Source of the DNA: an uncultured bacterium
GTDB taxonomy: Bacteria; Hydrothermota; UBA3073; NMUJ01; CBEVQO01
Assembly (NCBI GenBank): GCA_965552055.1
Contig: CBEVQO010000003.1
Location: 96,001-160,000 of the forward strand
DNA: 64,000 bases
Direction of reading: 5' to 3'
The translations under genes were made by a program, and so were the position numbers. Below the pieces are notes generated by a model, which saw only the letters and a list, made by a program, of their open reading frames with translations, made no database searches and was not told the origin of the DNA. Shown here in pieces: positions 1 through 64,000 of this stretch (position 1 is its first letter; every line of letters begins with the position of its first letter).

Positions 1-2738
1 AGAAGATCAAAGTTTACATCTCTAAATAAGATTAAAGAATCTCCGGATAATCTTGCACTCAGGTCTTTGAATTTACCATTGCCATAGATTTTGCCTTTTG
101 ATTTGAAAAGCAGGTCTGCATCGGTTATTTCTCTATCAATTATCGTAGCCACTATATTTCCGTTATTTATTAACTTAACCGGGTTTACAAAAACAAAAGA
201 AGTTGCTTTTAAATTACCTATTTTTAGTGAGCAATTTTCATCGATTACGAAATAATTCGAGTGCACTCTGAATTCTCCTCCACCAACATAAATTCCTGTG
301 CCTTTGAGAGTGCATGATTGCGCTATAAAGCGGAAAGTATCGGTAGCACCATAGGTTTGAATACAGCCATCATTCAATAATACATTACCGTAGAAGAAAA
401 ATCCTGTATCTGAATTTATAAAAAGGGTGCATTTTTTTGTCTGGATGTAAAGATTTTTACATTTATTTATAGTTTTGCTTCTAACAGCAGGATATCTTGA
501 GCGATGAGGAGGAATTATAACATCCGCATTTTCGTCGGGACATTTTCCCATATTCCAATTACTTGAAACCTCCCATTCATCGCTTACCCCGCCATACCAT
601 ACATAATCGCCAGTATATGCTGTTACGCCTGTATCAGGGATACCATTCGAATCTCGATCTATGCAAATATAGAAAACAGCATTTATTACTGAAGGAGTAT
701 TATCAGAAGGCAAACACTGATTTGATGTGAGGTTACCGTCCCAATTTTTGATAATTGCAAATAAAGCCAAAACTGCTCCTGTATCAACTTTTCCGTTTCC
801 TTTTCCGTAAATTGAATTCCAGTTTATTTTTATTTCTACATCACTTCCAGGTGTTGCTTGTAAATCACATTTAGATATCCATGCGAAATCGGTTGGATTT
901 TCAATTTTTCTCAATCCTGCTGAATCTTCAAGCCCATAATATCCGCAGTCATGCGCATTTACACAACCTACTACATAATCTGCCATGAAGCCTTTAACTT
1001 TGACAGTTTCGGGTACAGAGCCAGAAATTGCATTGTCAAGCACTCCTGTATTATCCTTTACATCAGAAGAATCCACAAATCCTGAATCATTTTTATCTTT
1101 TCCGAAATCTTTGTCTATGTAGATAAGTAGAGCGTTGCCGTTTGTTGTGGTAAGAGCACCTTTTATGCCTATATAAAGGTCATGTAAATCCCAGGTTATA
1201 AAAAGGCTATCGAGAGTATCACCCGACCAGTTTGAAGTGATTGAATTTAAAAGAGGGAATTCTCCTTTTTTCCAGTCATCATCACTAACAAAGAATATTG
1301 TTCCGTCTATTTCTGGTACATCATAAGTTGAGGAATCTCCTGCTGTTCTTGTTATTACTTTTGAATTGTTCCTTACATCTGGGGGAATATCAGGTATTCC
1401 ATCGCCATTTCTGTCAATAGTTATGGAGACAGCTGAATTCATTGTTGATGGGAACACTTCTTCTGGTAAGGTAGCATCACTTATTCCATTTCCTGTTGCA
1501 TCTTTTATTAATACAAATAATGCAATTTTCGCATTTATTGGTACTATTTCTGTTGCATCTGGATAAAGATTTCGCCATGGGATTTCGGCTTCAAGGTCGC
1601 CTCCTGGTGTTGCTCTTACTTTGCAATTAATCCACCAAAAGTTATCCATATTTGGGGATGTATCTAATCTTCTGAGTCCCACGGTATCGCATGTGTTATC
1701 GTTGCAGTCACCTGCATTCTTTGCGCCAAGCACAAAATCTGCGTAAAAGCCTTTAACAGGACAGATGGAAGGTTTATCACCGGTGATAGCGGCATCAAGA
1801 GCACCTGTCTCATCTGCTAAATCTTTTCTGTCATTCCAACCGAGAGAATCGAATTGTTGAAAATCTACATCAATATAAATAAGGCAATAATTCGCATGGT
1901 CTGTTGTTAAATGAGCATCTACTCCTATATAAAGATTTTGTGTATCCCATGTTACAAATAGAGAATAAAGTGAATCCCATGCAAAGCTTCCAGAACCTCC
2001 ATTTGAATTAGAGCATATAGAATCTGCCCTGCTCCAGTCATGTTTCGCAATGTAAATGTATCCATCAATCAAAGGACCTTTTGAAGTATCTTTTATATGA
2101 TACCAGAAACCCTGGGTTATATAAGCGGAATTATCTGCATAATCTGAGCATGTGTCATCGTAAGGATTGGCATCACTGATACCGGGTTTATTTTCAGCGG
2201 GTCTAAAATAACAAATGATGTAAATTGAATCACCAAAACTAACTCCGAGTGTATCCCTTGAGATTGAGATTTCTGCCCAGCCTCCTGATACAGATTCTGC
2301 ATGTCGCAACCCTCCTGCAACTTTCCATTGAGTGCCGTCCCATTTTTGTAAATCAATTTCTCCAAAGGCATCATTACCATAAGGAATCCAAGCAGTTATC
2401 CAGAAATCAGGTTTATTTGTCCAGCCAATCTGTGTCGTTGAGCACCATGGGTCTGTTCCGTTGCCTTCCGATGTGCCATTTACATCAATAGCAAACATCC
2501 AGTGTGCTGATTTGCCATCATTCCAGGGGTCTCCTCCAAATTCCCATCCGATATAAATGCAGGTATCATCATGAGTAATCCATAATTTTTTACATGCATC
2601 GTAGGGAAGATTATAAGAACCTGTGCTGTTGTGTAAATCTACATTCTCCCAATCTTCCCATTTGTTTGCATCAATTACAGGAGTAAACGCATACAAATGA
2701 GTACAGATAAAAAGCCATATAGCCATACATCGCTTCAT
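1..2738 (-). CDS. Large secreted protein, partial (runs off window start, >900 aa), with repeated DOMON/CBM9-like beta-sandwich domains
   Basis: Missing from the ORF track; translated by hand. MKRCMAIWLFICTHLYA signal peptide, then repeated units (LWITHDDTCIYIG; LFVTWDTQNLYIG...IYIDVD...ATPGGDLEAEIPW; LFITWDLHDLYIG...IYIDKD...ATPGSDVEIKINW). Frame appears open to the window edge. Alternative ATG at 2741. Confidence 0.75.
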   Translation of the reverse strand, partial: MKRCMAIWLFICTHLYAFTPVIDANKWEDWENVDLHNSTGSYNLPYDACKKLWITHDDTCIYIGWEFGGDPWNDGKSAHWMFAIDVNGTSEGNGTDPWCSTTQIGWTNKPDFWITAWIPYGNDAFGEIDLQKWDGTQWKVAGGLRHAESVSGGWAEISISRDTLGVSFGDSIYIICYFRPAENKPGISDANPYDDTCSDYADNSAYITQGFWYHIKDTSKGPLIDGYIYIAKHDWSRADSICSNSNGGSGSFAWDSLYSLFVTWDTQNLYIGVDAHLTTDHANYCLIYIDVDFQQFDSLGWNDRKDLADETGALDAAITGDKPSICPVKGFYADFVLGAKNAGDCNDNTCDTVGLRRLDTSPNMDNFWWINCKVRATPGGDLEAEIPWRNLYPDATEIVPINAKIALFVLIKDATGNGISDATLPEEVFPSTMNSAVSITIDRNGDGIPDIPPDVRNNSKVITRTAGDSSTYDVPEIDGTIFFVSDDDWKKGEFPLLNSITSNWSGDTLDSLFITWDLHDLYIGIKGALTTTNGNALLIYIDKDFGKDKNDSGFVDSSDVKDNTGVLDNAISGSVPETVKVKGFMADYVVGCVNAHDCGYYGLEDSAGLRKIENPTDFAWISKCDLQATPGSDVEIKINWNSIYGKGNGKVDTGAVLALFAIIKNWDGNLTSNQCLPSDNTPSVINAVFYICIDRDSNGIPDTGVTAYTGDYVWYGGVSDEWEVSSNWNMGKCPDENADVIIPPHRSRYPAVRSKTINKCKNLYIQTKKCTLFINSDTGFFFYGNVLLNDGCIQTYGATDTFRFIAQSCTLKGTGIYVGGGEFRVHSNYFVIDENCSLKIGNLKATSFVFVNPVKLINNGNIVATIIDREITDADLLFKSKGKIYGNGKFKDLSARLSGDSLILFRDVNFDL

Positions 2739-2743
2739 CATTA

Positions 2744-2771
2744 ATTTTAATTCGTTTTGTATAAAAGTCAA
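2744..2771 (-). promoter_or_regulatory. Promoter TTGACT-N16-TAAAAT, ATG 5 nt downstream
   Basis: Read directly. Confidence 0.55.
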
Positions 2772-3829
2772 GATTTTGATATTTCTATTCTTTTTTCCGT
2801 TTTTTTATCAAAGAAGTGCAATCTATTTTCGTTGAACTTTACTGGTATAATTTCTCCTGCTTTTATTTTTACATCATAAGGTGCCCTTGCTGTCAAATTT
2901 GTATCCCCGATTTTAAGGTGCAAGAAATTTTCGTTACCAATTGGTTCTATAATTTCTACCTGTGCTTTCAAATGTGCCTCTTTTTCATCGCAGAGCAAAA
3001 TATCTTCCGGACGCACACCCAGAATTATTTCACCCCGGGGCACTTTTTTTAATTTTATCTTAAAATCTTTTGATATGAATTCATCTTTTTCTCCTTTTCC
3101 TTCTATAAAATTCATCGTAGGGGTACCTATAAATCCTGCTACGAATTTATTTTGTGGTTTTTCGTAAAGCGTGAGTGGGTCTGCTATTTGCTGTATTACA
3201 CCGGCATTAAGTACCACTATCTTTGTTCCCATTGTCATTGCTTCAATCTGGTCGTGCGTTACATAAATTGATGTTACTCCGAGTTTTTTGTGCAATCTTA
3301 AAAGTTCGGTTCGCATTTGATTTCGCAATTTCGCATCGAGATTTGAAAGCGGTTCATCAAACAAAAATGCTTTTGGATTTCTTATTATTGCTCTGCCGAG
3401 CGCTACACGCTGACGCTGTCCACCCGATAACTGACCCGGACGCCTCGAAAGAAGGTTTTCCAGCTGCAATAACTTTGCTACTTCTTTAACCTTTTTATCT
3501 ATTTCGTCTTTTGGATATTTTCTCAATCTCAGTGGAAAAGCGAGATTTTCGTAAACAGTCATATGTGGGTAGAGTGCGTAATCCTGGAATACCATGGCTA
3601 TATCCCTTTCTTTTGGTGGTACATCGTTTACAATTTTTCCATCAATGTAAATTTCGCCTTCGGTAGGTTTCTCGAGCCCTGCAATTAAGCGCAATATTGT
3701 GGATTTGCCACAGCCAGAAGGTCCTACAATGACAACAAATTCTCCATCCTCTGCAATAAAAGAAACATTCTTTACTGCAACTGTTTTGCCAAAGATTTTC
3801 GTTACATTTTTTAATTCAACTTTTGACAT
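2768..3829 (-). CDS. Sugar ABC transporter ATP-binding protein (MalK/UgpC family)
   Basis: GPSGCGKST, VFQDYALYPHMTV, LSGGQRQRVALGRA, DEPLSNLDAKLR, C-terminal TOBE/OB region. Confidence 0.95.
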   Translation of the reverse strand: MSKVELKNVTKIFGKTVAVKNVSFIAEDGEFVVIVGPSGCGKSTILRLIAGLEKPTEGEIYIDGKIVNDVPPKERDIAMVFQDYALYPHMTVYENLAFPLRLRKYPKDEIDKKVKEVAKLLQLENLLSRRPGQLSGGQRQRVALGRAIIRNPKAFLFDEPLSNLDAKLRNQMRTELLRLHKKLGVTSIYVTHDQIEAMTMGTKIVVLNAGVIQQIADPLTLYEKPQNKFVAGFIGTPTMNFIEGKGEKDEFISKDFKIKLKKVPRGEIILGVRPEDILLCDEKEAHLKAQVEIIEPIGNENFLHLKIGDTNLTARAPYDVKIKAGEIIPVKFNENRLHFFDKKTEKRIEISKS

Positions 3830-3831
3830 TA

Positions 3832-4287
3832 TTAAATTGTGATGTTTTTTAAAATTTGAAAAATATTTACAAGATGCTCACCAGCTTCTTTCGTTGATTT
3901 CGCTTTTTGAGTGTAACTCCAGAATACAGAGCCTCCTGTTTCTTCTCCTGTCCCAGCATCATGAGAATAAAAAATATCATGGAATTCATTGAAATTTAAA
4001 TTTTTTAGATATTGTAAAAGCGGGGAATAAATTTTCTTTATATCCTGTTCGATAATCGCAGTTTTTGTTATTCTTTCGTCTTCCTCTTCCCATGTTCCAA
4101 ACTCAAATTCTTTTTCCAATCTAACTTCTATTTTCTTATCAGCATCATCGTAAACAACCTCACACGAAATATCTTTGATTTTGCCGAGGTATCTTAAAAA
4201 TTTACTCTCAATATCCACATCAAATAATCCATAAGGTAAGTTTATCTTTCTCAGTTCATTTACAATTTTTTCAAATTCTTCCATCAC
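3832..4287 (-). CDS. Hypothetical protein
   Basis: 151-aa ORF packed within the operon. Confidence 0.6.
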   Translation of the reverse strand: MMEEFEKIVNELRKINLPYGLFDVDIESKFLRYLGKIKDISCEVVYDDADKKIEVRLEKEFEFGTWEEEDERITKTAIIEQDIKKIYSPLLQYLKNLNFNEFHDIFYSHDAGTGEETGGSVFWSYTQKAKSTKEAGEHLVNIFQILKNITI

Positions 4288-4292
4288 ATAAT

Positions 4293-4769
4293 TTATTGAT
4301 AAACTAAAAATGTCAAATAAATTTCAAAAAAATTTGTTCCGATTGAGAAATCTATTTCGTGACCATTATCCGCGAAGTCCCTGATCTTTAGATAAGAGTA
4401 AGTTTCTGCCCTCAAAATTATATTCTTCATTAGAGAAAAACTTATTCCGAGTAATCCTTTTATTCCAAAGTCATTATAAGGCTCTTCAACTATCTGACCC
4501 CAGTGATTTGCTGTCTTTTCTGTTCCTCTGTCAAGAAATATTCCTCCACCGAGATACGGATACGATTTTTTATTGCCAGAAAAAGGCAATATGTAGCTTG
4601 CATTCACTCCCATTTCTATCCTTTTGTGCGTTACCCATTTGAGTTTAGCGCCAAACAGAATTTGCCTGAATTCAATACGAGTGAGAGATGGCTTCAGCAA
4701 TTCGAATTCACCTCCCGCATTCGTCCACCCAATTGCGAGCCCTATTTGAAATATCAATACGAGTAACAT
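4293..4769 (-). CDS. Putative small outer-membrane beta-barrel protein
   Basis: GAGGAGGG SD, hydrophobic N-terminus, amphipathic strands, YPYLGGGI motif. Confidence 0.5.
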   Translation of the reverse strand: MLLVLIFQIGLAIGWTNAGGEFELLKPSLTRIEFRQILFGAKLKWVTHKRIEMGVNASYILPFSGNKKSYPYLGGGIFLDRGTEKTANHWGQIVEEPYNDFGIKGLLGISFSLMKNIILRAETYSYLKIRDFADNGHEIDFSIGTNFFEIYLTFLVYQ

Positions 4770-4778
4770 AATCCCTCC

Positions 4779-7040
4779 TTATTGTATTAAAATTTTCCTT
4801 TTTAAAAATGAAGGTGGCTCTTTGCCCATCAGAATATAAATATTTTCGAGTGTTTTTCTAAACATTTTGTCATACTCTGCTTCATCGGGAGTATACTGGT
4901 CGCGTCCATACCACCAGAACCAATCAGAACCTTCAGCAGCATAAACCTCTTCCCAAACTCTTTCCGGTACATTTTCCCATTTTTCGACATCTTTTCTTAC
5001 TTTAAGTAAATAATCCCATGCGAGATTTTCCTCAAATTCTCCTATCCATGTGGAAAAATCTGCATTTATCCATGAGCCCGACCACAAATTGTGAAGAGTG
5101 GCTTCCGGCGGATTTTCCCTTATAAATTCAGATAGATAAACTGTTTTTACCCATTTTGCTCTCTGTAATTGAGAATATAGAGAATGTAAAAATTCCTTAC
5201 CATCGTGTTTATAATTTTCCCAGCAATTCTCACCGTCAAGGATAACAGTCACAAGAATAGGTTCTTTTGAATTTGCAAACTTTTTATGAATTTCATAAAG
5301 TTTACTTATAAAATCGTTCGCAGCATCTATTGGATGCATTTTACAATATCTAAAGCCGATATCATCCGATAATCTTGTATCTCTAAAAACTATGTAAACA
5401 AATTTATCTTCTGCTATTGCCTTGTAAACTTTGTATTTTTCGTAATCAGTGCAAAAATCTTTCCCAAAAGTTTTTGCCAATACTTTTTCGTCTGTTGCTA
5501 TCCATTTTATCCCTGCATCTGCAAAAATAGGGATTACAGATTTTGATACAGCTCCTTCAGCAGGCCACATTCCCACAGGTTTTTTACCAAATATTTTTTC
5601 ATACAATTTGACTGCTTTTTCAACATGGGCTTTTGCATCCTGGGGATAGCGAAAACTCCTGCCATTGTCGCATAAAAGCGGCAATATCGGGTGATAGAAA
5701 GGAGTCGTCGTTATTTCAATCTGTCCTTTGTCCTGTAATTCTTTATGAATTGTCAGCACATTTTTCATTATTTTGTAATGAATTTCCATAAGGCGCTTTT
5801 TATCTCTTTCTGTAAAATTTTTGCCTTTTTCCACAAGGTCTTTTGCTGTTATTACTTCGCCGTCTGGAAGTTCTACTTCTTTTTCCTTGAAATCAGGGTC
5901 GAGCCATGCAAGATTGAACCATACCTGTAAATCCCTGAAATCCTGTGTTGTATAATTCTTTATAGATGCTGATAAATTTATCGTACCATCGGGATTCATA
6001 ACTCTTTTTAACCGCAATTCTCTGTATCTCGGATAAATATCAATCATATTTTGCCAGTTTGCACTGAAAAAGTTTAAAATTAAAAATTCCTTGTCTTTCT
6101 TTGTCAATTTATTTGCAGGTTTAAGTGTCAATCTCATATATTTATCCATTGGCAACCCTTTTTCGTATCTCTCAATCATTTCCTGCAACTGCATTATTAA
6201 TACGGGAGTCAGGTTTATTGCGAGATGTATTTTTGGATATTCCTTTAGGATTGCTGCCATATCGTAGTAATCTTTTACTGCGTGCAATCTTACCCATGGT
6301 TTCTCGTATTCCCCTGTTTCCGGGTCTTTGAAATACCTTGGCTGATGCTGGTGCCAAAGTATCATCAGATAAATCGGCTTACCTACTGGCTTCAAATTAT
6401 CTACAATTTCTTTTTTCTCCTCGTGGTAAACCACCTTGCCCTCCTCTGTTACTCTTAGAACCGAATTAAATCCACCGAAGCCATCATCTGTTTTCCATGG
6501 ATTTTTGGGGTCTTCACGCCATTTTCCATCAATTACAAATTTATATTGATAAATTCCGGGTTTTAAATTTATCGTTACTTCCCAGTATCCATCTTTTTTA
6601 ATCATTTTTGTTGCTTTTGGATTCCAGTTGTTAAATGTTCCTGCAAGATATACTTCGTGGGCTGTGGGTGCGTGAATGCGGAAAGTTACGGGGAAGGCGC
6701 CTTCTTCTGGCGGGAAACCGAAATATACTTTGCCGTCATCCGTTACCTTAACTACTGAATTGAATCCTCCAAATCCATCGTCAACTTTCCATGGATTTTT
6801 GGGGTCTTCGCACCATCTTCCATCAACTACGAATTTATACTGATAGGTGCCGGGTTTTAAAGATATTTCTACTTCCCATACGCCATCGCGCTTTTTCATA
6901 GGAGTAGCAGTGGGACTCCACGAGTTAAATTCACCAGCAAGATACACAGATTTTGCATCAGGAGCTTCAAGCGTGAATTTCACTTTGTAAATCTGTGCAT
7001 CCAAAATGCATGGCAAAAATAGTAAAAATAATTTTTTCAT
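4779..7040 (-). CDS. Secreted GH57 amylopullulanase-like enzyme with two N-terminal glycogen-binding (CBM48/AMPK-type) domains
   Basis: Signal peptide; two VYLAG.FN.W...YQYKFV.DG.W.EDP repeats; WHQHQP, WVRLHAVKDYYDM, GMWPAEG (nucleophile Glu), ILDGEN, AEGSDWFWW. Confidence 0.92.
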   Translation of the reverse strand: MKKLFLLFLPCILDAQIYKVKFTLEAPDAKSVYLAGEFNSWSPTATPMKKRDGVWEVEISLKPGTYQYKFVVDGRWCEDPKNPWKVDDGFGGFNSVVKVTDDGKVYFGFPPEEGAFPVTFRIHAPTAHEVYLAGTFNNWNPKATKMIKKDGYWEVTINLKPGIYQYKFVIDGKWREDPKNPWKTDDGFGGFNSVLRVTEEGKVVYHEEKKEIVDNLKPVGKPIYLMILWHQHQPRYFKDPETGEYEKPWVRLHAVKDYYDMAAILKEYPKIHLAINLTPVLIMQLQEMIERYEKGLPMDKYMRLTLKPANKLTKKDKEFLILNFFSANWQNMIDIYPRYRELRLKRVMNPDGTINLSASIKNYTTQDFRDLQVWFNLAWLDPDFKEKEVELPDGEVITAKDLVEKGKNFTERDKKRLMEIHYKIMKNVLTIHKELQDKGQIEITTTPFYHPILPLLCDNGRSFRYPQDAKAHVEKAVKLYEKIFGKKPVGMWPAEGAVSKSVIPIFADAGIKWIATDEKVLAKTFGKDFCTDYEKYKVYKAIAEDKFVYIVFRDTRLSDDIGFRYCKMHPIDAANDFISKLYEIHKKFANSKEPILVTVILDGENCWENYKHDGKEFLHSLYSQLQRAKWVKTVYLSEFIRENPPEATLHNLWSGSWINADFSTWIGEFEENLAWDYLLKVRKDVEKWENVPERVWEEVYAAEGSDWFWWYGRDQYTPDEAEYDKMFRKTLENIYILMGKEPPSFLKRKILIQ

Positions 7041-7056
7041 AATCCCTCCTTTAATT

Positions 7057-10000
7057 TTACCTTAATTTTATGGTCTTTTTTACAACTTTATTCCTGCCTG
7101 CTTTTACAAGATAGAAGTATATTCCTGGTGGGACATTTCTGCCTTTGTCATCTTTTCCCTGCCATGTTACAGAATAAAATCCCGGCTTTTTCTTTTCGTC
7201 AACCAATACTTTTATCGATCTTCCTGTTATATCGATTATTTCAATCTTCACTTTTACTTCTTTTGGTAATTGATATTTAATCTTTGTGAGGTTATTAAAT
7301 GGATTTGGATAGTTACTTACTTTGAATATCCTTGGTGGTACTTCCTGTAATCCCACGCATGATGCAAGTAATAACACTTTTACAATGGGTTCATCAGGGT
7401 CATTTGAATAAATCTTCATAGTATCTGAGAAATTGCCTGTATCCTGTGGATTAAACCTTATTGTAAACTCTGTGCTGTCACCGGGTAATATTGTCTCTGG
7501 TAAAGCTGGTGAAACTAACGCAAAAGGTGAGAATAGTTCAACGCTATCAATTATAAGGTCAGCATTGCCCACATTACTTACCCACATCTGCCAATTTATT
7601 GTATCGTTAGGAGAGCATGCTCCAAAATCGTGTATTGTATTCGAAAGGGCAATATCGGGTGCAAGTGCCTTTCCAGAAAGATATATTTTTGCAACGGGTT
7701 CATCTGGGTCATTTGAGTAAATTTCCATAGTGTCGGAGAAACTGCCTGTATCCTGGGGATTGAATCTTATTGTAAACCCTGTGCTATTACCCGGTGATAT
7801 AGTTTGAGGTAAAGAAGGTGAAATTAATTTAAAGGGTAAATTTATTTTGACGCTGTCAATTAATAAGCTTTCATTACCTGCATTCTTTACCCACATCTGC
7901 CAATCTATTGTGTCATAGGGTGAACATGTCCCAAAATCATGTAGAGTATCTGAAAGGACTATATCAGGTGCAACCGCTCTCCCAGAAAGATATACTTTTG
8001 CAACGGGTTCATCAGGGTCATTTGAGTAAATTTCCATAGTGTCGGAGAAACTGCCTGTATCCTGGGGATTGAATCTTATTGTAAACCCTGTGCTATTACC
8101 CGGTGATATAGTTTGAGGTAAAGAAGGTGAAATTAATTTAAAGGGTAAATTTATTTTGACGCTGTCAATTAATAAGCTTTCATTACCTGCATTCTTTACC
8201 CACATCTGCCAATCTATTGTGTCATAGGGTGAACATGTACCAAAATCATGCAAGGTATCCGAAAGGACAATATCGGGTTGCGGTGGTCCTCCTTTGTACT
8301 TAATAAAGAACTTCTTCGTGGCATCAATATTGCTTTGAAGTGTTATCTCGTCGCCTGCTGGACTAACCCGTATTATTTGATTTATGTCGTCAATCCTTAT
8401 TGTATCATTACCTGTGCTTTCAAATACATAAGCCATACCTTCATAAACTCCAGAATTTGTATCTGTTTCAACGAGCCCAACTGCTATACCCTGTGGATAT
8501 ACGCTCGATTTTATTATTACCACTGCGATTTCATGTATATGTGCATCCCTATCCTGCCCGTAAATCCTTATATAAAGTGTATCTTCTCCGCCAAGTGAGT
8601 CACTGACCTTTGAGAAATCTTTATCATAATTTTTTAAAGAGTCAATGCTAACAGGTTCGCCAGGCACACCCGGTATAAAATCATTAAACCAAGGAGTATG
8701 GTCATTTAAACCTGCTATTTTTGCAGAAATATCTGCATCTGTTGTATCCCACCAGAAGTTATTTTCAAGATTCATCGTCACACTGGAAAGATTTTTTATT
8801 TCTGTATCCGGCTGAAAAGTATTGTAGTATATGTGGCTATATGTAAGCTTAAATGTTACTCCAGAATCTGCATCAGCCGTAATATAAGCGAGCCCTGCAC
8901 TTCTTAGATAATCGCCATTATCTACAATGAATGAACTATCAATTATGACCTTTGAATTAAGTGTGTCGTATATTGCACCTCCATATTTGCTTTTGTTCAT
9001 ACCGAGAACACATTTTGTTAACTTCGCAGAAGAATTATATCTTATGTAAATTCCACTGCCATTTCTTCCAGCATAATTATCTATAATAACAGCGCCTAAT
9101 AATGTCGGTGATGAATGATAAATATGAATTCCACCACCATCATAATAGGCATGGTTATTTACGATGATGTTATTTTCTAATGTAGGTGAAGAAGCACCAG
9201 CGATGTAAATTCCGCCTCCAAAAGGTGTGCGGTTGTTTTTTATGGTGTTGCCTTTTAATGTTGCTGAAGATTGACCTGCAATAAAACATCCGCCTCCACG
9301 GTCAGAAGCAAGATTATTCGCGATGGTATTACCTATTAATGTGGCTGAAGACCTGGCAATATACACTCCACCACCCTGCTTGGCAGAATTGTCTGTGATG
9401 ATATTATGGGATAAAATTGGTGAAGAATAAAAATCAATGTAAATTCCGCCTCCGTAGTCAGTTGAGTCATTTTTGATGATATTATTTATAAGTGTCGGTG
9501 AAGAATAATTAAAAATGCTAATTCCACCACCATAATCTTCAGCATAATTGTTTTCGATTATATTTCCTGATAATACAGGGGAAGAGTGGTACAAAATTTC
9601 GATTCCTCCTCCCCTATAATCAGCATAATTACCTGTAATTATGCAGGAATCTATTCTGGGTGAGGCAGACTTGATAAATATTCCTCCACCCATAATATGA
9701 GGAGAAGGTCCCTTTGCTTTGCCATCTTTTATTGTGAAGCCCCTTATTAGTGCTGCGTGCGATGCGGTATCCCATCCGCTGCAATAAATGACATGCCATG
9801 CGGTGTCTGTGCCATCTTCCGATACTGCTGTTAGCGTGCATTTTTCTGCTCCGTTTTCACTCACGAGCACCACAGAATCACGCATTATCAAGCCCACAGT
9901 GTCATTTATAAATAGATGATAGGTTCCATTCTTTACCAGCACGGTATCAATCCCCGGGTCTGCCCATGCAGAATTAATCGCTTTCTGTAATGAGTCACCT

Positions 10001-10083
10001 TCTGCACCTGTGGTATCAACTACCCATATCTTTGCGAAAGCCGTCCCTGATAAAATGATGAATAATAAGGCAAAACGCCTCAT
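7057..10083 (-). CDS. Secreted protein: right-handed beta-helix, three Ig-like (choice-of-anchor D/ASH-like) repeats and a C-terminal FlgD-Ig/T9SS-like domain
   Basis: Start at MRRFALL with AGGAGGG SD; repeated N.A..GGGI units; three PDI.LS.T.HDFG...SNDPDEP repeats; NYPNPFN...W.GKDD.G..V.PGIYF tail. Confidence 0.85.
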   Translation of the reverse strand: MRRFALLFIILSGTAFAKIWVVDTTGAEGDSLQKAINSAWADPGIDTVLVKNGTYHLFINDTVGLIMRDSVVLVSENGAEKCTLTAVSEDGTDTAWHVIYCSGWDTASHAALIRGFTIKDGKAKGPSPHIMGGGIFIKSASPRIDSCIITGNYADYRGGGIEILYHSSPVLSGNIIENNYAEDYGGGISIFNYSSPTLINNIIKNDSTDYGGGIYIDFYSSPILSHNIITDNSAKQGGGVYIARSSATLIGNTIANNLASDRGGGCFIAGQSSATLKGNTIKNNRTPFGGGIYIAGASSPTLENNIIVNNHAYYDGGGIHIYHSSPTLLGAVIIDNYAGRNGSGIYIRYNSSAKLTKCVLGMNKSKYGGAIYDTLNSKVIIDSSFIVDNGDYLRSAGLAYITADADSGVTFKLTYSHIYYNTFQPDTEIKNLSSVTMNLENNFWWDTTDADISAKIAGLNDHTPWFNDFIPGVPGEPVSIDSLKNYDKDFSKVSDSLGGEDTLYIRIYGQDRDAHIHEIAVVIIKSSVYPQGIAVGLVETDTNSGVYEGMAYVFESTGNDTIRIDDINQIIRVSPAGDEITLQSNIDATKKFFIKYKGGPPQPDIVLSDTLHDFGTCSPYDTIDWQMWVKNAGNESLLIDSVKINLPFKLISPSLPQTISPGNSTGFTIRFNPQDTGSFSDTMEIYSNDPDEPVAKVYLSGRAVAPDIVLSDTLHDFGTCSPYDTIDWQMWVKNAGNESLLIDSVKINLPFKLISPSLPQTISPGNSTGFTIRFNPQDTGSFSDTMEIYSNDPDEPVAKIYLSGKALAPDIALSNTIHDFGACSPNDTINWQMWVSNVGNADLIIDSVELFSPFALVSPALPETILPGDSTEFTIRFNPQDTGNFSDTMKIYSNDPDEPIVKVLLLASCVGLQEVPPRIFKVSNYPNPFNNLTKIKYQLPKEVKVKIEIIDITGRSIKVLVDEKKKPGFYSVTWQGKDDKGRNVPPGIYFYLVKAGRNKVVKKTIKLR
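7691..8278. repeat. Near-identical 309-bp tandem duplication (103-aa Ig-like module); a third, diverged copy at ~7380-7680
   Basis: GCAACGGGTTCATC at 7691 and 8000; long identical runs. Confidence 0.9.
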
Positions 10084-10101
10084 ATTCCCTCCTTTTTGCA
10101 T

Positions 10102-10128
10102 ATTATAATCAACATTTTCCTCTGTCAA
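10102..10128 (-). promoter_or_regulatory. Promoter TTGACA-N15-TATAAT (leadered, SD present)
   Basis: Read directly. Confidence 0.7.
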
Positions 10129-10176
10129 TAAATTTATCACGAGGAGGTAAGAAGCCACATCAGTGTCAGGTTTGAC

Positions 10177-10294
10177 CTAAAATTTTTAATAATTTTATTA
10201 AAATTTTTGAATTTTTTGTTAAATTTTTTAACATTTATATTAAAATTTTTGATTTTTGTGTTAAAATTTTTGAAATTTGTATTAAATTTTTATT
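10177..10294. repeat. AT-rich 21-bp tandem repeats (TTAAAATTTTT-type), about 5.5 units
   Basis: Unit starts at 10177, 10198, 10219, 10240, 10261, 10282. Confidence 0.75.
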
Positions 10295-10616
10295 ACGAGC
10301 GAAGCGAGTGCATTACATATGGGTTGTGAGCCAACACCCCGAGCGGTGAGAGCGGAACAGCATTTTGAGAGCAGAGAGGGAGATTTTTAAGGGTAGTGGC
10401 AATAAAAGCGGGAGCTGGTTTTAGGTGCGATACTACATCATTATGGGGAGAGGTTATAGAGTGCGGTAGTGCAGTTTTTGATGTGATTGGGGTTTTGGTT
10501 GCGAACTTGCTTTATTACGGGTAGGGCATTTTAAAGAGCGGAAGTGCGGTCAAGGCTGTGCCTTGTGGTAGCGAGGGGTGTGCACGAGGGCGGTGGGGAC
10601 AGGGAGGTGGGGCTAA
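10295..10616. repeat. Dispersed ~320-bp element, copy 1
   Basis: Highly similar to the reverse complement of 29097-29420; shares both ends with 41937-42259. Confidence 0.9.
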
Positions 10617-10629
10617 TAATTATTATCGG

Positions 10630-10656
10630 TTGACATAAAAAAAATTTTGTTAAAAT
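10630..10656 (+). promoter_or_regulatory. Promoter TTGACA-N15-TAAAAT, GTG 5 nt downstream (hypF)
   Basis: Read directly; no SD. Confidence 0.7.
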
Positions 10657-10661
10657 AAAGC

Positions 10662-12887
10662 GTGGGATTTAAAATTTTGATAAAAGGAGTGGTGCAGGGA
10701 GTGGGTTTCCGTCCCTTTCTCTACAGAACAGCAACAAAATTTAATCTCAAAGGAATAATAAGAAATACTGCAAGAGGAGTTGAGATGTTAACAGATTGCG
10801 ATGAAAATACTTTGCAAAAATTGATAAAAGAAATAAAAGAAAAAGCACCGCCTTTATCGAACATAAAAGAAATAATTTATGAAGAGTGGGAAGGAAATCT
10901 GCCAGATGACTTACAAATCGTTGAGAGTGAAAATGAAGAATCGAAAAAAGTTTTAATACCGCCGGATATTGCACCATGTGATGAGTGTTTGAGAGAACTT
11001 TTTACTCTTACGGATAGAAGATATAGATACCCTTTTATAAACTGCACAAACTGTGGACCTCGCTTTTCCATAATAAAAGATATTCCCTATGATAGGGAAA
11101 AAACCACCATGAGCATTTTTATTATGTGTGATGAATGCAGGAAAGAGTATGAAGACCCCCTTAACCGTCGCTTTCACGCAGAACCAAACGCCTGTCCCAA
11201 ATGCGGACCCCAAATAACGCTTTATGACCCAAAAGGAAATTTGATAGAAAAGGGAGATAAAGCAATTAAACTTACACAAAAATTTATAAAAGAAGGCAAA
11301 ATAGGGATAATAAAAGGCATAAGCGGTATGCATATAGTTTGCGATGCAAGAAAAAAGGAAGCAGTTAGAAGAATAAGAGCGATAAAATTAAGAAAGACAA
11401 AACCATTTGCAGTTATGTGCAAAGATTTGGAAGAAGTTAAAAAAATTGCAAAAATTTCAAAGGAAGAAGAAAATATTTTGTTATCTCCACAGCGTCCGAT
11501 TGTGCTACTGAAAAAATCTCCAGATTATGACCTTGCAGAAGAAGTTGCTCCAAAAAATAGATATGTGGGTGTTATTTTGCCATATTCGCCTTTGCATTAC
11601 CTATTGATGGAAGATTTAGAATGCATAGTTGATACAAGTGCAAATATAACAGATGAACCCATTATTTATAAAAATGAAGAGGCATTTTCGAAGTTTAAGA
11701 ATAAAGTAGATTTTTTCCTTCTTCACAATAGAGAAATATTTATGAGATCTGATGATAGTGTGTTGCAGGTAGTGTCTGGCGAACCTCGTTTTATTCGTCG
11801 TGCAAGAGGATATTGTCCTTTGCCTTTTGAATTTGATGAGAAATTTCCACAAATATTGGCTGTGGGAGCTGAACTGAAAAATACATTTTGCCTTTCAAAA
11901 GAAAATCTTATTTTTATGAGTCAACATATAGGAGATTTGGCTGATTTTGAAACACTTTCTTTTTTTGAAGATGTTTTAAATCATTTTAAAAAGATTTTTG
12001 ACATCGAACCTCGAATTTGTGTTTGTGATATGCATCCAGATTACTTATCAACAAGGTGGGCACAGCAAAATTTCAAAAAAGTTTTGAAAGTTCAGCATCA
12101 TTATGCTCATATTTTGAGCTGTATTTTGGAAAATAATTTAAAGGGAAAAGTGATAGGTGTTGCTTTTGATGGTACCGGGTATGGTGCAGATGGCGCAGTT
12201 TGGGGTGGTGAATTTTTAATATGCGATGCAAAGAATTTTGAGCGTGTTTTTCATTTTGAATATGTGCCGATGCCCGGAGGTGAGAAAGCAGTAAAAGAAC
12301 CCCGTCGCATGGCTTTGAGTTATCTTTATCTTTCAGGATGTAAAGATTACATTCATAAAATATGGGATAAAAAGGAAGCAGAAGTTTTAATAAAGATGAT
12401 TGATAAAAAGATAAACTGTCCTTTAACTTCAAGTTGCGGAAGATTATTTGATGCTGTATCTTCAATTTTGAGAATTTGTGATTTTAATTCTTATGAGGGG
12501 GAAGCGGCTATAAATCTTGAAATGATTGCAGAAGGTAATCATCAAGTTTATTCATTTGAAATAGGAGACAAAAAAATAAGTTTTAAAAAGATGATAAGAG
12601 AAATAGTCAGAGATTTGAAAAGAGGAGCGCCTGCGAGCGAAATTTCTATGAAATTTCACAATACTATTTGTGAAGTGGTTAAAAAAGTTTGTTTAATTTT
12701 AAGGGAGAGATATGGAATAAATAAAGTGTGTTTATCTGGAGGTGTTTTTCAGAATAGAATATTATTTGAAAAATTGCTGGAAGATTTAAGGGAATTAAAA
12801 TTTGATGTGTATAGCAATTTTAAAGTTCCTGTTAATGATGCTGGTATATCGCTGGGTCAAATCTTGACATCGTTAGGATATGATTAA
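10662..12887 (+). CDS. hypF: Carbamoyltransferase HypF
   Basis: GVVQGVGFRPF, two zinc fingers (YPFINCTNCGPR, RRFHAEPNACPKCGP), QHHYAH, DGTGYG, TSSCGRLFDA, PVNDAGISLGQ. Confidence 0.97.
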   Translation: MGFKILIKGVVQGVGFRPFLYRTATKFNLKGIIRNTARGVEMLTDCDENTLQKLIKEIKEKAPPLSNIKEIIYEEWEGNLPDDLQIVESENEESKKVLIPPDIAPCDECLRELFTLTDRRYRYPFINCTNCGPRFSIIKDIPYDREKTTMSIFIMCDECRKEYEDPLNRRFHAEPNACPKCGPQITLYDPKGNLIEKGDKAIKLTQKFIKEGKIGIIKGISGMHIVCDARKKEAVRRIRAIKLRKTKPFAVMCKDLEEVKKIAKISKEEENILLSPQRPIVLLKKSPDYDLAEEVAPKNRYVGVILPYSPLHYLLMEDLECIVDTSANITDEPIIYKNEEAFSKFKNKVDFFLLHNREIFMRSDDSVLQVVSGEPRFIRRARGYCPLPFEFDEKFPQILAVGAELKNTFCLSKENLIFMSQHIGDLADFETLSFFEDVLNHFKKIFDIEPRICVCDMHPDYLSTRWAQQNFKKVLKVQHHYAHILSCILENNLKGKVIGVAFDGTGYGADGAVWGGEFLICDAKNFERVFHFEYVPMPGGEKAVKEPRRMALSYLYLSGCKDYIHKIWDKKEAEVLIKMIDKKINCPLTSSCGRLFDAVSSILRICDFNSYEGEAAINLEMIAEGNHQVYSFEIGDKKISFKKMIREIVRDLKRGAPASEISMKFHNTICEVVKKVCLILRERYGINKVCLSGGVFQNRILFEKLLEDLRELKFDVYSNFKVPVNDAGISLGQILTSLGYD

Positions 12888-12890
12888 AAT
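12864..12890 (+). promoter_or_regulatory. Promoter TTGACA-N15-TAAAAT overlapping the hypF 3' end, ATG 5 nt downstream
   Basis: Read directly. Confidence 0.65.
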
Positions 12891-12895
12891 GATTG

Positions 12896-13900
12896 ATGAC
12901 TTTAAGGCAAAAAATAATAGTTGCAATAGGGTGCATTATAGGGCTCATAACGCTTGGCACAATTGGTTATATGAAAATCGAGGGCTGGAATTTTCTGGAT
13001 TCACTTTATATGGTTGTCATTACGCTTACTTCTGTCGGTTTTTCAGAGGTTAAACCTCTTTCCACTGCTGGTAGAATTTTTACAATTGCTTTAATATTGA
13101 CAGGGCTTGGCACTCTTATGTATGCTGTTTCCACAATTGTTGCTTTATTACTTGAAGGTGAATTCATTGAATTACTTTATGAAAGGAGGGTTAAAAGGAT
13201 GATAGAAAAATTACAGGGACATTATATTGTGTGTGGATACAGTGATGTTGCCAAGTATGTTGTTGAGGAGTTGCAGCGCGCAGGTGCTGACTTTGTGATA
13301 ATAGTTCGTGGCGAAGAAAGGTATGAACTGTTGAAGCAAAGGCGGTTGCTGGTGATAAGAGGTATTCCTTTTGAAGAAGAAGTTCTTATTTCTGCTGGTA
13401 TTACCCGTGCAAGAGGATTATTCAGTTTGATGCATACAGACCAGGATAACCTTATTGTTGTGATAACGGCAAGGAGTTTGAACCCCTCTCTGCGCATAGT
13501 TACCTGTGCTTTTAGTGATGAAAGTGTGTCAAAGTTAGAGAAAGCAGGAGCTGATTCTGTTATATCTGTTAATGCGTTGAGTGGAGCAAGGATTGCAGCA
13601 GAGATGATGAGACCCGCTGTAGTAAGTTTTCTCGATTCTTTGCTTATCGAGAAGGAAAAGCATTTGAGGATAGAAGAAGTTGAAATTATGGAGGGAAGCA
13701 GGCTTATAGGTCAAACATTGCGTGAAGCACGCATACCGCAGAAAACAGGCCTAATTGTGATAGCAATAAAAGATGCGGAAGGCAGATTTAAATACAATCC
13801 AGGACCGGATGTAAAACTAAACCTTGGCGACAAAATAATAGTAATAGGAGACATCGAAAGAGTAAGAAAGTTAAAAGAAATAGCCCATTCGGAAGTTTGA
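12896..13900 (+). CDS. Two-TM potassium channel with TrkA-N/TrkA-C (RCK) domains
   Basis: DSLYMVVITLTSVGF pore region, HYIVCGY, C-terminal RCK-C (YNPGPD). Confidence 0.9.
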   Translation: MTLRQKIIVAIGCIIGLITLGTIGYMKIEGWNFLDSLYMVVITLTSVGFSEVKPLSTAGRIFTIALILTGLGTLMYAVSTIVALLLEGEFIELLYERRVKRMIEKLQGHYIVCGYSDVAKYVVEELQRAGADFVIIVRGEERYELLKQRRLLVIRGIPFEEEVLISAGITRARGLFSLMHTDQDNLIVVITARSLNPSLRIVTCAFSDESVSKLEKAGADSVISVNALSGARIAAEMMRPAVVSFLDSLLIEKEKHLRIEEVEIMEGSRLIGQTLREARIPQKTGLIVIAIKDAEGRFKYNPGPDVKLNLGDKIIVIGDIERVRKLKEIAHSEV

Positions 13901-13904
13901 TTTA

Positions 13905-16900
13905 TTATTGTAGAACTCTATTTAAGGCTGTTTCAATGTTATCAATCCAATAATTTTCATATGATATTTTGGGAATTTTATTTATATCTGGGGTATAATA
14001 AAATAAGAATATTTTGACTTTGTAATTGGCTTTTTCATAAGGAAATTCTTTATTTTCTAAAATTTCTTTGTATCCTTCTATCTTTCGATCAGGGTCTCTA
14101 TATTCGATTCCTTTAGGATCAATAAACATAATGTAATATTTATTTAAATCTCGAGGTTTTAACCAGAATATAAAATCAGGTTTAAATTTTGATATTCTAT
14201 TTTCTCTGGAGTTGTAATAAGGGATGTAAACTTCGTCAAGATGTTCATCAATTTTTGAAAACACCCACCATTCAAACTTCTTAAATTTGTTATTATCTTT
14301 ATTTAAATACTCCTCAAGATGCTCTAAGAATTTTACTTCGCTCTTTGTTTTTATTATATGAGTGATATATTTAATTTTTTCTTCTACTGTCATTACAAGA
14401 GGTAAATAATAATGATTTGCAATATGTTTTATTTTAATTTTTTTGTTTCGTACTTCAAAAATTTCTTCTTTCTTCAGTTGTTGAGCTTTCCTCATATACT
14501 CTTCAGGAGGTATTTTGCCGTATTGTAATTCCAGTTCTCTTAATAATTCTGGATATTTCTTTACATTTTCAATTTTTTTCGTTAGTTCATCAATCTTATT
14601 TATTTCATCTATATAAACTTTTATATTTTTAAAATGCCTGATTTCATCTTCGAGTTCTTTCAATTCGTTAAATTCTTCGGGCATAATGTTGAAATAATCA
14701 AATATTCTTTGAATGATTAAATCTACATTTTTAAAACTTTTATCAGGTTCAATTCTGTAATATTTATCCTTATCCACAACACTCTGTCTTAAAATTTTTA
14801 TCTTTTCAGGTTCAGTATTATAGCGTACAAGTAGAATCCTGTCGTCATTTATAAAATTTAAAAATTTCTCAAGCATTTCGAAATCCTCTTTCGAGATCTA
14901 GAATTTGGTAAGTTCTCTTTTTCTTATAAGGGGATAATTTACTTCCTTGTATTTCGGAATTAAAAGTTTTTTGTTCTTAGCATTATTAGTAATGGTAAAC
15001 AGATTGCCTATTATCTTTTCGCCTTCTCTTTTGGCTTGAATTTTTAATTCTTTTATAACTTCTTTTATTGCATTTCTGTTTGTTCCAAATATAAATAATG
15101 TCTCAACAGGTAAAACGAAATTTTTAATTTTTTCGTACAATTCCTCGTCTATTTCTTTGTTATTATAAAGAAATTTTATTCTTTTTCTTTTGTCTTTTAC
15201 GGGTTCAATTCTTACACCCCTTCCTACAGACTGCAAAATGAATTTTTTAGCATCGGTTCCTGTTCCTATATTTATAAACATTATCACATTTGGTCTATTG
15301 GAATCCCAGCCCTCGTAAAAGCTTCGAGAACCCATTAAAATGTTAATATCCGAATCATCCCGATTTAAAGTTTCAAAATATCCTTCGTCATCAAATCTTT
15401 CATTTATTTCATATCCTGAGAATTCTTCTTTAAGCCATTTTGATATATCACCTATTTTTATCAATGCAAAAGGTTTATCAGATGTTTTTAATTTAAAAGC
15501 CATTTCTTTTTTATCTGAGGGTCTTATCAAAATTTCTATCCCTCCGGGTGAGGTTGAATTAAAAACATATTTTAAAATGTCTTCAAATTTTATATTTACA
15601 AACATATCCTTATCGATTCTTAAATTTTCTTCTTCGAACATAAATTTTGGCTCTTTTTTTAATTCTTCCCAAAGTTCGTCTATTGCGGAATTTAAGATTC
15701 TTTCATCAACTTCTCCTTTTCCTATTCTTTCTATTTCCCTGAAAAATAATTTCAAATCTGCATCCTCTGTGTTTACAGAATTTACAAGAGTTATGAGCAG
15801 GGGTTTATGATAAAGTTTTGAATCACATTGTGATAATCTTTCATAAAATTTCTTTGCATAAGTTAAAAGTATTAAGGATTTTAGAACTATTTTCTGTTTT
15901 TCTTCGGTGTTATAATCCTCATATTCTTCTCCTTTATCTCTGAAAGCCCTTACTTCCTGTTCGAGAACAAGAATATGCTTTCCGTGTCCTTCCTTTACAT
16001 AAGATGAGAGGTTGAACTCAAATGCCGTGGTTATTACATCTCTCGGGTCTGTAAATGTAGCTGAGAAATTAAATAAAAACCCATTCCTCGAAAGTATTGA
16101 GTAAATATGTTGTCTTTTTGATTCTTCTTTATCTCCTTTATGTGCCTCATCGAGAAAGATATACCATTTCCCATCATTGTCATAATTTTTGAAATCAATT
16201 ATTTTCTCTTTTTGCTCATCACTTAAATTATCAGAGCGATAATAAAAGACTGTTATCTCTTTTTCTCTAAAAAGCGAGGGATTTTCCCTTTTAACCGAGT
16301 CATACTCTTTTAACTCTCTTAACTTTATAAGAATATCGTGACTATTTGCATAATTGAATTCATTTATATGTCTTTTCAATTGTTCTATTAAGTCATCTCT
16401 ATGAGTTAGCACAAGGATATCATTGGGTGGGATTTCTTCCCTTTTAATTAAATCCCTTAGAATCTGAATCAGTTTAACAATCACGAGTGTTTTACCCGAA
16501 CCCGTAGCCATCCAGAAGCACATTCTGTTTATAAAATTTTCATAAGAAATTCTGAATTTTCTTTTTCTGTTTCTTCCATAATAAAGCTCTTCCACAGGAT
16601 AATAATTTTCGAGTAATTTTAAAAGTTTAGAATCTTCATCAAATTCAAGGTCAATTTTTAAATCAAGTCCGTTGTTTTTATACCATTCGTAAAATTTTCT
16701 TTTCCGTTCATTATTTATTCTGGGATTTTCAAATTTTTGATAATCAACAAAATCTTCATAGTATTTCCATAAAACCTTGATAGCATTTCTCAAAGCATTT
16801 TCTTGATAATCCCATAAAGTTTTTGTCTTTGAAAAGGTTTTAAAATTAAAAGAAATCCACTCTGAAGGAAGATTATCAAACCTTAAATTTTTAATCATCT

Positions 16901-16940
16901 CTTGGAGATAGATTCGTATTTTATCTGTTTTTTGACTCAT
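13905..16940 (-). pseudogene. res: Type III restriction endonuclease Res, interrupted by one in-frame TAG at 14898-14900
   Basis: ORFs 14898-16940 and 13905-14876 are in frame (..ELTKF*ISKEDFEMLEKF..). MATGSGKT, DEAH, EGWD, QSVGRGVR, C-terminal FKPDF...DPKG nuclease motif. Confidence 0.85.
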
Positions 16941-16987
16941 TTATCCGCCTTTCATCTAGTGCTAATTTTCTTAGATTTTCATGTTTG

Positions 16988-17040
16988 TGTCCGATAAATG
17001 TCCGAAATATGTCTGATATGTCCGATAAATGTCTGTTATA
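16988..17040. repeat. Five tandem ~11-bp TGTCYGA-type repeats
   Basis: TGTCCGATAAA TGTCCGAAATA TGTCTGATA TGTCCGATAAA TGTCTGTTATA. Confidence 0.8.
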
Positions 17041-17452
17041 ACAACTCATATTTCGTACCCTTCTTTTTACCAATTTTTTTCAAAAGACTTCTGTTTACAA
17101 GTTCTTGTAAGTCTCTATATAAGGTCTTTTCCGAAACATCAGGTATCATATCTTTAAAAGCAGATAAACTTGCACTTTTATGTTCTTTTATATAGTTAAT
17201 TATCTTCATCTGTCTCTCATTCAATCCCATTTTTTTCAGATTTTCCTCGGTATAGATATCTTTATAAAATACAACTTTCATCACTCCGTATTCTTCAATA
17301 AAATCGGGCTCCGGCAATCCCTGTTTTTTGCAATTTTCAATAATTTTTAATGTTCCCCGTCCCCATGCCTCGATGAATCCTGCGTAATAGAAAACTCTCG
17401 CAAGAAGTTCATTTCTGGGTTTTGATAAATGTTCTTTTTTATTTCTTTTCAT
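17036..17452 (-). pseudogene. C-terminal fragment of a RecG-C/HATPase_c_4 plus winged-HTH regulator
   Basis: SKPRNELLARVF...IEAWGRG; LNERQ...RDLQELV...GTKY; N-terminal domains absent. Confidence 0.65.
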
Positions 17453-17997
17453 TTTGTTTTATATCTAACTAACTGTTGTGATAAATCTTTTTTAACTATT
17501 CTGCGTAAAATTTCATCAATCGCTAAAACAGTTTCTTCGCTTATTTCAACAAATTTCCTGTATTCTCTTTCAGAGGCTTGTTCCATAATTTTGTGAATGT
17601 TTCCGAAATACCGATCAGGTTTTAGCCATGAGGCAGGGTGAACAAGATTTCGGGTCATTTGCACCCATTTTACCCAATTTCTAAACTCTCCTATGTTTTC
17701 AATTTGTTCTTTTAAAGGAAGCCATTTAAGTTCCTCGGCAATTTCTATGAGATCTTTTAGAGTAAATTCAAGAAAAATTCCTCTTTTTCTTTTAGTTTTT
17801 CGTTTCTTACTCTTATAAGTGTTAGTATTTCTTACTTTTTCGGGATAAGCAAAGCACATGGCTAAAAGTAATGCTTCTAAACTGGCTCCATATAAAATTA
17901 AAGATGCAATGTAACATTTGTTTTCATAACATTTTTGTGCCTCCTCAAAAAATTTTTGAGCCACATTCATAATTTTTTCTACGTCATAACCATTCAT
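17449..17997 (-). CDS. HEPN-like protein
   Basis: YIASLILYGASLEALL...TLKDLIEIA...RNLVHP (R-N-x2-H-P, HEPN-like), all-helical. Confidence 0.65.
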   Translation of the reverse strand: MNGYDVEKIMNVAQKFFEEAQKCYENKCYIASLILYGASLEALLLAMCFAYPEKVRNTNTYKSKKRKTKRKRGIFLEFTLKDLIEIAEELKWLPLKEQIENIGEFRNWVKWVQMTRNLVHPASWLKPDRYFGNIHKIMEQASEREYRKFVEISEETVLAIDEILRRIVKKDLSQQLVRYKTK

Positions 17998-20305
17998 AAA
18001 TCATTTTCAGAGTTGATTTGACATAATTTTCCAGTTCGTTTCGAGCATAGTCCGTTCTATAAGAAGCTGTAATACAACTATGATGCGAGTATTTTGAAAA
18101 ATCACATAAGTTGCTAAGTTCGTTTATAACCTCATCTTTATTACTATGTTTAAATTTTAACGAAGGATTATCTTTTATTTTCCTTAGTTTATTTACCATA
18201 CTTCCTAACCAACAATCTTCACCTAAATCTTTAAAAAATTGAAAATAATTAAATTTGAGTTTATCTTCTAAACAAATCCTAATTAGTCTTCTTATTTCGT
18301 CTAACGGTATTTCTTCCCCATTCAGGAAAGATTCTAATTTTGCAAGATTTTTAAAATATGGAAGTTTTTTATCCTCTTCAATATTCCATTTAATTATTTT
18401 TCCATTCTTAATTTGTAGACATTGCGGAGCAATCCCTATATCACGCAAAGTATCATATAATTCAAAAGCAAAAGTATTAAAATGAGTAAAAATGATCACT
18501 TGTTTTGCCTTTTTTGCCAAATCTCTTATAATTTCAATTGTTCGTCTTTTTCTATTAATATCAAAACTTGAAATAGGGTCATCAAATATGATGATTTTAT
18601 TTTGAAGGTCTCCATCTATATAGAGTTTTGCTATAAAAAACGATAGTGCAAGTCCATTTCTATCTCCTGCACTTAGAGCAAATTTAGTATGAGAGAGTGG
18701 ATTTATTTCTGCTCCTTCATATTCTAAGAAATATTCGAAATAAGGTTCTTTCCCTTTTCCTCTATATCTTGAAATTTGCTTGATAATTTTGAATGGGATG
18801 CCAAATTTTTCAAGAATTATGTTTGTTTTTTTACCGTATTTTTGTATTTTTTCAGAGACAGCAAATTTCAATTTTTCTTGATTCTCTCGGATTGTTTTTT
18901 TTATCTTATTTATTTCATTTTTAACATTTTTATATTCTTCACATAATCGCATAATTTCGGGAGAGAATCTTCGCTTTTTAATTTTAAGTTTTTCAAGTTC
19001 TTTCTCTAATTTCTCAATATCTGGTTGTTTTTCTTTTAATTCTGAGATTTGTGTATTTAAATTTTTGACTTTAAAATTATAATCTTCAATTGCTGTATTA
19101 AACTTTGAAACAATTTGTTGTAATTTATCTATATAATCTGTCTCTATAGGTGACAAGATTTTTTTGGATTTGTTTTCTAATGCTAATTTAACTTTTCGAA
19201 AATATTCATTTATTTTCGAGGAATATTCTTCAAACTTTTTTATCTCAAATATTTCTATATTCTTTATAAATCTTTTCCAAAACTCAAGCAATCCATTATT
19301 TCTTAAAATGATATTTTTAGCGTCATTTAATATGCGTTCAATATTAAATTTCTCAATTTTATACAAATATTGCTTAACCTCTTCGTCAATTTTCCTATAT
19401 TCTTGGTTAAAATATTGCTGATATGATTTAATCATAATTTCCGCTTTTGTAAGGTCTTGCTGACAAAAAGGACATTTGTTATCCTTTACGTGTTCTACTA
19501 CTAATAATCCTTGATGTATCCACTCTTCAGCTTTTTCTCCTATGGCATTAACAAGTTTATTTATATGTTGTTTTGTTTTTTGCAATGCGTCTTCTGAAAT
19601 TGTAGTTAATGATTTTTTTAAAATTGTTTTTAGAATATTTAAATCAAAAGGTAAAGAGAATTTAGGAATTTCTTTTAAATTTTCTTTCTGTCTAATCTCA
19701 GAAAATTCTTTTGCTATGTTAATTTTATGTTCTTTTTCTTGAATTTTTTCATCTATCTCCGGATCTTCAGTCAAATTAATATAAGTTTCTACATCAAAGT
19801 TGTTTTTTATTAATATTTCTATTTGGTTCTCTAACTTTTCTAATTTAGGGTATTTTTCTGATTGCAATTCTTCTTTTATTTTTTCAATTTCTTTCGCTAA
19901 TTCCACGCCTTCTTCGCCCATAACAAATCCATATAAACGTTTTTGATGTTCTGGAAATATTTCCATTCCTGTGTATACATTTTCATTTACAAAAAATTCA
20001 TCAAAAATTTCTATGTTTTTTAATTCATTTTTCCAATTACTCCAGTTACCAGTTTGAAATCTAAATACTTCATTATTGCTAAATAATAATTCAATATACG
20101 GTTCATCGTTGGCTCCAAAAGTTTTTTTCTTTAAAATCAAATCTGGATTATTAAGATGTAAAGAACGCACTATAGATACTAAAGTACTTTTTCCTACACT
20201 GTTTTCTCCATAAATTATATTAACTTTATGTAAACTAATGTCTCCTGAGGCGGAAAAATTTCTGAATTTTCCTACATTTCTGATTTTAATAAACTTTTTA
20301 ATCAT
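17984..20305 (-). CDS. AAA_13/RloC-like ABC ATPase with zinc hook
   Basis: GENSVGKS Walker A, coiled coil with CPFC, LSAGD signature, DDPISSFD Walker B, FTH switch, C-terminal helical domain with SKYSHH. Confidence 0.8.
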   Translation of the reverse strand: MIKKFIKIRNVGKFRNFSASGDISLHKVNIIYGENSVGKSTLVSIVRSLHLNNPDLILKKKTFGANDEPYIELLFSNNEVFRFQTGNWSNWKNELKNIEIFDEFFVNENVYTGMEIFPEHQKRLYGFVMGEEGVELAKEIEKIKEELQSEKYPKLEKLENQIEILIKNNFDVETYINLTEDPEIDEKIQEKEHKINIAKEFSEIRQKENLKEIPKFSLPFDLNILKTILKKSLTTISEDALQKTKQHINKLVNAIGEKAEEWIHQGLLVVEHVKDNKCPFCQQDLTKAEIMIKSYQQYFNQEYRKIDEEVKQYLYKIEKFNIERILNDAKNIILRNNGLLEFWKRFIKNIEIFEIKKFEEYSSKINEYFRKVKLALENKSKKILSPIETDYIDKLQQIVSKFNTAIEDYNFKVKNLNTQISELKEKQPDIEKLEKELEKLKIKKRRFSPEIMRLCEEYKNVKNEINKIKKTIRENQEKLKFAVSEKIQKYGKKTNIILEKFGIPFKIIKQISRYRGKGKEPYFEYFLEYEGAEINPLSHTKFALSAGDRNGLALSFFIAKLYIDGDLQNKIIIFDDPISSFDINRKRRTIEIIRDLAKKAKQVIIFTHFNTFAFELYDTLRDIGIAPQCLQIKNGKIIKWNIEEDKKLPYFKNLAKLESFLNGEEIPLDEIRRLIRICLEDKLKFNYFQFFKDLGEDCWLGSMVNKLRKIKDNPSLKFKHSNKDEVINELSNLCDFSKYSHHSCITASYRTDYARNELENYVKSTLKMIYEWL

Positions 20306-20308
20306 ATT

Positions 20309-22813
20309 TCACCACCATATCAAATCTTTAACATATTTATAAAACATCTCCTTTTTTCCATCCGGCAACTCCACATATTCAAGATTTTTCGGGTCAATCT
20401 TCGTCCCGTCTTCAAGCTCAGCATAATCCTTTGTTATCTTTTTAATCCATTTGCCCAGTAGATTTGAGAGTGTTTCAACAATGTCTATTTCCTTTCCATC
20501 TTTTTCTTTTGAATAAAGTTTTGAGAAATCAACTTTTACTTTGTTATTCTCATAATCAATTTCAAGACATTCGAGCATTTTCGGGTCTTTCATAAAAATA
20601 TACTGGCTATATGGGTCTTCATAGGGATTTTCAAATAAATCAGAATCTTCATATTTTGCTTTTCTTAAAACATCTTCATACTGTTCAAGTTCGTAATATT
20701 TGAAAAATCCGCCCGCATTTTTCTCATTATATTTTTCCTTAACATCCTTTTCTTTTGAAATTCCCGACTTGTCATAAAATAAAACCTTTTTCATTCTTGG
20801 TAAAACAACGGTATAAAAATGCTCTCCAACCTCAATCCCTATCCATTTTCTTTTTAACTTATGAGTCACAGCGCATGTTGTGCCGGAACCTAGAAAGAAA
20901 TCCATAATTAAATCTCCTTCATTTGAAGTGGATTCTATCACGCGCTTTAAAAGGATTTCAGAATTTTCGGTTTTAAAATGCCAATTAAATGAATAACCTG
21001 AAATATCTGTCCAATTAGTTCCGGGGGCTTTTTTATCCAGCAATATATAAAGTTTTCCATTTTTGATTTTTAATCGACCTTCTTTATACATTCTATTGGC
21101 TACCTCGTTTCCTCTAGCCCAGCAGTAGCCTTTTCGTGGATAAAAAACTTGATTCTCAATAATAATAGGTTTACCCGTTTGACCTCGGTTAGGCTTCTCC
21201 TGCATTAATACCCATTGCGGTTCTCTTTCAATCCAAATTCTTTTGAAAAAGATCAAATTATGATTTTTACAGTAATTTATTAAGCTTTCAGTTTCTTGCT
21301 CTAGATTGTTTACCTCTCTTTTTGCTAAATAAGCAGTTTTCTTTAAAATTATCTCATTCCTAAAATTTTCCCCTCCAAAAATCTCATTCATCAATAACCT
21401 CACATACATATTTCCATTGTAATCGCACCTTACAAATATGCTTCCTGTATCTTTTAATAAATCTTTTGCTATTCTTAATCTGTTTTCAAGCATTGTTATC
21501 CATGTTGCATCTTTGTATTTAACCGAATAGAAGTAATCCGCGTCCTGTTCTTTGTTAAAAGGCGGGTCTATGTAAATTGTCTGAACCTTTTCCCTGAATT
21601 TATTTAATATGGTGTTAAGTGCCTGATAATTCTCAGATTTTATTAACCAGCCATCAAGGGATTCGTCAAGATTATCAAATAATGATAAAATTTCGATCTC
21701 CAAATCTTTAAAATACTTTGTGTCAATCGGAAGGAATCTGTATTTTTCATTTAAATTTTTACCCGTTAAATCTTCTTTTAAAATTTCTTTCCTTAAATCG
21801 GATTCTTTTAATTTATCCTCAATTATTCCGAGTTCTTTCCATTCCTTCACTTGCTCCCCGAAATTTGGATGTTCAAGTATTTTCTCAACGATTAACTTTT
21901 CGTTTTTCGCTTTTGACTTTTCTTTCTCAAAAATCCTATCAAGGGTTATCACATAATTTGAGTTAAAAACAAATTTCGGTTTGTTCCAAATTTTCACAAG
22001 TTCGTTTTCAAATTGAGAAATGAATCTGATTATTTTATATGCAATATCTTTTAAAATCTGTAATTCTTTTATTCTTTTTTCAGTCCATTCACTTTTTTCT
22101 TTAAAAACATATTGATAAAGCCATAAATCAAATTGCTCTTTTAAAAATTCTTCTGCATTTTTGTTTATAAAATAGTCAACTTCGCTTTGTCTTTCAAAAA
22201 CTTTAAAGGCTCTTTCCAGGATATCTGTAGTGATTTTAATACCGTGTTTTTTGAGTTCTTTTATTATTTTTTCAACATTCGTTTTTCTCCCTCTTTCTGT
22301 GTAAAGAACATTAAAAACAATTGTTTTATCTTTTTGAATTTCTTTAAACTCATAAATTAATTCTCTTTTTTCAGTTGCCTTTTTATGTTCAAGTTTGGAA
22401 ACATCAAAATAAAATTTGAAGCCATCTATTTCTGTTCCCATATTTTTAAAAATCCTATCGGTTTTAACATAATAAAGCATTCTTGTTTTCCAGAAAAGGA
22501 TTACATCTTTGTCATCAGTATAAATTTTGTCATAAATACTTTGATGTAAAGGAGTATAATCAAAATAAATGGAACCACTTTTAGAGAAATAACGAGAAAA
22601 GAAAGTATAAAGCTTATCAAATAATTCCTCACGAAATTCTGGAAATTCTTTAAGGGCTGCTTCAATATCTCTTTGTAATTTGGGAAATACCCCTTTCTCG
22701 AAATATTTAGACTTAATTTTCATTAAATTGATATAACCTGATTCGCCCTCTATTTTTTCACCTATAAATACTTCTTTTAAGGCATCATAAAATTTTTTCT
22801 CTTTTTGGATCAT
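20309..22813 (-). CDS. mod: Type III R-M adenine methyltransferase Mod
   Basis: IYIDPPFN (motif IV), DFFLGSGTT (motif I), linkage to res; alternative ATG at 22816. Confidence 0.92.
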   Translation of the reverse strand: MIQKEKKFYDALKEVFIGEKIEGESGYINLMKIKSKYFEKGVFPKLQRDIEAALKEFPEFREELFDKLYTFFSRYFSKSGSIYFDYTPLHQSIYDKIYTDDKDVILFWKTRMLYYVKTDRIFKNMGTEIDGFKFYFDVSKLEHKKATEKRELIYEFKEIQKDKTIVFNVLYTERGRKTNVEKIIKELKKHGIKITTDILERAFKVFERQSEVDYFINKNAEEFLKEQFDLWLYQYVFKEKSEWTEKRIKELQILKDIAYKIIRFISQFENELVKIWNKPKFVFNSNYVITLDRIFEKEKSKAKNEKLIVEKILEHPNFGEQVKEWKELGIIEDKLKESDLRKEILKEDLTGKNLNEKYRFLPIDTKYFKDLEIEILSLFDNLDESLDGWLIKSENYQALNTILNKFREKVQTIYIDPPFNKEQDADYFYSVKYKDATWITMLENRLRIAKDLLKDTGSIFVRCDYNGNMYVRLLMNEIFGGENFRNEIILKKTAYLAKREVNNLEQETESLINYCKNHNLIFFKRIWIEREPQWVLMQEKPNRGQTGKPIIIENQVFYPRKGYCWARGNEVANRMYKEGRLKIKNGKLYILLDKKAPGTNWTDISGYSFNWHFKTENSEILLKRVIESTSNEGDLIMDFFLGSGTTCAVTHKLKRKWIGIEVGEHFYTVVLPRMKKVLFYDKSGISKEKDVKEKYNEKNAGGFFKYYELEQYEDVLRKAKYEDSDLFENPYEDPYSQYIFMKDPKMLECLEIDYENNKVKVDFSKLYSKEKDGKEIDIVETLSNLLGKWIKKITKDYAELEDGTKIDPKNLEYVELPDGKKEMFYKYVKDLIWW

Positions 22814-22818
22814 CATAA

Positions 22819-22845
22819 ATTTTACTTAAATATTATTGTTGTCAA
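22819..22845 (-). promoter_or_regulatory. Promoter TTGACA-N15-TAAAAT, ATG 5 nt downstream (mod)
   Basis: Read directly. Confidence 0.7.
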
Positions 22846-22855
22846 GAATAAAATC

Positions 22856-23332
22856 TTACAAATTCGACCACTTTTGTGCGAGTTCGTCTCTGCGAGGTTT
22901 ATAAACTTTTTCGTAGAACAGGCGCTGTGATTTCAATACATCTTCGCCTGCTTCTTTACAAATTTTTACCGCTTCTTCCCATGCTTTATCAAATTTGCCA
23001 CCAAATCTTTTCTCAATTTGGCGTTCAAAATCTTTCTCTGTTTGTATTTCGCCGCCTATTGTAAAATACTTTTTGCCTTCGATTTCCACACAAAAAGCCA
23101 TTTCATCACCAACTTTGAATTGCTCTATTTTCAACTCTTTCTTATATTTCCTTTTATATTCGGGTTTTAATTCTACGGGTTTTTGTATCTTTTTGAATCC
23201 TTTCTTTGCTGCTGCATAAAATATTGCACGATTTAAACCAAAACTTTTTGCAGATTCCAAAGGAAGTAGATTAAGGACATAAACTCTTGCTGCCTGCAAT
23301 GTAGCCATAACCTGAAACCTACCTACCATCAT
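22856..23332 (-). CDS. Conserved hypothetical protein
   Basis: Likely start at MMVGRFQVMATLQAAR; the upstream part of the 225-aa ORF is antisense to the ATPase gene. Confidence 0.7.
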   Translation of the reverse strand: MMVGRFQVMATLQAARVYVLNLLPLESAKSFGLNRAIFYAAAKKGFKKIQKPVELKPEYKRKYKKELKIEQFKVGDEMAFCVEIEGKKYFTIGGEIQTEKDFERQIEKRFGGKFDKAWEEAVKICKEAGEDVLKSQRLFYEKVYKPRRDELAQKWSNL

Positions 23333-23369
23333 TATTTTTATGCAAAAGAGAAATTTGTCAATAAGAATC

Positions 23370-23396
23370 TTGACAAAGTATATAAATGAGTAAAAT
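23370..23396 (+). promoter_or_regulatory. Promoter TTGACA-N15-TAAAAT, ATG 6 nt downstream
   Basis: Read directly. Confidence 0.7.
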
Positions 23397-23402
23397 AGGT
23401 TG

Positions 23403-24605
23403 ATGATTAAAAGACTAAAAGTTAAAAATTTTAAGAGTTTTAAAGAAATTGATGTTAACTTGGGCAGATTTAATGTTTTAATAGGACCAAATGCTTCTGG
23501 GAAAACAAATTTTACCCAGATTTTTAATTTCATAAGAGATATTATAAATTTAGGTTTAGAGGATGCAATATTTTCTCAAGGAGGTCCCAATTATATTCGT
23601 AATTTAAATTGCAAAGAAGATTTTTTGACAATAAATATTTCGTTAGATGAAAAATTATCTCTACATAGGAAAGGGACTCCTTTTGGGATAAATATAGAAG
23701 AAACAGAATATGAGATAGATATTTCTTTTCGAGGTAAAAGTCAATTCATAATAGATAGGGAAATAATATTTGAACATTGCGAATTTATTGACACAGAAAA
23801 AAAAGAAGCGAATAAAGGATTTATAAAAGTTTTGAGAGAAAGAAATGATGTAAAAGTTGAAATAAATTCTCCTGAAAATTTTCCTCTAAAAGAAAATGAT
23901 ATATGTTCGCCTTTACTTCCACAAATAATAGGAAAATATAGTTTACTACGCATGATCTCTCCGCCCTTTGCAGACCAGTTTTTAAAATTAAATAAAATAA
24001 AAGTATTTAACATTAATCCTCAAGAGGCAAAGAAAAATAGACCTATCTCAGGAAGATTGTCATTAGAAGAGGATGGAAGCAATTTGCCTCTTATCCTGAA
24101 AAACATATTAGAAGATGATGAGAAGAGGAATAAATTGTTAAATTTAGTGAATGACATTTTACCTTTTGTAGAAGATATTATTATAGAAAAAAGGTTCGAA
24201 GAGAAAGAGTTATCGTTTAAATTGTATGAAAAATATTTAATGGAAGATATTCCTTCGTCTTTGATATCTGATGGTACTATTAACTTAATTATTATGATAA
24301 TCATGCTTTATTTCGAGAAATTGCCGCTTGTTATAATCGAAGAACCTGAAAGAAATATTCACCCATCCATAATTTTTCGAATAGTAAACATGATGAAAGA
24401 AGCATCAAAAGATAAACAAATTATTATTACAACACATAATCCATTATTTGTAAAGTATGTTGATTTGGAAAATTTACTTTTGATAAAAAGAGATGAGGAA
24501 GGAAACTCTGTAATAACTTGTGCAGAAGAACATGAAGAAATAAAAATATTTTTGGAAAATGAAATAGGTCTGGATGAACTTTTTGTGAAAAATATATTAT
24601 CATAG
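23403..24605 (+). CDS. AAA_21-type ABC ATPase
   Basis: GPNASGKTN, ISDGT, IIEEPERNIHP, IIITTHNP. Confidence 0.88.
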   Translation: MIKRLKVKNFKSFKEIDVNLGRFNVLIGPNASGKTNFTQIFNFIRDIINLGLEDAIFSQGGPNYIRNLNCKEDFLTINISLDEKLSLHRKGTPFGINIEETEYEIDISFRGKSQFIIDREIIFEHCEFIDTEKKEANKGFIKVLRERNDVKVEINSPENFPLKENDICSPLLPQIIGKYSLLRMISPPFADQFLKLNKIKVFNINPQEAKKNRPISGRLSLEEDGSNLPLILKNILEDDEKRNKLLNLVNDILPFVEDIIIEKRFEEKELSFKLYEKYLMEDIPSSLISDGTINLIIMIIMLYFEKLPLVIIEEPERNIHPSIIFRIVNMMKEASKDKQIIITTHNPLFVKYVDLENLLLIKRDEEGNSVITCAEEHEEIKIFLENEIGLDELFVKNILS

Positions 24606-24608
24606 TAA

Positions 24609-25139
24609 ATGGAATATAAGCTCCTTTTCATATTCGTTGAGGGAGAAAATGAAATGAGATTTTTTGAAAGAATGCTTGAACCTCTATTAAAACAAAAATA
24701 TTCTTGCATTAAAATTGTTCCTTATTCCAAAAAAGAAAGAAAATGGGATTGGATAAATGATTTTATTAGATCAATCAACAAGATGAAATTTGCCAGTTAT
24801 ATTTTTGTGACAGATATAAATACTGCTCCATGCGTTGCTGCAAGAAAAGAAGAAATAAAAAATAAAATTCGAAATATCTCTGATGATAGAATAATGGTAG
24901 TGGTGAAGGAAATCGAAAGTTGGTATATGGCTGGAGTAAGCGAAAATTTTCTCAGCAAAAATAAAATAAAGGTACCTAAAAATACCGATGATTTCATGAA
25001 AGAAGATTTTGAAAAAATTATTCCTAAAAAATTTTCAAAAAGAGAATTTTTAATAGAAATGTTAAAGTATTTTTCATGTGAGAGAGCCCAAAAGAAAAAT
25101 AAATCGTTTAAATATTTTATGACAAAATTCGATTGCTGA
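24609..25139 (+). CDS. TOPRIM-like (DUF4276-like) protein
   Basis: FIFVEGENE, YIFVTDIN, EIESWYMAG; 3 nt after the ATPase. Confidence 0.65.
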   Translation: MEYKLLFIFVEGENEMRFFERMLEPLLKQKYSCIKIVPYSKKERKWDWINDFIRSINKMKFASYIFVTDINTAPCVAARKEEIKNKIRNISDDRIMVVVKEIESWYMAGVSENFLSKNKIKVPKNTDDFMKEDFEKIIPKKFSKREFLIEMLKYFSCERAQKKNKSFKYFMTKFDC

Positions 25140-25206
25140 TGAAGTTTCTGAGTCGAAATAGAAATAAGAGTAAGGCAAAGGCTTAAATTTTAAAAGAGAA
25201 TATTAA

Positions 25207-26244
25207 TCACTTTTTATAAGGAATGCGTAATAAATCAAATGTTATAATTGAATTGAGACGCTTAACTTTTATCCTTGTTTTTGTCCCAGGTTTTCCTTCC
25301 AACAATTTTATGATTTCAGAAAAAGGTTTATTGCATGTATTCACGCTGTCTATTTCGATTATCATATCATATTTTTTTATACCTATACTGTCTGCGGGTG
25401 TTCCTTTTATTACCTCTAAAACAGTAGGATAATAAGAATTACCATCAACTGTAAAAATAGCAATTCGAACTCCTGTTTCACATTTAAAGGCTGAGGAATC
25501 TATATTAGAACATATGGGGAAATTTTTTAAAATATCTCGTATAACAAATTGTGAACAAACCCTTATATCTGGATTTTTAGAAACACCCACACCGCATCCC
25601 GACCAGACATTTTTAAGTGTTTTCCCATCATATACCCATATAATTGCCGAAGGTAAAAAATAACCTACTGTATACCCGGGTTTGATGTAAGTTTTTGTAG
25701 TTAAATATCCCGGAACATAAATAGTTTTAGTATCCATTCCTTGCCATGTACCCCAAGTGTGGGAAAAGTTTGAATTATATGAGGACATGTTAAATCTATA
25801 GTAAGAGAAATCATGAATAGTGATGTATTTACCTGGCACCCATACAGGAACTTGTTTAATTGATGGCGGAACTTTTATTTCTTTATATTCGATATCCACT
25901 TGAGCTGTGATTAAAAAGTCAGGAGTAGAATCTATTGGAACAAATTTATACCCTTTTGCTTCGAATATGTTTCTAATGAAAAATAAAATCTGGCGTTCTA
26001 AAATTGGATTCATTTTAACATCTTTTGCGATTATTGATAAAGGGAACACTGAAAATGTTCTGTAACTTGTGAAATCTGCTTCTGGTTCTTTGTATACTGA
26101 TACAGTTGGTTTACATTTTAAGAATGCCGGACTTAAGTTATTACCGTAATATAACTTAACTTTTGTAATGGATGATGTGGAAGCACAAGATACAAATTTT
26201 AAGAGTACTAAAAGAAATACAAAATAAATTAACTTCACTTTCAT
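25207..26244 (-). CDS. Lipoprotein with DUF4136-like and C-terminal PDZ domains
   Basis: FVSC lipobox, DFTSYRTF, VIKGTPADSIGIKKYDMIIEID. Confidence 0.75.
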   Translation of the reverse strand: MKVKLIYFVFLLVLLKFVSCASTSSITKVKLYYGNNLSPAFLKCKPTVSVYKEPEADFTSYRTFSVFPLSIIAKDVKMNPILERQILFFIRNIFEAKGYKFVPIDSTPDFLITAQVDIEYKEIKVPPSIKQVPVWVPGKYITIHDFSYYRFNMSSYNSNFSHTWGTWQGMDTKTIYVPGYLTTKTYIKPGYTVGYFLPSAIIWVYDGKTLKNVWSGCGVGVSKNPDIRVCSQFVIRDILKNFPICSNIDSSAFKCETGVRIAIFTVDGNSYYPTVLEVIKGTPADSIGIKKYDMIIEIDSVNTCNKPFSEIIKLLEGKPGTKTRIKVKRLNSIITFDLLRIPYKK

Positions 26245-26250
26245 CACATT

Positions 26251-26323
26251 ATTTTATACAAAATTTTTATTTTGTCAAGCGTAAAAATTAAAAAAGTTGA
26301 CAATACTAATTTGTGATTAAAAT
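26251..26323. promoter_or_regulatory. Divergent promoters: minus TTGACA-N16-TAAAAT (26251-26278), plus TTGACA-N15-TAAAAT (26297-26323); start codons 6 and 5 nt downstream
   Basis: Read directly. Confidence 0.7.
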
Positions 26324-26328
26324 AACAG

Positions 26329-29100
26329 ATGAACCGCTATCGCATCGAAATAAAAAGTAAATCACAGTCAGAAGCACAAATTTTAAAAGAAAATATTAAA
26401 TTACTGGGGATAGATGCAAAAGAAGTTCAGATAACTTATTGCTATTATTTATTTGGGGATATAGAAAAAAGTGATGCAGAATTCATCGCCGATAAAATTT
26501 TGAGAGACAAAGTTGATGAAGAATTTAAAATAAATGAAAAATTTCCTTTTAGCGGATTTGAGGTAGAAATCGCTTACAAACCCGCAGTAAAAGACCCCAC
26601 AGCGGAAAGCACAGAATACATATTATCGGAATTCGGATATAATGTAAAGGTTAGAAGGACAAAAAGATATTGCATAAAAGGAATAACAGAAAAGGAATTT
26701 ACAGAAATAAAAAAGAGATTGCTTTATAACGACCTTATTGAAGAAGAAGTAAAAGATGTGCAAATCTTAACTCCACCCGATTATAAATTTGAACTTATAC
26801 AAATACCACTACTTGAATGCAAAGATTTAAAGGATTTAAGCGAAAAAATGGCACTATTCTTATCGGAAAAAGAGATGAAAGTTATACAGGATTATTTCAG
26901 GGAAAAAGGCAGGAATCCCACCGATGCAGAACTCGAGACATTCGGAGCTATATGGTCGGAACATTGCTCTCACAAAACATTAAAAGCAAGGGTTAAATAT
27001 GGTGATAAGAAATTTGAAAATTTATTACGGGATACAATAATGAAGGCAACAGAAGAACTTAAAAAAGATTATATTCTTTCTGCATTTTCAGATAATGCAG
27101 GTGTTTATGAGTTTGATGAAAAATGGGGAATTGCTTTCAAAGTAGAGACACACAATCATCCTTCTGCTCTTGAGCCTTATGGAGGTGCATCAACAGGTAT
27201 CGGTGGTGTTATAAGGGATGTGCTCGGATGTGGACTCGGTGCTACACCAATTGCAAATACAGATGTATTTTGCTTTGCTCCGCCTGACATATCTTATTCT
27301 GAATTGCCTCAAGGTGTGCTCCATCCTTTGAGGATAGCAAAAGGCGTTGTAGCAGGTGTGCGTGATTATGGAAACAAAATGGGCATACCCACTGTAAATG
27401 GTGCGGTTATTTATGATAAAAGGTATATAGGAAATCCTGTTGTATATTGCGGATGTATAGGGCTTATCCCAAAGGATAAAATTAAGAAAAAGACAAACCC
27501 AGGTGATTACATCGTGCTTGTAGGGGGACTTACGGGCAAAGATGGCATACATGGTGCTACATTCTCATCAACAGGTTTAACATCTGAATCACAGGACAAA
27601 TTCATAGCAGCAGTCCAAATCGGTGACCCCATTACAGAGAAGCGTTTGCGGGATGCACTCATTGAAGCGCGCGACAAAAATCTATACACAAATATTACAG
27701 ATTGCGGAGCAGGGGGGATATGTGTTGCTGTTACAGAGATGGCAAGGGATACAGGTGCAGAAGTGCAGCTCAATAAAGTCCCATTAAAATACAAAGGATT
27801 AACTTATAGGGAAATATGGGTGTCAGAATCTCAGGAAAGAATGATATTGGGATGTCCACCTCAAAACCTCCAAAAATTGAAAGAAATATTTGAAAAATAT
27901 GGAGTAAAAGCCACGCCAATAGGCAGATTCAGGAATGACAAAAGATTAATTGTAAAATATGAGGATAAAGTTGTTGTGGATATGGATGTAGATTTTATTT
28001 TCAAAAAGCAACCAAAATTTGAGTTTGAATTTGAAGAAAGAAAAATTGAAGAAAAAGAGGTTGATTTACCGGAATTCGATGTTAAAGAAGTTTTACTAAA
28101 AGTGTTATCGGATTATAATATTCGCAGTAAGGGCTGGATAGTCCATCAGTATGACCACGAGGTTCAGGGTGGCACGGTAATAAAGCCATTGCTCGGTGAT
28201 GCAGCAGTTATAAAGCCACTTCTTAATGTAGATAAAGGAATAGCTATAGGTTGTGGCATAAATCCCTTTTATTCCCGCAATCCCTATCGTATGGCATTTT
28301 GCTGTGTAGAGGAAGCAATTCGCAATGTTGTGGCTGTGGGAGGCGACCCCCAAAAAGTTGCACTGCTCGACAATTTCAGCTGGGGCAAACCCGAAGGCGA
28401 AAAAATGCAGGCGATAATAGAGGTATGCATGGCACTTTATGATACATCAAAAGAATTTTCTGCTCCATTTTTCGCAGGAAAAGATAGTTTAAATAATGAG
28501 TTCGAAGTAGATGGCAAAAGAATATCCATTCCACATACATTGCTCATATCTGCGATAACCATTGTGCCGGATGTCAAAAAAGCAGTAGATTGTATATTTA
28601 AAAAAGAAGGAAATCCAATATATTTACTTGGGATAACGAGGGATGAATTGGGAGGCTCTGTTCTTCACAGGATACTCGGAATAGATGAAGGCGTAACTCC
28701 CTGTGTCTATCCATCGGAATCAAAGAAAATTTTCCAAAGTTTACATTGTGCCATCAAAGAAGGTTTAGTTTTATCGTGTCATGATTTATCGGATGGTGGG
28801 CTGGCAGTTGCTCTATGTGAGATGTGTATCTGTGGCTGGCATCAACATATAAAACCACTTGGTGCGAAAATAGATTTGTGGAGTATACTCGTAGATGGAA
28901 ATTTAACCTTTGAAAAAATTTTATTTTCAGAGTCACAGGGACGCTTTCTTGTAGAGGTTGATAGAGATAAAGAAAAAGAGTTCCTCGATATAATGTCAGG
29001 AGTTCCGCTTTCACGGATAGGAGTTGTAACATCAAAAGATTATGTTGAAATAGGTGAATTAAAGATTTCTCTTTCAGAATTAATAAGAAGTTATTTTTAG
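26329..29100 (+). CDS. purL: FGAM synthase subunit PurL with an N-terminal PurS-like extension
   Basis: WSEHCSHK, KVETHNHPSALEP, DGIHGA, DCGAGG, SESQERM, QYDHEVQ, HDLSDGG. Confidence 0.96.
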   Translation: MNRYRIEIKSKSQSEAQILKENIKLLGIDAKEVQITYCYYLFGDIEKSDAEFIADKILRDKVDEEFKINEKFPFSGFEVEIAYKPAVKDPTAESTEYILSEFGYNVKVRRTKRYCIKGITEKEFTEIKKRLLYNDLIEEEVKDVQILTPPDYKFELIQIPLLECKDLKDLSEKMALFLSEKEMKVIQDYFREKGRNPTDAELETFGAIWSEHCSHKTLKARVKYGDKKFENLLRDTIMKATEELKKDYILSAFSDNAGVYEFDEKWGIAFKVETHNHPSALEPYGGASTGIGGVIRDVLGCGLGATPIANTDVFCFAPPDISYSELPQGVLHPLRIAKGVVAGVRDYGNKMGIPTVNGAVIYDKRYIGNPVVYCGCIGLIPKDKIKKKTNPGDYIVLVGGLTGKDGIHGATFSSTGLTSESQDKFIAAVQIGDPITEKRLRDALIEARDKNLYTNITDCGAGGICVAVTEMARDTGAEVQLNKVPLKYKGLTYREIWVSESQERMILGCPPQNLQKLKEIFEKYGVKATPIGRFRNDKRLIVKYEDKVVVDMDVDFIFKKQPKFEFEFEERKIEEKEVDLPEFDVKEVLLKVLSDYNIRSKGWIVHQYDHEVQGGTVIKPLLGDAAVIKPLLNVDKGIAIGCGINPFYSRNPYRMAFCCVEEAIRNVVAVGGDPQKVALLDNFSWGKPEGEKMQAIIEVCMALYDTSKEFSAPFFAGKDSLNNEFEVDGKRISIPHTLLISAITIVPDVKKAVDCIFKKEGNPIYLLGITRDELGGSVLHRILGIDEGVTPCVYPSESKKIFQSLHCAIKEGLVLSCHDLSDGGLAVALCEMCICGWHQHIKPLGAKIDLWSILVDGNLTFEKILFSESQGRFLVEVDRDKEKEFLDIMSGVPLSRIGVVTSKDYVEIGELKISLSELIRSYF

Positions 29101-29420
29101 CCCCGCCTCCCTGTCCCCACCGCCCTCGTGCACACCCCTCGCTACCGGGGCACAGCCTTAACCGCACTACCGCTCTTTAAATGCCCTCCCCGTAATAAGT
29201 CAAGTTCGCAACCAAAACCCCAATCACATCAAAAACTGCACTACCGCACTCTATAACCTCTCACCATAATGAATGTAGTATCGCACCTAAAACCGGCTCC
29301 CGCTTTCATTGCCACTACCCTTAAAAATCTCCCTTTCTGCTCCCCAAATGTAGTTCAGCTCTCACCGCTCGGGGTGTTGGCTCACAACCCATATGTAATT
29401 GGCTCGCTTACGCTCGCATT
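29097..29420. repeat. Dispersed ~320-bp element, copy 2 (inverted relative to copies 1 and 3); its TTAG end overlaps the purL stop
   Basis: TTAGCCCCGCCTCCCTGTCCCCACC...CCCATATGTAATTGGCTCGCTTACGCTCGCATT. Confidence 0.9.
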
Positions 29421-29449
29421 AAAAATTTAAAAATTTAACGCTTCTAAAT

Positions 29450-29522
29450 TGTGGTTCTGCTCTCACCGCTCGAGGTATTGACTTACAGCCCATATGAAAT
29501 TTGCTCGGCTTCGCCTCGCAAT
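29450..29522. repeat. Diverged duplicate of the terminal ~75 bp of the element
   Basis: GCTCTCACCGCTCG...CCCATATG...GCTCG repeats 29348-29420. Confidence 0.75.
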
Positions 29523-29840
29523 CAAATCTTCACTTAGCCGTGATATGAGAGCCTGCTCCATTTACTGAATAACGCAGCCAAGTTATAAACACCGATGCAC
29601 CATCATATGTACCTTATCCCAAGTTCAACTCAAATTTCCCTAAAAAAATTCTTGACAAACTCATATTTTAAATTATAAATTGTAATATGAAGCCAGCCCT
29701 ATTGGAAAGGGCTGACAGTACTAAGGAGATGGGAAAGAGGCAGAAATCACATCTTATTTTGAACCACCTACCCGAAAATGAGGAAAGAATGATGAATGAA
29801 GGAAATGAGTTTATATATCCTCTCAAACTGTGAAAATATG

Positions 29841-29882
29841 AATTTCGCACATATCAAATTGTCCGAAATTTGGCTCGGCGAC
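29841..29882. repeat. Left arm of a degenerate inverted repeat bracketing the R-M/Argonaute operon
   Basis: AATTTCGC, TTGTCCGA and TTTGGCTCGGCG match, in order, the reverse complement of 38257-38393. Confidence 0.5.
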
Positions 29883-29917
29883 TTTAAAAATTTGAGAATG
29901 AAAATAATTAATGAGAA

Positions 29918-32455
29918 GTGGGCAAAAATATCATGTGGAACGAAGCAGAAACAAGAGCTAAACTAATAGATCCAAAATTGCATGAATCTGGTTGGTCAGA
30001 AGATTTAATCCAGCGTGAGTTAAAAATAACTGAAGGTAGAATTATAGATGAATATGGAAATAGAAAAGAAGGAGTAAAACCTGATTATATTCTATTTTTA
30101 GAGAGGTATTTTCCGATAGCTGTTGTAGAAGCAAAGGAAGAAGCAAAACATCATGTGGCAGGAATTCAACAAGCAAAAAGATATGCAGAAATGCTTAATG
30201 TTCCATTCGCGTACTCAACAAATGGACACAAGATCGAGGAATATGATTTCATAACCAAAAAGCAAAGAACTCTTGATAAATTTCCATCTCCGCAAGAATT
30301 ATGGAAAAGATATTCATTATGGAAGTTTAATAAACTCCTACCTTTTAATAAAGATGAAAATCCTCTTTTGTATCCGTATAAAATTGTCCAAAACAAAATT
30401 CCAAGATATTATCAGATTGCTGCAGTAAGGAATATCATAGAGGCCTTTCTTAACGGAAAAAAACGTATTTTATTGACTATGGCAACTGGAACAGGTAAAA
30501 CTTATGTTGCTTTTCAGGTAGCATGGAAACTTTACAACACTAAGAAAATCAGAAGGATTCTATATATTGCAGACAGAATAATGCTGAGGGATCAAGCTTG
30601 TAATAAATTCTTTGAACCATTTGGAGGTGCAAGAGAGGTAATAAAAGAAGGGAAAGCACCTAAAATAAGAGATATTTATTTTGCTACATATCAAACACTA
30701 TATTCGGAGAAAAACGGAAAGAGACTTTATCAAGAATATTCCCCTGATTTCTTTGATATGGTAATTATTGATGAATGCCATAGATCTGGATACGGGAGAT
30801 GGAAAGAGATTCTCGATTATTTTAAAAATGCCATTCATTTTGGTATGACTGCCACACCTAAAAGAGATGATAACATAGATACTTATGCATATTTTGGCAC
30901 ACCTGTTTATGTTTACAGCTTGGGACAAGGTATAGAAGATGGATTCCTGTCTCCTTATAAGATTCATAAAATTTACATGAACATTGATAAGAAAGGAGGT
31001 ATATCCTTAACAGATGTGGCGAGTGAGGGAGGAATTATTGAAGCACCAGAGGAAACAGAAGTTAAAGAATTCTATTCTGTTGGTGAATTTGAGAGGATTA
31101 TAACTCTACCTGATAGAACAGAAGCGATGACTAAGAAGCTTGCTGAAATACTAAAAACTTATGGTCCAACAGAGAAAACAATTGTTTTTTGTGTAACAAA
31201 AGAACATGCTTTAGATGTTGTAAAAATTTTACAAAATGAGTTAGCTTCTGAAATTGCTTCAACTGGCGTAAGGGCCGATGATTTTGTAGTAAGGATTGTT
31301 GATGAGGAACCTAACGCTATAGAGCTTGCTGAGAAAATGGCAGATTCAGAATATCAAATACCTGCCATTGCTGTAACCGTGGATTTATTAAGTACAGGTG
31401 TTGATATGCCTCCTGTAAAAAACATTGTTTTCATGAAACCCATTGCGTCTAAGGTGTTATTTAAGCAGATAATAGGTAGAGGAAGTAGAATAAGCGAGGA
31501 TGCAAACAAATTTTTCTTCCGAATTATAGATTTTGTAGATGCTACTCGTCTTTTAGATCCTTGGGATTTGCCACCTGAAGAATACATACCAGATATTCCA
31601 GAAGGACCTTTCGATTACTTTATAAAAGGAAAAGTTGTAGATAGCGAAGACGGGACACCTATTCCAAATGCAAGGATAACAGCAAAGTTGGGAGTTAATA
31701 TGGTTAAACCAGCGAGAACAAATGAAAATGGAGAGTTCATTATTGATAGTTGTCCTCATTCACCAGTAAAGGTAAAAGTTGAGGCAAAAAACTACAAACT
31801 TAGAGAAGTAAGCGTAGACCCGATCCCTTTCAAGGATAAGATTGCTGTTGTAATTGAATTGAAGAAGAAAAAACCAAAGGAAGGTAAAGTAGTTGTTAAG
31901 GGTATCAATGTTTATATCGAAGAGGAGATATATGTTGAAGTTGAAGGCAAAAAACTCAATAAAGCAAGATATATTGAATATGCTAAAGAAAATGTGAGGA
32001 AGAAAGTTCTTACATTGGATGATTTAAGGAAAGTCTGGATAAATAAAGAAAGCAGGAAGAAATTTTTAGATGATTTAAAAGCAAAGAGCATAAATCCAGA
32101 GTTAATAGCACAATTACTTGATAGACCTGATGCAGATGCTTTTGATATTATAGCTCATGTAGCTTTTGATGCCCCTATCTTAAGTAGAGATGACAGAGCC
32201 CAAGCTTTGTTGAATGAAAAACAGCAATTTATTAACTCTTTCAATGAGACCGCAAAGAAAGTTTTGCTAAATCTCATAGAAAAATACAAGATTGGTGGCA
32301 TTGAGGAAATTTCTCCCGAAGCTCTGGAATCTCCAGACATCCAGAAGATTGGCAAGTTGAAGGAGATCATAAATTCTTTTGGCGGAATAGACAATCTTAT
32401 ACACGCACTTGAGAGTATTTCTCAAGGTCTTTATGAAGCTGGAGGTGTTAGATAA
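29918..32455 (+). CDS. hsdR: Type I restriction subunit HsdR (EcoAI/EcoEI-like)
   Basis: NEAETRAKLID, PDY...VVEAK, PRYYQ, MATGTGKT, DECHR, TATP, QIIGRGSR; start may be ATG 29933. Confidence 0.93.
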   Translation: MGKNIMWNEAETRAKLIDPKLHESGWSEDLIQRELKITEGRIIDEYGNRKEGVKPDYILFLERYFPIAVVEAKEEAKHHVAGIQQAKRYAEMLNVPFAYSTNGHKIEEYDFITKKQRTLDKFPSPQELWKRYSLWKFNKLLPFNKDENPLLYPYKIVQNKIPRYYQIAAVRNIIEAFLNGKKRILLTMATGTGKTYVAFQVAWKLYNTKKIRRILYIADRIMLRDQACNKFFEPFGGAREVIKEGKAPKIRDIYFATYQTLYSEKNGKRLYQEYSPDFFDMVIIDECHRSGYGRWKEILDYFKNAIHFGMTATPKRDDNIDTYAYFGTPVYVYSLGQGIEDGFLSPYKIHKIYMNIDKKGGISLTDVASEGGIIEAPEETEVKEFYSVGEFERIITLPDRTEAMTKKLAEILKTYGPTEKTIVFCVTKEHALDVVKILQNELASEIASTGVRADDFVVRIVDEEPNAIELAEKMADSEYQIPAIAVTVDLLSTGVDMPPVKNIVFMKPIASKVLFKQIIGRGSRISEDANKFFFRIIDFVDATRLLDPWDLPPEEYIPDIPEGPFDYFIKGKVVDSEDGTPIPNARITAKLGVNMVKPARTNENGEFIIDSCPHSPVKVKVEAKNYKLREVSVDPIPFKDKIAVVIELKKKKPKEGKVVVKGINVYIEEEIYVEVEGKKLNKARYIEYAKENVRKKVLTLDDLRKVWINKESRKKFLDDLKAKSINPELIAQLLDRPDADAFDIIAHVAFDAPILSRDDRAQALLNEKQQFINSFNETAKKVLLNLIEKYKIGGIEEISPEALESPDIQKIGKLKEIINSFGGIDNLIHALESISQGLYEAGGVR

Positions 32456-33891
32456 TGGATAGACAAACATTAAGATCAAAGTTCAAGCAGACTTGCGATT
32501 TGTTGAGAAATGAGATCGCATCAGTTAATTACATAATCCAGCTGTCGTGGATGCTTTTCTTGAAACTTTATGACGATTTGGAAGATGAGAGAGAATTGAA
32601 AGCAAAGTTAAAAGGAGAAACGTATCAAAGGAACATACCTTCTCCTTACAGATGGAAAGATTGGGTCCATAAAGACTGGAGAAGTGAAGAACTCATAGAT
32701 TTTATTAACAACGAACTATTTCCTTTCCTCTCCAAATTGGACGGTGAAGGTGAGAGAGAGTTAATTGCGACCATTTTTAGCGGTAAGGAAATCCAGAATT
32801 TCCTGAAAGATGGTTACAAGTTAAGGGAAATTGCATTGTTGCTTGATGAGTTGAAGTTCAGAACAAGAGAAGACATTTATGTTATTTCTGCACTTTATGA
32901 AGAACTTTTACCTGAGATTGGGGAGATGGGTAAATATGCAGGCGAGTATTACACTCCAAGACCCGTCATAAGATTAATGGTTAAAATTGTCAATCCAAAA
33001 CTTGGTGAGATAATTTTGGATCCGTTCTTGGGCTCTGCTGGGTTCTTAATTGAAAGTTATAATCATATTCTAAGGAGCAAAGATGTTTTCACAACAAAGG
33101 AAACCAAAATATTGCATAACATGTTTTACGGACAGGAAAAGAAGGATGTCCCCTATCTTATAGGAATAATGAACCTTCTTTTGCACAATCTTCCAACATC
33201 TCACATTTACAAGGTTGATACTTTTGCTGAGGATGTAAGGAAAATTCAGGAAAAGGATAGGGTTGATGTTATTCTCACTAACCCTCCATTTGGTGGCAAG
33301 TTTGATGAGAGATTTAAAGCTAACTTTCCTGTGAAAAGCTCTGACACGGAGTTAATGGCTTTGCAGTATGTAATGAGAAAAATAAAGCAGGGCGGAAGGG
33401 TCGGAATAGTTGTTCCGGAGGGTGTTTTATCCAACACTACCGGACCTTTTGTAAGGGTTAGAAAAGAACTTCTTGAAAATTATAATGTTCATACAATTAT
33501 TTCTTTACCCAAAGGGGTTTTTACCGCGTCTGGAAAAACTCCTGTCAAAACCAATCTTCTGTTCTTTGATAAAACAAGACCAACAGAGGAAATATGGTAT
33601 TACGAGATTCAACCCCCTAAAGGCATGAAGAATTTTACCAAAACAAGACCGATGAAAGATGAAGACTGGCAGGATTGCTACGAAAAATGGAAAAATAGAG
33701 AAATAAGCGAAAACTCGTGGATTGTAAAGATTGATGAAATTGACAAGGAAACTTATGAATTAACCCCAAGAAATCCTAATAAATTGAAAAAGAAAGAATA
33801 CAGACCCGCAGGAGAGATTTTAGAAGATGTTTTGAAAGAGGAAAGGGAAGTTATGAAATTGTTTGAGGAATTAAAGGGGTTGTTAAGATGA
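32455..33891 (+). CDS. hsdM: Type I methyltransferase HsdM
   Basis: GEYYTPR, DPFLGSAGFL, TNPPFG; TAATG overlap with hsdR. Confidence 0.95.
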   Translation: MDRQTLRSKFKQTCDLLRNEIASVNYIIQLSWMLFLKLYDDLEDERELKAKLKGETYQRNIPSPYRWKDWVHKDWRSEELIDFINNELFPFLSKLDGEGERELIATIFSGKEIQNFLKDGYKLREIALLLDELKFRTREDIYVISALYEELLPEIGEMGKYAGEYYTPRPVIRLMVKIVNPKLGEIILDPFLGSAGFLIESYNHILRSKDVFTTKETKILHNMFYGQEKKDVPYLIGIMNLLLHNLPTSHIYKVDTFAEDVRKIQEKDRVDVILTNPPFGGKFDERFKANFPVKSSDTELMALQYVMRKIKQGGRVGIVVPEGVLSNTTGPFVRVRKELLENYNVHTIISLPKGVFTASGKTPVKTNLLFFDKTRPTEEIWYYEIQPPKGMKNFTKTRPMKDEDWQDCYEKWKNREISENSWIVKIDEIDKETYELTPRNPNKLKKKEYRPAGEILEDVLKEEREVMKLFEELKGLLR

Positions 33892-35207
33892 AAATCCTTG
33901 ATGATTTCAACATGAAATCCAAAAAGCCCTGGGAAGTTGAAGGAATTGAGTGGAGAGAGGTGAGGCTGGGAGAGGCGTGTATTATCAATCCCCAAAGATC
34001 AGAAGTTAAGCATTTGTTAGCTCGAAACATTGAAGTTTCTTTCATACCAATGGAATATGTAAATGATAACAAAGGAAAAATAGTAAAGTTTGATGTTCGC
34101 CCAATTAGGGAAGTGTATAAGGGATATACATATTTTAAAAATGGCGATGTATTGTTTGCCAAAATAACTCCTTGTATGGAGAATGGTAAAAGTGCTGTAG
34201 CATATAACCTGAAAAACGATATTGGTTTTGGTTCTACGGAATTCCATGTTTTAAGACCAAAAGAAAGCATATTGTCTGAGTTTATATTTTATTTTGTTAG
34301 AAGAAAAAAATTCAGAAATTTGGCCAAACTTCATTTTACAGGGACTGTTGGGCATAAAAGAGTTCCAAAAGAATTTCTAATTAATTCAAAAATCCCCATC
34401 CCATTCCGCAACGGCAAGCCAGATTTAGAGACTCAAAAGAAAATCGTTGAATATATTGAGGCAAACTTTTCAAGAATTGACAAAATTCTGGAGAAGAAAA
34501 AGAAAGAACTTGAGCAACTTGATGAACTCTGGGAAAGCGTTTTAGAGCAGGCATTCAAGCCAAAGAAAGGAGAGGAGTGGAAGGAAGTGAGATTGGAAGA
34601 AGTTGCATATATTGAAAGCGGTAACAGACCTAAAGGAGGAGTTAAAAAATACACTGATGGAATTCCTTCAATTGGTGGAGAACATTTAAGTTATGATGGA
34701 GCTTTTTCTTTTGAAAAATTAAAGTACGTTCCAGAGGATTTTTATGAGCAAAGCAACAAAGGCAAAATCAAAAAATATGATATTCTAATCGTCAAAGACG
34801 GTGCAACAACTGGAAAAACAGCTTTTGTAGATGATAATTTCCCATTTAAAAGAGCTATGGTTAATGAACATGTATTTTTATGTAGAATTTCAGAAGAGAG
34901 AATTTATCCAAAATTCGTTTTTAGATTTTTAATGAGTAGAGAAGGGCAAAGTAGAATTTTAAAAACAAAAGGCGGAACAGCGCAAGGAGGAATTAATAAA
35001 CGTTTTTCAAAATTAGTAAAAATTCCTATCCCATTCCGCAACAACCATCCAGACCTTGAAAAGCAAAAAGAAATAGCGGATTACCTTGACAGTGTTTATG
35101 AGAAAATCAAAACACTGAAAGAGAAAATCCATAAGCAGATAAACCTGCTTGAGGAGATGAAAGAAAGTATTTTGGATGAGGTGTTCAATCATGATGAGAC
35201 TAAATGA
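33888..35207 (+). CDS. hsdS: Type I specificity subunit HsdS
   Basis: Two TRDs with repeated W.EVRL.E and KIPIPFRN..PDLE.QK.I; ATGA overlap. Confidence 0.93.
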   Translation: MKILDDFNMKSKKPWEVEGIEWREVRLGEACIINPQRSEVKHLLARNIEVSFIPMEYVNDNKGKIVKFDVRPIREVYKGYTYFKNGDVLFAKITPCMENGKSAVAYNLKNDIGFGSTEFHVLRPKESILSEFIFYFVRRKKFRNLAKLHFTGTVGHKRVPKEFLINSKIPIPFRNGKPDLETQKKIVEYIEANFSRIDKILEKKKKELEQLDELWESVLEQAFKPKKGEEWKEVRLEEVAYIESGNRPKGGVKKYTDGIPSIGGEHLSYDGAFSFEKLKYVPEDFYEQSNKGKIKKYDILIVKDGATTGKTAFVDDNFPFKRAMVNEHVFLCRISEERIYPKFVFRFLMSREGQSRILKTKGGTAQGGINKRFSKLVKIPIPFRNNHPDLEKQKEIADYLDSVYEKIKTLKEKIHKQINLLEEMKESILDEVFNHDETK

Positions 35208-35940
35208 TTTTATTGAGGTAGGGGGCTTAGAGAGGAGAAGTTCTGGAGTTTTGTACATCAATATTTATCCTGTGTTAGATTACCCAAGGAAAATAAAAGT
35301 CTCAAAACTTCCTTATGATGAAAGCTTCTCACCGGGCAAGTGGAGAAAAAGAGTAGGAAATATGGTTTATTATTATGGAAGCGGTATTAAAACTCAACCT
35401 GAAGAAATAGATGTTGATAACTCTTTATTCGGCATGATCTTCAGAAAATATCTTCTTGATATGCTATCCCAAAACATAACAGAGTCATGGGAGTTAAAAG
35501 AACTGAGATCAACCTTAAGGATCGTTAAGGAGATTACCGAAAGTTATGATCATTCAGATAAAATAAAACTGCAATATGAACTTATAATAGGTGTTCATCA
35601 TTGGCAAAACACAAATTTTGGACTTACGGTTGATTTGAAGATAAATATATTTGACCTAAAAACTAACGAACGCATCTCATATCCTGAAATAGGGAATAGA
35701 TATGGAGAGAATGTGAGATATAGTATCTGGAAATCTGTTCAGGCATTTCATAAACATCTCACTCCCGAAGGCAAGAAATACGCGACAGCTATGCGAGATA
35801 AATTTAATCTTATAACAGTTCTTCTAAAAGAGGCTTTTGAGGCTTCAGAGGATGAAAAATCCTTCAACACACCAGATGGAGAAGTTAAGATTACTTTTAA
35901 GCCTCTTGAAATCGTTGAGGTGGCTAATCATGGAATATGA
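35191..35940 (+). CDS. Argonaute partner, probably the N-L1-L2 half of a split long-B pAgo (AfAgo-N-like)
   Basis: 249 aa, GAGGTG SD, overlaps hsdS and the Ago start; LYINIYPV and FGLTVDLKINI resemble pAgo N/L1 strands. Call rests mainly on position and size. Confidence 0.7.
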   Translation: MMRLNDFIEVGGLERRSSGVLYINIYPVLDYPRKIKVSKLPYDESFSPGKWRKRVGNMVYYYGSGIKTQPEEIDVDNSLFGMIFRKYLLDMLSQNITESWELKELRSTLRIVKEITESYDHSDKIKLQYELIIGVHHWQNTNFGLTVDLKINIFDLKTNERISYPEIGNRYGENVRYSIWKSVQAFHKHLTPEGKKYATAMRDKFNLITVLLKEAFEASEDEKSFNTPDGEVKITFKPLEIVEVANHGI

Positions 35941-37216
35941 AACAATTATCAGCAATGTAAATTACTACATAGGTGGAGGCACCCAAGTTCCTATATCGAA
36001 TACTGGTGAGTTAATCAGGAAATTAAGAGAATACGGTCCTTACAAGAAACCTTCACTTCGGCATAACAGGATCGCGTTTGTGTATCTTAATCGAGGAGAT
36101 TGGAGTAGTATAATTGAAAAACTAAAAACGCAAATCGCTGAAAAACTTGATGATGTTTGGCATATTAACAATACAGATTTTTCAGATTTTACTTATAATT
36201 CTTCGGATTTTGATTCCATCGAATCTCAAATTGATAAAGCTATAGATACTGGTGTTGATGGAATTATGCTTATTCTTCCAGGATATATGCCAACAGTTTA
36301 CTACAAACTTAAATCATATCTAATCAATAATGTTCCATCACAATTTATGCGATACGATATACTTTCAAGTCGAAATTTAAGATTTTACGTCGATAACCTA
36401 CTTGTTCAATTTATTTCAAAACTTGGAGGAAAACCATGGATTTTGAATATTGACCCAGAAAGAGGCTCAGACATTATAATAGGAACCGGAGCTACACGAA
36501 TTGATAATGAAAATCTATTTTGTTTCGCCATGGTTTTTAAAAAGGATGGAACTATGTTGTGGAACGAAATTTCACCAATAATCAGAAGAGACCAATATCT
36601 AACGCATTTAAAAGAAATTATTGAAAAAGCTGTTAGAGGTTTTAGAGAGAATAACCCCGATTGGCCTGTTGAGAAACTAACCTTACATGTGAGTGGAAAA
36701 AGACCTAAAATAAGAGACGGTGAAACAAAAGTTTTGGAAGATACAATTGAAGAGCTAAAAGGACAAAGTCTAATATCTCAAGATGCAAAATTTGCTATAC
36801 TTCATTTAAATGAAACACATCCTTATTGGATTATGGGTGATTCCAACAATAGGTATCATCCATATGAAGGAACAAAAGTAAAACTGAACTCTAAAAGGTA
36901 TCTACTTGCACTTTCACAACCACACCAAGAGCGATATGGATTAGAAATGGTGACCCCAATAAAACCATTGAGCGTTGAGATAGTTAGTCATAACTGGACA
37001 TCAGAGGAATTTTATCCCTTTGCTCATGAGGTCTTAGATGAGATATATTACCTGTCAAAGATGAACTGGAGAGGATTTAGAGGTAGAAACCTACCGGTTA
37101 CGGTAAATTATCCAAAATTGGTTGCAAGAATAATAGCAAATGTAAATCGTTATGGTGGTTACCAAATAAATACGGAGGGCAATCGTCCATTACGAACAAC
37201 CCCGTGGTTCCTATGA
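35930..37216 (+). CDS. ago: MID-PIWI prokaryotic Argonaute, AfAgo-like, catalytically inactive
   Basis: 428 aa from ATG 35930 (GAGGTG SD). MID pocket YYKLKSY...PSQF...[15 protein letters not shown] in place of the catalytic Asp strand; LSKMNW...LPVTVNYP; C-terminal PWFL. Confidence 0.95.
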
Positions 37217-38259
37217 TAAACGCAAAATTATTTATGAATAAGATTAACGAAATAGAAAAACGAATGGACTATGTTATTGAGAATTGGGAATCTGATAAAA
37301 GAATTACTCTTCAAGAAAAAAGGTTTGTTCTTTCTGCATACATTCATGGTTTATATAAAAACAAAAAAGTAAAAGATTTAGCAAAAAACAATCTCCATGG
37401 AATCAAAGAAAGAAGAAGATTAGATTTTGAAACTATTTTAACGGCAATAGCATCAGCATTGATTGTTGATGCGGATTTCTCAGAATATTGGAATAAATTA
37501 AAAGAGAGGATAGATAGAAGTTCTCCTACTGAGAAATCTAACTTAATAATTCAATTTTTGGTCATATTAACCCCAAATACCATCAAAAAAATCAATGATG
37601 TGCAATATATTAAAACACTGCTGAAAAGTCTAAAAAGACAAGATACTGAAAAGAAATTATTTTCCTATTGGATAGAAAAATGTCTATTTTCAGAGAAAGG
37701 GCAAATAACTATAAGCCAAAAAGATATTAAATATTTAAAAGAATATTTACTTTGGGAGCTTGTAAATTCTGAAGATGATGAACATCAAAAGGAAGAGATG
37801 AGAAAAAAATTTATTCCAGAGATGTTGGATTACAAAGTTGATAGTATTGATTGGATTGTCTTTTTAATCTATCAATTTCTTAAGAAAAACAAGATATATA
37901 TTATTACAGAAAGCGAACTGGACAGGAAACTCAAAAAAGGTATTAAATCAAGAATAAACAAAAAAGTTTGGTTTCCAGTTGGGTCATCAATATTATTTTT
38001 AATTTTAAAATTGTGGAAAGAAAACATTATAACTTTGGAGACTTTAGGACAAATTGCTTTATTAATGGTAGGGATTGCCTTACTTGTTTTTGAAGAATAC
38101 TTGCCTACTAAGAACATAAAGAAAAAGAAAATAACATCAGGATTACCAGCTACAGCTTTAATAATAGGAGTGTTACTTTGGAATTTCGAAATCTCATTAA
38201 TGCTTAATTTTATTATATCGATCATAGGAAGTATAATAATATGGTTGTTTACAGAATGA
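37213..38259 (+). CDS. Helical protein with 3-4 C-terminal TM segments; putative Ago-associated membrane effector
   Basis: ATGA overlap with the ago stop; hydrophobic [63 protein letters not shown]. Confidence 0.7.
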
Positions 38260-38393
38260 CGCCGCCGAGCCGAACTTTTCACTCGCTGTCGTTCACTACG
38301 GTGCTACCGCACTCGGACAACAAGCGAGTATGCGTTCGCTTCGCGCATCCAGACCTTTACGGCTTCACATGTTCACTAAACTTAGGCGAAATT
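38257..38393. repeat. GC-rich palindromic, attC-like element; right arm of the island boundary
   Basis: Nested stems ACTCGCT/AGCGAGT and ATGCG/CGCAT; ends in CTTAGGCGAAATT (degenerate GTTRRRY). Confidence 0.5.
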
Positions 38394-38414
38394 GCGGGAT
38401 TGCAGAGAAAAACC

Positions 38415-38441
38415 TTGACAGACCAAATTTTTGATTAAACT
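38415..38441 (+). promoter_or_regulatory. Promoter TTGACA-N15-TAAACT, ATG 6 nt downstream
   Basis: Read directly. Confidence 0.65.
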
Positions 38442-38447
38442 GATAAG

Positions 38448-39869
38448 ATGTTTGTTCTGTTTATTCTTCTTTCTTATGCGAAATTTGAAATAAAGGAAAA
38501 ATACCCTCCTGACCTTTATCTCGTTGGATATGGTGTTGCAGAAAATACGGGCTCTGATAAAGATTTAGAACATGCAAAAGCAGGGGCTATGAGAGACCTT
38601 GCGAGTCAAATACAGTGCAGGATAAAAGCAGAATACATAGAAAATATCACAAAAATAAGTAAATCGCAAAAAGAATATATATCTTCTAAATGCAAACTGA
38701 TATCCGAATTGCAACTCGAAGGTGTTAAGTTTGAAATACAGCAAACCAGAAAATTTGTATATGCATGGGCGATATTAAATCGCATAGAGGCAGGCAAAAT
38801 ATATCGCCAAAAGATTGAAAAATTAATAGAAAAAATGAAAGAAAAAATGGAAGAAGCAGATTATTTGATATCTGCAGGTGATAAAACATCGGCATTGAAA
38901 AAATTGTTCGAAATGGGTAAAATTTTTGATAGATTTGAAGAAATGTCGCTAATTTATCTTGTAATATCAGGTAACCCCCCGCCCCCCGCCCCCTTCCCCC
39001 GCTATCAAATATCCACAAAAATCCATGAATTAACTCACAAAGATTTTAAAAATTTTGAAGATGTAATAACATCACTTGCATTTCAAATAATTCAGCAGAC
39101 AGGAAATGCAAAAATTGAAGTTTTCCCTTTTGAATACGAAGATACAGATTTTGGTAGCGAATTTTCTCACTATTTACAACAAAAATTAAAATCAACCATT
39201 GCAAGATTGATAAAAAGTGGCAAAAGAAACATTTATGTATATGGGAATTACTGGGTGATGAGAGGAAAAATGAAAATAATAGCAATTTTATATGATGCGG
39301 ATAAAAAAGAAATTGCAGGAAGTGCAGAAGTAACATTTCCAGAGAATTTTTTGAGAAACATCGGGATAGATTATAAACCCAAGAATTTTGTGCAGGCGAT
39401 GATTGATAAAAAATATTTTGCACCCGAAGAAATTGTTTATGGCGGGTTAAAGGTTGAATTCTGGACAAATAAGGGCACAAAGCACTTGCTTTATAAAAAG
39501 GGGGAGATTATGAAAATTTATGTGAGGGTGAACAAACCCTGCTATCTTCAATTTATTTATCATCTTGCAAATGGCATGCGAACCCTTCTTCTTAACAATT
39601 ATTATATTGATGAAGATAAAGTAAATAAAGTTGTTGAATTGCCTTATGAATTTGAGTGTGTACCGCCTTTTGGTGTGGAAAAGTTGCAAATATTTGCATC
39701 AACAGAACCTTTGCCAGAGCCAGATGTAAAGACAGTGGAAATAGAAGGCGTTAAATATAAAGTTTTGAAAGAAGATTTAAAAGATTTTCTACTTACTCAG
39801 AGGGGTTTCATTTTGAAGAACGAGGAAAAATCAGCAGAAAGGGTGCTAACTATAACTACAATTCCTTAA
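38448..39869 (+). CDS. Exported protein with LPP20-like N-terminus and DUF4384-like C-terminus
   Basis: YLVGYG...AK..AMRDLASQI; YKKGE.MKIYVRVNKPCYL...PPFGVEKLQIFAS. Confidence 0.7.
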   Translation: MFVLFILLSYAKFEIKEKYPPDLYLVGYGVAENTGSDKDLEHAKAGAMRDLASQIQCRIKAEYIENITKISKSQKEYISSKCKLISELQLEGVKFEIQQTRKFVYAWAILNRIEAGKIYRQKIEKLIEKMKEKMEEADYLISAGDKTSALKKLFEMGKIFDRFEEMSLIYLVISGNPPPPAPFPRYQISTKIHELTHKDFKNFEDVITSLAFQIIQQTGNAKIEVFPFEYEDTDFGSEFSHYLQQKLKSTIARLIKSGKRNIYVYGNYWVMRGKMKIIAILYDADKKEIAGSAEVTFPENFLRNIGIDYKPKNFVQAMIDKKYFAPEEIVYGGLKVEFWTNKGTKHLLYKKGEIMKIYVRVNKPCYLQFIYHLANGMRTLLLNNYYIDEDKVNKVVELPYEFECVPPFGVEKLQIFASTEPLPEPDVKTVEIEGVKYKVLKEDLKDFLLTQRGFILKNEEKSAERVLTITTIP

Positions 39870-39978
39870 GAGTTAGGTGCTATCTTTCAATGTTTTCCCC
39901 CAATTCTTTTTCGATTATTTCAAAACCTTTTGGTGAGATTTTTACAGCATGAATTCTATTTCCTATATGTGATACGCA

Positions 39979-40758
39979 TCAATAGTGACCGAGGACTCCT
40001 CTTACTCTCGCTATCTTTACAAAATATTTAAAAATATAAAAGCCAGCCAAAAAGTAAAATGTGCCATTTAAAATGAGAAAAATCAAATCCATTTTATTTA
40101 ATTGCCACAATCTTAAATTGTGAATCATAATTTTTGCGATTAATTCGGTACCAAGGGAAAGAGGTAATGCTTTTAAAGCAGGTATTTTATCAACAGGAGC
40201 AGCGATAAGTCCAACAAAAACAAATTGTAGAATTTGAAAGAATGACCTTATCTGCTTGAAAACAAGAGCGAGACCACCTGTCAAAAAGCCAATTCCATAA
40301 ACACTCATTAAAGTAAAAATAAATAAAGGGAGTAAAGAAATAAGGTCAAGATGAAGCCATCTTCCCGTTGTCGCCATCATTATAAATAATACAGGTAATA
40401 TGAAGATAAAAAGCGTGAGAATAAAATCAACTATTATTTTGAATAGAGTAAGCAAATCAAAGCCGAGCGGTGTCATAAAAAGCTGTTCGAGTGTGCCAAT
40501 CTCCGCTTCTCTCATCATTTCCCACGATAATGAAGAATATGCAGAGATCGCAAAAAGCCAGAGAAGGAAGCCAACGACAATGCCATCCAGATGCTCACCA
40601 AAAGAAGGACCTTTTGCAGCAAAATGAGAATAGCCAAAAAATACTATCAGAAATAAAAGGTAAATTGTGATAAAACTCGAAACAAGATTAAATGGATAAC
40701 GCTTCCAGCCAATCCATGATTTCTTTAATACCGCTAAAAATAAGTTAAGAGCCCTCAT
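39979..40758 (-). CDS. ABC-2 type permease
   Basis: About 6 TM segments, EAEIGTLEQLFMTP. Confidence 0.88.
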   Translation of the reverse strand: MRALNLFLAVLKKSWIGWKRYPFNLVSSFITIYLLFLIVFFGYSHFAAKGPSFGEHLDGIVVGFLLWLFAISAYSSLSWEMMREAEIGTLEQLFMTPLGFDLLTLFKIIVDFILTLFIFILPVLFIMMATTGRWLHLDLISLLPLFIFTLMSVYGIGFLTGGLALVFKQIRSFFQILQFVFVGLIAAPVDKIPALKALPLSLGTELIAKIMIHNLRLWQLNKMDLIFLILNGTFYFLAGFYIFKYFVKIARVRGVLGHY

Positions 40759-41695
40759 TTTTAATCAACTTCATAAAAATTTCCTCAAAATCTGGCATCT
40801 TATCTTCGATAGATTTTATTTTTACATTAACATTTCGTAAAATGTCAAGGAAATCATAAATTCTGTGGGCATCACGGAAATCAACATCTATTTCTGTGCC
40901 TCCATCTTTCTCAATTATGTGCGAAATGAACTCTTCTTTAATCCTTTCTTTTATGGATTCGGATAATTTGCCTTCAATCTCAATTTTATATGCAGATACT
41001 TTAAAAATTGATTTAAGATTTTCGATCTTATCATCCGTTATTATTTTTCCGTTATTTATTATGATTACTCTTTCGCAGGTTGTTTCAACGAGTTTCATAT
41101 CGTGTGTGCTTACAAGGATTGTTTTGTTTTCTTCTTTTTTTAATTTTTTGATTAATTCGCGCATTTCGATTGATGCTTCTACATCGAGTCCGAGTGTTGG
41201 TTCATCGAGCAAGATGATTGGTGTTCGCTTTACGAGGCAGCATGCTACTGCGAGTTTTTGTTGCATACCGCGGGATAACTGGCGCGCCTGAGTGTTTGCT
41301 TTTTCATTTAATCCAAAGAAATCTATCAATTTTTCAATATAAGAACGATTTTGAGATGGTGATATGCCTGCAAGACCTGAGAAAAATTCGAGATTTTCTT
41401 TTACAGTCAATCTCCAGTAAATATTGCGGTTGCCTTCGAGCAGAGCGCTTATGTATTTTAATCCATTTTTAACATTTCTTCTCATATCGGTATCATAAAT
41501 ATAAATTTCACCGGAAGTTGGTTCAATTAGTCCGCAGATGCATTTAACCGTGGTGGTTTTGCCTGCACCATTCGGACCGAGTAAGCCAACAATTTCACCT
41601 TCTTTTATTGAGAAACTGATATTATTAACAGCATGTACAGGAGGTCTTCCGGGATAGATTTTTACAAGATTTTTAACTTTAATGACTTCGGTCAT
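40745..41695 (-). CDS. ABC exporter ATP-binding protein
   Basis: GPNGAGKTT, LSRGMQQK, LLDEPTLGLD. Confidence 0.93.
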   Translation of the reverse strand: MTEVIKVKNLVKIYPGRPPVHAVNNISFSIKEGEIVGLLGPNGAGKTTTVKCICGLIEPTSGEIYIYDTDMRRNVKNGLKYISALLEGNRNIYWRLTVKENLEFFSGLAGISPSQNRSYIEKLIDFFGLNEKANTQARQLSRGMQQKLAVACCLVKRTPIILLDEPTLGLDVEASIEMRELIKKLKKEENKTILVSTHDMKLVETTCERVIIINNGKIITDDKIENLKSIFKVSAYKIEIEGKLSESIKERIKEEFISHIIEKDGGTEIDVDFRDAHRIYDFLDILRNVNVKIKSIEDKMPDFEEIFMKLIKNEGS

Positions 41696-41845
41696 TATCC
41701 GCCAAAAACATTATCTCCATCTCCATAGCTTTATATTGTAATTCAACAGAGGTAAATTTCTCCCGTAACTCCGATAACCCGCCTTCCCAGTCGAACTTGA
41801 ATTTCCTTTTTTGATTTTTCCTGCCCTTATAATTTCTTTTAACAT
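41696..41845 (-). pseudogene. Remnant of a DUF2281-type antitoxin, possibly with the first codons of a PIN toxin
   Basis: KFKFDWEGGLSELREKFTSVELQ is out of frame with the promoter-proximal ATG 41845; followed by MFLAD. Confidence 0.55.
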
Positions 41846-41850
41846 ATTTA

Positions 41851-41877
41851 ATTATACTCACTTTCCTGTGGTGTCAA
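41851..41877 (-). promoter_or_regulatory. Promoter TTGACA-N15-TATAAT, ATG 5 nt downstream
   Basis: Read directly. Confidence 0.7.
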
Positions 41878-41936
41878 GTTTTTTCTTTTTTCAGCACTTT
41901 CTTTCAAAATTTTTAACAATTCTATTAGAATTTTTA

Positions 41937-42259
41937 ATGCGAGCGTAAGCGAGCCTATTACATATGGGTAGTTTGTCACACCCCGAACGGTGAAAGCATG
42001 ACCACATTTTGGATGCGTGTTTGAGGCTTTTTGGCTGATAAGGATTAGAAAGCGGAAAGCGGTAAATTGCGTGACTGCGTTTTGGAGCGGATTGAGGGAA
42101 TTTTGAGGAATGAGGTCTATGAGAGGAAGGGGGTTCGGGTTGGGAATTTGGCTTTATTATGGAGAGATGGGTTAAAGTGGCTGTGGTATGGTGCAAGTCT
42201 GTGACCTGCGTAGCGAGGGGTGTGCACATGGGAAGGTGGGGACTGGGAGGAGGGGCTAA
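41937..42259. repeat. Dispersed ~320-bp element, copy 3 (conserved ends, diverged interior); its end overlaps the doc stop
   Basis: GCGAGCGTAAGCGAGCCTATTACATATGGGT...CACCCCGAACGGTGAAAGC and TAGCGAGGGGTGTGCAC...GGTGGGGACTGGGAGGAGGGGCTAA. Confidence 0.85.
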
Positions 42260-42699
42260 TAATATTTTCTAATATGAGAACCAATCCATTTAGAAATATC
42301 TTTTAAATTCTTTTTGCCTTCTGCTACTTCGTTTAACAAATTAAAAATTTCTCCGGATTTCGCAGAAATATAATATCCGTTTTTGCGAAGAAAAATGTCT
42401 GCCAGTTCGTAAGCCATTCTTTTGTTACCATTGAGAAAAGGATGAAATCTTGCTATTCCTTCAAAAATAACCGATGCTTTCTCAGCCAATGTAGGATATA
42501 ATTCTTTGCCTTCAAAAGTTGAAAAGGGTTTTTTCAAAATAGAAATGAGGGCATCCAGATTTAAGATACCTTTATCACCACCTGATGCTTCCATTACCCT
42601 TGAATAAAGCGAAAGCGCTTCTTCTGGAGTTATCCCTAATATTTTGCGAGTAGTTTTAGCAGTTTTATATTTTTCCTTATTGACCTTTCTGCATGCCAT
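42256..42699 (-). CDS. doc: Death-on-curing (Fic/Doc) family toxin
   Basis: LYPTLAEKAS...HPFLNGNKRMA; start uncertain. Confidence 0.88.
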   Translation of the reverse strand: MACRKVNKEKYKTAKTTRKILGITPEEALSLYSRVMEASGGDKGILNLDALISILKKPFSTFEGKELYPTLAEKASVIFEGIARFHPFLNGNKRMAYELADIFLRKNGYYISAKSGEIFNLLNEVAEGKKNLKDISKWIGSHIRKYY

Positions 42700-42851
42700 A
42701 TCGTTTCTATATCTATGTTTTTCTTCTTCAATAATCTTTTAGCATATTTCAATAATTTTTCTGCGGTCTCATCGTCAATCCATTTTGTCAATATTTTGAG
42801 CTTTTCCTTATTGCTCCAATCTTTCATCTTTTCACCGATATCTTTTGCCAT
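42636..42851 (-). CDS. Putative antitoxin
   Basis: Small basic ORF overlapping doc upstream. Confidence 0.55.
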   Translation of the reverse strand: MAKDIGEKMKDWSNKEKLKILTKWIDDETAEKLLKYAKRLLKKKNIDIETIWHAERSIRKNIKLLKLLAKY

Positions 42852-43009
42852 ACATTTACGCCGAGATAAACACCTATGAGTGAGATTACATAGGGAGTTA
42901 TGAAGCGTGCAAATTCAAAGTCACCCTGCGAATAACTCATAACAATTGTAAAAAGCCATACCACGCCCACAAATAATGTAAGATAAAATTTGCGACTACG
43001 CCATTTCAT
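42824..43009 (-). CDS. Small two-TM membrane protein
   Basis: GGAGGGG SD, WRSRKFYL followed by two TM helices. Confidence 0.6.
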   Translation of the reverse strand: MKWRSRKFYLTLFVGVVWLFTIVMSYSQGDFEFARFITPYVISLIGVYLGVNVWQKISVKR

Positions 43010-43024
43010 ATCCCCTCCTTCTTA

Positions 43025-43597
43025 TCATTCGGATAATTTTCTTAAAAATCTTATAACAGTTATATCATCCCAGCGAGCAGCTCCTGTATGCTTGAATACG
43101 ATATTTCCCGATTTATCAATTATGAATGTAGATGGGATAGCGGAGTGTGAAAAGCATTGTGGCTCTTCTTTTGCAAAATAAACAGGCAAAGAATATCCTT
43201 TGCGTTTGAAGAGTATTTCTACATATTTCTTATCTTCATTTGTTACGAGCACGAAATTAACATCGTTGTGAAGTGAGTCCATCAAATTTTTGATGGTTGG
43301 CAGTTCGATCAAACATGGTCTACACCATGTAGCCCAGAAGTTCAGGAATATAGGTTTTCCTTTAAATTTCTCAAATTTTATTTCCTCTCCGTTTATGTTG
43401 CGGATTTTCCATTCGAAATTTATTTTACCGAGCGACGAAATTTTCTCTGGCAAAGCAGGAGGTTTTAGATTTTTTTCAAGCTCCTTGTATGCTTTTACGG
43501 TCAGGATATAAACGAGCAGAAACAATCCCAGAAGTGTAGCACCAATTCCGCTGAAAAATCCGATGAAAAAAGATTTTTTGTCGAAATTTTTCATCAA
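43025..43597 (-). CDS. TlpA-like thiol-disulfide oxidoreductase
   Basis: N-terminal TM, NFWATWCRPC, IPSTFIID. Confidence 0.92.
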   Translation of the reverse strand: MMKNFDKKSFFIGFFSGIGATLLGLFLLVYILTVKAYKELEKNLKPPALPEKISSLGKINFEWKIRNINGEEIKFEKFKGKPIFLNFWATWCRPCLIELPTIKNLMDSLHNDVNFVLVTNEDKKYVEILFKRKGYSLPVYFAKEEPQCFSHSAIPSTFIIDKSGNIVFKHTGAARWDDITVIRFLRKLSE

Positions 43598-44211
43598 TAC
43601 GCTCCCTTACCTGTTATCATTGCAATAGGTGTTTTAAGCAATATTTCGATATCAAAGAAAATAGATTTATTTCTGACATAGAAAAGGTCATAATCTATCC
43701 TTTGTGGATAGGGGATTTCTGCTCTACCGCTTACCTGCCAGTATCCGGTTATGCCTGGTTTCACAGAGAGAACTTCTTTTTGCCATCTCCCATATTTGTG
43801 TATTTCCTGAACAACAACGGGACGCGGACCAACGATACTCATATCCCCCTTTAATACATTTAAAAACTGTGGTAATTCATCTAAACTGAGTTTTCTCAAA
43901 AACCTTCCTATTTTTGTAACTCTCGGGTCATTTTTTAATTTTCCATTTCTACTATATTCACGCCACAGGTGTTCATTTTCTTCAAGAATTCTTTCTGCAT
44001 TGTTCACCATTGTCCTGAATTTATAAAGATAAAATAATCTGCCATGCAAGCCAACCCTTAAAGATTTGTAGAAAACAGGCCCTTTTGATGTTAACTTTAT
44101 TAAAAGCATGATAAAAAGGAAAAGGGGAGAGGCAAAGATTAAAAGAGAAACGCTTAAAGAGATATCCATTATTCTCTTTATTATAAGATAAATTCTATCT
44201 TTTCTTTTCAC
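43594..44211 (-). CDS. Priming phosphoglycosyl (sugar) transferase
   Basis: KRIMDI, YKFRTM, DPRVTKIGRFLRKLSLDELPQ, VGPRP. Confidence 0.95.
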   Translation of the reverse strand: MKRKDRIYLIIKRIMDISLSVSLLIFASPLFLFIMLLIKLTSKGPVFYKSLRVGLHGRLFYLYKFRTMVNNAERILEENEHLWREYSRNGKLKNDPRVTKIGRFLRKLSLDELPQFLNVLKGDMSIVGPRPVVVQEIHKYGRWQKEVLSVKPGITGYWQVSGRAEIPYPQRIDYDLFYVRNKSIFFDIEILLKTPIAMITGKGAY

Positions 44212-45172
44212 TCACAAAGAGGAGCCTCAATCCCCCCCTTGTTAGTCCCGCAAAGTGTGCACACCACCTGCAGAACAGCATAACAGGTGCGACCAGTGCT
44301 GTCCGGAAATCCTTCACTATTAATTTTAATAAAAATGGGACCTCTGTCAAGTAAAAAATTGCCAAAATTATAAGGGGCAAAAACCACAATTTTTTAACAA
44401 AAAATGCCACCACAATTGAGAGTAAAAAAATGGGGAAGAGTAGAACCTGAAATTTCAATCTAAATGGAGTGTATGAATCTCTGGGAAGTTTATCAGGATG
44501 CTCTTTTATGATTAATGCTTTCCAGTATGCTACTTTAAATTTCCTTTTAAAATATTTTAAAATGCTTTCCGGATGAAGATGATAAACGATTGCTTTTGGA
44601 TTGAATCCTATTTTGCAACCCATCTTTGAAAGTTTAAAAGATAAATCCTGGTCTTCGCATGAAGGTTCCCTGTATCTTTCATCAAATCCTCCTGCCATAT
44701 CGAAATGTTTCTTTTTTATTGCCACAGCACAGCTATCAAAATAATCTATTTCTTTTTCCTTTTTTAGTTTGTCATATCTATCTTCATACTCATACTGTAT
44801 AAATCTTGCCACTGCTGATTTTTGTTTTGTCTTGTAAGCTCCTTTGACAGCATCGTAATGTCCTATTTCTTTTGTTATTTCTTTTATGAAATCAGGAGCT
44901 GGTTCGCAATCGGCATCCACGAATACGAGCACATCAGCATCTGTAGCCATTGCACCACGATTTCTGGCAAACGATGGACCCATCCTTCTGTCATTCCTGA
45001 TGAGCTTTACTCCATTAAACTCTTTTACAACATTTGATGTTCCATCGGTAGAACCATCATCAACCACTATTATTTCGTAATCTCCATCAAATTCTTGATT
45101 TTTGAGAGCTTTTAAGCATCTACCTATTATTTTTTCTCCATTATAAACGGGTATTATTACTGCTATTTTCAA
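44195..45172 (-). CDS. GT2 glycosyltransferase with C-terminal TM segments
   Basis: VIIPVYN, VVDDGSTD, ARNRG, FVDAD, ED. Confidence 0.92.
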   Translation of the reverse strand: MKIAVIIPVYNGEKIIGRCLKALKNQEFDGDYEIIVVDDGSTDGTSNVVKEFNGVKLIRNDRRMGPSFARNRGAMATDADVLVFVDADCEPAPDFIKEITKEIGHYDAVKGAYKTKQKSAVARFIQYEYEDRYDKLKKEKEIDYFDSCAVAIKKKHFDMAGGFDERYREPSCEDQDLSFKLSKMGCKIGFNPKAIVYHLHPESILKYFKRKFKVAYWKALIIKEHPDKLPRDSYTPFRLKFQVLLFPIFLLSIVVAFFVKKLWFLPLIILAIFYLTEVPFLLKLIVKDFRTALVAPVMLFCRWCAHFAGLTRGGLRLLFVSEKKR

Positions 45173-46613
45173 ATGTCCCCCTTATCAAATATTTTATGAA
45201 TGTAGGAATTGACCTTAAAATCCTTTGACTTTCAACCGGGTGTAAAAATAATCTCCATAATCTGTAAAGAAGATACTTCGGACGAGTATAAAACTCAAAT
45301 CTTGCTCTATCGCAAAGAGCAACCTGTTCTTTTGAGGATAATTCAGGATAAGAGACAACACTGTTGTGTAAGCCATCTTTTGTTATCCATTGAGAAAAGT
45401 CCTCTGTTTCTAAAAAGCCCTTTTCTTTCACCCATTCATACATCGGAGTACCCGGATATACCATTATCGGGAAAAATTGAGCGGTATCTGGATTTAAAAT
45501 TTTGGCAAATTCTATTGTTTTCTTTGCTTTTTCCTTTGTCTCACCCGGAAAACCTATCATAAAGCATCCGTGTATTAAAATTCCGGCTTTCCTTGCATCT
45601 CTCATAAATTTATAAGCTCGGGATACTTTGAGACCCCTTTTTGCTATCTCCATAACTTCATCATCACCGGTCTCAAATCCGACACAAAGCAATCTACATC
45701 CTGCTTTTTTCAAAATCTTTAATGTTTCATAATCAAGGTCAAAGCGTGCATTTGCCGTGAATGGCAATTTTATTTTCCTTCTGATTTTTTCCTCACAAAA
45801 TTTGAATATCCTTTCTTTATTTACCGTGAAAGTATCGTCTTCTATGAAAATTTCTCTTACAAAAGGTAAATTTTTTTCGACCCATTCGAATTCATCAAGG
45901 ACATTTTCGACACTCCTTACTCTGTAGCGTTTTCCAAACATCACATTTGGATAAAGGCAATAAGGACAGCCAAAAGGACACCCCCTTCCCGTTATTATCG
46001 CAACCTGTGGATACTGACAGTTTGTATAAAAATAATTTCTTATGTTTAAATGGCGGGAATAAACCTGCGATACAAAAGGTAAATCATCTAAATTCTCAAT
46101 AAAAGGTCTATCCTCTGTTGATTTTATAACACCATTTTCCCTGTAAGTTATTCCTTTTACTTTTGATAAATTTCCTTTATTCTCAAAAGTTTTTACAACA
46201 TCGAGTAAAGTGTAATCATATTCTTTTCTGCAAATTATATCGATATCTTGTGATAGTTTAAGAGTTTCTTCTGGCAAAGCGCTAACATGTGGACCCACGA
46301 GTATTGTCAAGGCACCTGTTTCTTTTTTCAATTCGGATGCAACTTTTACATCGTTATAAATACTGGGTGTTGAGGTATCACAAACGATTACATCTGGCTT
46401 ATATTTTTTTACGAAGTTTTTAACATCTTCGAGTGTTTTTCCTTCGGCTGGTGCATCGTATAATTTTACGCTATAACCTTCTTTTTCAAGCACTCCCGTT
46501 GCATATGCAAGCCATATCGGGTAATAAATTGTGCCACTCTTTGTTACTGCAGGACTCCTTTGACTTCGGGAAAATTTAAAATGAAAAGGAGGATTTAACA
46601 TCAGGATTTTCAT
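45141..46613 (-). CDS. B12-binding radical SAM protein (HpnJ-like)
   Basis: GRGCPFGCPYC, YYPIWLAYA, EDDTF, HGCFMIGFPGET. Confidence 0.88.
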   Translation of the reverse strand: MKILMLNPPFHFKFSRSQRSPAVTKSGTIYYPIWLAYATGVLEKEGYSVKLYDAPAEGKTLEDVKNFVKKYKPDVIVCDTSTPSIYNDVKVASELKKETGALTILVGPHVSALPEETLKLSQDIDIICRKEYDYTLLDVVKTFENKGNLSKVKGITYRENGVIKSTEDRPFIENLDDLPFVSQVYSRHLNIRNYFYTNCQYPQVAIITGRGCPFGCPYCLYPNVMFGKRYRVRSVENVLDEFEWVEKNLPFVREIFIEDDTFTVNKERIFKFCEEKIRRKIKLPFTANARFDLDYETLKILKKAGCRLLCVGFETGDDEVMEIAKRGLKVSRAYKFMRDARKAGILIHGCFMIGFPGETKEKAKKTIEFAKILNPDTAQFFPIMVYPGTPMYEWVKEKGFLETEDFSQWITKDGLHNSVVSYPELSSKEQVALCDRARFEFYTRPKYLLYRLWRLFLHPVESQRILRSIPTFIKYLIRGTFENSSNNTRL

Positions 46614-46619
46614 CTTTTC

Positions 46620-46646
46620 ATTTTAATCAAATAATTTCTCTGTCAA
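46620..46646 (-). promoter_or_regulatory. Promoter TTGACA-N15-TAAAAT, ATG 6 nt downstream
   Basis: Read directly. Confidence 0.7.
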
Positions 46647-46655
46647 GAAGTAAAA

Positions 46656-47186
46656 TCATACTTTGAAGTCAATGATAAATCCATGTCTTATAAATTTTTG
46701 TTCTTCTTTTATATTGAGTGCCTTTTTTATTTCATCGAATTCCGCGGGTTTATGTCCTATAAAGAAACAAAAAGAAAAGTCTTTCGATTTGATGAAAAAT
46801 GCTTCACATTCTTCTTTTGTCAGTTTGTAAATGTTAACTCCTTCGAATTCAAATTTCTGCAATTCAATGCCTCTGATTTTTTCCGTGCCGACTCTGGATT
46901 TTAGTTTTTTGACTTCCTCCAAGAAAATTAATTTTACAGGGAAATCCCTGCCTTCGACCTGACAGATTATCTCTTTTTCTTCTTCAATTTCTTTATTTAT
47001 CTGTGCAATATAATAGTTTCCTTTTATCAATACGAGAGCAAGATTATCAAATGATTTTAAGATTTTGACTTTTACTTTTTCTCCGGGTATTAAGTTGAAC
47101 CTATTATCCCCAATGCTATTGAATTCAATTTTATTTCGTCGGTATCTGCTCTTGATAGCATTATACAGGGCTTTTTTGCTCCACAA
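46656..47186 (-). CDS. Hypothetical protein (start uncertain, overlaps ptb)
   Basis: ORF fills the gap and has host-like composition. Confidence 0.5.
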   Translation of the reverse strand: MWSKKALYNAIKSRYRRNKIEFNSIGDNRFNLIPGEKVKVKILKSFDNLALVLIKGNYYIAQINKEIEEEKEIICQVEGRDFPVKLIFLEEVKKLKSRVGTEKIRGIELQKFEFEGVNIYKLTKEECEAFFIKSKDFSFCFFIGHKPAEFDEIKKALNIKEEQKFIRHGFIIDFKV

Positions 47187-47920
47187 ATAACTCCACCTAT
47201 TTTCGCACCACCGAGATACAGAAGGGCTTTTGCAGAAATATTGCCTGCAGAAATTTCAGGTACTATCAAAATATCTGCGTCACCTGCTACTTCTCCTTTT
47301 ACTCCTTTTATTTCGCATGCACGCCGAGATACCGCAAGGTCAAGAGCAAGTGGTCCCTGAATGTAGCAATCTTTAAATTCTCCTTTTCTCCACATTTCTT
47401 CCAATTCTTTCGCTTCCAGGGTCTCCGGAATTTTATCCGTTACTTTTTCTACAGCTGCCAGGAGCGCAACTTTTGGACGCTCAATTCCGAATTTCCGGGC
47501 GAACTCTACTGCATTTATTATAATATCTTTTTTGAGATTTATATCGGGTTTTGGCACCATTCCACCATCGGATATGAAAAGCAGTTTGTGATAATAAGGG
47601 GTTTCAAGCACTGCCACATGGCTTAATGTTCTCCCTGTCCTGAATCCTGCTTCTTTATCAAGAATGCCACGCAGAAATGTTGCGGTATCTACAAGACCTT
47701 TCATCAAAATTGCATCTTTTTCTTCTGCTACAATTTTTACTGCTTTTTTAACGGCTTCTTCAGGAGAAGTTCCTTCTATAGCTTCGAAATCTTCAATGAT
47801 TTTCATTTCTTTTGCCTTTTTACATGCTTCGACACTAATGGGGTCTGCAGCGGCTATTATAACCTTTTTGCCACCAAGTTCTTTTGCTTTTTCGATTATT
47901 TCTTTAAAGGATTTAAGCAT
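47090..47920 (-). CDS. ptb: Phosphate butyryl/acetyltransferase
   Basis: ILMKGLVDTA, LSHVA, PKVALLAAVE, GPLALDLAVS, GDADILIVP, SRAD; start MLKSF just after the tRNA. Confidence 0.88.
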   Translation of the reverse strand: MLKSFKEIIEKAKELGGKKVIIAAADPISVEACKKAKEMKIIEDFEAIEGTSPEEAVKKAVKIVAEEKDAILMKGLVDTATFLRGILDKEAGFRTGRTLSHVAVLETPYYHKLLFISDGGMVPKPDINLKKDIIINAVEFARKFGIERPKVALLAAVEKVTDKIPETLEAKELEEMWRKGEFKDCYIQGPLALDLAVSRRACEIKGVKGEVAGDADILIVPEISAGNISAKALLYLGGAKIGGVICGAKKPCIMLSRADTDEIKLNSIALGIIGST

Positions 47921-47928
47921 AAAATTAA

Positions 47929-48000
<72 letters not shown>

Positions 48001-48007
48001 TCTTATC

Positions 48008-48034
48008 ATTATATTCAAAATTCCAATTTGTCAA
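48008..48034 (-). promoter_or_regulatory. tRNA promoter TTGACA-N15-TATAAT
   Basis: 7 nt upstream of the tRNA 5' end. Confidence 0.75.
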
Positions 48035-48043
48035 GCTGAAAAT

Positions 48044-48667
48044 CTATACTTTAAGGATAAGTAAATAATGATTTTGATTGTATAATTTTATTTTCTTATA
48101 AATTCTTACGAAAAAGAACTTTTTTAAAGCTTTTGCTACTTTATACTTTTCAGAAGGTACTAACACCCAGCCCTGTGCGATTTCTCCTTTATCTTTTACG
48201 CTCTTACCCCATAATTTTATTAGATTCAAAAAAATATCCCTCCCCCGATATTGTGGCAAAATGGCTAATCCAAATTCCCTAAAATCACAAAAAGGAACAC
48301 CTCTCGTTATCATATGGAATTTTAAAAAGTTGCAGCATAAGATAAGGAAGAAAAAGGGTTTATTAAAAGCCTGTTCAAAAAAATGTATAAGAATTTTGAT
48401 AAAATTTTTTAGAATACTTTTTACTGCTCGAAGTAGAAATGATTTATTCGTTTTAGAGGTTATCAGGAATCCTACAATTTTTTCACTAACTTCGGCTACG
48501 ATTGAATATTCACCTTGGAGTTCCAATATCCTTTCTAAGAAAAACAAGAATAAATTTTTTCCTAACAATTTATAAACAGGCGTCGGTAATTCATTTTCGT
48601 AAATTTTCAGTATTTCTTTCGAGTCTCTTAATTCTGCCCTTCTATAAGTTATCTCTTTTTCCACCAT
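48044..48667 (-). CDS. GNAT-fold protein
   Basis: ITYRRAELRD, IVGFL, LAILPQYRGRDI. Confidence 0.7.
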   Translation of the reverse strand: MVEKEITYRRAELRDSKEILKIYENELPTPVYKLLGKNLFLFFLERILELQGEYSIVAEVSEKIVGFLITSKTNKSFLLRAVKSILKNFIKILIHFFEQAFNKPFFFLILCCNFLKFHMITRGVPFCDFREFGLAILPQYRGRDIFLNLIKLWGKSVKDKGEIAQGWVLVPSEKYKVAKALKKFFFVRIYKKIKLYNQNHYLLILKV

Positions 48668-49998
48668 TTGTAAATTTCCGAAAAAGTGGTTATCCAGACA
48701 CTCGAATCGTTTAAAATTTTCGATAAAATAAAATCGAGCAAATTTTCTCTTAATCTAATATCCATACCTCTTATGAATTCAGGATGAATTGTGCATACGA
48801 AGACACCCCCTATGTCTCTTACAAAGTTAATTTTTTCTTCATAAAGTTTAAATAATTGATTTAGGGAATATCCCAGATAAAGAGGAGTAATACAATCGGG
48901 AGCTGTTGGAGGTATTTCGAGTATTCCTTCATTGAAAAATGGAAAATTAAAAGAAATACCCGCACCAAAATCAGAAGGTCTTTCATAATCAACATCGGGA
49001 AAAGAAGAAGAAAAATCAAAACCTGCTTCCTTTAATGTTTTGTGAAGATAAATGTTTCGAGCAAAACGCGGACTCCTAAAACCTTTTACATCTATAAAAT
49101 TAAAATAACTTGATTTTATCTTTTTAAGCAAATCAATTAAATCTTTTCTGAAGATGAGATAACCTGAGTGATTATCACCATGACAAATGACTTCTCCTTT
49201 AAGGTCTGTGATTCTTAAAATATCTTTTAGAATTTTGAAAGGGATAGACACATTATATTTTATTTTCGCCTTTTCTAACTTTTTAAAAATTCTCTTTGCT
49301 GTTTTGAAAGTAAGAGGCGAAGGTTCAATGTCTATGCAAAGCACAAATGCCCATTTATAATTCATTGGCCAATAAGGAGCTCTTTTTATATTTAACCATT
49401 TAAGACAAATTGTAAAGAGTTCTTTTAAAAAATATCCTTTGAAATCTATTGGAAAATTCATGGGGGATTTCTTTTTCCTAAAAAAGATTTTAAACAAAAA
49501 CGGCATAAGATAATATCCTGTTTCGTAATAAAATCTCTGGAAAAAATAAGAATCTGCCAGTGATGGGGTATTTTTTGTATAAGTCTCATGTAAAAGAGAA
49601 TACAGAGAGATACCGAGGTCAAAAGTTATCCAGCATCTTTTTTCTTTCTGTATCAATAAAGGATAATTATCATAATATAAAAAAGTATCACAGTTACCTT
49701 TAAATTTTACCTTTATTCTTCTTGTGTGTGGTATAAGGATATGTTTAACTTTATATTTTTCAAAAACCGGATGGCGACAATTTATCAAAATTTTACACCA
49801 GTTTTCCTGCGTTTTACCTACAATTTCTGAATCAAAGAATTTTTTTGCCTTTCCTTTTGATAAATTACCGATAACAATTCCTTCGCCATCAAATTCGTCA
49901 TTCGGGTTTAGCCATATTTTAATGTTTTCTTTTACTCCTTCAATATGCAACAGGGTTTTAATAGCCCATTTAGATTTTTCTTCTTTTCCGATAATCAC
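48649..49998 (-). CDS. Polysaccharide deacetylase-like protein
   Basis: YWP...LCIDIE, CHGDNH, GFRSPRF, FSSS, TIHP. Confidence 0.7.
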   Translation of the reverse strand: MIIGKEEKSKWAIKTLLHIEGVKENIKIWLNPNDEFDGEGIVIGNLSKGKAKKFFDSEIVGKTQENWCKILINCRHPVFEKYKVKHILIPHTRRIKVKFKGNCDTFLYYDNYPLLIQKEKRCWITFDLGISLYSLLHETYTKNTPSLADSYFFQRFYYETGYYLMPFLFKIFFRKKKSPMNFPIDFKGYFLKELFTICLKWLNIKRAPYWPMNYKWAFVLCIDIEPSPLTFKTAKRIFKKLEKAKIKYNVSIPFKILKDILRITDLKGEVICHGDNHSGYLIFRKDLIDLLKKIKSSYFNFIDVKGFRSPRFARNIYLHKTLKEAGFDFSSSFPDVDYERPSDFGAGISFNFPFFNEGILEIPPTAPDCITPLYLGYSLNQLFKLYEEKINFVRDIGGVFVCTIHPEFIRGMDIRLRENLLDFILSKILNDSSVWITTFSEIYKWWKKR

Positions 49999-50003
49999 AC
50001 AAA

Positions 50004-50058
50004 AATATAATCTTAAAGTTAAAATGTCAACTTGACTTTTTTATAATTTAACTAAACT
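50004..50058. promoter_or_regulatory. Back-to-back promoters: minus TTGACA-N15-TATATT, plus TTGACT-N15-TAAACT; start codons 5 nt downstream of each
   Basis: Read directly. Confidence 0.6.
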
Positions 50059-50063
50059 TTTTG

Positions 50064-50750
50064 ATGGAAATATCCGTAGCTATTCCTGTTTTCAATGAAG
50101 AAAAGGCGATAAAAAAAGTAATTGAAGAATTAATTTTCTTTTTAAGCGAAAATAATTTGAATTTTGAACTCGTAATAATTGATGACGGCAGCACAGATTC
50201 TACTTTTTCTATTTTGCAAAGGTTTAGAAATAAGGGTTTTAAAATGAAAATAATCCGTCACAGATATAGACAGGGGATAGGGTTGGCGATAAAAGACGCT
50301 CTTTTAAATTCGCAGAATGAGTGGATTTTTCTGTTTCCCGGTGACGGGCAAGCGTCTCCTTTAGATCTTTTGAAAATGTTGAAATTTACTTCTAATTACG
50401 ATATAATAGTGGGAGTTAGAGAAAAAAGAGCAGATCCACGGTATAGATATATTACTTCGGACATCTGGAAATTTTTGATAAGATTTTTCTTTGGCATATC
50501 TTTTAAAGATATTAATTGGATAAAACTCATAAAAAGAGAAGTATTACAAAGTTTAGACATAAAATCCAAAAGTGCTTTTATAGATTCTGAGATTCTTTTA
50601 CGCGCTAAGAAGAAAGGATTTAGGATGATAGAAGTACCTGTATCTCATCGTGAGCGATTTGGAGGTAAGACGAAATGTCTTGCTCCATTAATTGCGTTCG
50701 ACGCACTAAAAGACATGGCAAAATTGCGAAAGGAAATTAGAGAAAAATGA
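50064..50750 (+). CDS. GT2 (DPM1-like) glycosyltransferase
   Basis: IPVFNEE, IIDDGSTD, GDGQ, EVPVSH. Confidence 0.9.
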   Translation: MEISVAIPVFNEEKAIKKVIEELIFFLSENNLNFELVIIDDGSTDSTFSILQRFRNKGFKMKIIRHRYRQGIGLAIKDALLNSQNEWIFLFPGDGQASPLDLLKMLKFTSNYDIIVGVREKRADPRYRYITSDIWKFLIRFFFGISFKDINWIKLIKREVLQSLDIKSKSAFIDSEILLRAKKKGFRMIEVPVSHRERFGGKTKCLAPLIAFDALKDMAKLRKEIREK

Positions 50751-52720
50751 GAGAAAAGATAATTTTGTTTTTTGTTATTGTATCCTTTATTTTTTACTTT
50801 AAAAAACCTTTCTTTGTGGAAGCGCATACTTATTTAAAAATGGTAAAGAATATTGAAAAAAAGTTTTTAGACCCTTATGCTGGCTACCATGAGTTTCATA
50901 ATTTCCAGATTCCCTTTTTTTACTACTGTAATGTCCCTCCGCTCTTTGCTTATTTTATTTATCCGTTTTATAAATTATTCGGAGAGAAAGAGATAGCATT
51001 TAGAATTCCTCTGTTCATTTTCTTTCTGCTTTCTATTTATTTTCTCCGAAAAACGATGTTACTTTTAAAAATGAGAACAGAATTTTATTTGCTGTTTTTA
51101 ACTTCTCCGCTTATTTTTATGAATTTTACAATAATATCTTCGATGATGGTCTCTTTTACTTTTTTCTTGATAAATTTTTATTTTCTTGAGGTATATATGT
51201 TTAGTAAGAAAATTAAACATCTTTTTATCTCATGTATCTTTGCTATTCTTTCTTTCTTAACACATTATTTGGGACTTTGCTCTTTATTGCCTTTTCTGGT
51301 TTATTTTTACAATAGAAAGAGAGAGATATTACTTTGTTTTTTGTTTTCCGCAATTTTTGCATTGCCTTTTTTTCTTCTAAATCTGAAATATTACGGGAAA
51401 ATTCATATTTTTGCTTTATGGAGATTACATGAGAAATTGGGTAATTTTTTGAATTTTTCTTTCTCCCGCAAGCTTGTAGCATTTGCAATGCTGACAGGCG
51501 GTACTTTATTTTGTCCTTTTTTCTTTATTTTCAATAAATCACTGGTAAGAAAATGGCTGTTACTTCTGCCTTTCGCTTTCCTTTTGATTTTCATATTGGA
51601 TGATACAAAGAAAATGCCTTTGCTCTATAAACTTTTTTCTTTATTGTTTTTAACAAATTTTCTTTTATTTCCTTTTCTTTTAAAATATAGAATTAATAGA
51701 ATTTTCTGTCTGTTTCTTATCTGTGGTGTTTTTACGCTGTTAATGTCTCCTTATGGAAGTATAAGGTATCTTCCTTTTGTTGCGTTTTTGTTTATACTTT
51801 TGTTAAGGCATGAATTATTTGCTTCCAGGTTAGAGTTGTTGGTTATCGCGAATTTTATTTTTTCTCTTTATCTTGCTTTTTCAGAATATTCCTTTGCCTC
51901 TTTTTATCGAGAAATTCCGCAAAAGGTTGATGTAAAGTGGTTTTGTCAGGAGTGTTGCGGTAAGATTTATTTCGAAAAAAAGGGAGCACATTATCTTGAA
52001 TTGAAAGAGAAGTTTGACCACTTTAAGAAACTTGCCGAGAAGTGTGATGTAAAAATAAAATTGAAAAAATCGGATTTGAAGTTCGGTGATAAAATAGCTC
52101 TTCCTCTTATAATGCATCCAACTGATTTAGGGGCGTCAAATTATTTTAAATTAAAAATTGAAAAAGAATACACTTTAAAGAGAAAATTCCTGTTAAAAAC
52201 TATGAATCCTTACAGTTTTACATCGTTATACTTCTCTGAATATGGTATTTTGCCTTATTGCTACGATAATAAAATATTTGAGAAATTTTTTATAATAAAA
52301 GTAGATACTACTACTTTAAGTTTTTTCAAATTCTTTGACAAATATCAGATGGCATGGACAGACCTAAATACCTATCCATTTTGTGTTTCTCCTGTTTGTT
52401 TACCTTCCGATACTTTTTTAGCACTAATTCAGCTTGCAGGTTCCTCATTGAAATTTGATGCAATAGTTTTGGTACATAAAATTAAGTTTAAAACGGGTAT
52501 TTTAAGTGCGAAAAAACTTCCAATTACAATGCGTGTAAAAATAAGGGATAAGCAGAAAGAAACCGTGCTATTTGAGAGAATCCATAAAAATGTTAAAAGG
52601 AATTTATCAGAAGAAGGGGAAATTTTTCTTGAGCCATTCTATGGTGATACCGTTGAGGTGATCTTTGAGGTATCAGGCGGAAGTGGTGCAGTATGGTGGG
52701 CGAAATTTAAAGAGTATTGA
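50747..52720 (+). CDS. Polytopic GT-C (ArnT/PMT-like) membrane glycosyltransferase
   Basis: NVPPLFAY...LFGEKEIAFR, many TM helices, IRYLPF, soluble C-terminus. Confidence 0.65.
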   Translation: MREKIILFFVIVSFIFYFKKPFFVEAHTYLKMVKNIEKKFLDPYAGYHEFHNFQIPFFYYCNVPPLFAYFIYPFYKLFGEKEIAFRIPLFIFFLLSIYFLRKTMLLLKMRTEFYLLFLTSPLIFMNFTIISSMMVSFTFFLINFYFLEVYMFSKKIKHLFISCIFAILSFLTHYLGLCSLLPFLVYFYNRKREILLCFLFSAIFALPFFLLNLKYYGKIHIFALWRLHEKLGNFLNFSFSRKLVAFAMLTGGTLFCPFFFIFNKSLVRKWLLLLPFAFLLIFILDDTKKMPLLYKLFSLLFLTNFLLFPFLLKYRINRIFCLFLICGVFTLLMSPYGSIRYLPFVAFLFILLLRHELFASRLELLVIANFIFSLYLAFSEYSFASFYREIPQKVDVKWFCQECCGKIYFEKKGAHYLELKEKFDHFKKLAEKCDVKIKLKKSDLKFGDKIALPLIMHPTDLGASNYFKLKIEKEYTLKRKFLLKTMNPYSFTSLYFSEYGILPYCYDNKIFEKFFIIKVDTTTLSFFKFFDKYQMAWTDLNTYPFCVSPVCLPSDTFLALIQLAGSSLKFDAIVLVHKIKFKTGILSAKKLPITMRVKIRDKQKETVLFERIHKNVKRNLSEEGEIFLEPFYGDTVEVIFEVSGGSGAVWWAKFKEY

Positions 52721-53924
52721 TTAATGTTTTCATTTTCTCTATAAATGCTTTTTCTGAATAAAATCTTTCAACTTTTTTCCTTCCATTATTTCCCAACTCT
52801 GCTCTTAATTTATCATCCTGCAACAATTTTAAAATGGCATCAGCCAATATCTTTGAATTATCAGGTGGAACAAGTATTCCTTCTTTTGGTGTTACTATCT
52901 GATTTACAGGTTCTACATTACAGGCGATCACAGGTTTTGAGCAGCTCCATGCTTCAAGGTAAACGATACCAAAGGATTCAACAGATGAAGGCAATACCAC
53001 TATGTCGCAAGTATTAAAAATAAGTGGTTTTAATTTATCTTTAAAATCGTAAATTTTAATGATATTTTTTTTCAAATTGAATGGCATTTTTTCTATTTCT
53101 TTTTCTAAAAACTTTGTATGGGGAGTTGTCTTTCCAGCTATTATTAATTTTACAGAAGGCATTTTTTTCCATACTTCTTTCATTGCGGTTAAAAGTGTAA
53201 ATATTCCTTTTTCTTTTTCATGACGGGCAATGAAACCGACCACTTTTTCTTGTTTTATGCCGAATCTCTTCTTTAAATCTTCCTTTGTTGCGAATTTAGA
53301 AAGATTCACAAAATCACCCAATATTGCGATTTTCTCTTTTTTTATCTTCCAGCGAGACACGATGTAATTTTTTTCAAATTCTGAGTTTACCCATATTTTA
53401 TCTGCTTTATTGAAAACAAATTTTATCGATTCTCTATCGAAGCACCACTTATCAAATGGGTGCACACAGGGTATAACTACAAATTTGAATTTCATGAATA
53501 CTCTAGCTATAGCACAATAGTATAATGTTAAGAAGGGCAGTGAAGCACTTATAACTATGTCGGGTTTTTCTTTCAAAATAGAAGGAATGATGGAAGGTAA
53601 AATTGGCCCTGTAAAAATGCATCTGAAAAAATCATTTAAAGGTAGCTTCTTGTGATATAATAGGGAACCAATTTTATACAAAATTTTAGGGAAGAATCTA
53701 ATTACATTAAATCTGATTACTTCAATGTTGTCAATTTTTACTTTTCTTTTCTTAAGTAAAGGGATATTTAAATTTACGAATGCATGTGGAGTCGGAACAT
53801 TTGTGGTGAAAATTTTCACTTTAAAATGTTTTTTTAAATAGTTAGCTATTTTTCTGATTTTATGCTCCGTGCCACCGATTGAAGGATAATAAGCATGTAC
53901 AACAATTAGCACCTTTTTACCCAT
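52707..53924 (-). CDS. GT4 glycosyltransferase
   Basis: YYPSIGGTE, KG, ESFGIVYLEAW. Confidence 0.92.
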   Translation of the reverse strand: MGKKVLIVVHAYYPSIGGTEHKIRKIANYLKKHFKVKIFTTNVPTPHAFVNLNIPLLKKRKVKIDNIEVIRFNVIRFFPKILYKIGSLLYHKKLPLNDFFRCIFTGPILPSIIPSILKEKPDIVISASLPFLTLYYCAIARVFMKFKFVVIPCVHPFDKWCFDRESIKFVFNKADKIWVNSEFEKNYIVSRWKIKKEKIAILGDFVNLSKFATKEDLKKRFGIKQEKVVGFIARHEKEKGIFTLLTAMKEVWKKMPSVKLIIAGKTTPHTKFLEKEIEKMPFNLKKNIIKIYDFKDKLKPLIFNTCDIVVLPSSVESFGIVYLEAWSCSKPVIACNVEPVNQIVTPKEGILVPPDNSKILADAILKLLQDDKLRAELGNNGRKKVERFYSEKAFIEKMKTLINTL

Positions 53925-55093
53925 TGGTAAATTTTCATTAATTCTTTGATAAAAGTATTAATATTCAGGGGTTTTTTTATTTTCATTTCTACTTTTAGCT
54001 TTTTGTTTTTTATAAACATCTCCATTTTTCGTGATAAATCGCAAGCGTTACGATATTTAAAAAGAAAACCTTCGGCATTATCTTTGATAAATTCCGGGAT
54101 GGCGCCTATCTGCGAAGCAATGACAGGAACTTTTGCATACTTTGCTTCTAGTAAAGTAAGAGGACAATTTTCAAACCATATTGATGGAAAAATTAATACA
54201 TCTATTTGTGAAAAAACTTCTCCAATTTTCTCGCGAGTAAATATACCGCGATATTCTATATTAGGAGAAATCGATTGTAAATTTTCTCCATAAGCAATGG
54301 CTTTGAAATCATAGCCCTTTTTCTTTAAAATTTCCACAGCTTTTTCAAAAAGGAAGAAACCCTTGTGAGGAGAAATGGTACCAATAAATCCAAAAGTAAT
54401 TTTCTCTTTTTTTCTCTTTTCGGGAATTTGAAAATATTTAATTCCATGGGGTAAATGATAAAAATTGCCACTTATCTCATACTCTTTATATTTTTTTATT
54501 AAAAATTTTGAAGGTGATATTAAAATTTTTGCCTTCGCTAATATCTTCTTCAGTATGTATCTTCGATATGCAAAATAGAAGAGAAAAAGGATGTAAAAAA
54601 GTAAAATTAAGAATTTTCCGTAAATATCAAAGTAACAAATAGGGCACCAGAAGATATTTTTATTGCAAGGGGTGCGGTTTTTGAAAAGTAAAGTTATTCT
54701 GGGACAAATAAACCAATAGTCATGTAATGTTATAATATAGTTTTTGAGTTTTAGAGGGAAGTTTAAAGGGAAGTTTATCAAATGATGAATATGAATGATA
54801 TCGGGATTTATTTTTGAAATCTTTTTCAAACTTAAAGAAATAAATTTTCTGCTTTCGTAACTTATTCCGAGGGCAAAGGCGAATTTTTTTATGAGAAAAA
54901 TGACTTTATCAATGTTTTTTTTAATTCTTGAAAAAAAAGTATTTTTGTAATGTTTTGGATGGAAAACTTCTGGGGACTTTATAATATAAACTTTGTGTTC
55001 ATTTTCGAGAATTTCTTTTATTTGTTGCAAATGAACCTGAACTCCTCCTTTTGTTTCGTTGTAGTCTTTGTCAATCAAGAAGAGTATTTTCAC
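53906..55093 (-). CDS. GT4 glycosyltransferase
   Basis: TLHDYWFICP, HKG, PSIWFENCPLTLLEA. Confidence 0.92.
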   Translation of the reverse strand: MKILFLIDKDYNETKGGVQVHLQQIKEILENEHKVYIIKSPEVFHPKHYKNTFFSRIKKNIDKVIFLIKKFAFALGISYESRKFISLSLKKISKINPDIIHIHHLINFPLNFPLKLKNYIITLHDYWFICPRITLLFKNRTPCNKNIFWCPICYFDIYGKFLILLFYILFLFYFAYRRYILKKILAKAKILISPSKFLIKKYKEYEISGNFYHLPHGIKYFQIPEKRKKEKITFGFIGTISPHKGFFLFEKAVEILKKKGYDFKAIAYGENLQSISPNIEYRGIFTREKIGEVFSQIDVLIFPSIWFENCPLTLLEAKYAKVPVIASQIGAIPEFIKDNAEGFLFKYRNACDLSRKMEMFIKNKKLKVEMKIKKPLNINTFIKELMKIYQWVKRC

Positions 55094-55098
55094 ATCAA

Positions 55099-55125
55099 AT
55101 TATAAACCTTAATCTGGTCTGTCAA
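55099..55125 (-). promoter_or_regulatory. Promoter TTGACA-N15-TATAAT, GTG 5 nt downstream
   Basis: Read directly. Confidence 0.7.
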
Positions 55126-55402
55126 TATAAATTTTTGCTTTCTAAATTAAGACAGTTTAACAAAAAATGGGGGTCAACTTTTCGGGGGTTTTTGTCATAA
55201 AAATCGAGAATTTTATCGAAATTTTTTTCAAAAGTTCTGTGAGGATTTTAGAGGAGTTTTTCTAAATTGGCTTAAATTCTAAATTTATGATGGACATCTA
55301 TTTTAAATTTTTTGGGAATTTTATGGTTGACAAATTTCATAATTCTTATAATAGAATATGATATGTTATTTAATTTAAGAAATAGTGAGGAAAGGGGGTG
55401 AG

Positions 55403-56542
55403 ATGAGGAAGAGGTTTTTAATGACGCCTGGGCCAACGCCTGTGCCTCCTGAGGCAGCGGTAGAGGAGGCGAAACCGATAATACATCACAGGACTAAGGA
55501 ATTTAGAGATATTTTCAGTACGGTAATGGAAGATATTAAGATACCTTTCAAGACGAAGAATGAGGTTTATATATTTGCTTCTTCTGGTACTGGGGCTATG
55601 GAAGGTGCAGTTGCCAATACTTTATCCCGTGGTGACAAAGCGATTTGCATAATGGCTGGCAAGTTTGGTGAGAGATGGGGTGAAATTTGCAGGGCATTTG
55701 GTGTGGAGGTTGTGCCCATTCAGCTTGAATGGGGGGAGACCTGTGAGCCCGATTTGCTTTCGGATACTTTGAAGAAGAATCCAGATGTTAAAGCGGTATT
55801 TACTACTCTTTGTGAGACAAGTACCGGGACTCTGTTTAAGATAAAGGAATTTGGAGAAATTGTTAAAGAAAAAGAGGATACTATTCTGGTTGTAGATGCT
55901 ATAAGTGGCTTATGTGCGGATAACATAGAGGTGGATGCATGGCATGTTGACATCTGTGTTGCTGCTTCTCAAAAAGGTATAATGCTACCGCCTGGGCTTG
56001 CGTTTTTCTCGATAAGTGAGAAGGCATGGAGATTGGTGGAGAAGAGTGATTTACCGAAATATTATTTTGATTTTAAGGCTTATAAGAAAGCATTTGAAAA
56101 ACAGGGAGATACTCCTTATACACCTGCGGTTTCTCTAATAAGGGCTTTAAGGAAATCGCTTGATATTATAAAGGAAGAGGGTATTGATAATGTTTTGCGT
56201 CGTCATGCGTTGATGGCAGAGGCTACAAGGCGAGCGATTAAAGCGCTTGGTTTTGAGTTATTAAGTAAATATCCTGCTAATACCTGTACTGCGATAAAGT
56301 ATAAAGATGGTATGACGGATGATTTTAGGAAGCATCTGTTAAATAAGTATGGTGTGCAAGTAGCCGGTGGTCAGTCACATTTAAAAGGCAAAATTTTCAG
56401 GATAGCCCATCTGGGGTATATGGAAAAGCCCGATGTTATTTACACGATTGCAGCAATTGAGATGGCGTTGCATGACCTTGGTATGCCGGTAGAGTTTGGT
56501 AAGGGAGTGGTGGAAGCAGAGAAAATTTTAAAAGATTTGTAG
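55403..56542 (+). CDS. Class V PLP aminotransferase (serine-pyruvate/alanine-glyoxylate family)
   Basis: LMTPGPTPVP, SGTGAME, ETSTG, VDAIS, SQKG, FRIAHLG. Confidence 0.93.
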   Translation: MRKRFLMTPGPTPVPPEAAVEEAKPIIHHRTKEFRDIFSTVMEDIKIPFKTKNEVYIFASSGTGAMEGAVANTLSRGDKAICIMAGKFGERWGEICRAFGVEVVPIQLEWGETCEPDLLSDTLKKNPDVKAVFTTLCETSTGTLFKIKEFGEIVKEKEDTILVVDAISGLCADNIEVDAWHVDICVAASQKGIMLPPGLAFFSISEKAWRLVEKSDLPKYYFDFKAYKKAFEKQGDTPYTPAVSLIRALRKSLDIIKEEGIDNVLRRHALMAEATRRAIKALGFELLSKYPANTCTAIKYKDGMTDDFRKHLLNKYGVQVAGGQSHLKGKIFRIAHLGYMEKPDVIYTIAAIEMALHDLGMPVEFGKGVVEAEKILKDL

Positions 56543-56551
56543 GAGGATATC

Positions 56552-57454
56552 ATGAAAGTAAGAAAAGTATTAATTTGTGACCCGATTTCTGAAAGTGCGC
56601 TAAATAAATTGAGGGAGAAAGGCATTGAAGTGATAGATGCATCTAATGAACCTAAGGATAAGTTAAAAGAATTGGTTAAGGGTGTTGATGTTATGGTGGT
56701 GCGTAGTGCGACGAAGGTACGCAAAGAATTGATAGATGAAATGGATCAGATGAAATTGATAATAAGGGGAGGCGTGGGTCTCGATAACATTGATGTTGAA
56801 TATGCTGAAAGCAAGGGTATTAAAGTTTTAAATACTCCGCGTGCGAGTACAATTTCTGTAGCGGAGCTTACTTTTGCCCATATTTTAGCACTTGCGAGAG
56901 ATGTAACGAGGTCAACGATCGCGATAAAAGAAGGCAAATGGGAGAAGAAAAAGTTAAAAGGAATGGAGCTGTATGGTAAAACTCTTGGCTTGATAGGAAT
57001 AGGTAGAATAGGTCAAGAAGTAGCGAAGCGTGCAATTGCATTCGGTATGTATGTTATTGCGTATCGTCGTTCAAGAAAACCTGTTAGAGGGGTAGAACTT
57101 GTTGATCTTGATACTTTGCTCAGAAATTCTGATATCATTTCTATTCATTGTCCTTTAACTGATGAGACACGGCATCTACTTGGTGAAGAAGAGTTTAAGA
57201 AGATGAAGGATGGCGTTATAATTGTTAACTGTGCTCGTGGTGGCATTATCGATGAGAAAGCACTTATAAAGTATGTGAAGAGTGGGAAAGTTAGAGGAGT
57301 TGGGCTCGATGTCTTTGAAGAAGAACCTCCAACGAATAAAGAATTATTATCTCTTCCGAATGTTTCCTTTACTCCGCATATTGGTGCACAAACCAAAGAG
57401 GCTCAGGAGAGAGTGGGTGAGGAGGTTGTTGAAACAATTTTAGGATTCTTTTAA
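56552..57454 (+). CDS. serA: D-3-phosphoglycerate dehydrogenase-like enzyme (no ACT domain)
   Basis: VRSATK, GVGLDNID, GIGRIG, NCARGG, TPHIGAQT. Confidence 0.85.
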   Translation: MKVRKVLICDPISESALNKLREKGIEVIDASNEPKDKLKELVKGVDVMVVRSATKVRKELIDEMDQMKLIIRGGVGLDNIDVEYAESKGIKVLNTPRASTISVAELTFAHILALARDVTRSTIAIKEGKWEKKKLKGMELYGKTLGLIGIGRIGQEVAKRAIAFGMYVIAYRRSRKPVRGVELVDLDTLLRNSDIISIHCPLTDETRHLLGEEEFKKMKDGVIIVNCARGGIIDEKALIKYVKSGKVRGVGLDVFEEEPPTNKELLSLPNVSFTPHIGAQTKEAQERVGEEVVETILGFF

Positions 57455-57455
57455 A

Positions 57456-58697
57456 ATGGCAGAAGTAAGAGCATTTTGTGGGATAAGATATAATCCAGAA
57501 AAGGTTGAGATAAGTAAAGTAGTTGCGCAGCCTTATGATAAGATAACCCCGGAAATGCAGGATGATTATTACAAAAAGAGTGAATACAATATTGTTAGAT
57601 TGACTTTACCGAAAGAGGAAAACCGATATGAGATTGCGAGAAAAAGATTTGAAGAATGGTTGAGAGAAGGCATTTTGATTCAGGATAGGGAACCTGCTTT
57701 TTATGTATATCATCAGGAATTCACGATACCGGGTACTGACAAAAGGGTTGTCAGGAAAGGATTTATCGGACTTTTGCGTCTTTATGATTTCGAGGAGAAA
57801 GTTGTTTTTCCTCATGAGAAGATACTGGCAAAACCGAAAGAAGATAGGCTACGGATGTTGCGGACTACTGGTGTGAATTTTGAAAGTGTATTTTTACTTT
57901 ATCCTGATGAGAAAAATGAAATTCAAAGTATTTTTGAAGAATTTATTAACGGTAAACCGCCGGAGATAGAAGTAGAAGAGAGTTATGAACCCGGTGTAAT
58001 TCACAGGCTTTGGACATGTTTTGATAAAGGGATTTTGGAAAAAGTACAGAAATTGATGGAGGATAAAACTTTGTTAATTGCTGATGGTCATCATAGATAT
58101 ACATCATCGCTTTTGTATAGCAAAGAGGAGCCTGCAGCGAGATACAGGATGGTGACATTTTGTAGTATGAATGACCCTGGGCTTAAAATTTTACCAACGC
58201 ACAGAGCAATTTATGGAGTTGATACAGAAAATTTACCACAAAGATTGGAAAAATATTTTAATGTTGAAAAGTTACGGGGAAAAGGTGAGCTACTTAAAAG
58301 GATGGAAGCAGAAGGCAATGCGATAGGGATGTATTGGAAGGGTGAATATTACTTGCTTACTCTTAAAGATGAAAGAATAATGGATGAAGTTATGGGAGAT
58401 GTTCCAGGAGCTTTGAAAATGCTTGATGTTAACATTTTGCATGAGCTTGCGATAGAAAGGGTTCTCGGGATAAGTAAAAAGAAGGTTGAAATGAAGGAAA
58501 ATATCGATTATTTAAGATATCTTGATGAAGGTATAAAAGGTGTTGATACAGGTAAATATGGAGTTTTATTTATTTTGAATCCTCCTGATGTTATGAAGAT
58601 AAAAGAAGTAGTTGAATCCGGTGAAGTTATGCCTCAGAAATCAACGGATTTTTATCCAAAGTTAGTTTCGGGTTTAATTATGTATAGGTTTAAATAA
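57456..58697 (+). CDS. DUF1015 family protein
   Basis: PYDKI, PHE, IADGHHRY, MPQKSTDFYPK. Confidence 0.9.
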   Translation: MAEVRAFCGIRYNPEKVEISKVVAQPYDKITPEMQDDYYKKSEYNIVRLTLPKEENRYEIARKRFEEWLREGILIQDREPAFYVYHQEFTIPGTDKRVVRKGFIGLLRLYDFEEKVVFPHEKILAKPKEDRLRMLRTTGVNFESVFLLYPDEKNEIQSIFEEFINGKPPEIEVEESYEPGVIHRLWTCFDKGILEKVQKLMEDKTLLIADGHHRYTSSLLYSKEEPAARYRMVTFCSMNDPGLKILPTHRAIYGVDTENLPQRLEKYFNVEKLRGKGELLKRMEAEGNAIGMYWKGEYYLLTLKDERIMDEVMGDVPGALKMLDVNILHELAIERVLGISKKKVEMKENIDYLRYLDEGIKGVDTGKYGVLFILNPPDVMKIKEVVESGEVMPQKSTDFYPKLVSGLIMYRFK

Positions 58698-58715
58698 TTA
58701 AAAAAGGGGGGTGTT

Positions 58716-59006
58716 ATGAAGAAGGCGGACTTAGTAGCCCTTGTTGCAAAGAAGGCGGGTGTGACGAAAAAAGTCGCCCAGAGTGCTGTTGATGCTGTGA
58801 TAAAGGGTATATCTGATGCACTCACAAAGGGTCAGAAGGTGACACTGGTTGGCTTTGGCACATTCGAGGTTCGCAAGAAGGCTGCTCGTAAGGCTCGCAA
58901 TCCTCGTAACAGGGATCAGATAATAGAGGTTCCTGAGAAGATGGTACCTAAATTCAGACCGAGTTCGAAGTTGAAGGAAGCAGTAGCGAAGCTCAAGGTG
59001 AGGTAA
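58716..59006 (+). CDS. hup: DNA-binding protein HU
   Basis: VTLVGFGTFEVR, ARNP, VPKFRPS. Confidence 0.96.
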   Translation: MKKADLVALVAKKAGVTKKVAQSAVDAVIKGISDALTKGQKVTLVGFGTFEVRKKAARKARNPRNRDQIIEVPEKMVPKFRPSSKLKEAVAKLKVR

Positions 59007-59053
59007 GGGTGAAGTCGGGGGGCTCCGCCCCCCAATAAAAAATCCCCGGATAA

Positions 59054-60085
59054 ATGCAAATTTTAAAATTTAAGCATATTGAATTTAAAGAGAATTTTTT
59101 GCAAATCCTTGACCAATCTTTACTTCCCAATCATATAGTTTATCGTAAATTAAAACACATTAAAGATTTTTATAAAGCGATAAAAGAGATGTGGGTGAGG
59201 GGTGCGCCACTTATTGGCGTTGTTGCAGCTTATGGAGTGGCTATAGAGGCTATAAATTCAAAGGATAAAAATGTTGAAAAGTTAAAGAGAAAGATAAAAA
59301 AGGGAATTGAACTTTTGAGAAAAAGCCGTCCCACAGCTTATAATCTTTTCTGGGCTTTAAATCAGATGGAAAAAATTTGTGATAGTGTGCATAGCACCGA
59401 AGAATTGAAGGAAAAGTTAATAGAAGAAGCTAAAAGGATACATAAAGAAGACCAGGAGTTATGTTATAAAATAGGGCAACATGGTGAGAAGTTGATAAGG
59501 GATGGTATGCGGATTTTGACGCATTGTAATGCAGGAGCTCTTGCCACAGCTGGCATAGGTACAGCCCTTGCCCCAATTTATCTTGCCCATCTTTCAGGTA
59601 AAAAAATAAAGGTTTATGCATCAGAAACGCGACCTGCATTACAAGGTGCTCGCCTTACTGCATGGGAACTTGTGCAAAACGGCATTGATACAGTGCTTAT
59701 TTGTGATAATGTAAGAGCCACTCTATTTTCTCGTGGTGAAATAGACCTTTGTATTGTTGGTGCAGATAGGATTGCGCGTAACGGGGATGTTGCGAATAAA
59801 ATTGGCACACTTGATGTTGCGCTTTTATGTCAAAAATTTAATGTGCCTTTTTATGTGGCAGCACCTTACTCTACTTTTGACCCAAATATTTCTTCAGGTA
59901 AAGAAATTCCAATTGAAGAGAGGGACGAAAAAGAAGTAAAAGAAATAATGGGCGTAAAAATAGCACCCCGTGAAGTGAAAGTTTATAACCCTGTTTTCGA
60001 TGTCACACCTGCGGAACTCGTCACAGGATATATCACAGAAAAAGGTATTCTCAAAAAAGAAGATATTCCCAATTTAAAGCAATAA
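59054..60085 (+). CDS. mtnA: S-methyl-5-thioribose-1-phosphate isomerase
   Basis: LDQSLLP, VRGAP, SRPTA, THCNAG, ETRP, GADRI, NKIGT. Confidence 0.95.
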   Translation: MQILKFKHIEFKENFLQILDQSLLPNHIVYRKLKHIKDFYKAIKEMWVRGAPLIGVVAAYGVAIEAINSKDKNVEKLKRKIKKGIELLRKSRPTAYNLFWALNQMEKICDSVHSTEELKEKLIEEAKRIHKEDQELCYKIGQHGEKLIRDGMRILTHCNAGALATAGIGTALAPIYLAHLSGKKIKVYASETRPALQGARLTAWELVQNGIDTVLICDNVRATLFSRGEIDLCIVGADRIARNGDVANKIGTLDVALLCQKFNVPFYVAAPYSTFDPNISSGKEIPIEERDEKEVKEIMGVKIAPREVKVYNPVFDVTPAELVTGYITEKGILKKEDIPNLKQ

Positions 60086-61015
60086 ATTCTTAAAGCCTTC
60101 AGTCATATACATTTTCAGGTCTTTTGTTATTATAAGGATTTCTAAATTCTTTTCTTTTGCAAATTTTAAAGCTTTTTCGGGCTTCATCAAAAAGAGTGCT
60201 GTCGCAAATGCATCGGTATCGATTGCATTATCTGCAATCACTGTAACACTTATTATTCCTTCTGCTGGATATCCTGTTTCTGGATTTAAGATATGATGAT
60301 ACCTTTTGCCGTTTATCTCAAAATATTTTTCGTAGTCACCTGATGTTGCTATTGCTTTTTCTTTTAATTTTACTTTGCAAATTATACCTTCTTTCCTTGG
60401 GTGTTTTACTCCTATTATGAAATTTTTGTTTCCAAAAACTTTAATATCTCCTCCGAAGTTTACGAGACCTTTTTTAAATCCTTCTTTTTTTAATAGCTCT
60501 ACTGCAAGGTCTACTGCAAAGCCCTTTGCGATACCCGATAGATCAAGTTCGAAACCCCGTGGTAAAATTATACTATCACCTTTTATCATTATTTTTTTGT
60601 AATCCACAAAATTTAAAAATTTTTTTATCTCCTCTGGATTGGGGAGAACAGGTTTTTCAAAATCTTTCCATATTTCCATGAGGGGTCTTATTGTTATGTC
60701 AAATTTACCATGCGTTTCTTTTGCTATTTTCAGTGCTTTTTTAACTACAAAAAGTGTATAAGGATGTGCTTTTATTCTTCCTTTTTGATTTAACTTTTTT
60801 ATATCGCCATTTTTTTCAAAACTCATAAGTGTATCTATTCTTGCTATTTCTTTGAAAATTTTTTCCAGTTTTTTCTGCGGATTTATTCTTGAATAAACTT
60901 TTATTTCACAAATTGTGTCCATCAGGATTCTTGTTTGAGAAAATTCTTTAAGTCGTAGTTGGTAAATTATCAGGAGAGTTAAGAATAATAGGAATGTTGG
61001 GATGACTTTTTTCAT
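60074..61015 (-). CDS. apbE: FAD:protein FMN transferase
   Basis: FDITI, DLSGIAKGFAVD, ATSGDYE, YHHILNPETG, DAFATA. Confidence 0.94.
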   Translation of the reverse strand: MKKVIPTFLLFLTLLIIYQLRLKEFSQTRILMDTICEIKVYSRINPQKKLEKIFKEIARIDTLMSFEKNGDIKKLNQKGRIKAHPYTLFVVKKALKIAKETHGKFDITIRPLMEIWKDFEKPVLPNPEEIKKFLNFVDYKKIMIKGDSIILPRGFELDLSGIAKGFAVDLAVELLKKEGFKKGLVNFGGDIKVFGNKNFIIGVKHPRKEGIICKVKLKEKAIATSGDYEKYFEINGKRYHHILNPETGYPAEGIISVTVIADNAIDTDAFATALFLMKPEKALKFAKEKNLEILIITKDLKMYMTEGFKNLLL

Positions 61016-61020
61016 AAAAA

Positions 61021-61047
61021 ATTTTAAAGAAAATGTGGATATGTCAA
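61021..61047 (-). promoter_or_regulatory. Promoter TTGACA-N15-TAAAAT, ATG 5 nt downstream
   Basis: Read directly. Confidence 0.7.
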
Positions 61048-61057
61048 TTTTTTCTTT

Positions 61058-62074
61058 TTAACAAGATTTTATAAAGCCACCGCCTATTACAATGTCATCT
61101 TCGTAAAAGGTAGCAAGCTGACCAGGTGTAGGTGCGAATTGTGGCTCTTCAAAGATTACTTTTGCTTCTTTTCCTTTGACATACACAAGCGCTTTTGCAG
61201 GCGTATGCTGATATCTTATTCTGACTCTATATTCCCCGGAAGATGCTCCGCGCCACACTATTAAATCAACATTCATCTCCCTTTTATAAACATCGCGTTC
61301 CTCACCTACTACAACTACATTTTCTTTGGGTCTTATTTCAATCACATAAAGTGGCTTGCCATAAGGTATTCTTAAACCTTTCCTTTGTCCTATTGTGTAG
61401 CGAAAATATCCTTCGTGCTCTCCCAATTCTTTACCATTTTTAAAAATTATTTTTCCTCTTTTTGCTTTTGCACCATATTCTTTTATTAAAAAATCGGAGT
61501 ATGCTCTTCCTTTCCCTCCCAAGAAACATACACTTTGGCTCTCATGCTTCGAAAGAACAGGTAAATTTTCTTTCTCCGCAATCTTTTTTACTTCTTCCTT
61601 TGTATATTCCCCCAATGGAAAAATCGTATATTTTAAAATTTCTTCGGGTAAGATGGACAAAAAATATTCCTGTGATTTCCACCTGTCTTTTGCCACTTTT
61701 AAAAAGGGTTTACCATCTTTTTTTACGACCCTTACATAATGACCTGTGGCGATATAATCTGCATTTATTTCTTTTTTCTTTTCCATTAAAAATTTGAATT
61801 TTATTTTAAGATTACATACAGCACAGGGATTGGGAGTCCTGCCTCGCAAATATTCTTCTGCGAAGTAATCGATAACTTCTCTTTTAAAGATTTGTTGTAA
61901 ATCCAAAACTTCGAGCGGTATGCCGATAATTTCGCAAACTTTATGAGCATCAGAAATATCATGCCCTTCAAATAATTTAAAAGAAATTCCAAAAACATCA
62001 AATCCCCTTCTTTTTAACAAGAAAGCTGCAACAGATGAATCCACTCCTCCACTTAAAGCAACGACAACTTTCAT
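61058..62074 (-). CDS. mnmA: tRNA 2-thiouridine synthase
   Basis: SGGVDS, TPNPCAVCN, ATGHY, ESQSVCF, YTIGQRKG, PGQ. Confidence 0.95.
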   Translation of the reverse strand: MKVVVALSGGVDSSVAAFLLKRRGFDVFGISFKLFEGHDISDAHKVCEIIGIPLEVLDLQQIFKREVIDYFAEEYLRGRTPNPCAVCNLKIKFKFLMEKKKEINADYIATGHYVRVVKKDGKPFLKVAKDRWKSQEYFLSILPEEILKYTIFPLGEYTKEEVKKIAEKENLPVLSKHESQSVCFLGGKGRAYSDFLIKEYGAKAKRGKIIFKNGKELGEHEGYFRYTIGQRKGLRIPYGKPLYVIEIRPKENVVVVGEERDVYKREMNVDLIVWRGASSGEYRVRIRYQHTPAKALVYVKGKEAKVIFEEPQFAPTPGQLATFYEDDIVIGGGFIKSC

Positions 62075-62091
62075 ATAATATTAAATTTGTC

Positions 62092-62709
62092 CTATTGTGA
62101 AATAATTTCTTTTATCTTCTCTTTATCTTCTGAATATGTTACTTTTGATAGCAATTTAAAGCCATTCTCTTTATCGACAGCTTTTGGAAACATTATTCTT
62201 ACCACTTCTACTTTATCTTCATCCATTGAGAATTCGTCCATAATTCTTGCGATTTGCTCGCAGGTGAAATAATTATTTTTAGCTGCAACTTTCAAGATAC
62301 TAAGTTTATCCTCATCAAATGTTTCTTCTCTTAGCTGTTCTATAAGTGCGTTGAATGCGCTTTCGGACATCGGCTTTGGACCTTCTTCTTTTTCCACCAC
62401 TTCGATTTTTCCTGCTGGCATTGAATAAAGCAACAGTATCAAGTCTTCAAGTTCATCGAGAATCGATAAAACTTCTCTTCTATCCCTGCTCGAATAGAGT
62501 TTTTGCGTGTATATTTTCCTTAATATCCTTATATCTTCTTTTGCCCTGAAATACGCTGCCTGAGGAGTAGAAAGGTCCAATCTTGCTCTCTCTTCTCTTT
62601 CCTCTTCTGTTCTCACTCTTATCTTTACCACGCCTCCAGGTGTCGATATCTCGATCTCACCTGCCTCCAGTGTTATTGCCACCAAAATTAAAGGTACAAG
62701 ATACCTCAT
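62092..62709 (-). CDS. Exported DUF4476-like protein
   Basis: Signal peptide; MSESAF...FDEDKL...YFTCEQI...F.MDEDK. Confidence 0.7.
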   Translation of the reverse strand: MRYLVPLILVAITLEAGEIEISTPGGVVKIRVRTEEEREERARLDLSTPQAAYFRAKEDIRILRKIYTQKLYSSRDRREVLSILDELEDLILLLYSMPAGKIEVVEKEEGPKPMSESAFNALIEQLREETFDEDKLSILKVAAKNNYFTCEQIARIMDEFSMDEDKVEVVRIMFPKAVDKENGFKLLSKVTYSEDKEKIKEIISQ

Positions 62710-62719
62710 AACCCCTCCT

Positions 62720-63469
62720 TTATGGGCTTATACGCCTTCCCATAGCATTTTTCCTTCCGGGTGAATTGTCAAATACTTCAATTACATAGTAAATAACAGC
62801 TGTAAACTTTTTATCAAAAGGTCCATGGAAATAATCATGAACTAAATTTGCATATTCTACAACTTTTTTCTCATAATCAGATAGTTTAGGGTCATCTGGA
62901 CACAATAAATGTGCAATTGCTTTTATTTCAAAAGAAGGAATATCAAGAAAAACAATGGATACCGCAGGATTTATCATCTGGTTTATAAAAGTATGTGTCT
63001 CAAAATCAGGACTTGCGTACAGTTCAAGTGATATTTGCTTTGTCTTATCAAAAATTTCATCAGCTTTTTTATATAAATTTTCAAGTATTTCGAGTTTCTC
63101 TTTCATCGGCTTATTTATTGTATCTTTTAGAAGATTTATAATTTCATCTAATTTTTCTCGTCTTGGTAAAAATCCCATTCCTTTCACTGCGTTATTTATT
63201 CTAAATCTTGTATCATCTCTTTTATCGCCATAAGATGCGACCATTGCATTGTGAGGACCTGCCAGCCCTGGTGGTTTTCCTTCTTTCAAATTTTTTATCA
63301 TCTCAAGGCGCCTCTCAACATTCCATCTCATAAATTTATCGGGCAATTCTATAAGTTTGAATTCCTGCCATTCATCTTCTACTTTTGCACGAACTATATT
63401 TTCCTTTAAAACTTTACTTGCATCTACTGTCTCTTGGCGAAAGAACTTTCCTTTCCAGAATTTATTCAT
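62720..63469 (-). CDS. Hypothetical protein (possible FMN-binding split-barrel)
   Basis: INNAVKGMGF...SFEIKA...EVFDNSPG. Confidence 0.6.
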   Translation of the reverse strand: MNKFWKGKFFRQETVDASKVLKENIVRAKVEDEWQEFKLIELPDKFMRWNVERRLEMIKNLKEGKPPGLAGPHNAMVASYGDKRDDTRFRINNAVKGMGFLPRREKLDEIINLLKDTINKPMKEKLEILENLYKKADEIFDKTKQISLELYASPDFETHTFINQMINPAVSIVFLDIPSFEIKAIAHLLCPDDPKLSDYEKKVVEYANLVHDYFHGPFDKKFTAVIYYVIEVFDNSPGRKNAMGRRISP

Positions 63470-63474
63470 TACTT

Positions 63475-63501
63475 ATTTTATTCGGTTTACTCCATTGTCA
63501 A
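63475..63501 (-). promoter_or_regulatory. Promoter TTGACA-N15-TAAAAT, ATG 5 nt downstream
   Basis: Read directly. Confidence 0.7.
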
Positions 63502-63566
63502 CAATTTTATTTCTGCTTGACAAATCTCGATTTTTCTTATAAATAAAGTAAGAAAAGGAGGGAGGG

Positions 63567-63917
63567 ATGGCAAAATGTCTGATAGTAGATGATTCAGGGA
63601 TGATGAGGAAAATGTATGCGAAGGCACTAAAAGATGCGGGCTTTGACTATGAAATTATCGAAGCCGAAAATGGTAAAGACGGACTTAGCAAACTGAAATC
63701 CGAAAAAGTTGACCTCATTTTAGTTGATGCTGTTATGCCTGAAATGGGAGGAGTTGAGTTCTCAAAAGCAGTAAAATCTGACCCGAACTTAAAAGGAATC
63801 CCGATGATAATGATAACTGGCAAAAAAGAAGAAGCAGAAGGAAGTGCAGCAGATGCTGTATTGCTTAAACCTTTCAAACCCGAAGATTTAAAAGCAACAA
63901 TAGAAAAAATTAAATGA
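63567..63917 (+). CDS. CheY-like single-domain response regulator
   Basis: LIVDDS, LVDAVMPEMGG, MIT, KPF. Confidence 0.92.
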   Translation: MAKCLIVDDSGMMRKMYAKALKDAGFDYEIIEAENGKDGLSKLKSEKVDLILVDAVMPEMGGVEFSKAVKSDPNLKGIPMIMITGKKEEAEGSAADAVLLKPFKPEDLKATIEKIK

Positions 63918-64000
63918 AAGTTATACAAATATGTGATGCAAAAGATTTTGTAGGTGAAGAAGTAGAGATAAGAGGCTGGCTTTACAATCGCAGGTCAAGT
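63914..64000 (+). CDS. asnS: Asparaginyl-tRNA synthetase, N-terminal fragment
   Basis: MKVIQICDAKDFVGEEVEIRGWLYNRRSS; ATGA overlap. Confidence 0.75.
   Translation, partial: MKVIQICDAKDFVGEEVEIRGWLYNRRSS

Follow-up and report, generated by a model that had tools for sequence, protein, structure and literature searches.

A type I restriction-modification operon with an AfAgo-type split Argonaute system at its 3' end in an uncultured Hydrothermota bacterium

Introduction

The closest described relative of the locus analyzed here is the fAfAgo system of A. fulgidus, in which the catalytically inactive Argonaute AfAgo forms a heterodimer with AfAgo-N. This heterodimer shows RNA-guided DNA binding and takes up its RNA guides and DNA targets without any restriction-modification (R-M) protein, while Af1317 has been proposed as the effector (Manakova, 2024; PMC10954474). 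Abortive infection has been reported for inactive prokaryotic Argonautes (pAgos) with downstream toxic effectors, including the BPAM long-B pAgo with its membrane effector, and the SiAgo-Aga1-Aga2 system of Sulfolobus islandicus likewise combines an inactive Ago sensor with a separate N-side partner and a membrane effector; in these two systems the effector has been shown or proposed to bring about abortive infection (PMC10620215). Sister pAgo systems have HEPN, SIR2 or TIR domains in the effector position (PMC10954474; gene context of our genomes G098 and G108).

Type I R-M operons, in turn, are known to house other defence genes. PrrC in EcoprrI is an abortive-infection gene wired to the type I enzyme (PMC12707154), the whole V. 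cholerae R-M cluster that carries TgvAB protected better than its embedded genes alone (PMC11411939), and type I R-M operons with defence genes nested inside them have been described under the term 'guilt-by-embedding' (Payne preprint; bioRxiv 10.1101/2024.01.29.577857). According to these reports the cargo is accessory, often of the abortive-infection type, oriented the same way as the hsd genes and variable within a fixed slot; the text of the Payne preprint does not mention pAgos as cargo. A pAgo and an R-M system do share one Poribacteria operon in the case of SLFN-pAgo, yet this is a single-chain Schlafen fusion of a different pAgo class, for which the authors state that there is no conserved linkage with specific partners (bioRxiv 10.64898/2026.05.29.728809).

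Here, we describe an operon within a stretch of 64,000 nucleotides (the window) from an uncultured Hydrothermota bacterium, in which three genes like those of fAfAgo follow a type I R-M system. As in A. fulgidus, the same three genes occur in the same order with overlapping junctions, and their products are 73-74% (Ago), about 70% (AgoN) and 56-58% (membrane protein) identical, with matching MID pocket, PWFL end and inactive PIWI motif. In A. fulgidus the trio stands by itself: its island is low in GC, the N-terminus of AgoN has been replaced and no trace of hsdS is present. In the window, by contrast, the trio constitutes the 3' half of an operon that begins with type I R-M genes, an intact AgoN gene overlaps the hsdS end, and the GC content of the genome (~34%) matches that of the trio itself. 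Compared by architecture, SiAgo-Aga1-Aga2 and BPAM resemble the operon of the window in their inactive Ago sensor and membrane effector, but no attached R-M operon is described for either in the account cited above, and the membrane protein of the window has no PADLOC match. Unlike PrrC and the other embedded genes, the cargo is a three-gene Argonaute system appended after hsdS; in the window and its 12 linked relatives it keeps the orientation of the hsd genes and never lies between them. The linkage is also recurrent (12 of 13 loci, see below), unlike that of SLFN-pAgo.

Results

Six overlapping genes form one operon

The operon spans positions 29918-38259 on the forward strand and consists of hsdR, hsdM and hsdS followed by genes of 249, 428 and 348 codons. 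The first-pass annotation had described six co-directional genes in which every junction overlaps, and direct reading of the letters confirms all five overlaps: TAATG between hsdR and hsdM (32453-32457), ATGA between hsdM and hsdS (33888-33891), 17 nt between hsdS and AgoN (AgoN ATG at 35191, hsdS stop ending at 35207), 11 nt between AgoN and Ago (Ago ATG at 35930, AgoN stop ending at 35940) and ATGA between Ago and the membrane-protein gene (37213-37216). The first-pass annotation was likewise right about what the operon encodes: a type I R-M system, an AfAgo-like Argonaute in split form and a membrane protein.

Conserved stretches flank the operon on both sides. A stretch of ~53 bp 5' of hsdR (29860..29912, +), probably a promoter or 5' leader, was recovered by blastn of the flanks at the same position in three related loci with 90-94% identity (L003, L008, L014) and in a fourth with 85% (L004). 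Directly 3' of the last stop codon lies a GC-rich element (38260..38393, +) that probably represents the 3' end or terminator region; according to blastn and direct reading it is common to L003, L006, L007, L008, L011 and L014. One further, weak copy of this element occurs in genome G000. Rfam gave no match within 28500-43000, the element included, and a consensus promoter/terminator scan performed at chance level (31 found versus 33.9 expected).

The type I R-M system

The restriction subunit gene hsdR (29918..32455, +) encodes 845 aa when read from GTG 29918, but the start is more likely ATG 29933 because homologs begin with MLNEAETR. HsdR matches the Pfam families ResIII (2.6e-44), EcoEI_R_C (2.8e-28, at the tail) and HSDR_N_2 as well as PADLOC REase_I (4.9e-146), and its translation displays the nuclease motif PD...EAK together with GTGKT and DECH of the SF2 motor. 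It also contains a CarboxypepD_reg-like insert at residues 569-660 (Pfam CarboxypepD_reg, 1.3e-10). We considered this insert as an Ago-specific docking domain and rejected the idea since it is also found in HsdR of operons without AfAgo-type genes. The N6-adenine DNA methyltransferase subunit HsdM (478 aa; 32455..33891, +) matches Pfam N6_Mtase (1.6e-63) and HsdM_N (9.2e-15) and PADLOC MTase_I (4.5e-137), and has the SAM and NPPF features of a type I HsdM, the NPPF motif being visible in the translation. The specificity subunit HsdS (439 aa; 33888..35207, +) has two target-recognition domains, with Pfam Methylase_S matching in two stretches (1.2e-30) and PADLOC Specificity_I overall (5.6e-80); inside its gene lies a direct repeat of 72 nt, as is usual for the two halves. 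All components expected of a type I system are present and none of the three genes has an internal stop; as judged from its sequence, the R-M system is intact.

The Argonaute pair

AgoN (249 aa; 35191..35940, +) has no family in Pfam or PADLOC, and is an ortholog of AfAgo-N: a phmmer search against PDB matched 8ok9_C and 8pvv_C (E 3.8e-111) over residues 19-252 of the 254-aa ORF, with ~70% identity to the solved N-L1-L2 protein. The MID-PIWI Argonaute (428 aa; 35930..37216, +) is an ortholog of AfAgo (AF1318), with matches to PDB 1w9h (E 1.2e-220) and 6t5t (E ~1e-220), Pfam Piwi (1.2e-54) and PADLOC pAgo PDLC02436 (4.3e-63); both the pAgo and pAgo_II models match, and identity to the A. fulgidus protein P0027 is 73-74%. 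Its MID pocket residues Y124, K128, Q138 and K164 are invariant in 18/18 aligned homologs. They align with AfAgo residues 123, 127, 137 and 163. The protein ends in PWFL, and a 12-residue motif is identical to AfAgo in the alignment. By this identity the PIWI domain is predicted to be catalytically inactive, as it is in AfAgo (PMC10954474). The first-pass annotation had read a Y-K-Q-K guide pocket, a PWFL end and an inactive PIWI motif in the 428-aa product and an N-L1-L2 protein in the 249-aa product, and the AfAgo alignment and the AfAgo-N match agree with it on each. Given the ~70-74% identity to solved and assayed proteins, AgoN and Ago probably form a heterodimer with RNA-guided DNA binding.

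The membrane protein

The last gene (37213..38259, +) encodes an Af1317-like effector candidate of 348 aa from ATG 37213, and 351 aa only when read from an upstream GTG. The protein consists of a helical N-domain (residues 1 to ~230) and 3-4 C-terminal membrane helices. In the AF2 model residues 1-225 are all helical with pLDDT >90, and hydrophobic segments are confined to the last ~100 residues, with hydropathy peaks at 275-293, 311-329 and 327-346. As in Af1317, a helical domain is thus fused to a membrane domain in a downstream overlapping gene, and the protein is 56-58% identical to the one that follows Ago in the A. fulgidus-type locus L009. No sequence match was obtained in Pfam, PADLOC or PDB, Foldseek against PDB returned nothing at E <= 0.001, and scores in the ESM Atlas were only 0.76. 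The alpha/alpha-toroid enzymes proposed by VIA-align (Z 12.5) were discarded, this score lying within the range common for helical models. A comparison by hhalign of the AgoN and membrane-protein profiles with the partners of distant pAgos yielded one weak match (E 7e-4, probability 26%).

Conservation of the package

An alignment query retrieved 18 related loci, one from a genome and 17 from metagenomes, while a single-protein query returned none. The package is conserved in many vent metagenome contigs. Recurring linkage with hsd genes, on which the first-pass annotation had staked its proposal, was looked for and found: of the 13 loci whose sequence reaches far enough upstream of AgoN to be informative, 12 have hsdS immediately before AgoN. 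The one that deviates is L009, the A. fulgidus-type island, which has the trio without hsd genes. Full hsdR-hsdM-hsdS sets occur in eight loci of the related set, and the membrane-protein gene is present in all 16 loci that extend beyond the Ago stop. Overlap lengths are equally constant, namely 17 nt (8/9) or 14 nt (1/9) for hsdS/AgoN, 11 nt for AgoN/Ago (9/9) and 4 nt for Ago/membrane protein (8/8). In related cassettes further unknown genes are inserted between hsdM and hsdS, but such insertions never interrupt the hsdS/AgoN junction.

HsdR and Ago distances correlate strongly (Mantel r 0.92, p ~0.01) and the single deep split recurs in both trees; the Ago and membrane proteins diverge ~3-4 times faster than HsdR, as expected of arms-race genes. 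Tighter functional coupling could also explain the unbroken hsdS/AgoN junction and the co-divergence. The 12 linked cases do not amount to 12 independent events, for all fall into a single protein cluster with Ago identities of 60-93%; the homologs comprise 34 Ago and 39 membrane proteins, all at least 44-52% identical. Together with this single cluster, the repeat-like 3' element common to linked loci indicates that the hosts may be related. Their flanks nevertheless differ, with an integrase, a DNA methylase, DruA-NurA-HerA and ankyrin among the neighbours, and the PurL and DUF4384 neighbours of the window recur in none of the related loci. A search for AfAgo-type proteins in 40 genomes related to the window's, and in viral and plasmid collections, came back empty; no close relative carried on a plasmid or virus was identified. 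Several copies seem damaged (a split AgoN in L007 and L009, a split Ago in L010, several breaks in L017), which may reflect decay or assembly error. A 99-nt perfect inverted repeat around the L012 cassette was not adopted as transposon ends because one arm coincides with the contig end and may reflect assembly.

Other pAgo and hsd loci

Context was read for seven other Piwi loci of the same phylum. Three of these, all distant pAgos, are co-directional with a type I hsd operon that they adjoin or form part of: in G098 a split PprPIWI-type pAgo separates hsdM from hsdS, in G108 a split pAgo with Aga_HEPN overlaps hsdS, and in G094 a long pAgo immediately precedes hsdMSR. The assignment of the 244-aa protein of G098 as the N-part rests on a PADLOC PprPIWI N-terminal match, its single-sequence AF2 model having a pLDDT of 38. 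An hsdRMS operon with 46% identity (G098:C11) has different cargo in the position after hsdS: one gene of 409 aa that overlaps hsdS, one of 110 aa and one with an EVE domain. A split pAgo on a Haloplanus plasmid has no hsd genes nearby.

Discussion

As close orthologs of AfAgo-N, AfAgo and Af1317, the Ago, N-partner and membrane-protein genes are recognizable as the already published fAfAgo operon. The first-pass annotation knew of no characterization of the combination; the trio is not new (PMC10954474), and of its fixed union with a type I R-M operon we found no description in the literature searched.

We consider it reasonably probable that the six genes constitute two stacked layers of defence with joint inheritance and expression, and this is the best reading because defence genes in type I R-M operons are already a known habit. 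In the first layer, HsdR, HsdM and HsdS would methylate host sites and cut unmethylated incoming DNA. For the second we draw on what has been published about AfAgo and analogous systems: guided by small RNAs, the AgoN/Ago heterodimer, itself catalytically dead, would bind invader DNA and then activate the membrane protein encoded downstream by way of that protein's helical N-domain, so that membrane damage would lead to abortive infection once restriction has been evaded. The R-M operon would serve as the vehicle, taking up cargo behind hsdS, just as type I R-M operons carry other accessory defence genes. Such stacking needs no direct biochemical link between the layers, and each is found apart from the other: the trio without hsd genes in L009 and the hsdRMS operon with other cargo in G098:C11.

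Alternatively, the two halves may be functionally coupled. Inhibition of the type I enzyme could set off the Ago/membrane module, which would then be a guardian of the PrrC or PARIS kind; or the breaks, unwinding and degradation caused by HsdR could lay bare single-stranded targets or precursors of guides, by which the Ago pair would be loaded or triggered. An hsdS/AgoN overlap kept in 9/9 full cassettes despite the hsdM-hsdS insertions, the co-divergence of HsdR and Ago, the three of seven other Piwi loci adjoining hsd operons and the precedents of PrrC (PMC12707154) and the V. cholerae cluster (PMC11411939) all fit such coupling. Yet we regard it as unlikely, since the trio persists alone in A. 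fulgidus and its heterodimer binds guides and targets without an R-M protein (PMC10954474), the Haloplanus pAgo has no hsd neighbours and the HsdR insert is not specific to Ago-linked operons. Feeding by HsdR products or guarding of the R-M complex, both raised in the first-pass annotation, is further weakened by the different cargo that a related R-M operon carries in the same slot and by the established pattern of embedding. A single wired immune circuit, whose Ago/membrane module reads the outcome of restriction, from a failed or inhibited HsdR or from the single-stranded DNA and fragments that HsdR generates, and kills the cell when restriction is beaten, accordingly strikes us as doubtful; if true, the model protein AfAgo would have been studied for twenty years as the torn-off half of a six-gene machine.

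The linkage might also lack selective meaning, one ancestral defence island having placed the trio after hsdS and passed it on within one narrow group of vent bacteria. The tight protein cluster, the common 3' element and the absence of AfAgo-type proteins from the 40 relatives and from the viral and plasmid collections agree with this, but flanking genes vary among loci, the overlaps stay exact down to ~60% Ago identity and unrelated pAgo types also sit in type I hsd operons of the phylum, which leaves such a history rather improbable. A role of the Ago module in the service of R-M or DNA metabolism, for instance in regulating the restriction of self DNA or in the resolution of DNA intermediates, the membrane protein being an anchor, seems very improbable to us. 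It draws indirect support from the shared operon and from AfAgo-type systems having no reported phenotype (PMC10954474), whereas homologous inactive pAgos with toxic effectors are reported to act by abortive infection (PMC10620215), HEPN, SIR2 or TIR domains fill the effector position in sister systems, and the Ago and membrane proteins evolve far faster than HsdR.

With regard to origin, the R-M-linked clade includes the A. fulgidus copy as an inner branch, in an Ago tree for which outgroup rooting failed (outgroup branches of ~10); this copy thus looks like a truncated derivative. The likely source lineage of the AfAgo-type system is vent bacteria with ~34% GC and an intact AgoN, in which one normally finds it at the end of a type I R-M operon. 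In summary, the operon of the window adds Argonaute systems to the cargo of type I R-M operons and offers an intact six-gene construct for asking whether Argonaute abortive-infection modules cooperate with restriction.

Organization of the six-gene operon

Six ORFs on the forward strand (window 29918-38259) form an operon that encodes a type I restriction-modification (R-M) system, an Argonaute pair and a membrane protein. No gap is present at any junction. Direct reading of the letters gives TAATG between hsdR and hsdM, ATGA between hsdM and hsdS, a 17-nt overlap between hsdS and the N-L1-L2 partner gene AgoN (ATG 35191), an 11-nt overlap between AgoN and the MID-PIWI gene Ago (ATG 35930), and ATGA at 37213 between Ago and the membrane-protein gene. 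All five junctions of the overlapping operon claimed in the first-pass annotation were confirmed letter by letter; the feature is real and had been read well. Based on homolog starts, hsdR probably begins at ATG 29933.

The first three genes were assigned to HsdR, HsdM and HsdS with Pfam and PADLOC. HsdR comprises ResIII, EcoEI_R_C and HSDR_N domains and a CarboxypepD_reg-like insert, HsdM combines N6_Mtase with HsdM_N, and HsdS contains two Methylase_S stretches (all Pfam). Nuclease, Walker A, DECH and NPPF motifs are seen in the translated hsd genes, each of which is free of internal stops.

The Argonaute half is an already known, published system. A PDB sequence search pairs the 428-aa Ago with AF1318, the A. 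fulgidus Piwi protein of known structure (1w9h, 6t5t), at an E-value of about 1e-220, and Ago shares 73-74% identity with A. fulgidus sequence P0027. The 249-aa AgoN hits the AfAgo-N structures 8ok9_C and 8pvv_C (4e-111). Together these matches bear out the proposed AfAgo-like split Argonaute. The guide-pocket residues, which correspond to AfAgo positions 123/127/137/163, are invariant in 18/18 aligned homologs, the C-terminus is PWFL and a 12-residue PIWI motif is the same as in AfAgo. Exactly the same three-gene overlapping operon is described by Manakova et al. (2024; PMC10954474), who demonstrated the AfAgo-N/AfAgo heterodimer and its RNA-guided DNA binding for A. fulgidus; the text of that paper makes no mention of restriction genes.

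The last gene encodes a 348-aa membrane protein that is 56-58% identical to the product of the gene 3' of Ago in the A. fulgidus-type locus (L009). In its AF2 model, residues 1-225 form twelve helices predicted with high confidence (pLDDT above 90), the hydrophobic tail being of low confidence, and hydropathy peaks are confined to the region after residue 270. The N-domain (residues 1-230, window 37213-37900) aligns over ~225 residues to alpha/alpha-toroid proteins (AGE epimerases, terpene cyclases, complement thioester domains) with Z 10-12.5, a range common for helical models.

Several other elements lie near the operon. A dispersed repeat with two tandem 75-nt copies occupies the intergenic region 5' of hsdR (window 29300-29540) and has 42 matches over the contigs of this genome; it is partly resembled by an element 3' of the cassette, and a further copy (window 41929-42012) adjoins a small Fic/DOC-family gene ~4 kb downstream (window 42256-42699, minus strand). 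At window 23400-25139 (plus strand), a 401-aa ATPase and its 176-aa partner match PADLOC HEC-01A (2e-53) and HEC-01B (1e-8). HEC-01, a pair of defence genes, was originally discovered inside Hma systems.

Recurrence of the cassette

A search with an alignment of 18 Ago homologs yielded one genome locus and 17 metagenome loci, which were compared with the six window proteins by tblastn. Five loci (L002, L010, L016, L018, L019) begin at or inside the Ago genes and are uninformative for the upstream side. In 12 of the 13 informative loci hsdS lies directly 5' of AgoN, so that the survey of homolog neighbourhoods suggested earlier reveals a recurring linkage. The complete hsdR-hsdM-hsdS set is present in eight loci (L003, L004, L006, L008, L011, L012, L013, L014); L017 starts within hsdR, and L005, L007 and L015 within hsdS. 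The membrane-protein gene is found in all 16 loci reaching beyond the Ago stop. With gene starts picked by homology, the hsdS/AgoN overlap is 17 nt in 8/9 cassettes and 14 nt in the other, the AgoN/Ago overlap 11 nt in 9/9 and the Ago/membrane-protein overlap 4 nt in 8/8.

Conservation extends ~53 bp 5' of hsdR and about 70-140 bp 3' of the last stop codon. The window neighbours PurL and a DUF4384 lipoprotein are absent from all 18 loci in the tblastn comparison; flanking genes there include an integrase, a DNA methylase, a HAD hydrolase, DruA-NurA-HerA, ankyrin repeats and a UvrD-like helicase.

Individual loci show further features. At L013:2930-5005 one 691-aa ORF combines HsdM with a single-domain HsdS as a fusion. 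A perfect 99-nt inverted repeat (L012:1-99 and 8487-8585) flanks the whole L012 cassette, one arm being the contig end; a genuine inverted repeat may have interrupted the assembly, or the structure may be artefactual, and L013 has a related upstream copy. Frame breaks in AgoN (L007:612-1357, L009:948-1642), in Ago (L010:819-2116) and in hsdR, hsdS and AgoN of L017 are due to decay or assembly error.

R-M operons as carriers of variable cargo

Of 272 genomes of the phylum, 31 encode HsdR homologs. The CarboxypepD_reg-like insert, considered as an Ago-docking novelty, was ruled out as such by its presence in three other contigs (G098:C11, G085:C7, G089:C49); judged from its distribution, it characterizes this subfamily of HsdR. 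In G098:C11 hsdS is followed in this slot by a 409-aa gene, which overlaps it, by a 110-aa gene and by one with an EVE domain. Between hsdM and hsdS, other cassettes carry DUF6731 with a 156/166-aa gene (L004:4102-5542, L011:5938-7387), a 551/554-aa gene (L006:5602-7257, L008:6362-8026) or a 192-aa gene (L014:7499-8077). PADLOC matches none of these insertions, whose position makes them candidates for accessory defence genes. Such variable cargo resembles that of published type I R-M operons hosting embedded defence genes, as described for PrrC (PMC12707154), TgvAB (PMC11411939) and 'guilt-by-embedding' (bioRxiv 10.1101/2024.01.29.577857).

Another R-M operon with nested cargo is the type III R-M-like cluster at window 14898-22816 (minus strand). 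Its 835-aa methylase (PADLOC MTase_III, E 0) and 680-aa ResIII helicase (REase_III, 4e-29) enclose three genes: a 773-aa AAA_13 ATPase (PDC-S06/LmuB-like, 6e-82), a 182-aa gene without family and a HATPase_c_4 gene.

A Piwi (PF02171) search of the 272 genomes matched ten, nine above the cut-off including that of the window (G000). Context was read for seven of the nine others, G095 (short contig) and G087 (below the cut-off) being excluded. In G098 (L046, G098:C145 199-9000) the order is hsdM, a 244-aa gene, a 433-aa Piwi gene, a 128-aa gene, hsdS, a DarT-Macro fusion and hsdR. The 244- and 433-aa proteins match parts 2-240 (N-terminal) and 264-666 (C-terminal) of one PADLOC PprPIWI model and thus represent a second, unrelated split pAgo, located between hsdM and hsdS. 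In G108 a split pAgo and Aga_HEPN (E 1e-83) precede an overlapping hsdS located where the contig ends, and in G094 a 722-aa pAgo lies 35 nt 5' of hsdM-hsdS-hsdR. The pAgos of G166 and G086 each have a SIR2 partner (BPAS-type); a type IIG-like methylase adjoins on the opposite strand in G166, and a nearby R-M gene is absent in G086, as it is at the Piwi loci of G092 and G089. Outside the phylum, the split pAgo of a Haloplanus plasmid is without hsd genes.

Co-divergence and possible function

Among the eight complete cassettes, identities range over 79-95% for HsdR, 78-96% for HsdM, 58-88% for AgoN, 60-93% for Ago and 43-91% for the membrane protein. HsdR and Ago distance matrices correlate (r 0.92, Mantel p about 0.01), with one deep split dominating the signal. 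This split, L012/L013 versus the rest, has full support in both trees, the HsdR tree being unresolved apart from it, and Ago branches are ~3-4x as long as those of HsdR. The HsdS recognition domains vary freely (36-93% identity, tblastn versus the window), a pattern expected under specificity swapping.

Gene identities, overlaps, conservation, co-divergence and variable cargo are matters of observation; the functional reading is conditional. Restriction by the type I enzyme would provide a first layer of defence, and the catalytically dead Ago pair, sensing via RNA guides, would elicit a membrane-effector response as a second. We consider it reasonably probable that these layers are stacked and co-expressed, yet biochemically independent. 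A real coupling, with the Ago module guarding the restriction enzyme or being fed by it, seems rather unlikely, and the remaining weight falls to an inherited accident or a non-defence role.

Possible origin of the A. fulgidus island

The A. fulgidus-type locus L009 is the sole exception to the hsdS linkage among the 13 informative loci. Its AgoN is in two parts, as described for strain DSM 4304, and its core has a GC content of 30% between flanks of 45-55%; the GC content of the cassettes is 33-35%, equal to that of the window (34%) and of the cassette flanks. Homology to the cassette starts inside the AgoN N-terminus, after about 200 bp of AT-rich DNA, and no hsdS remnant was found in L009 upstream of AgoN. 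In the Ago tree L009 falls within the main clade, split from the L012 clade at 100/100 and nested more deeply at 80-87. With midpoint rooting, R-M-linked cassettes lie on both sides of it, the root itself not being established because outgroups are too distant. We infer from these sequence features that the archaeal island arose by truncation of an R-M-linked cassette from the low-GC lineage of these cassettes, which appears, by gene content, to be bacterial.

Links between pAgos and R-M genes have been touched upon before. HsdS (og_11) is listed in a single sentence among DNA-binding proteins of pAgo operons (Ryazansky, 2018), and one SLFN-pAgo/R-M operon has been reported, yet with 'no conserved genetic linkage' (bioRxiv 10.64898/2026.05.29.728809, 2026). 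The core is a published system and its genomic context a known habit. The first-pass annotation knew of no characterisation of the combination: the Ago trio is described (PMC10954474); for its union with type I R-M, no description was found in the literature searched, figures and supplements aside. What is new is the fixed six-gene union and what this union implies for the origin of AfAgo.
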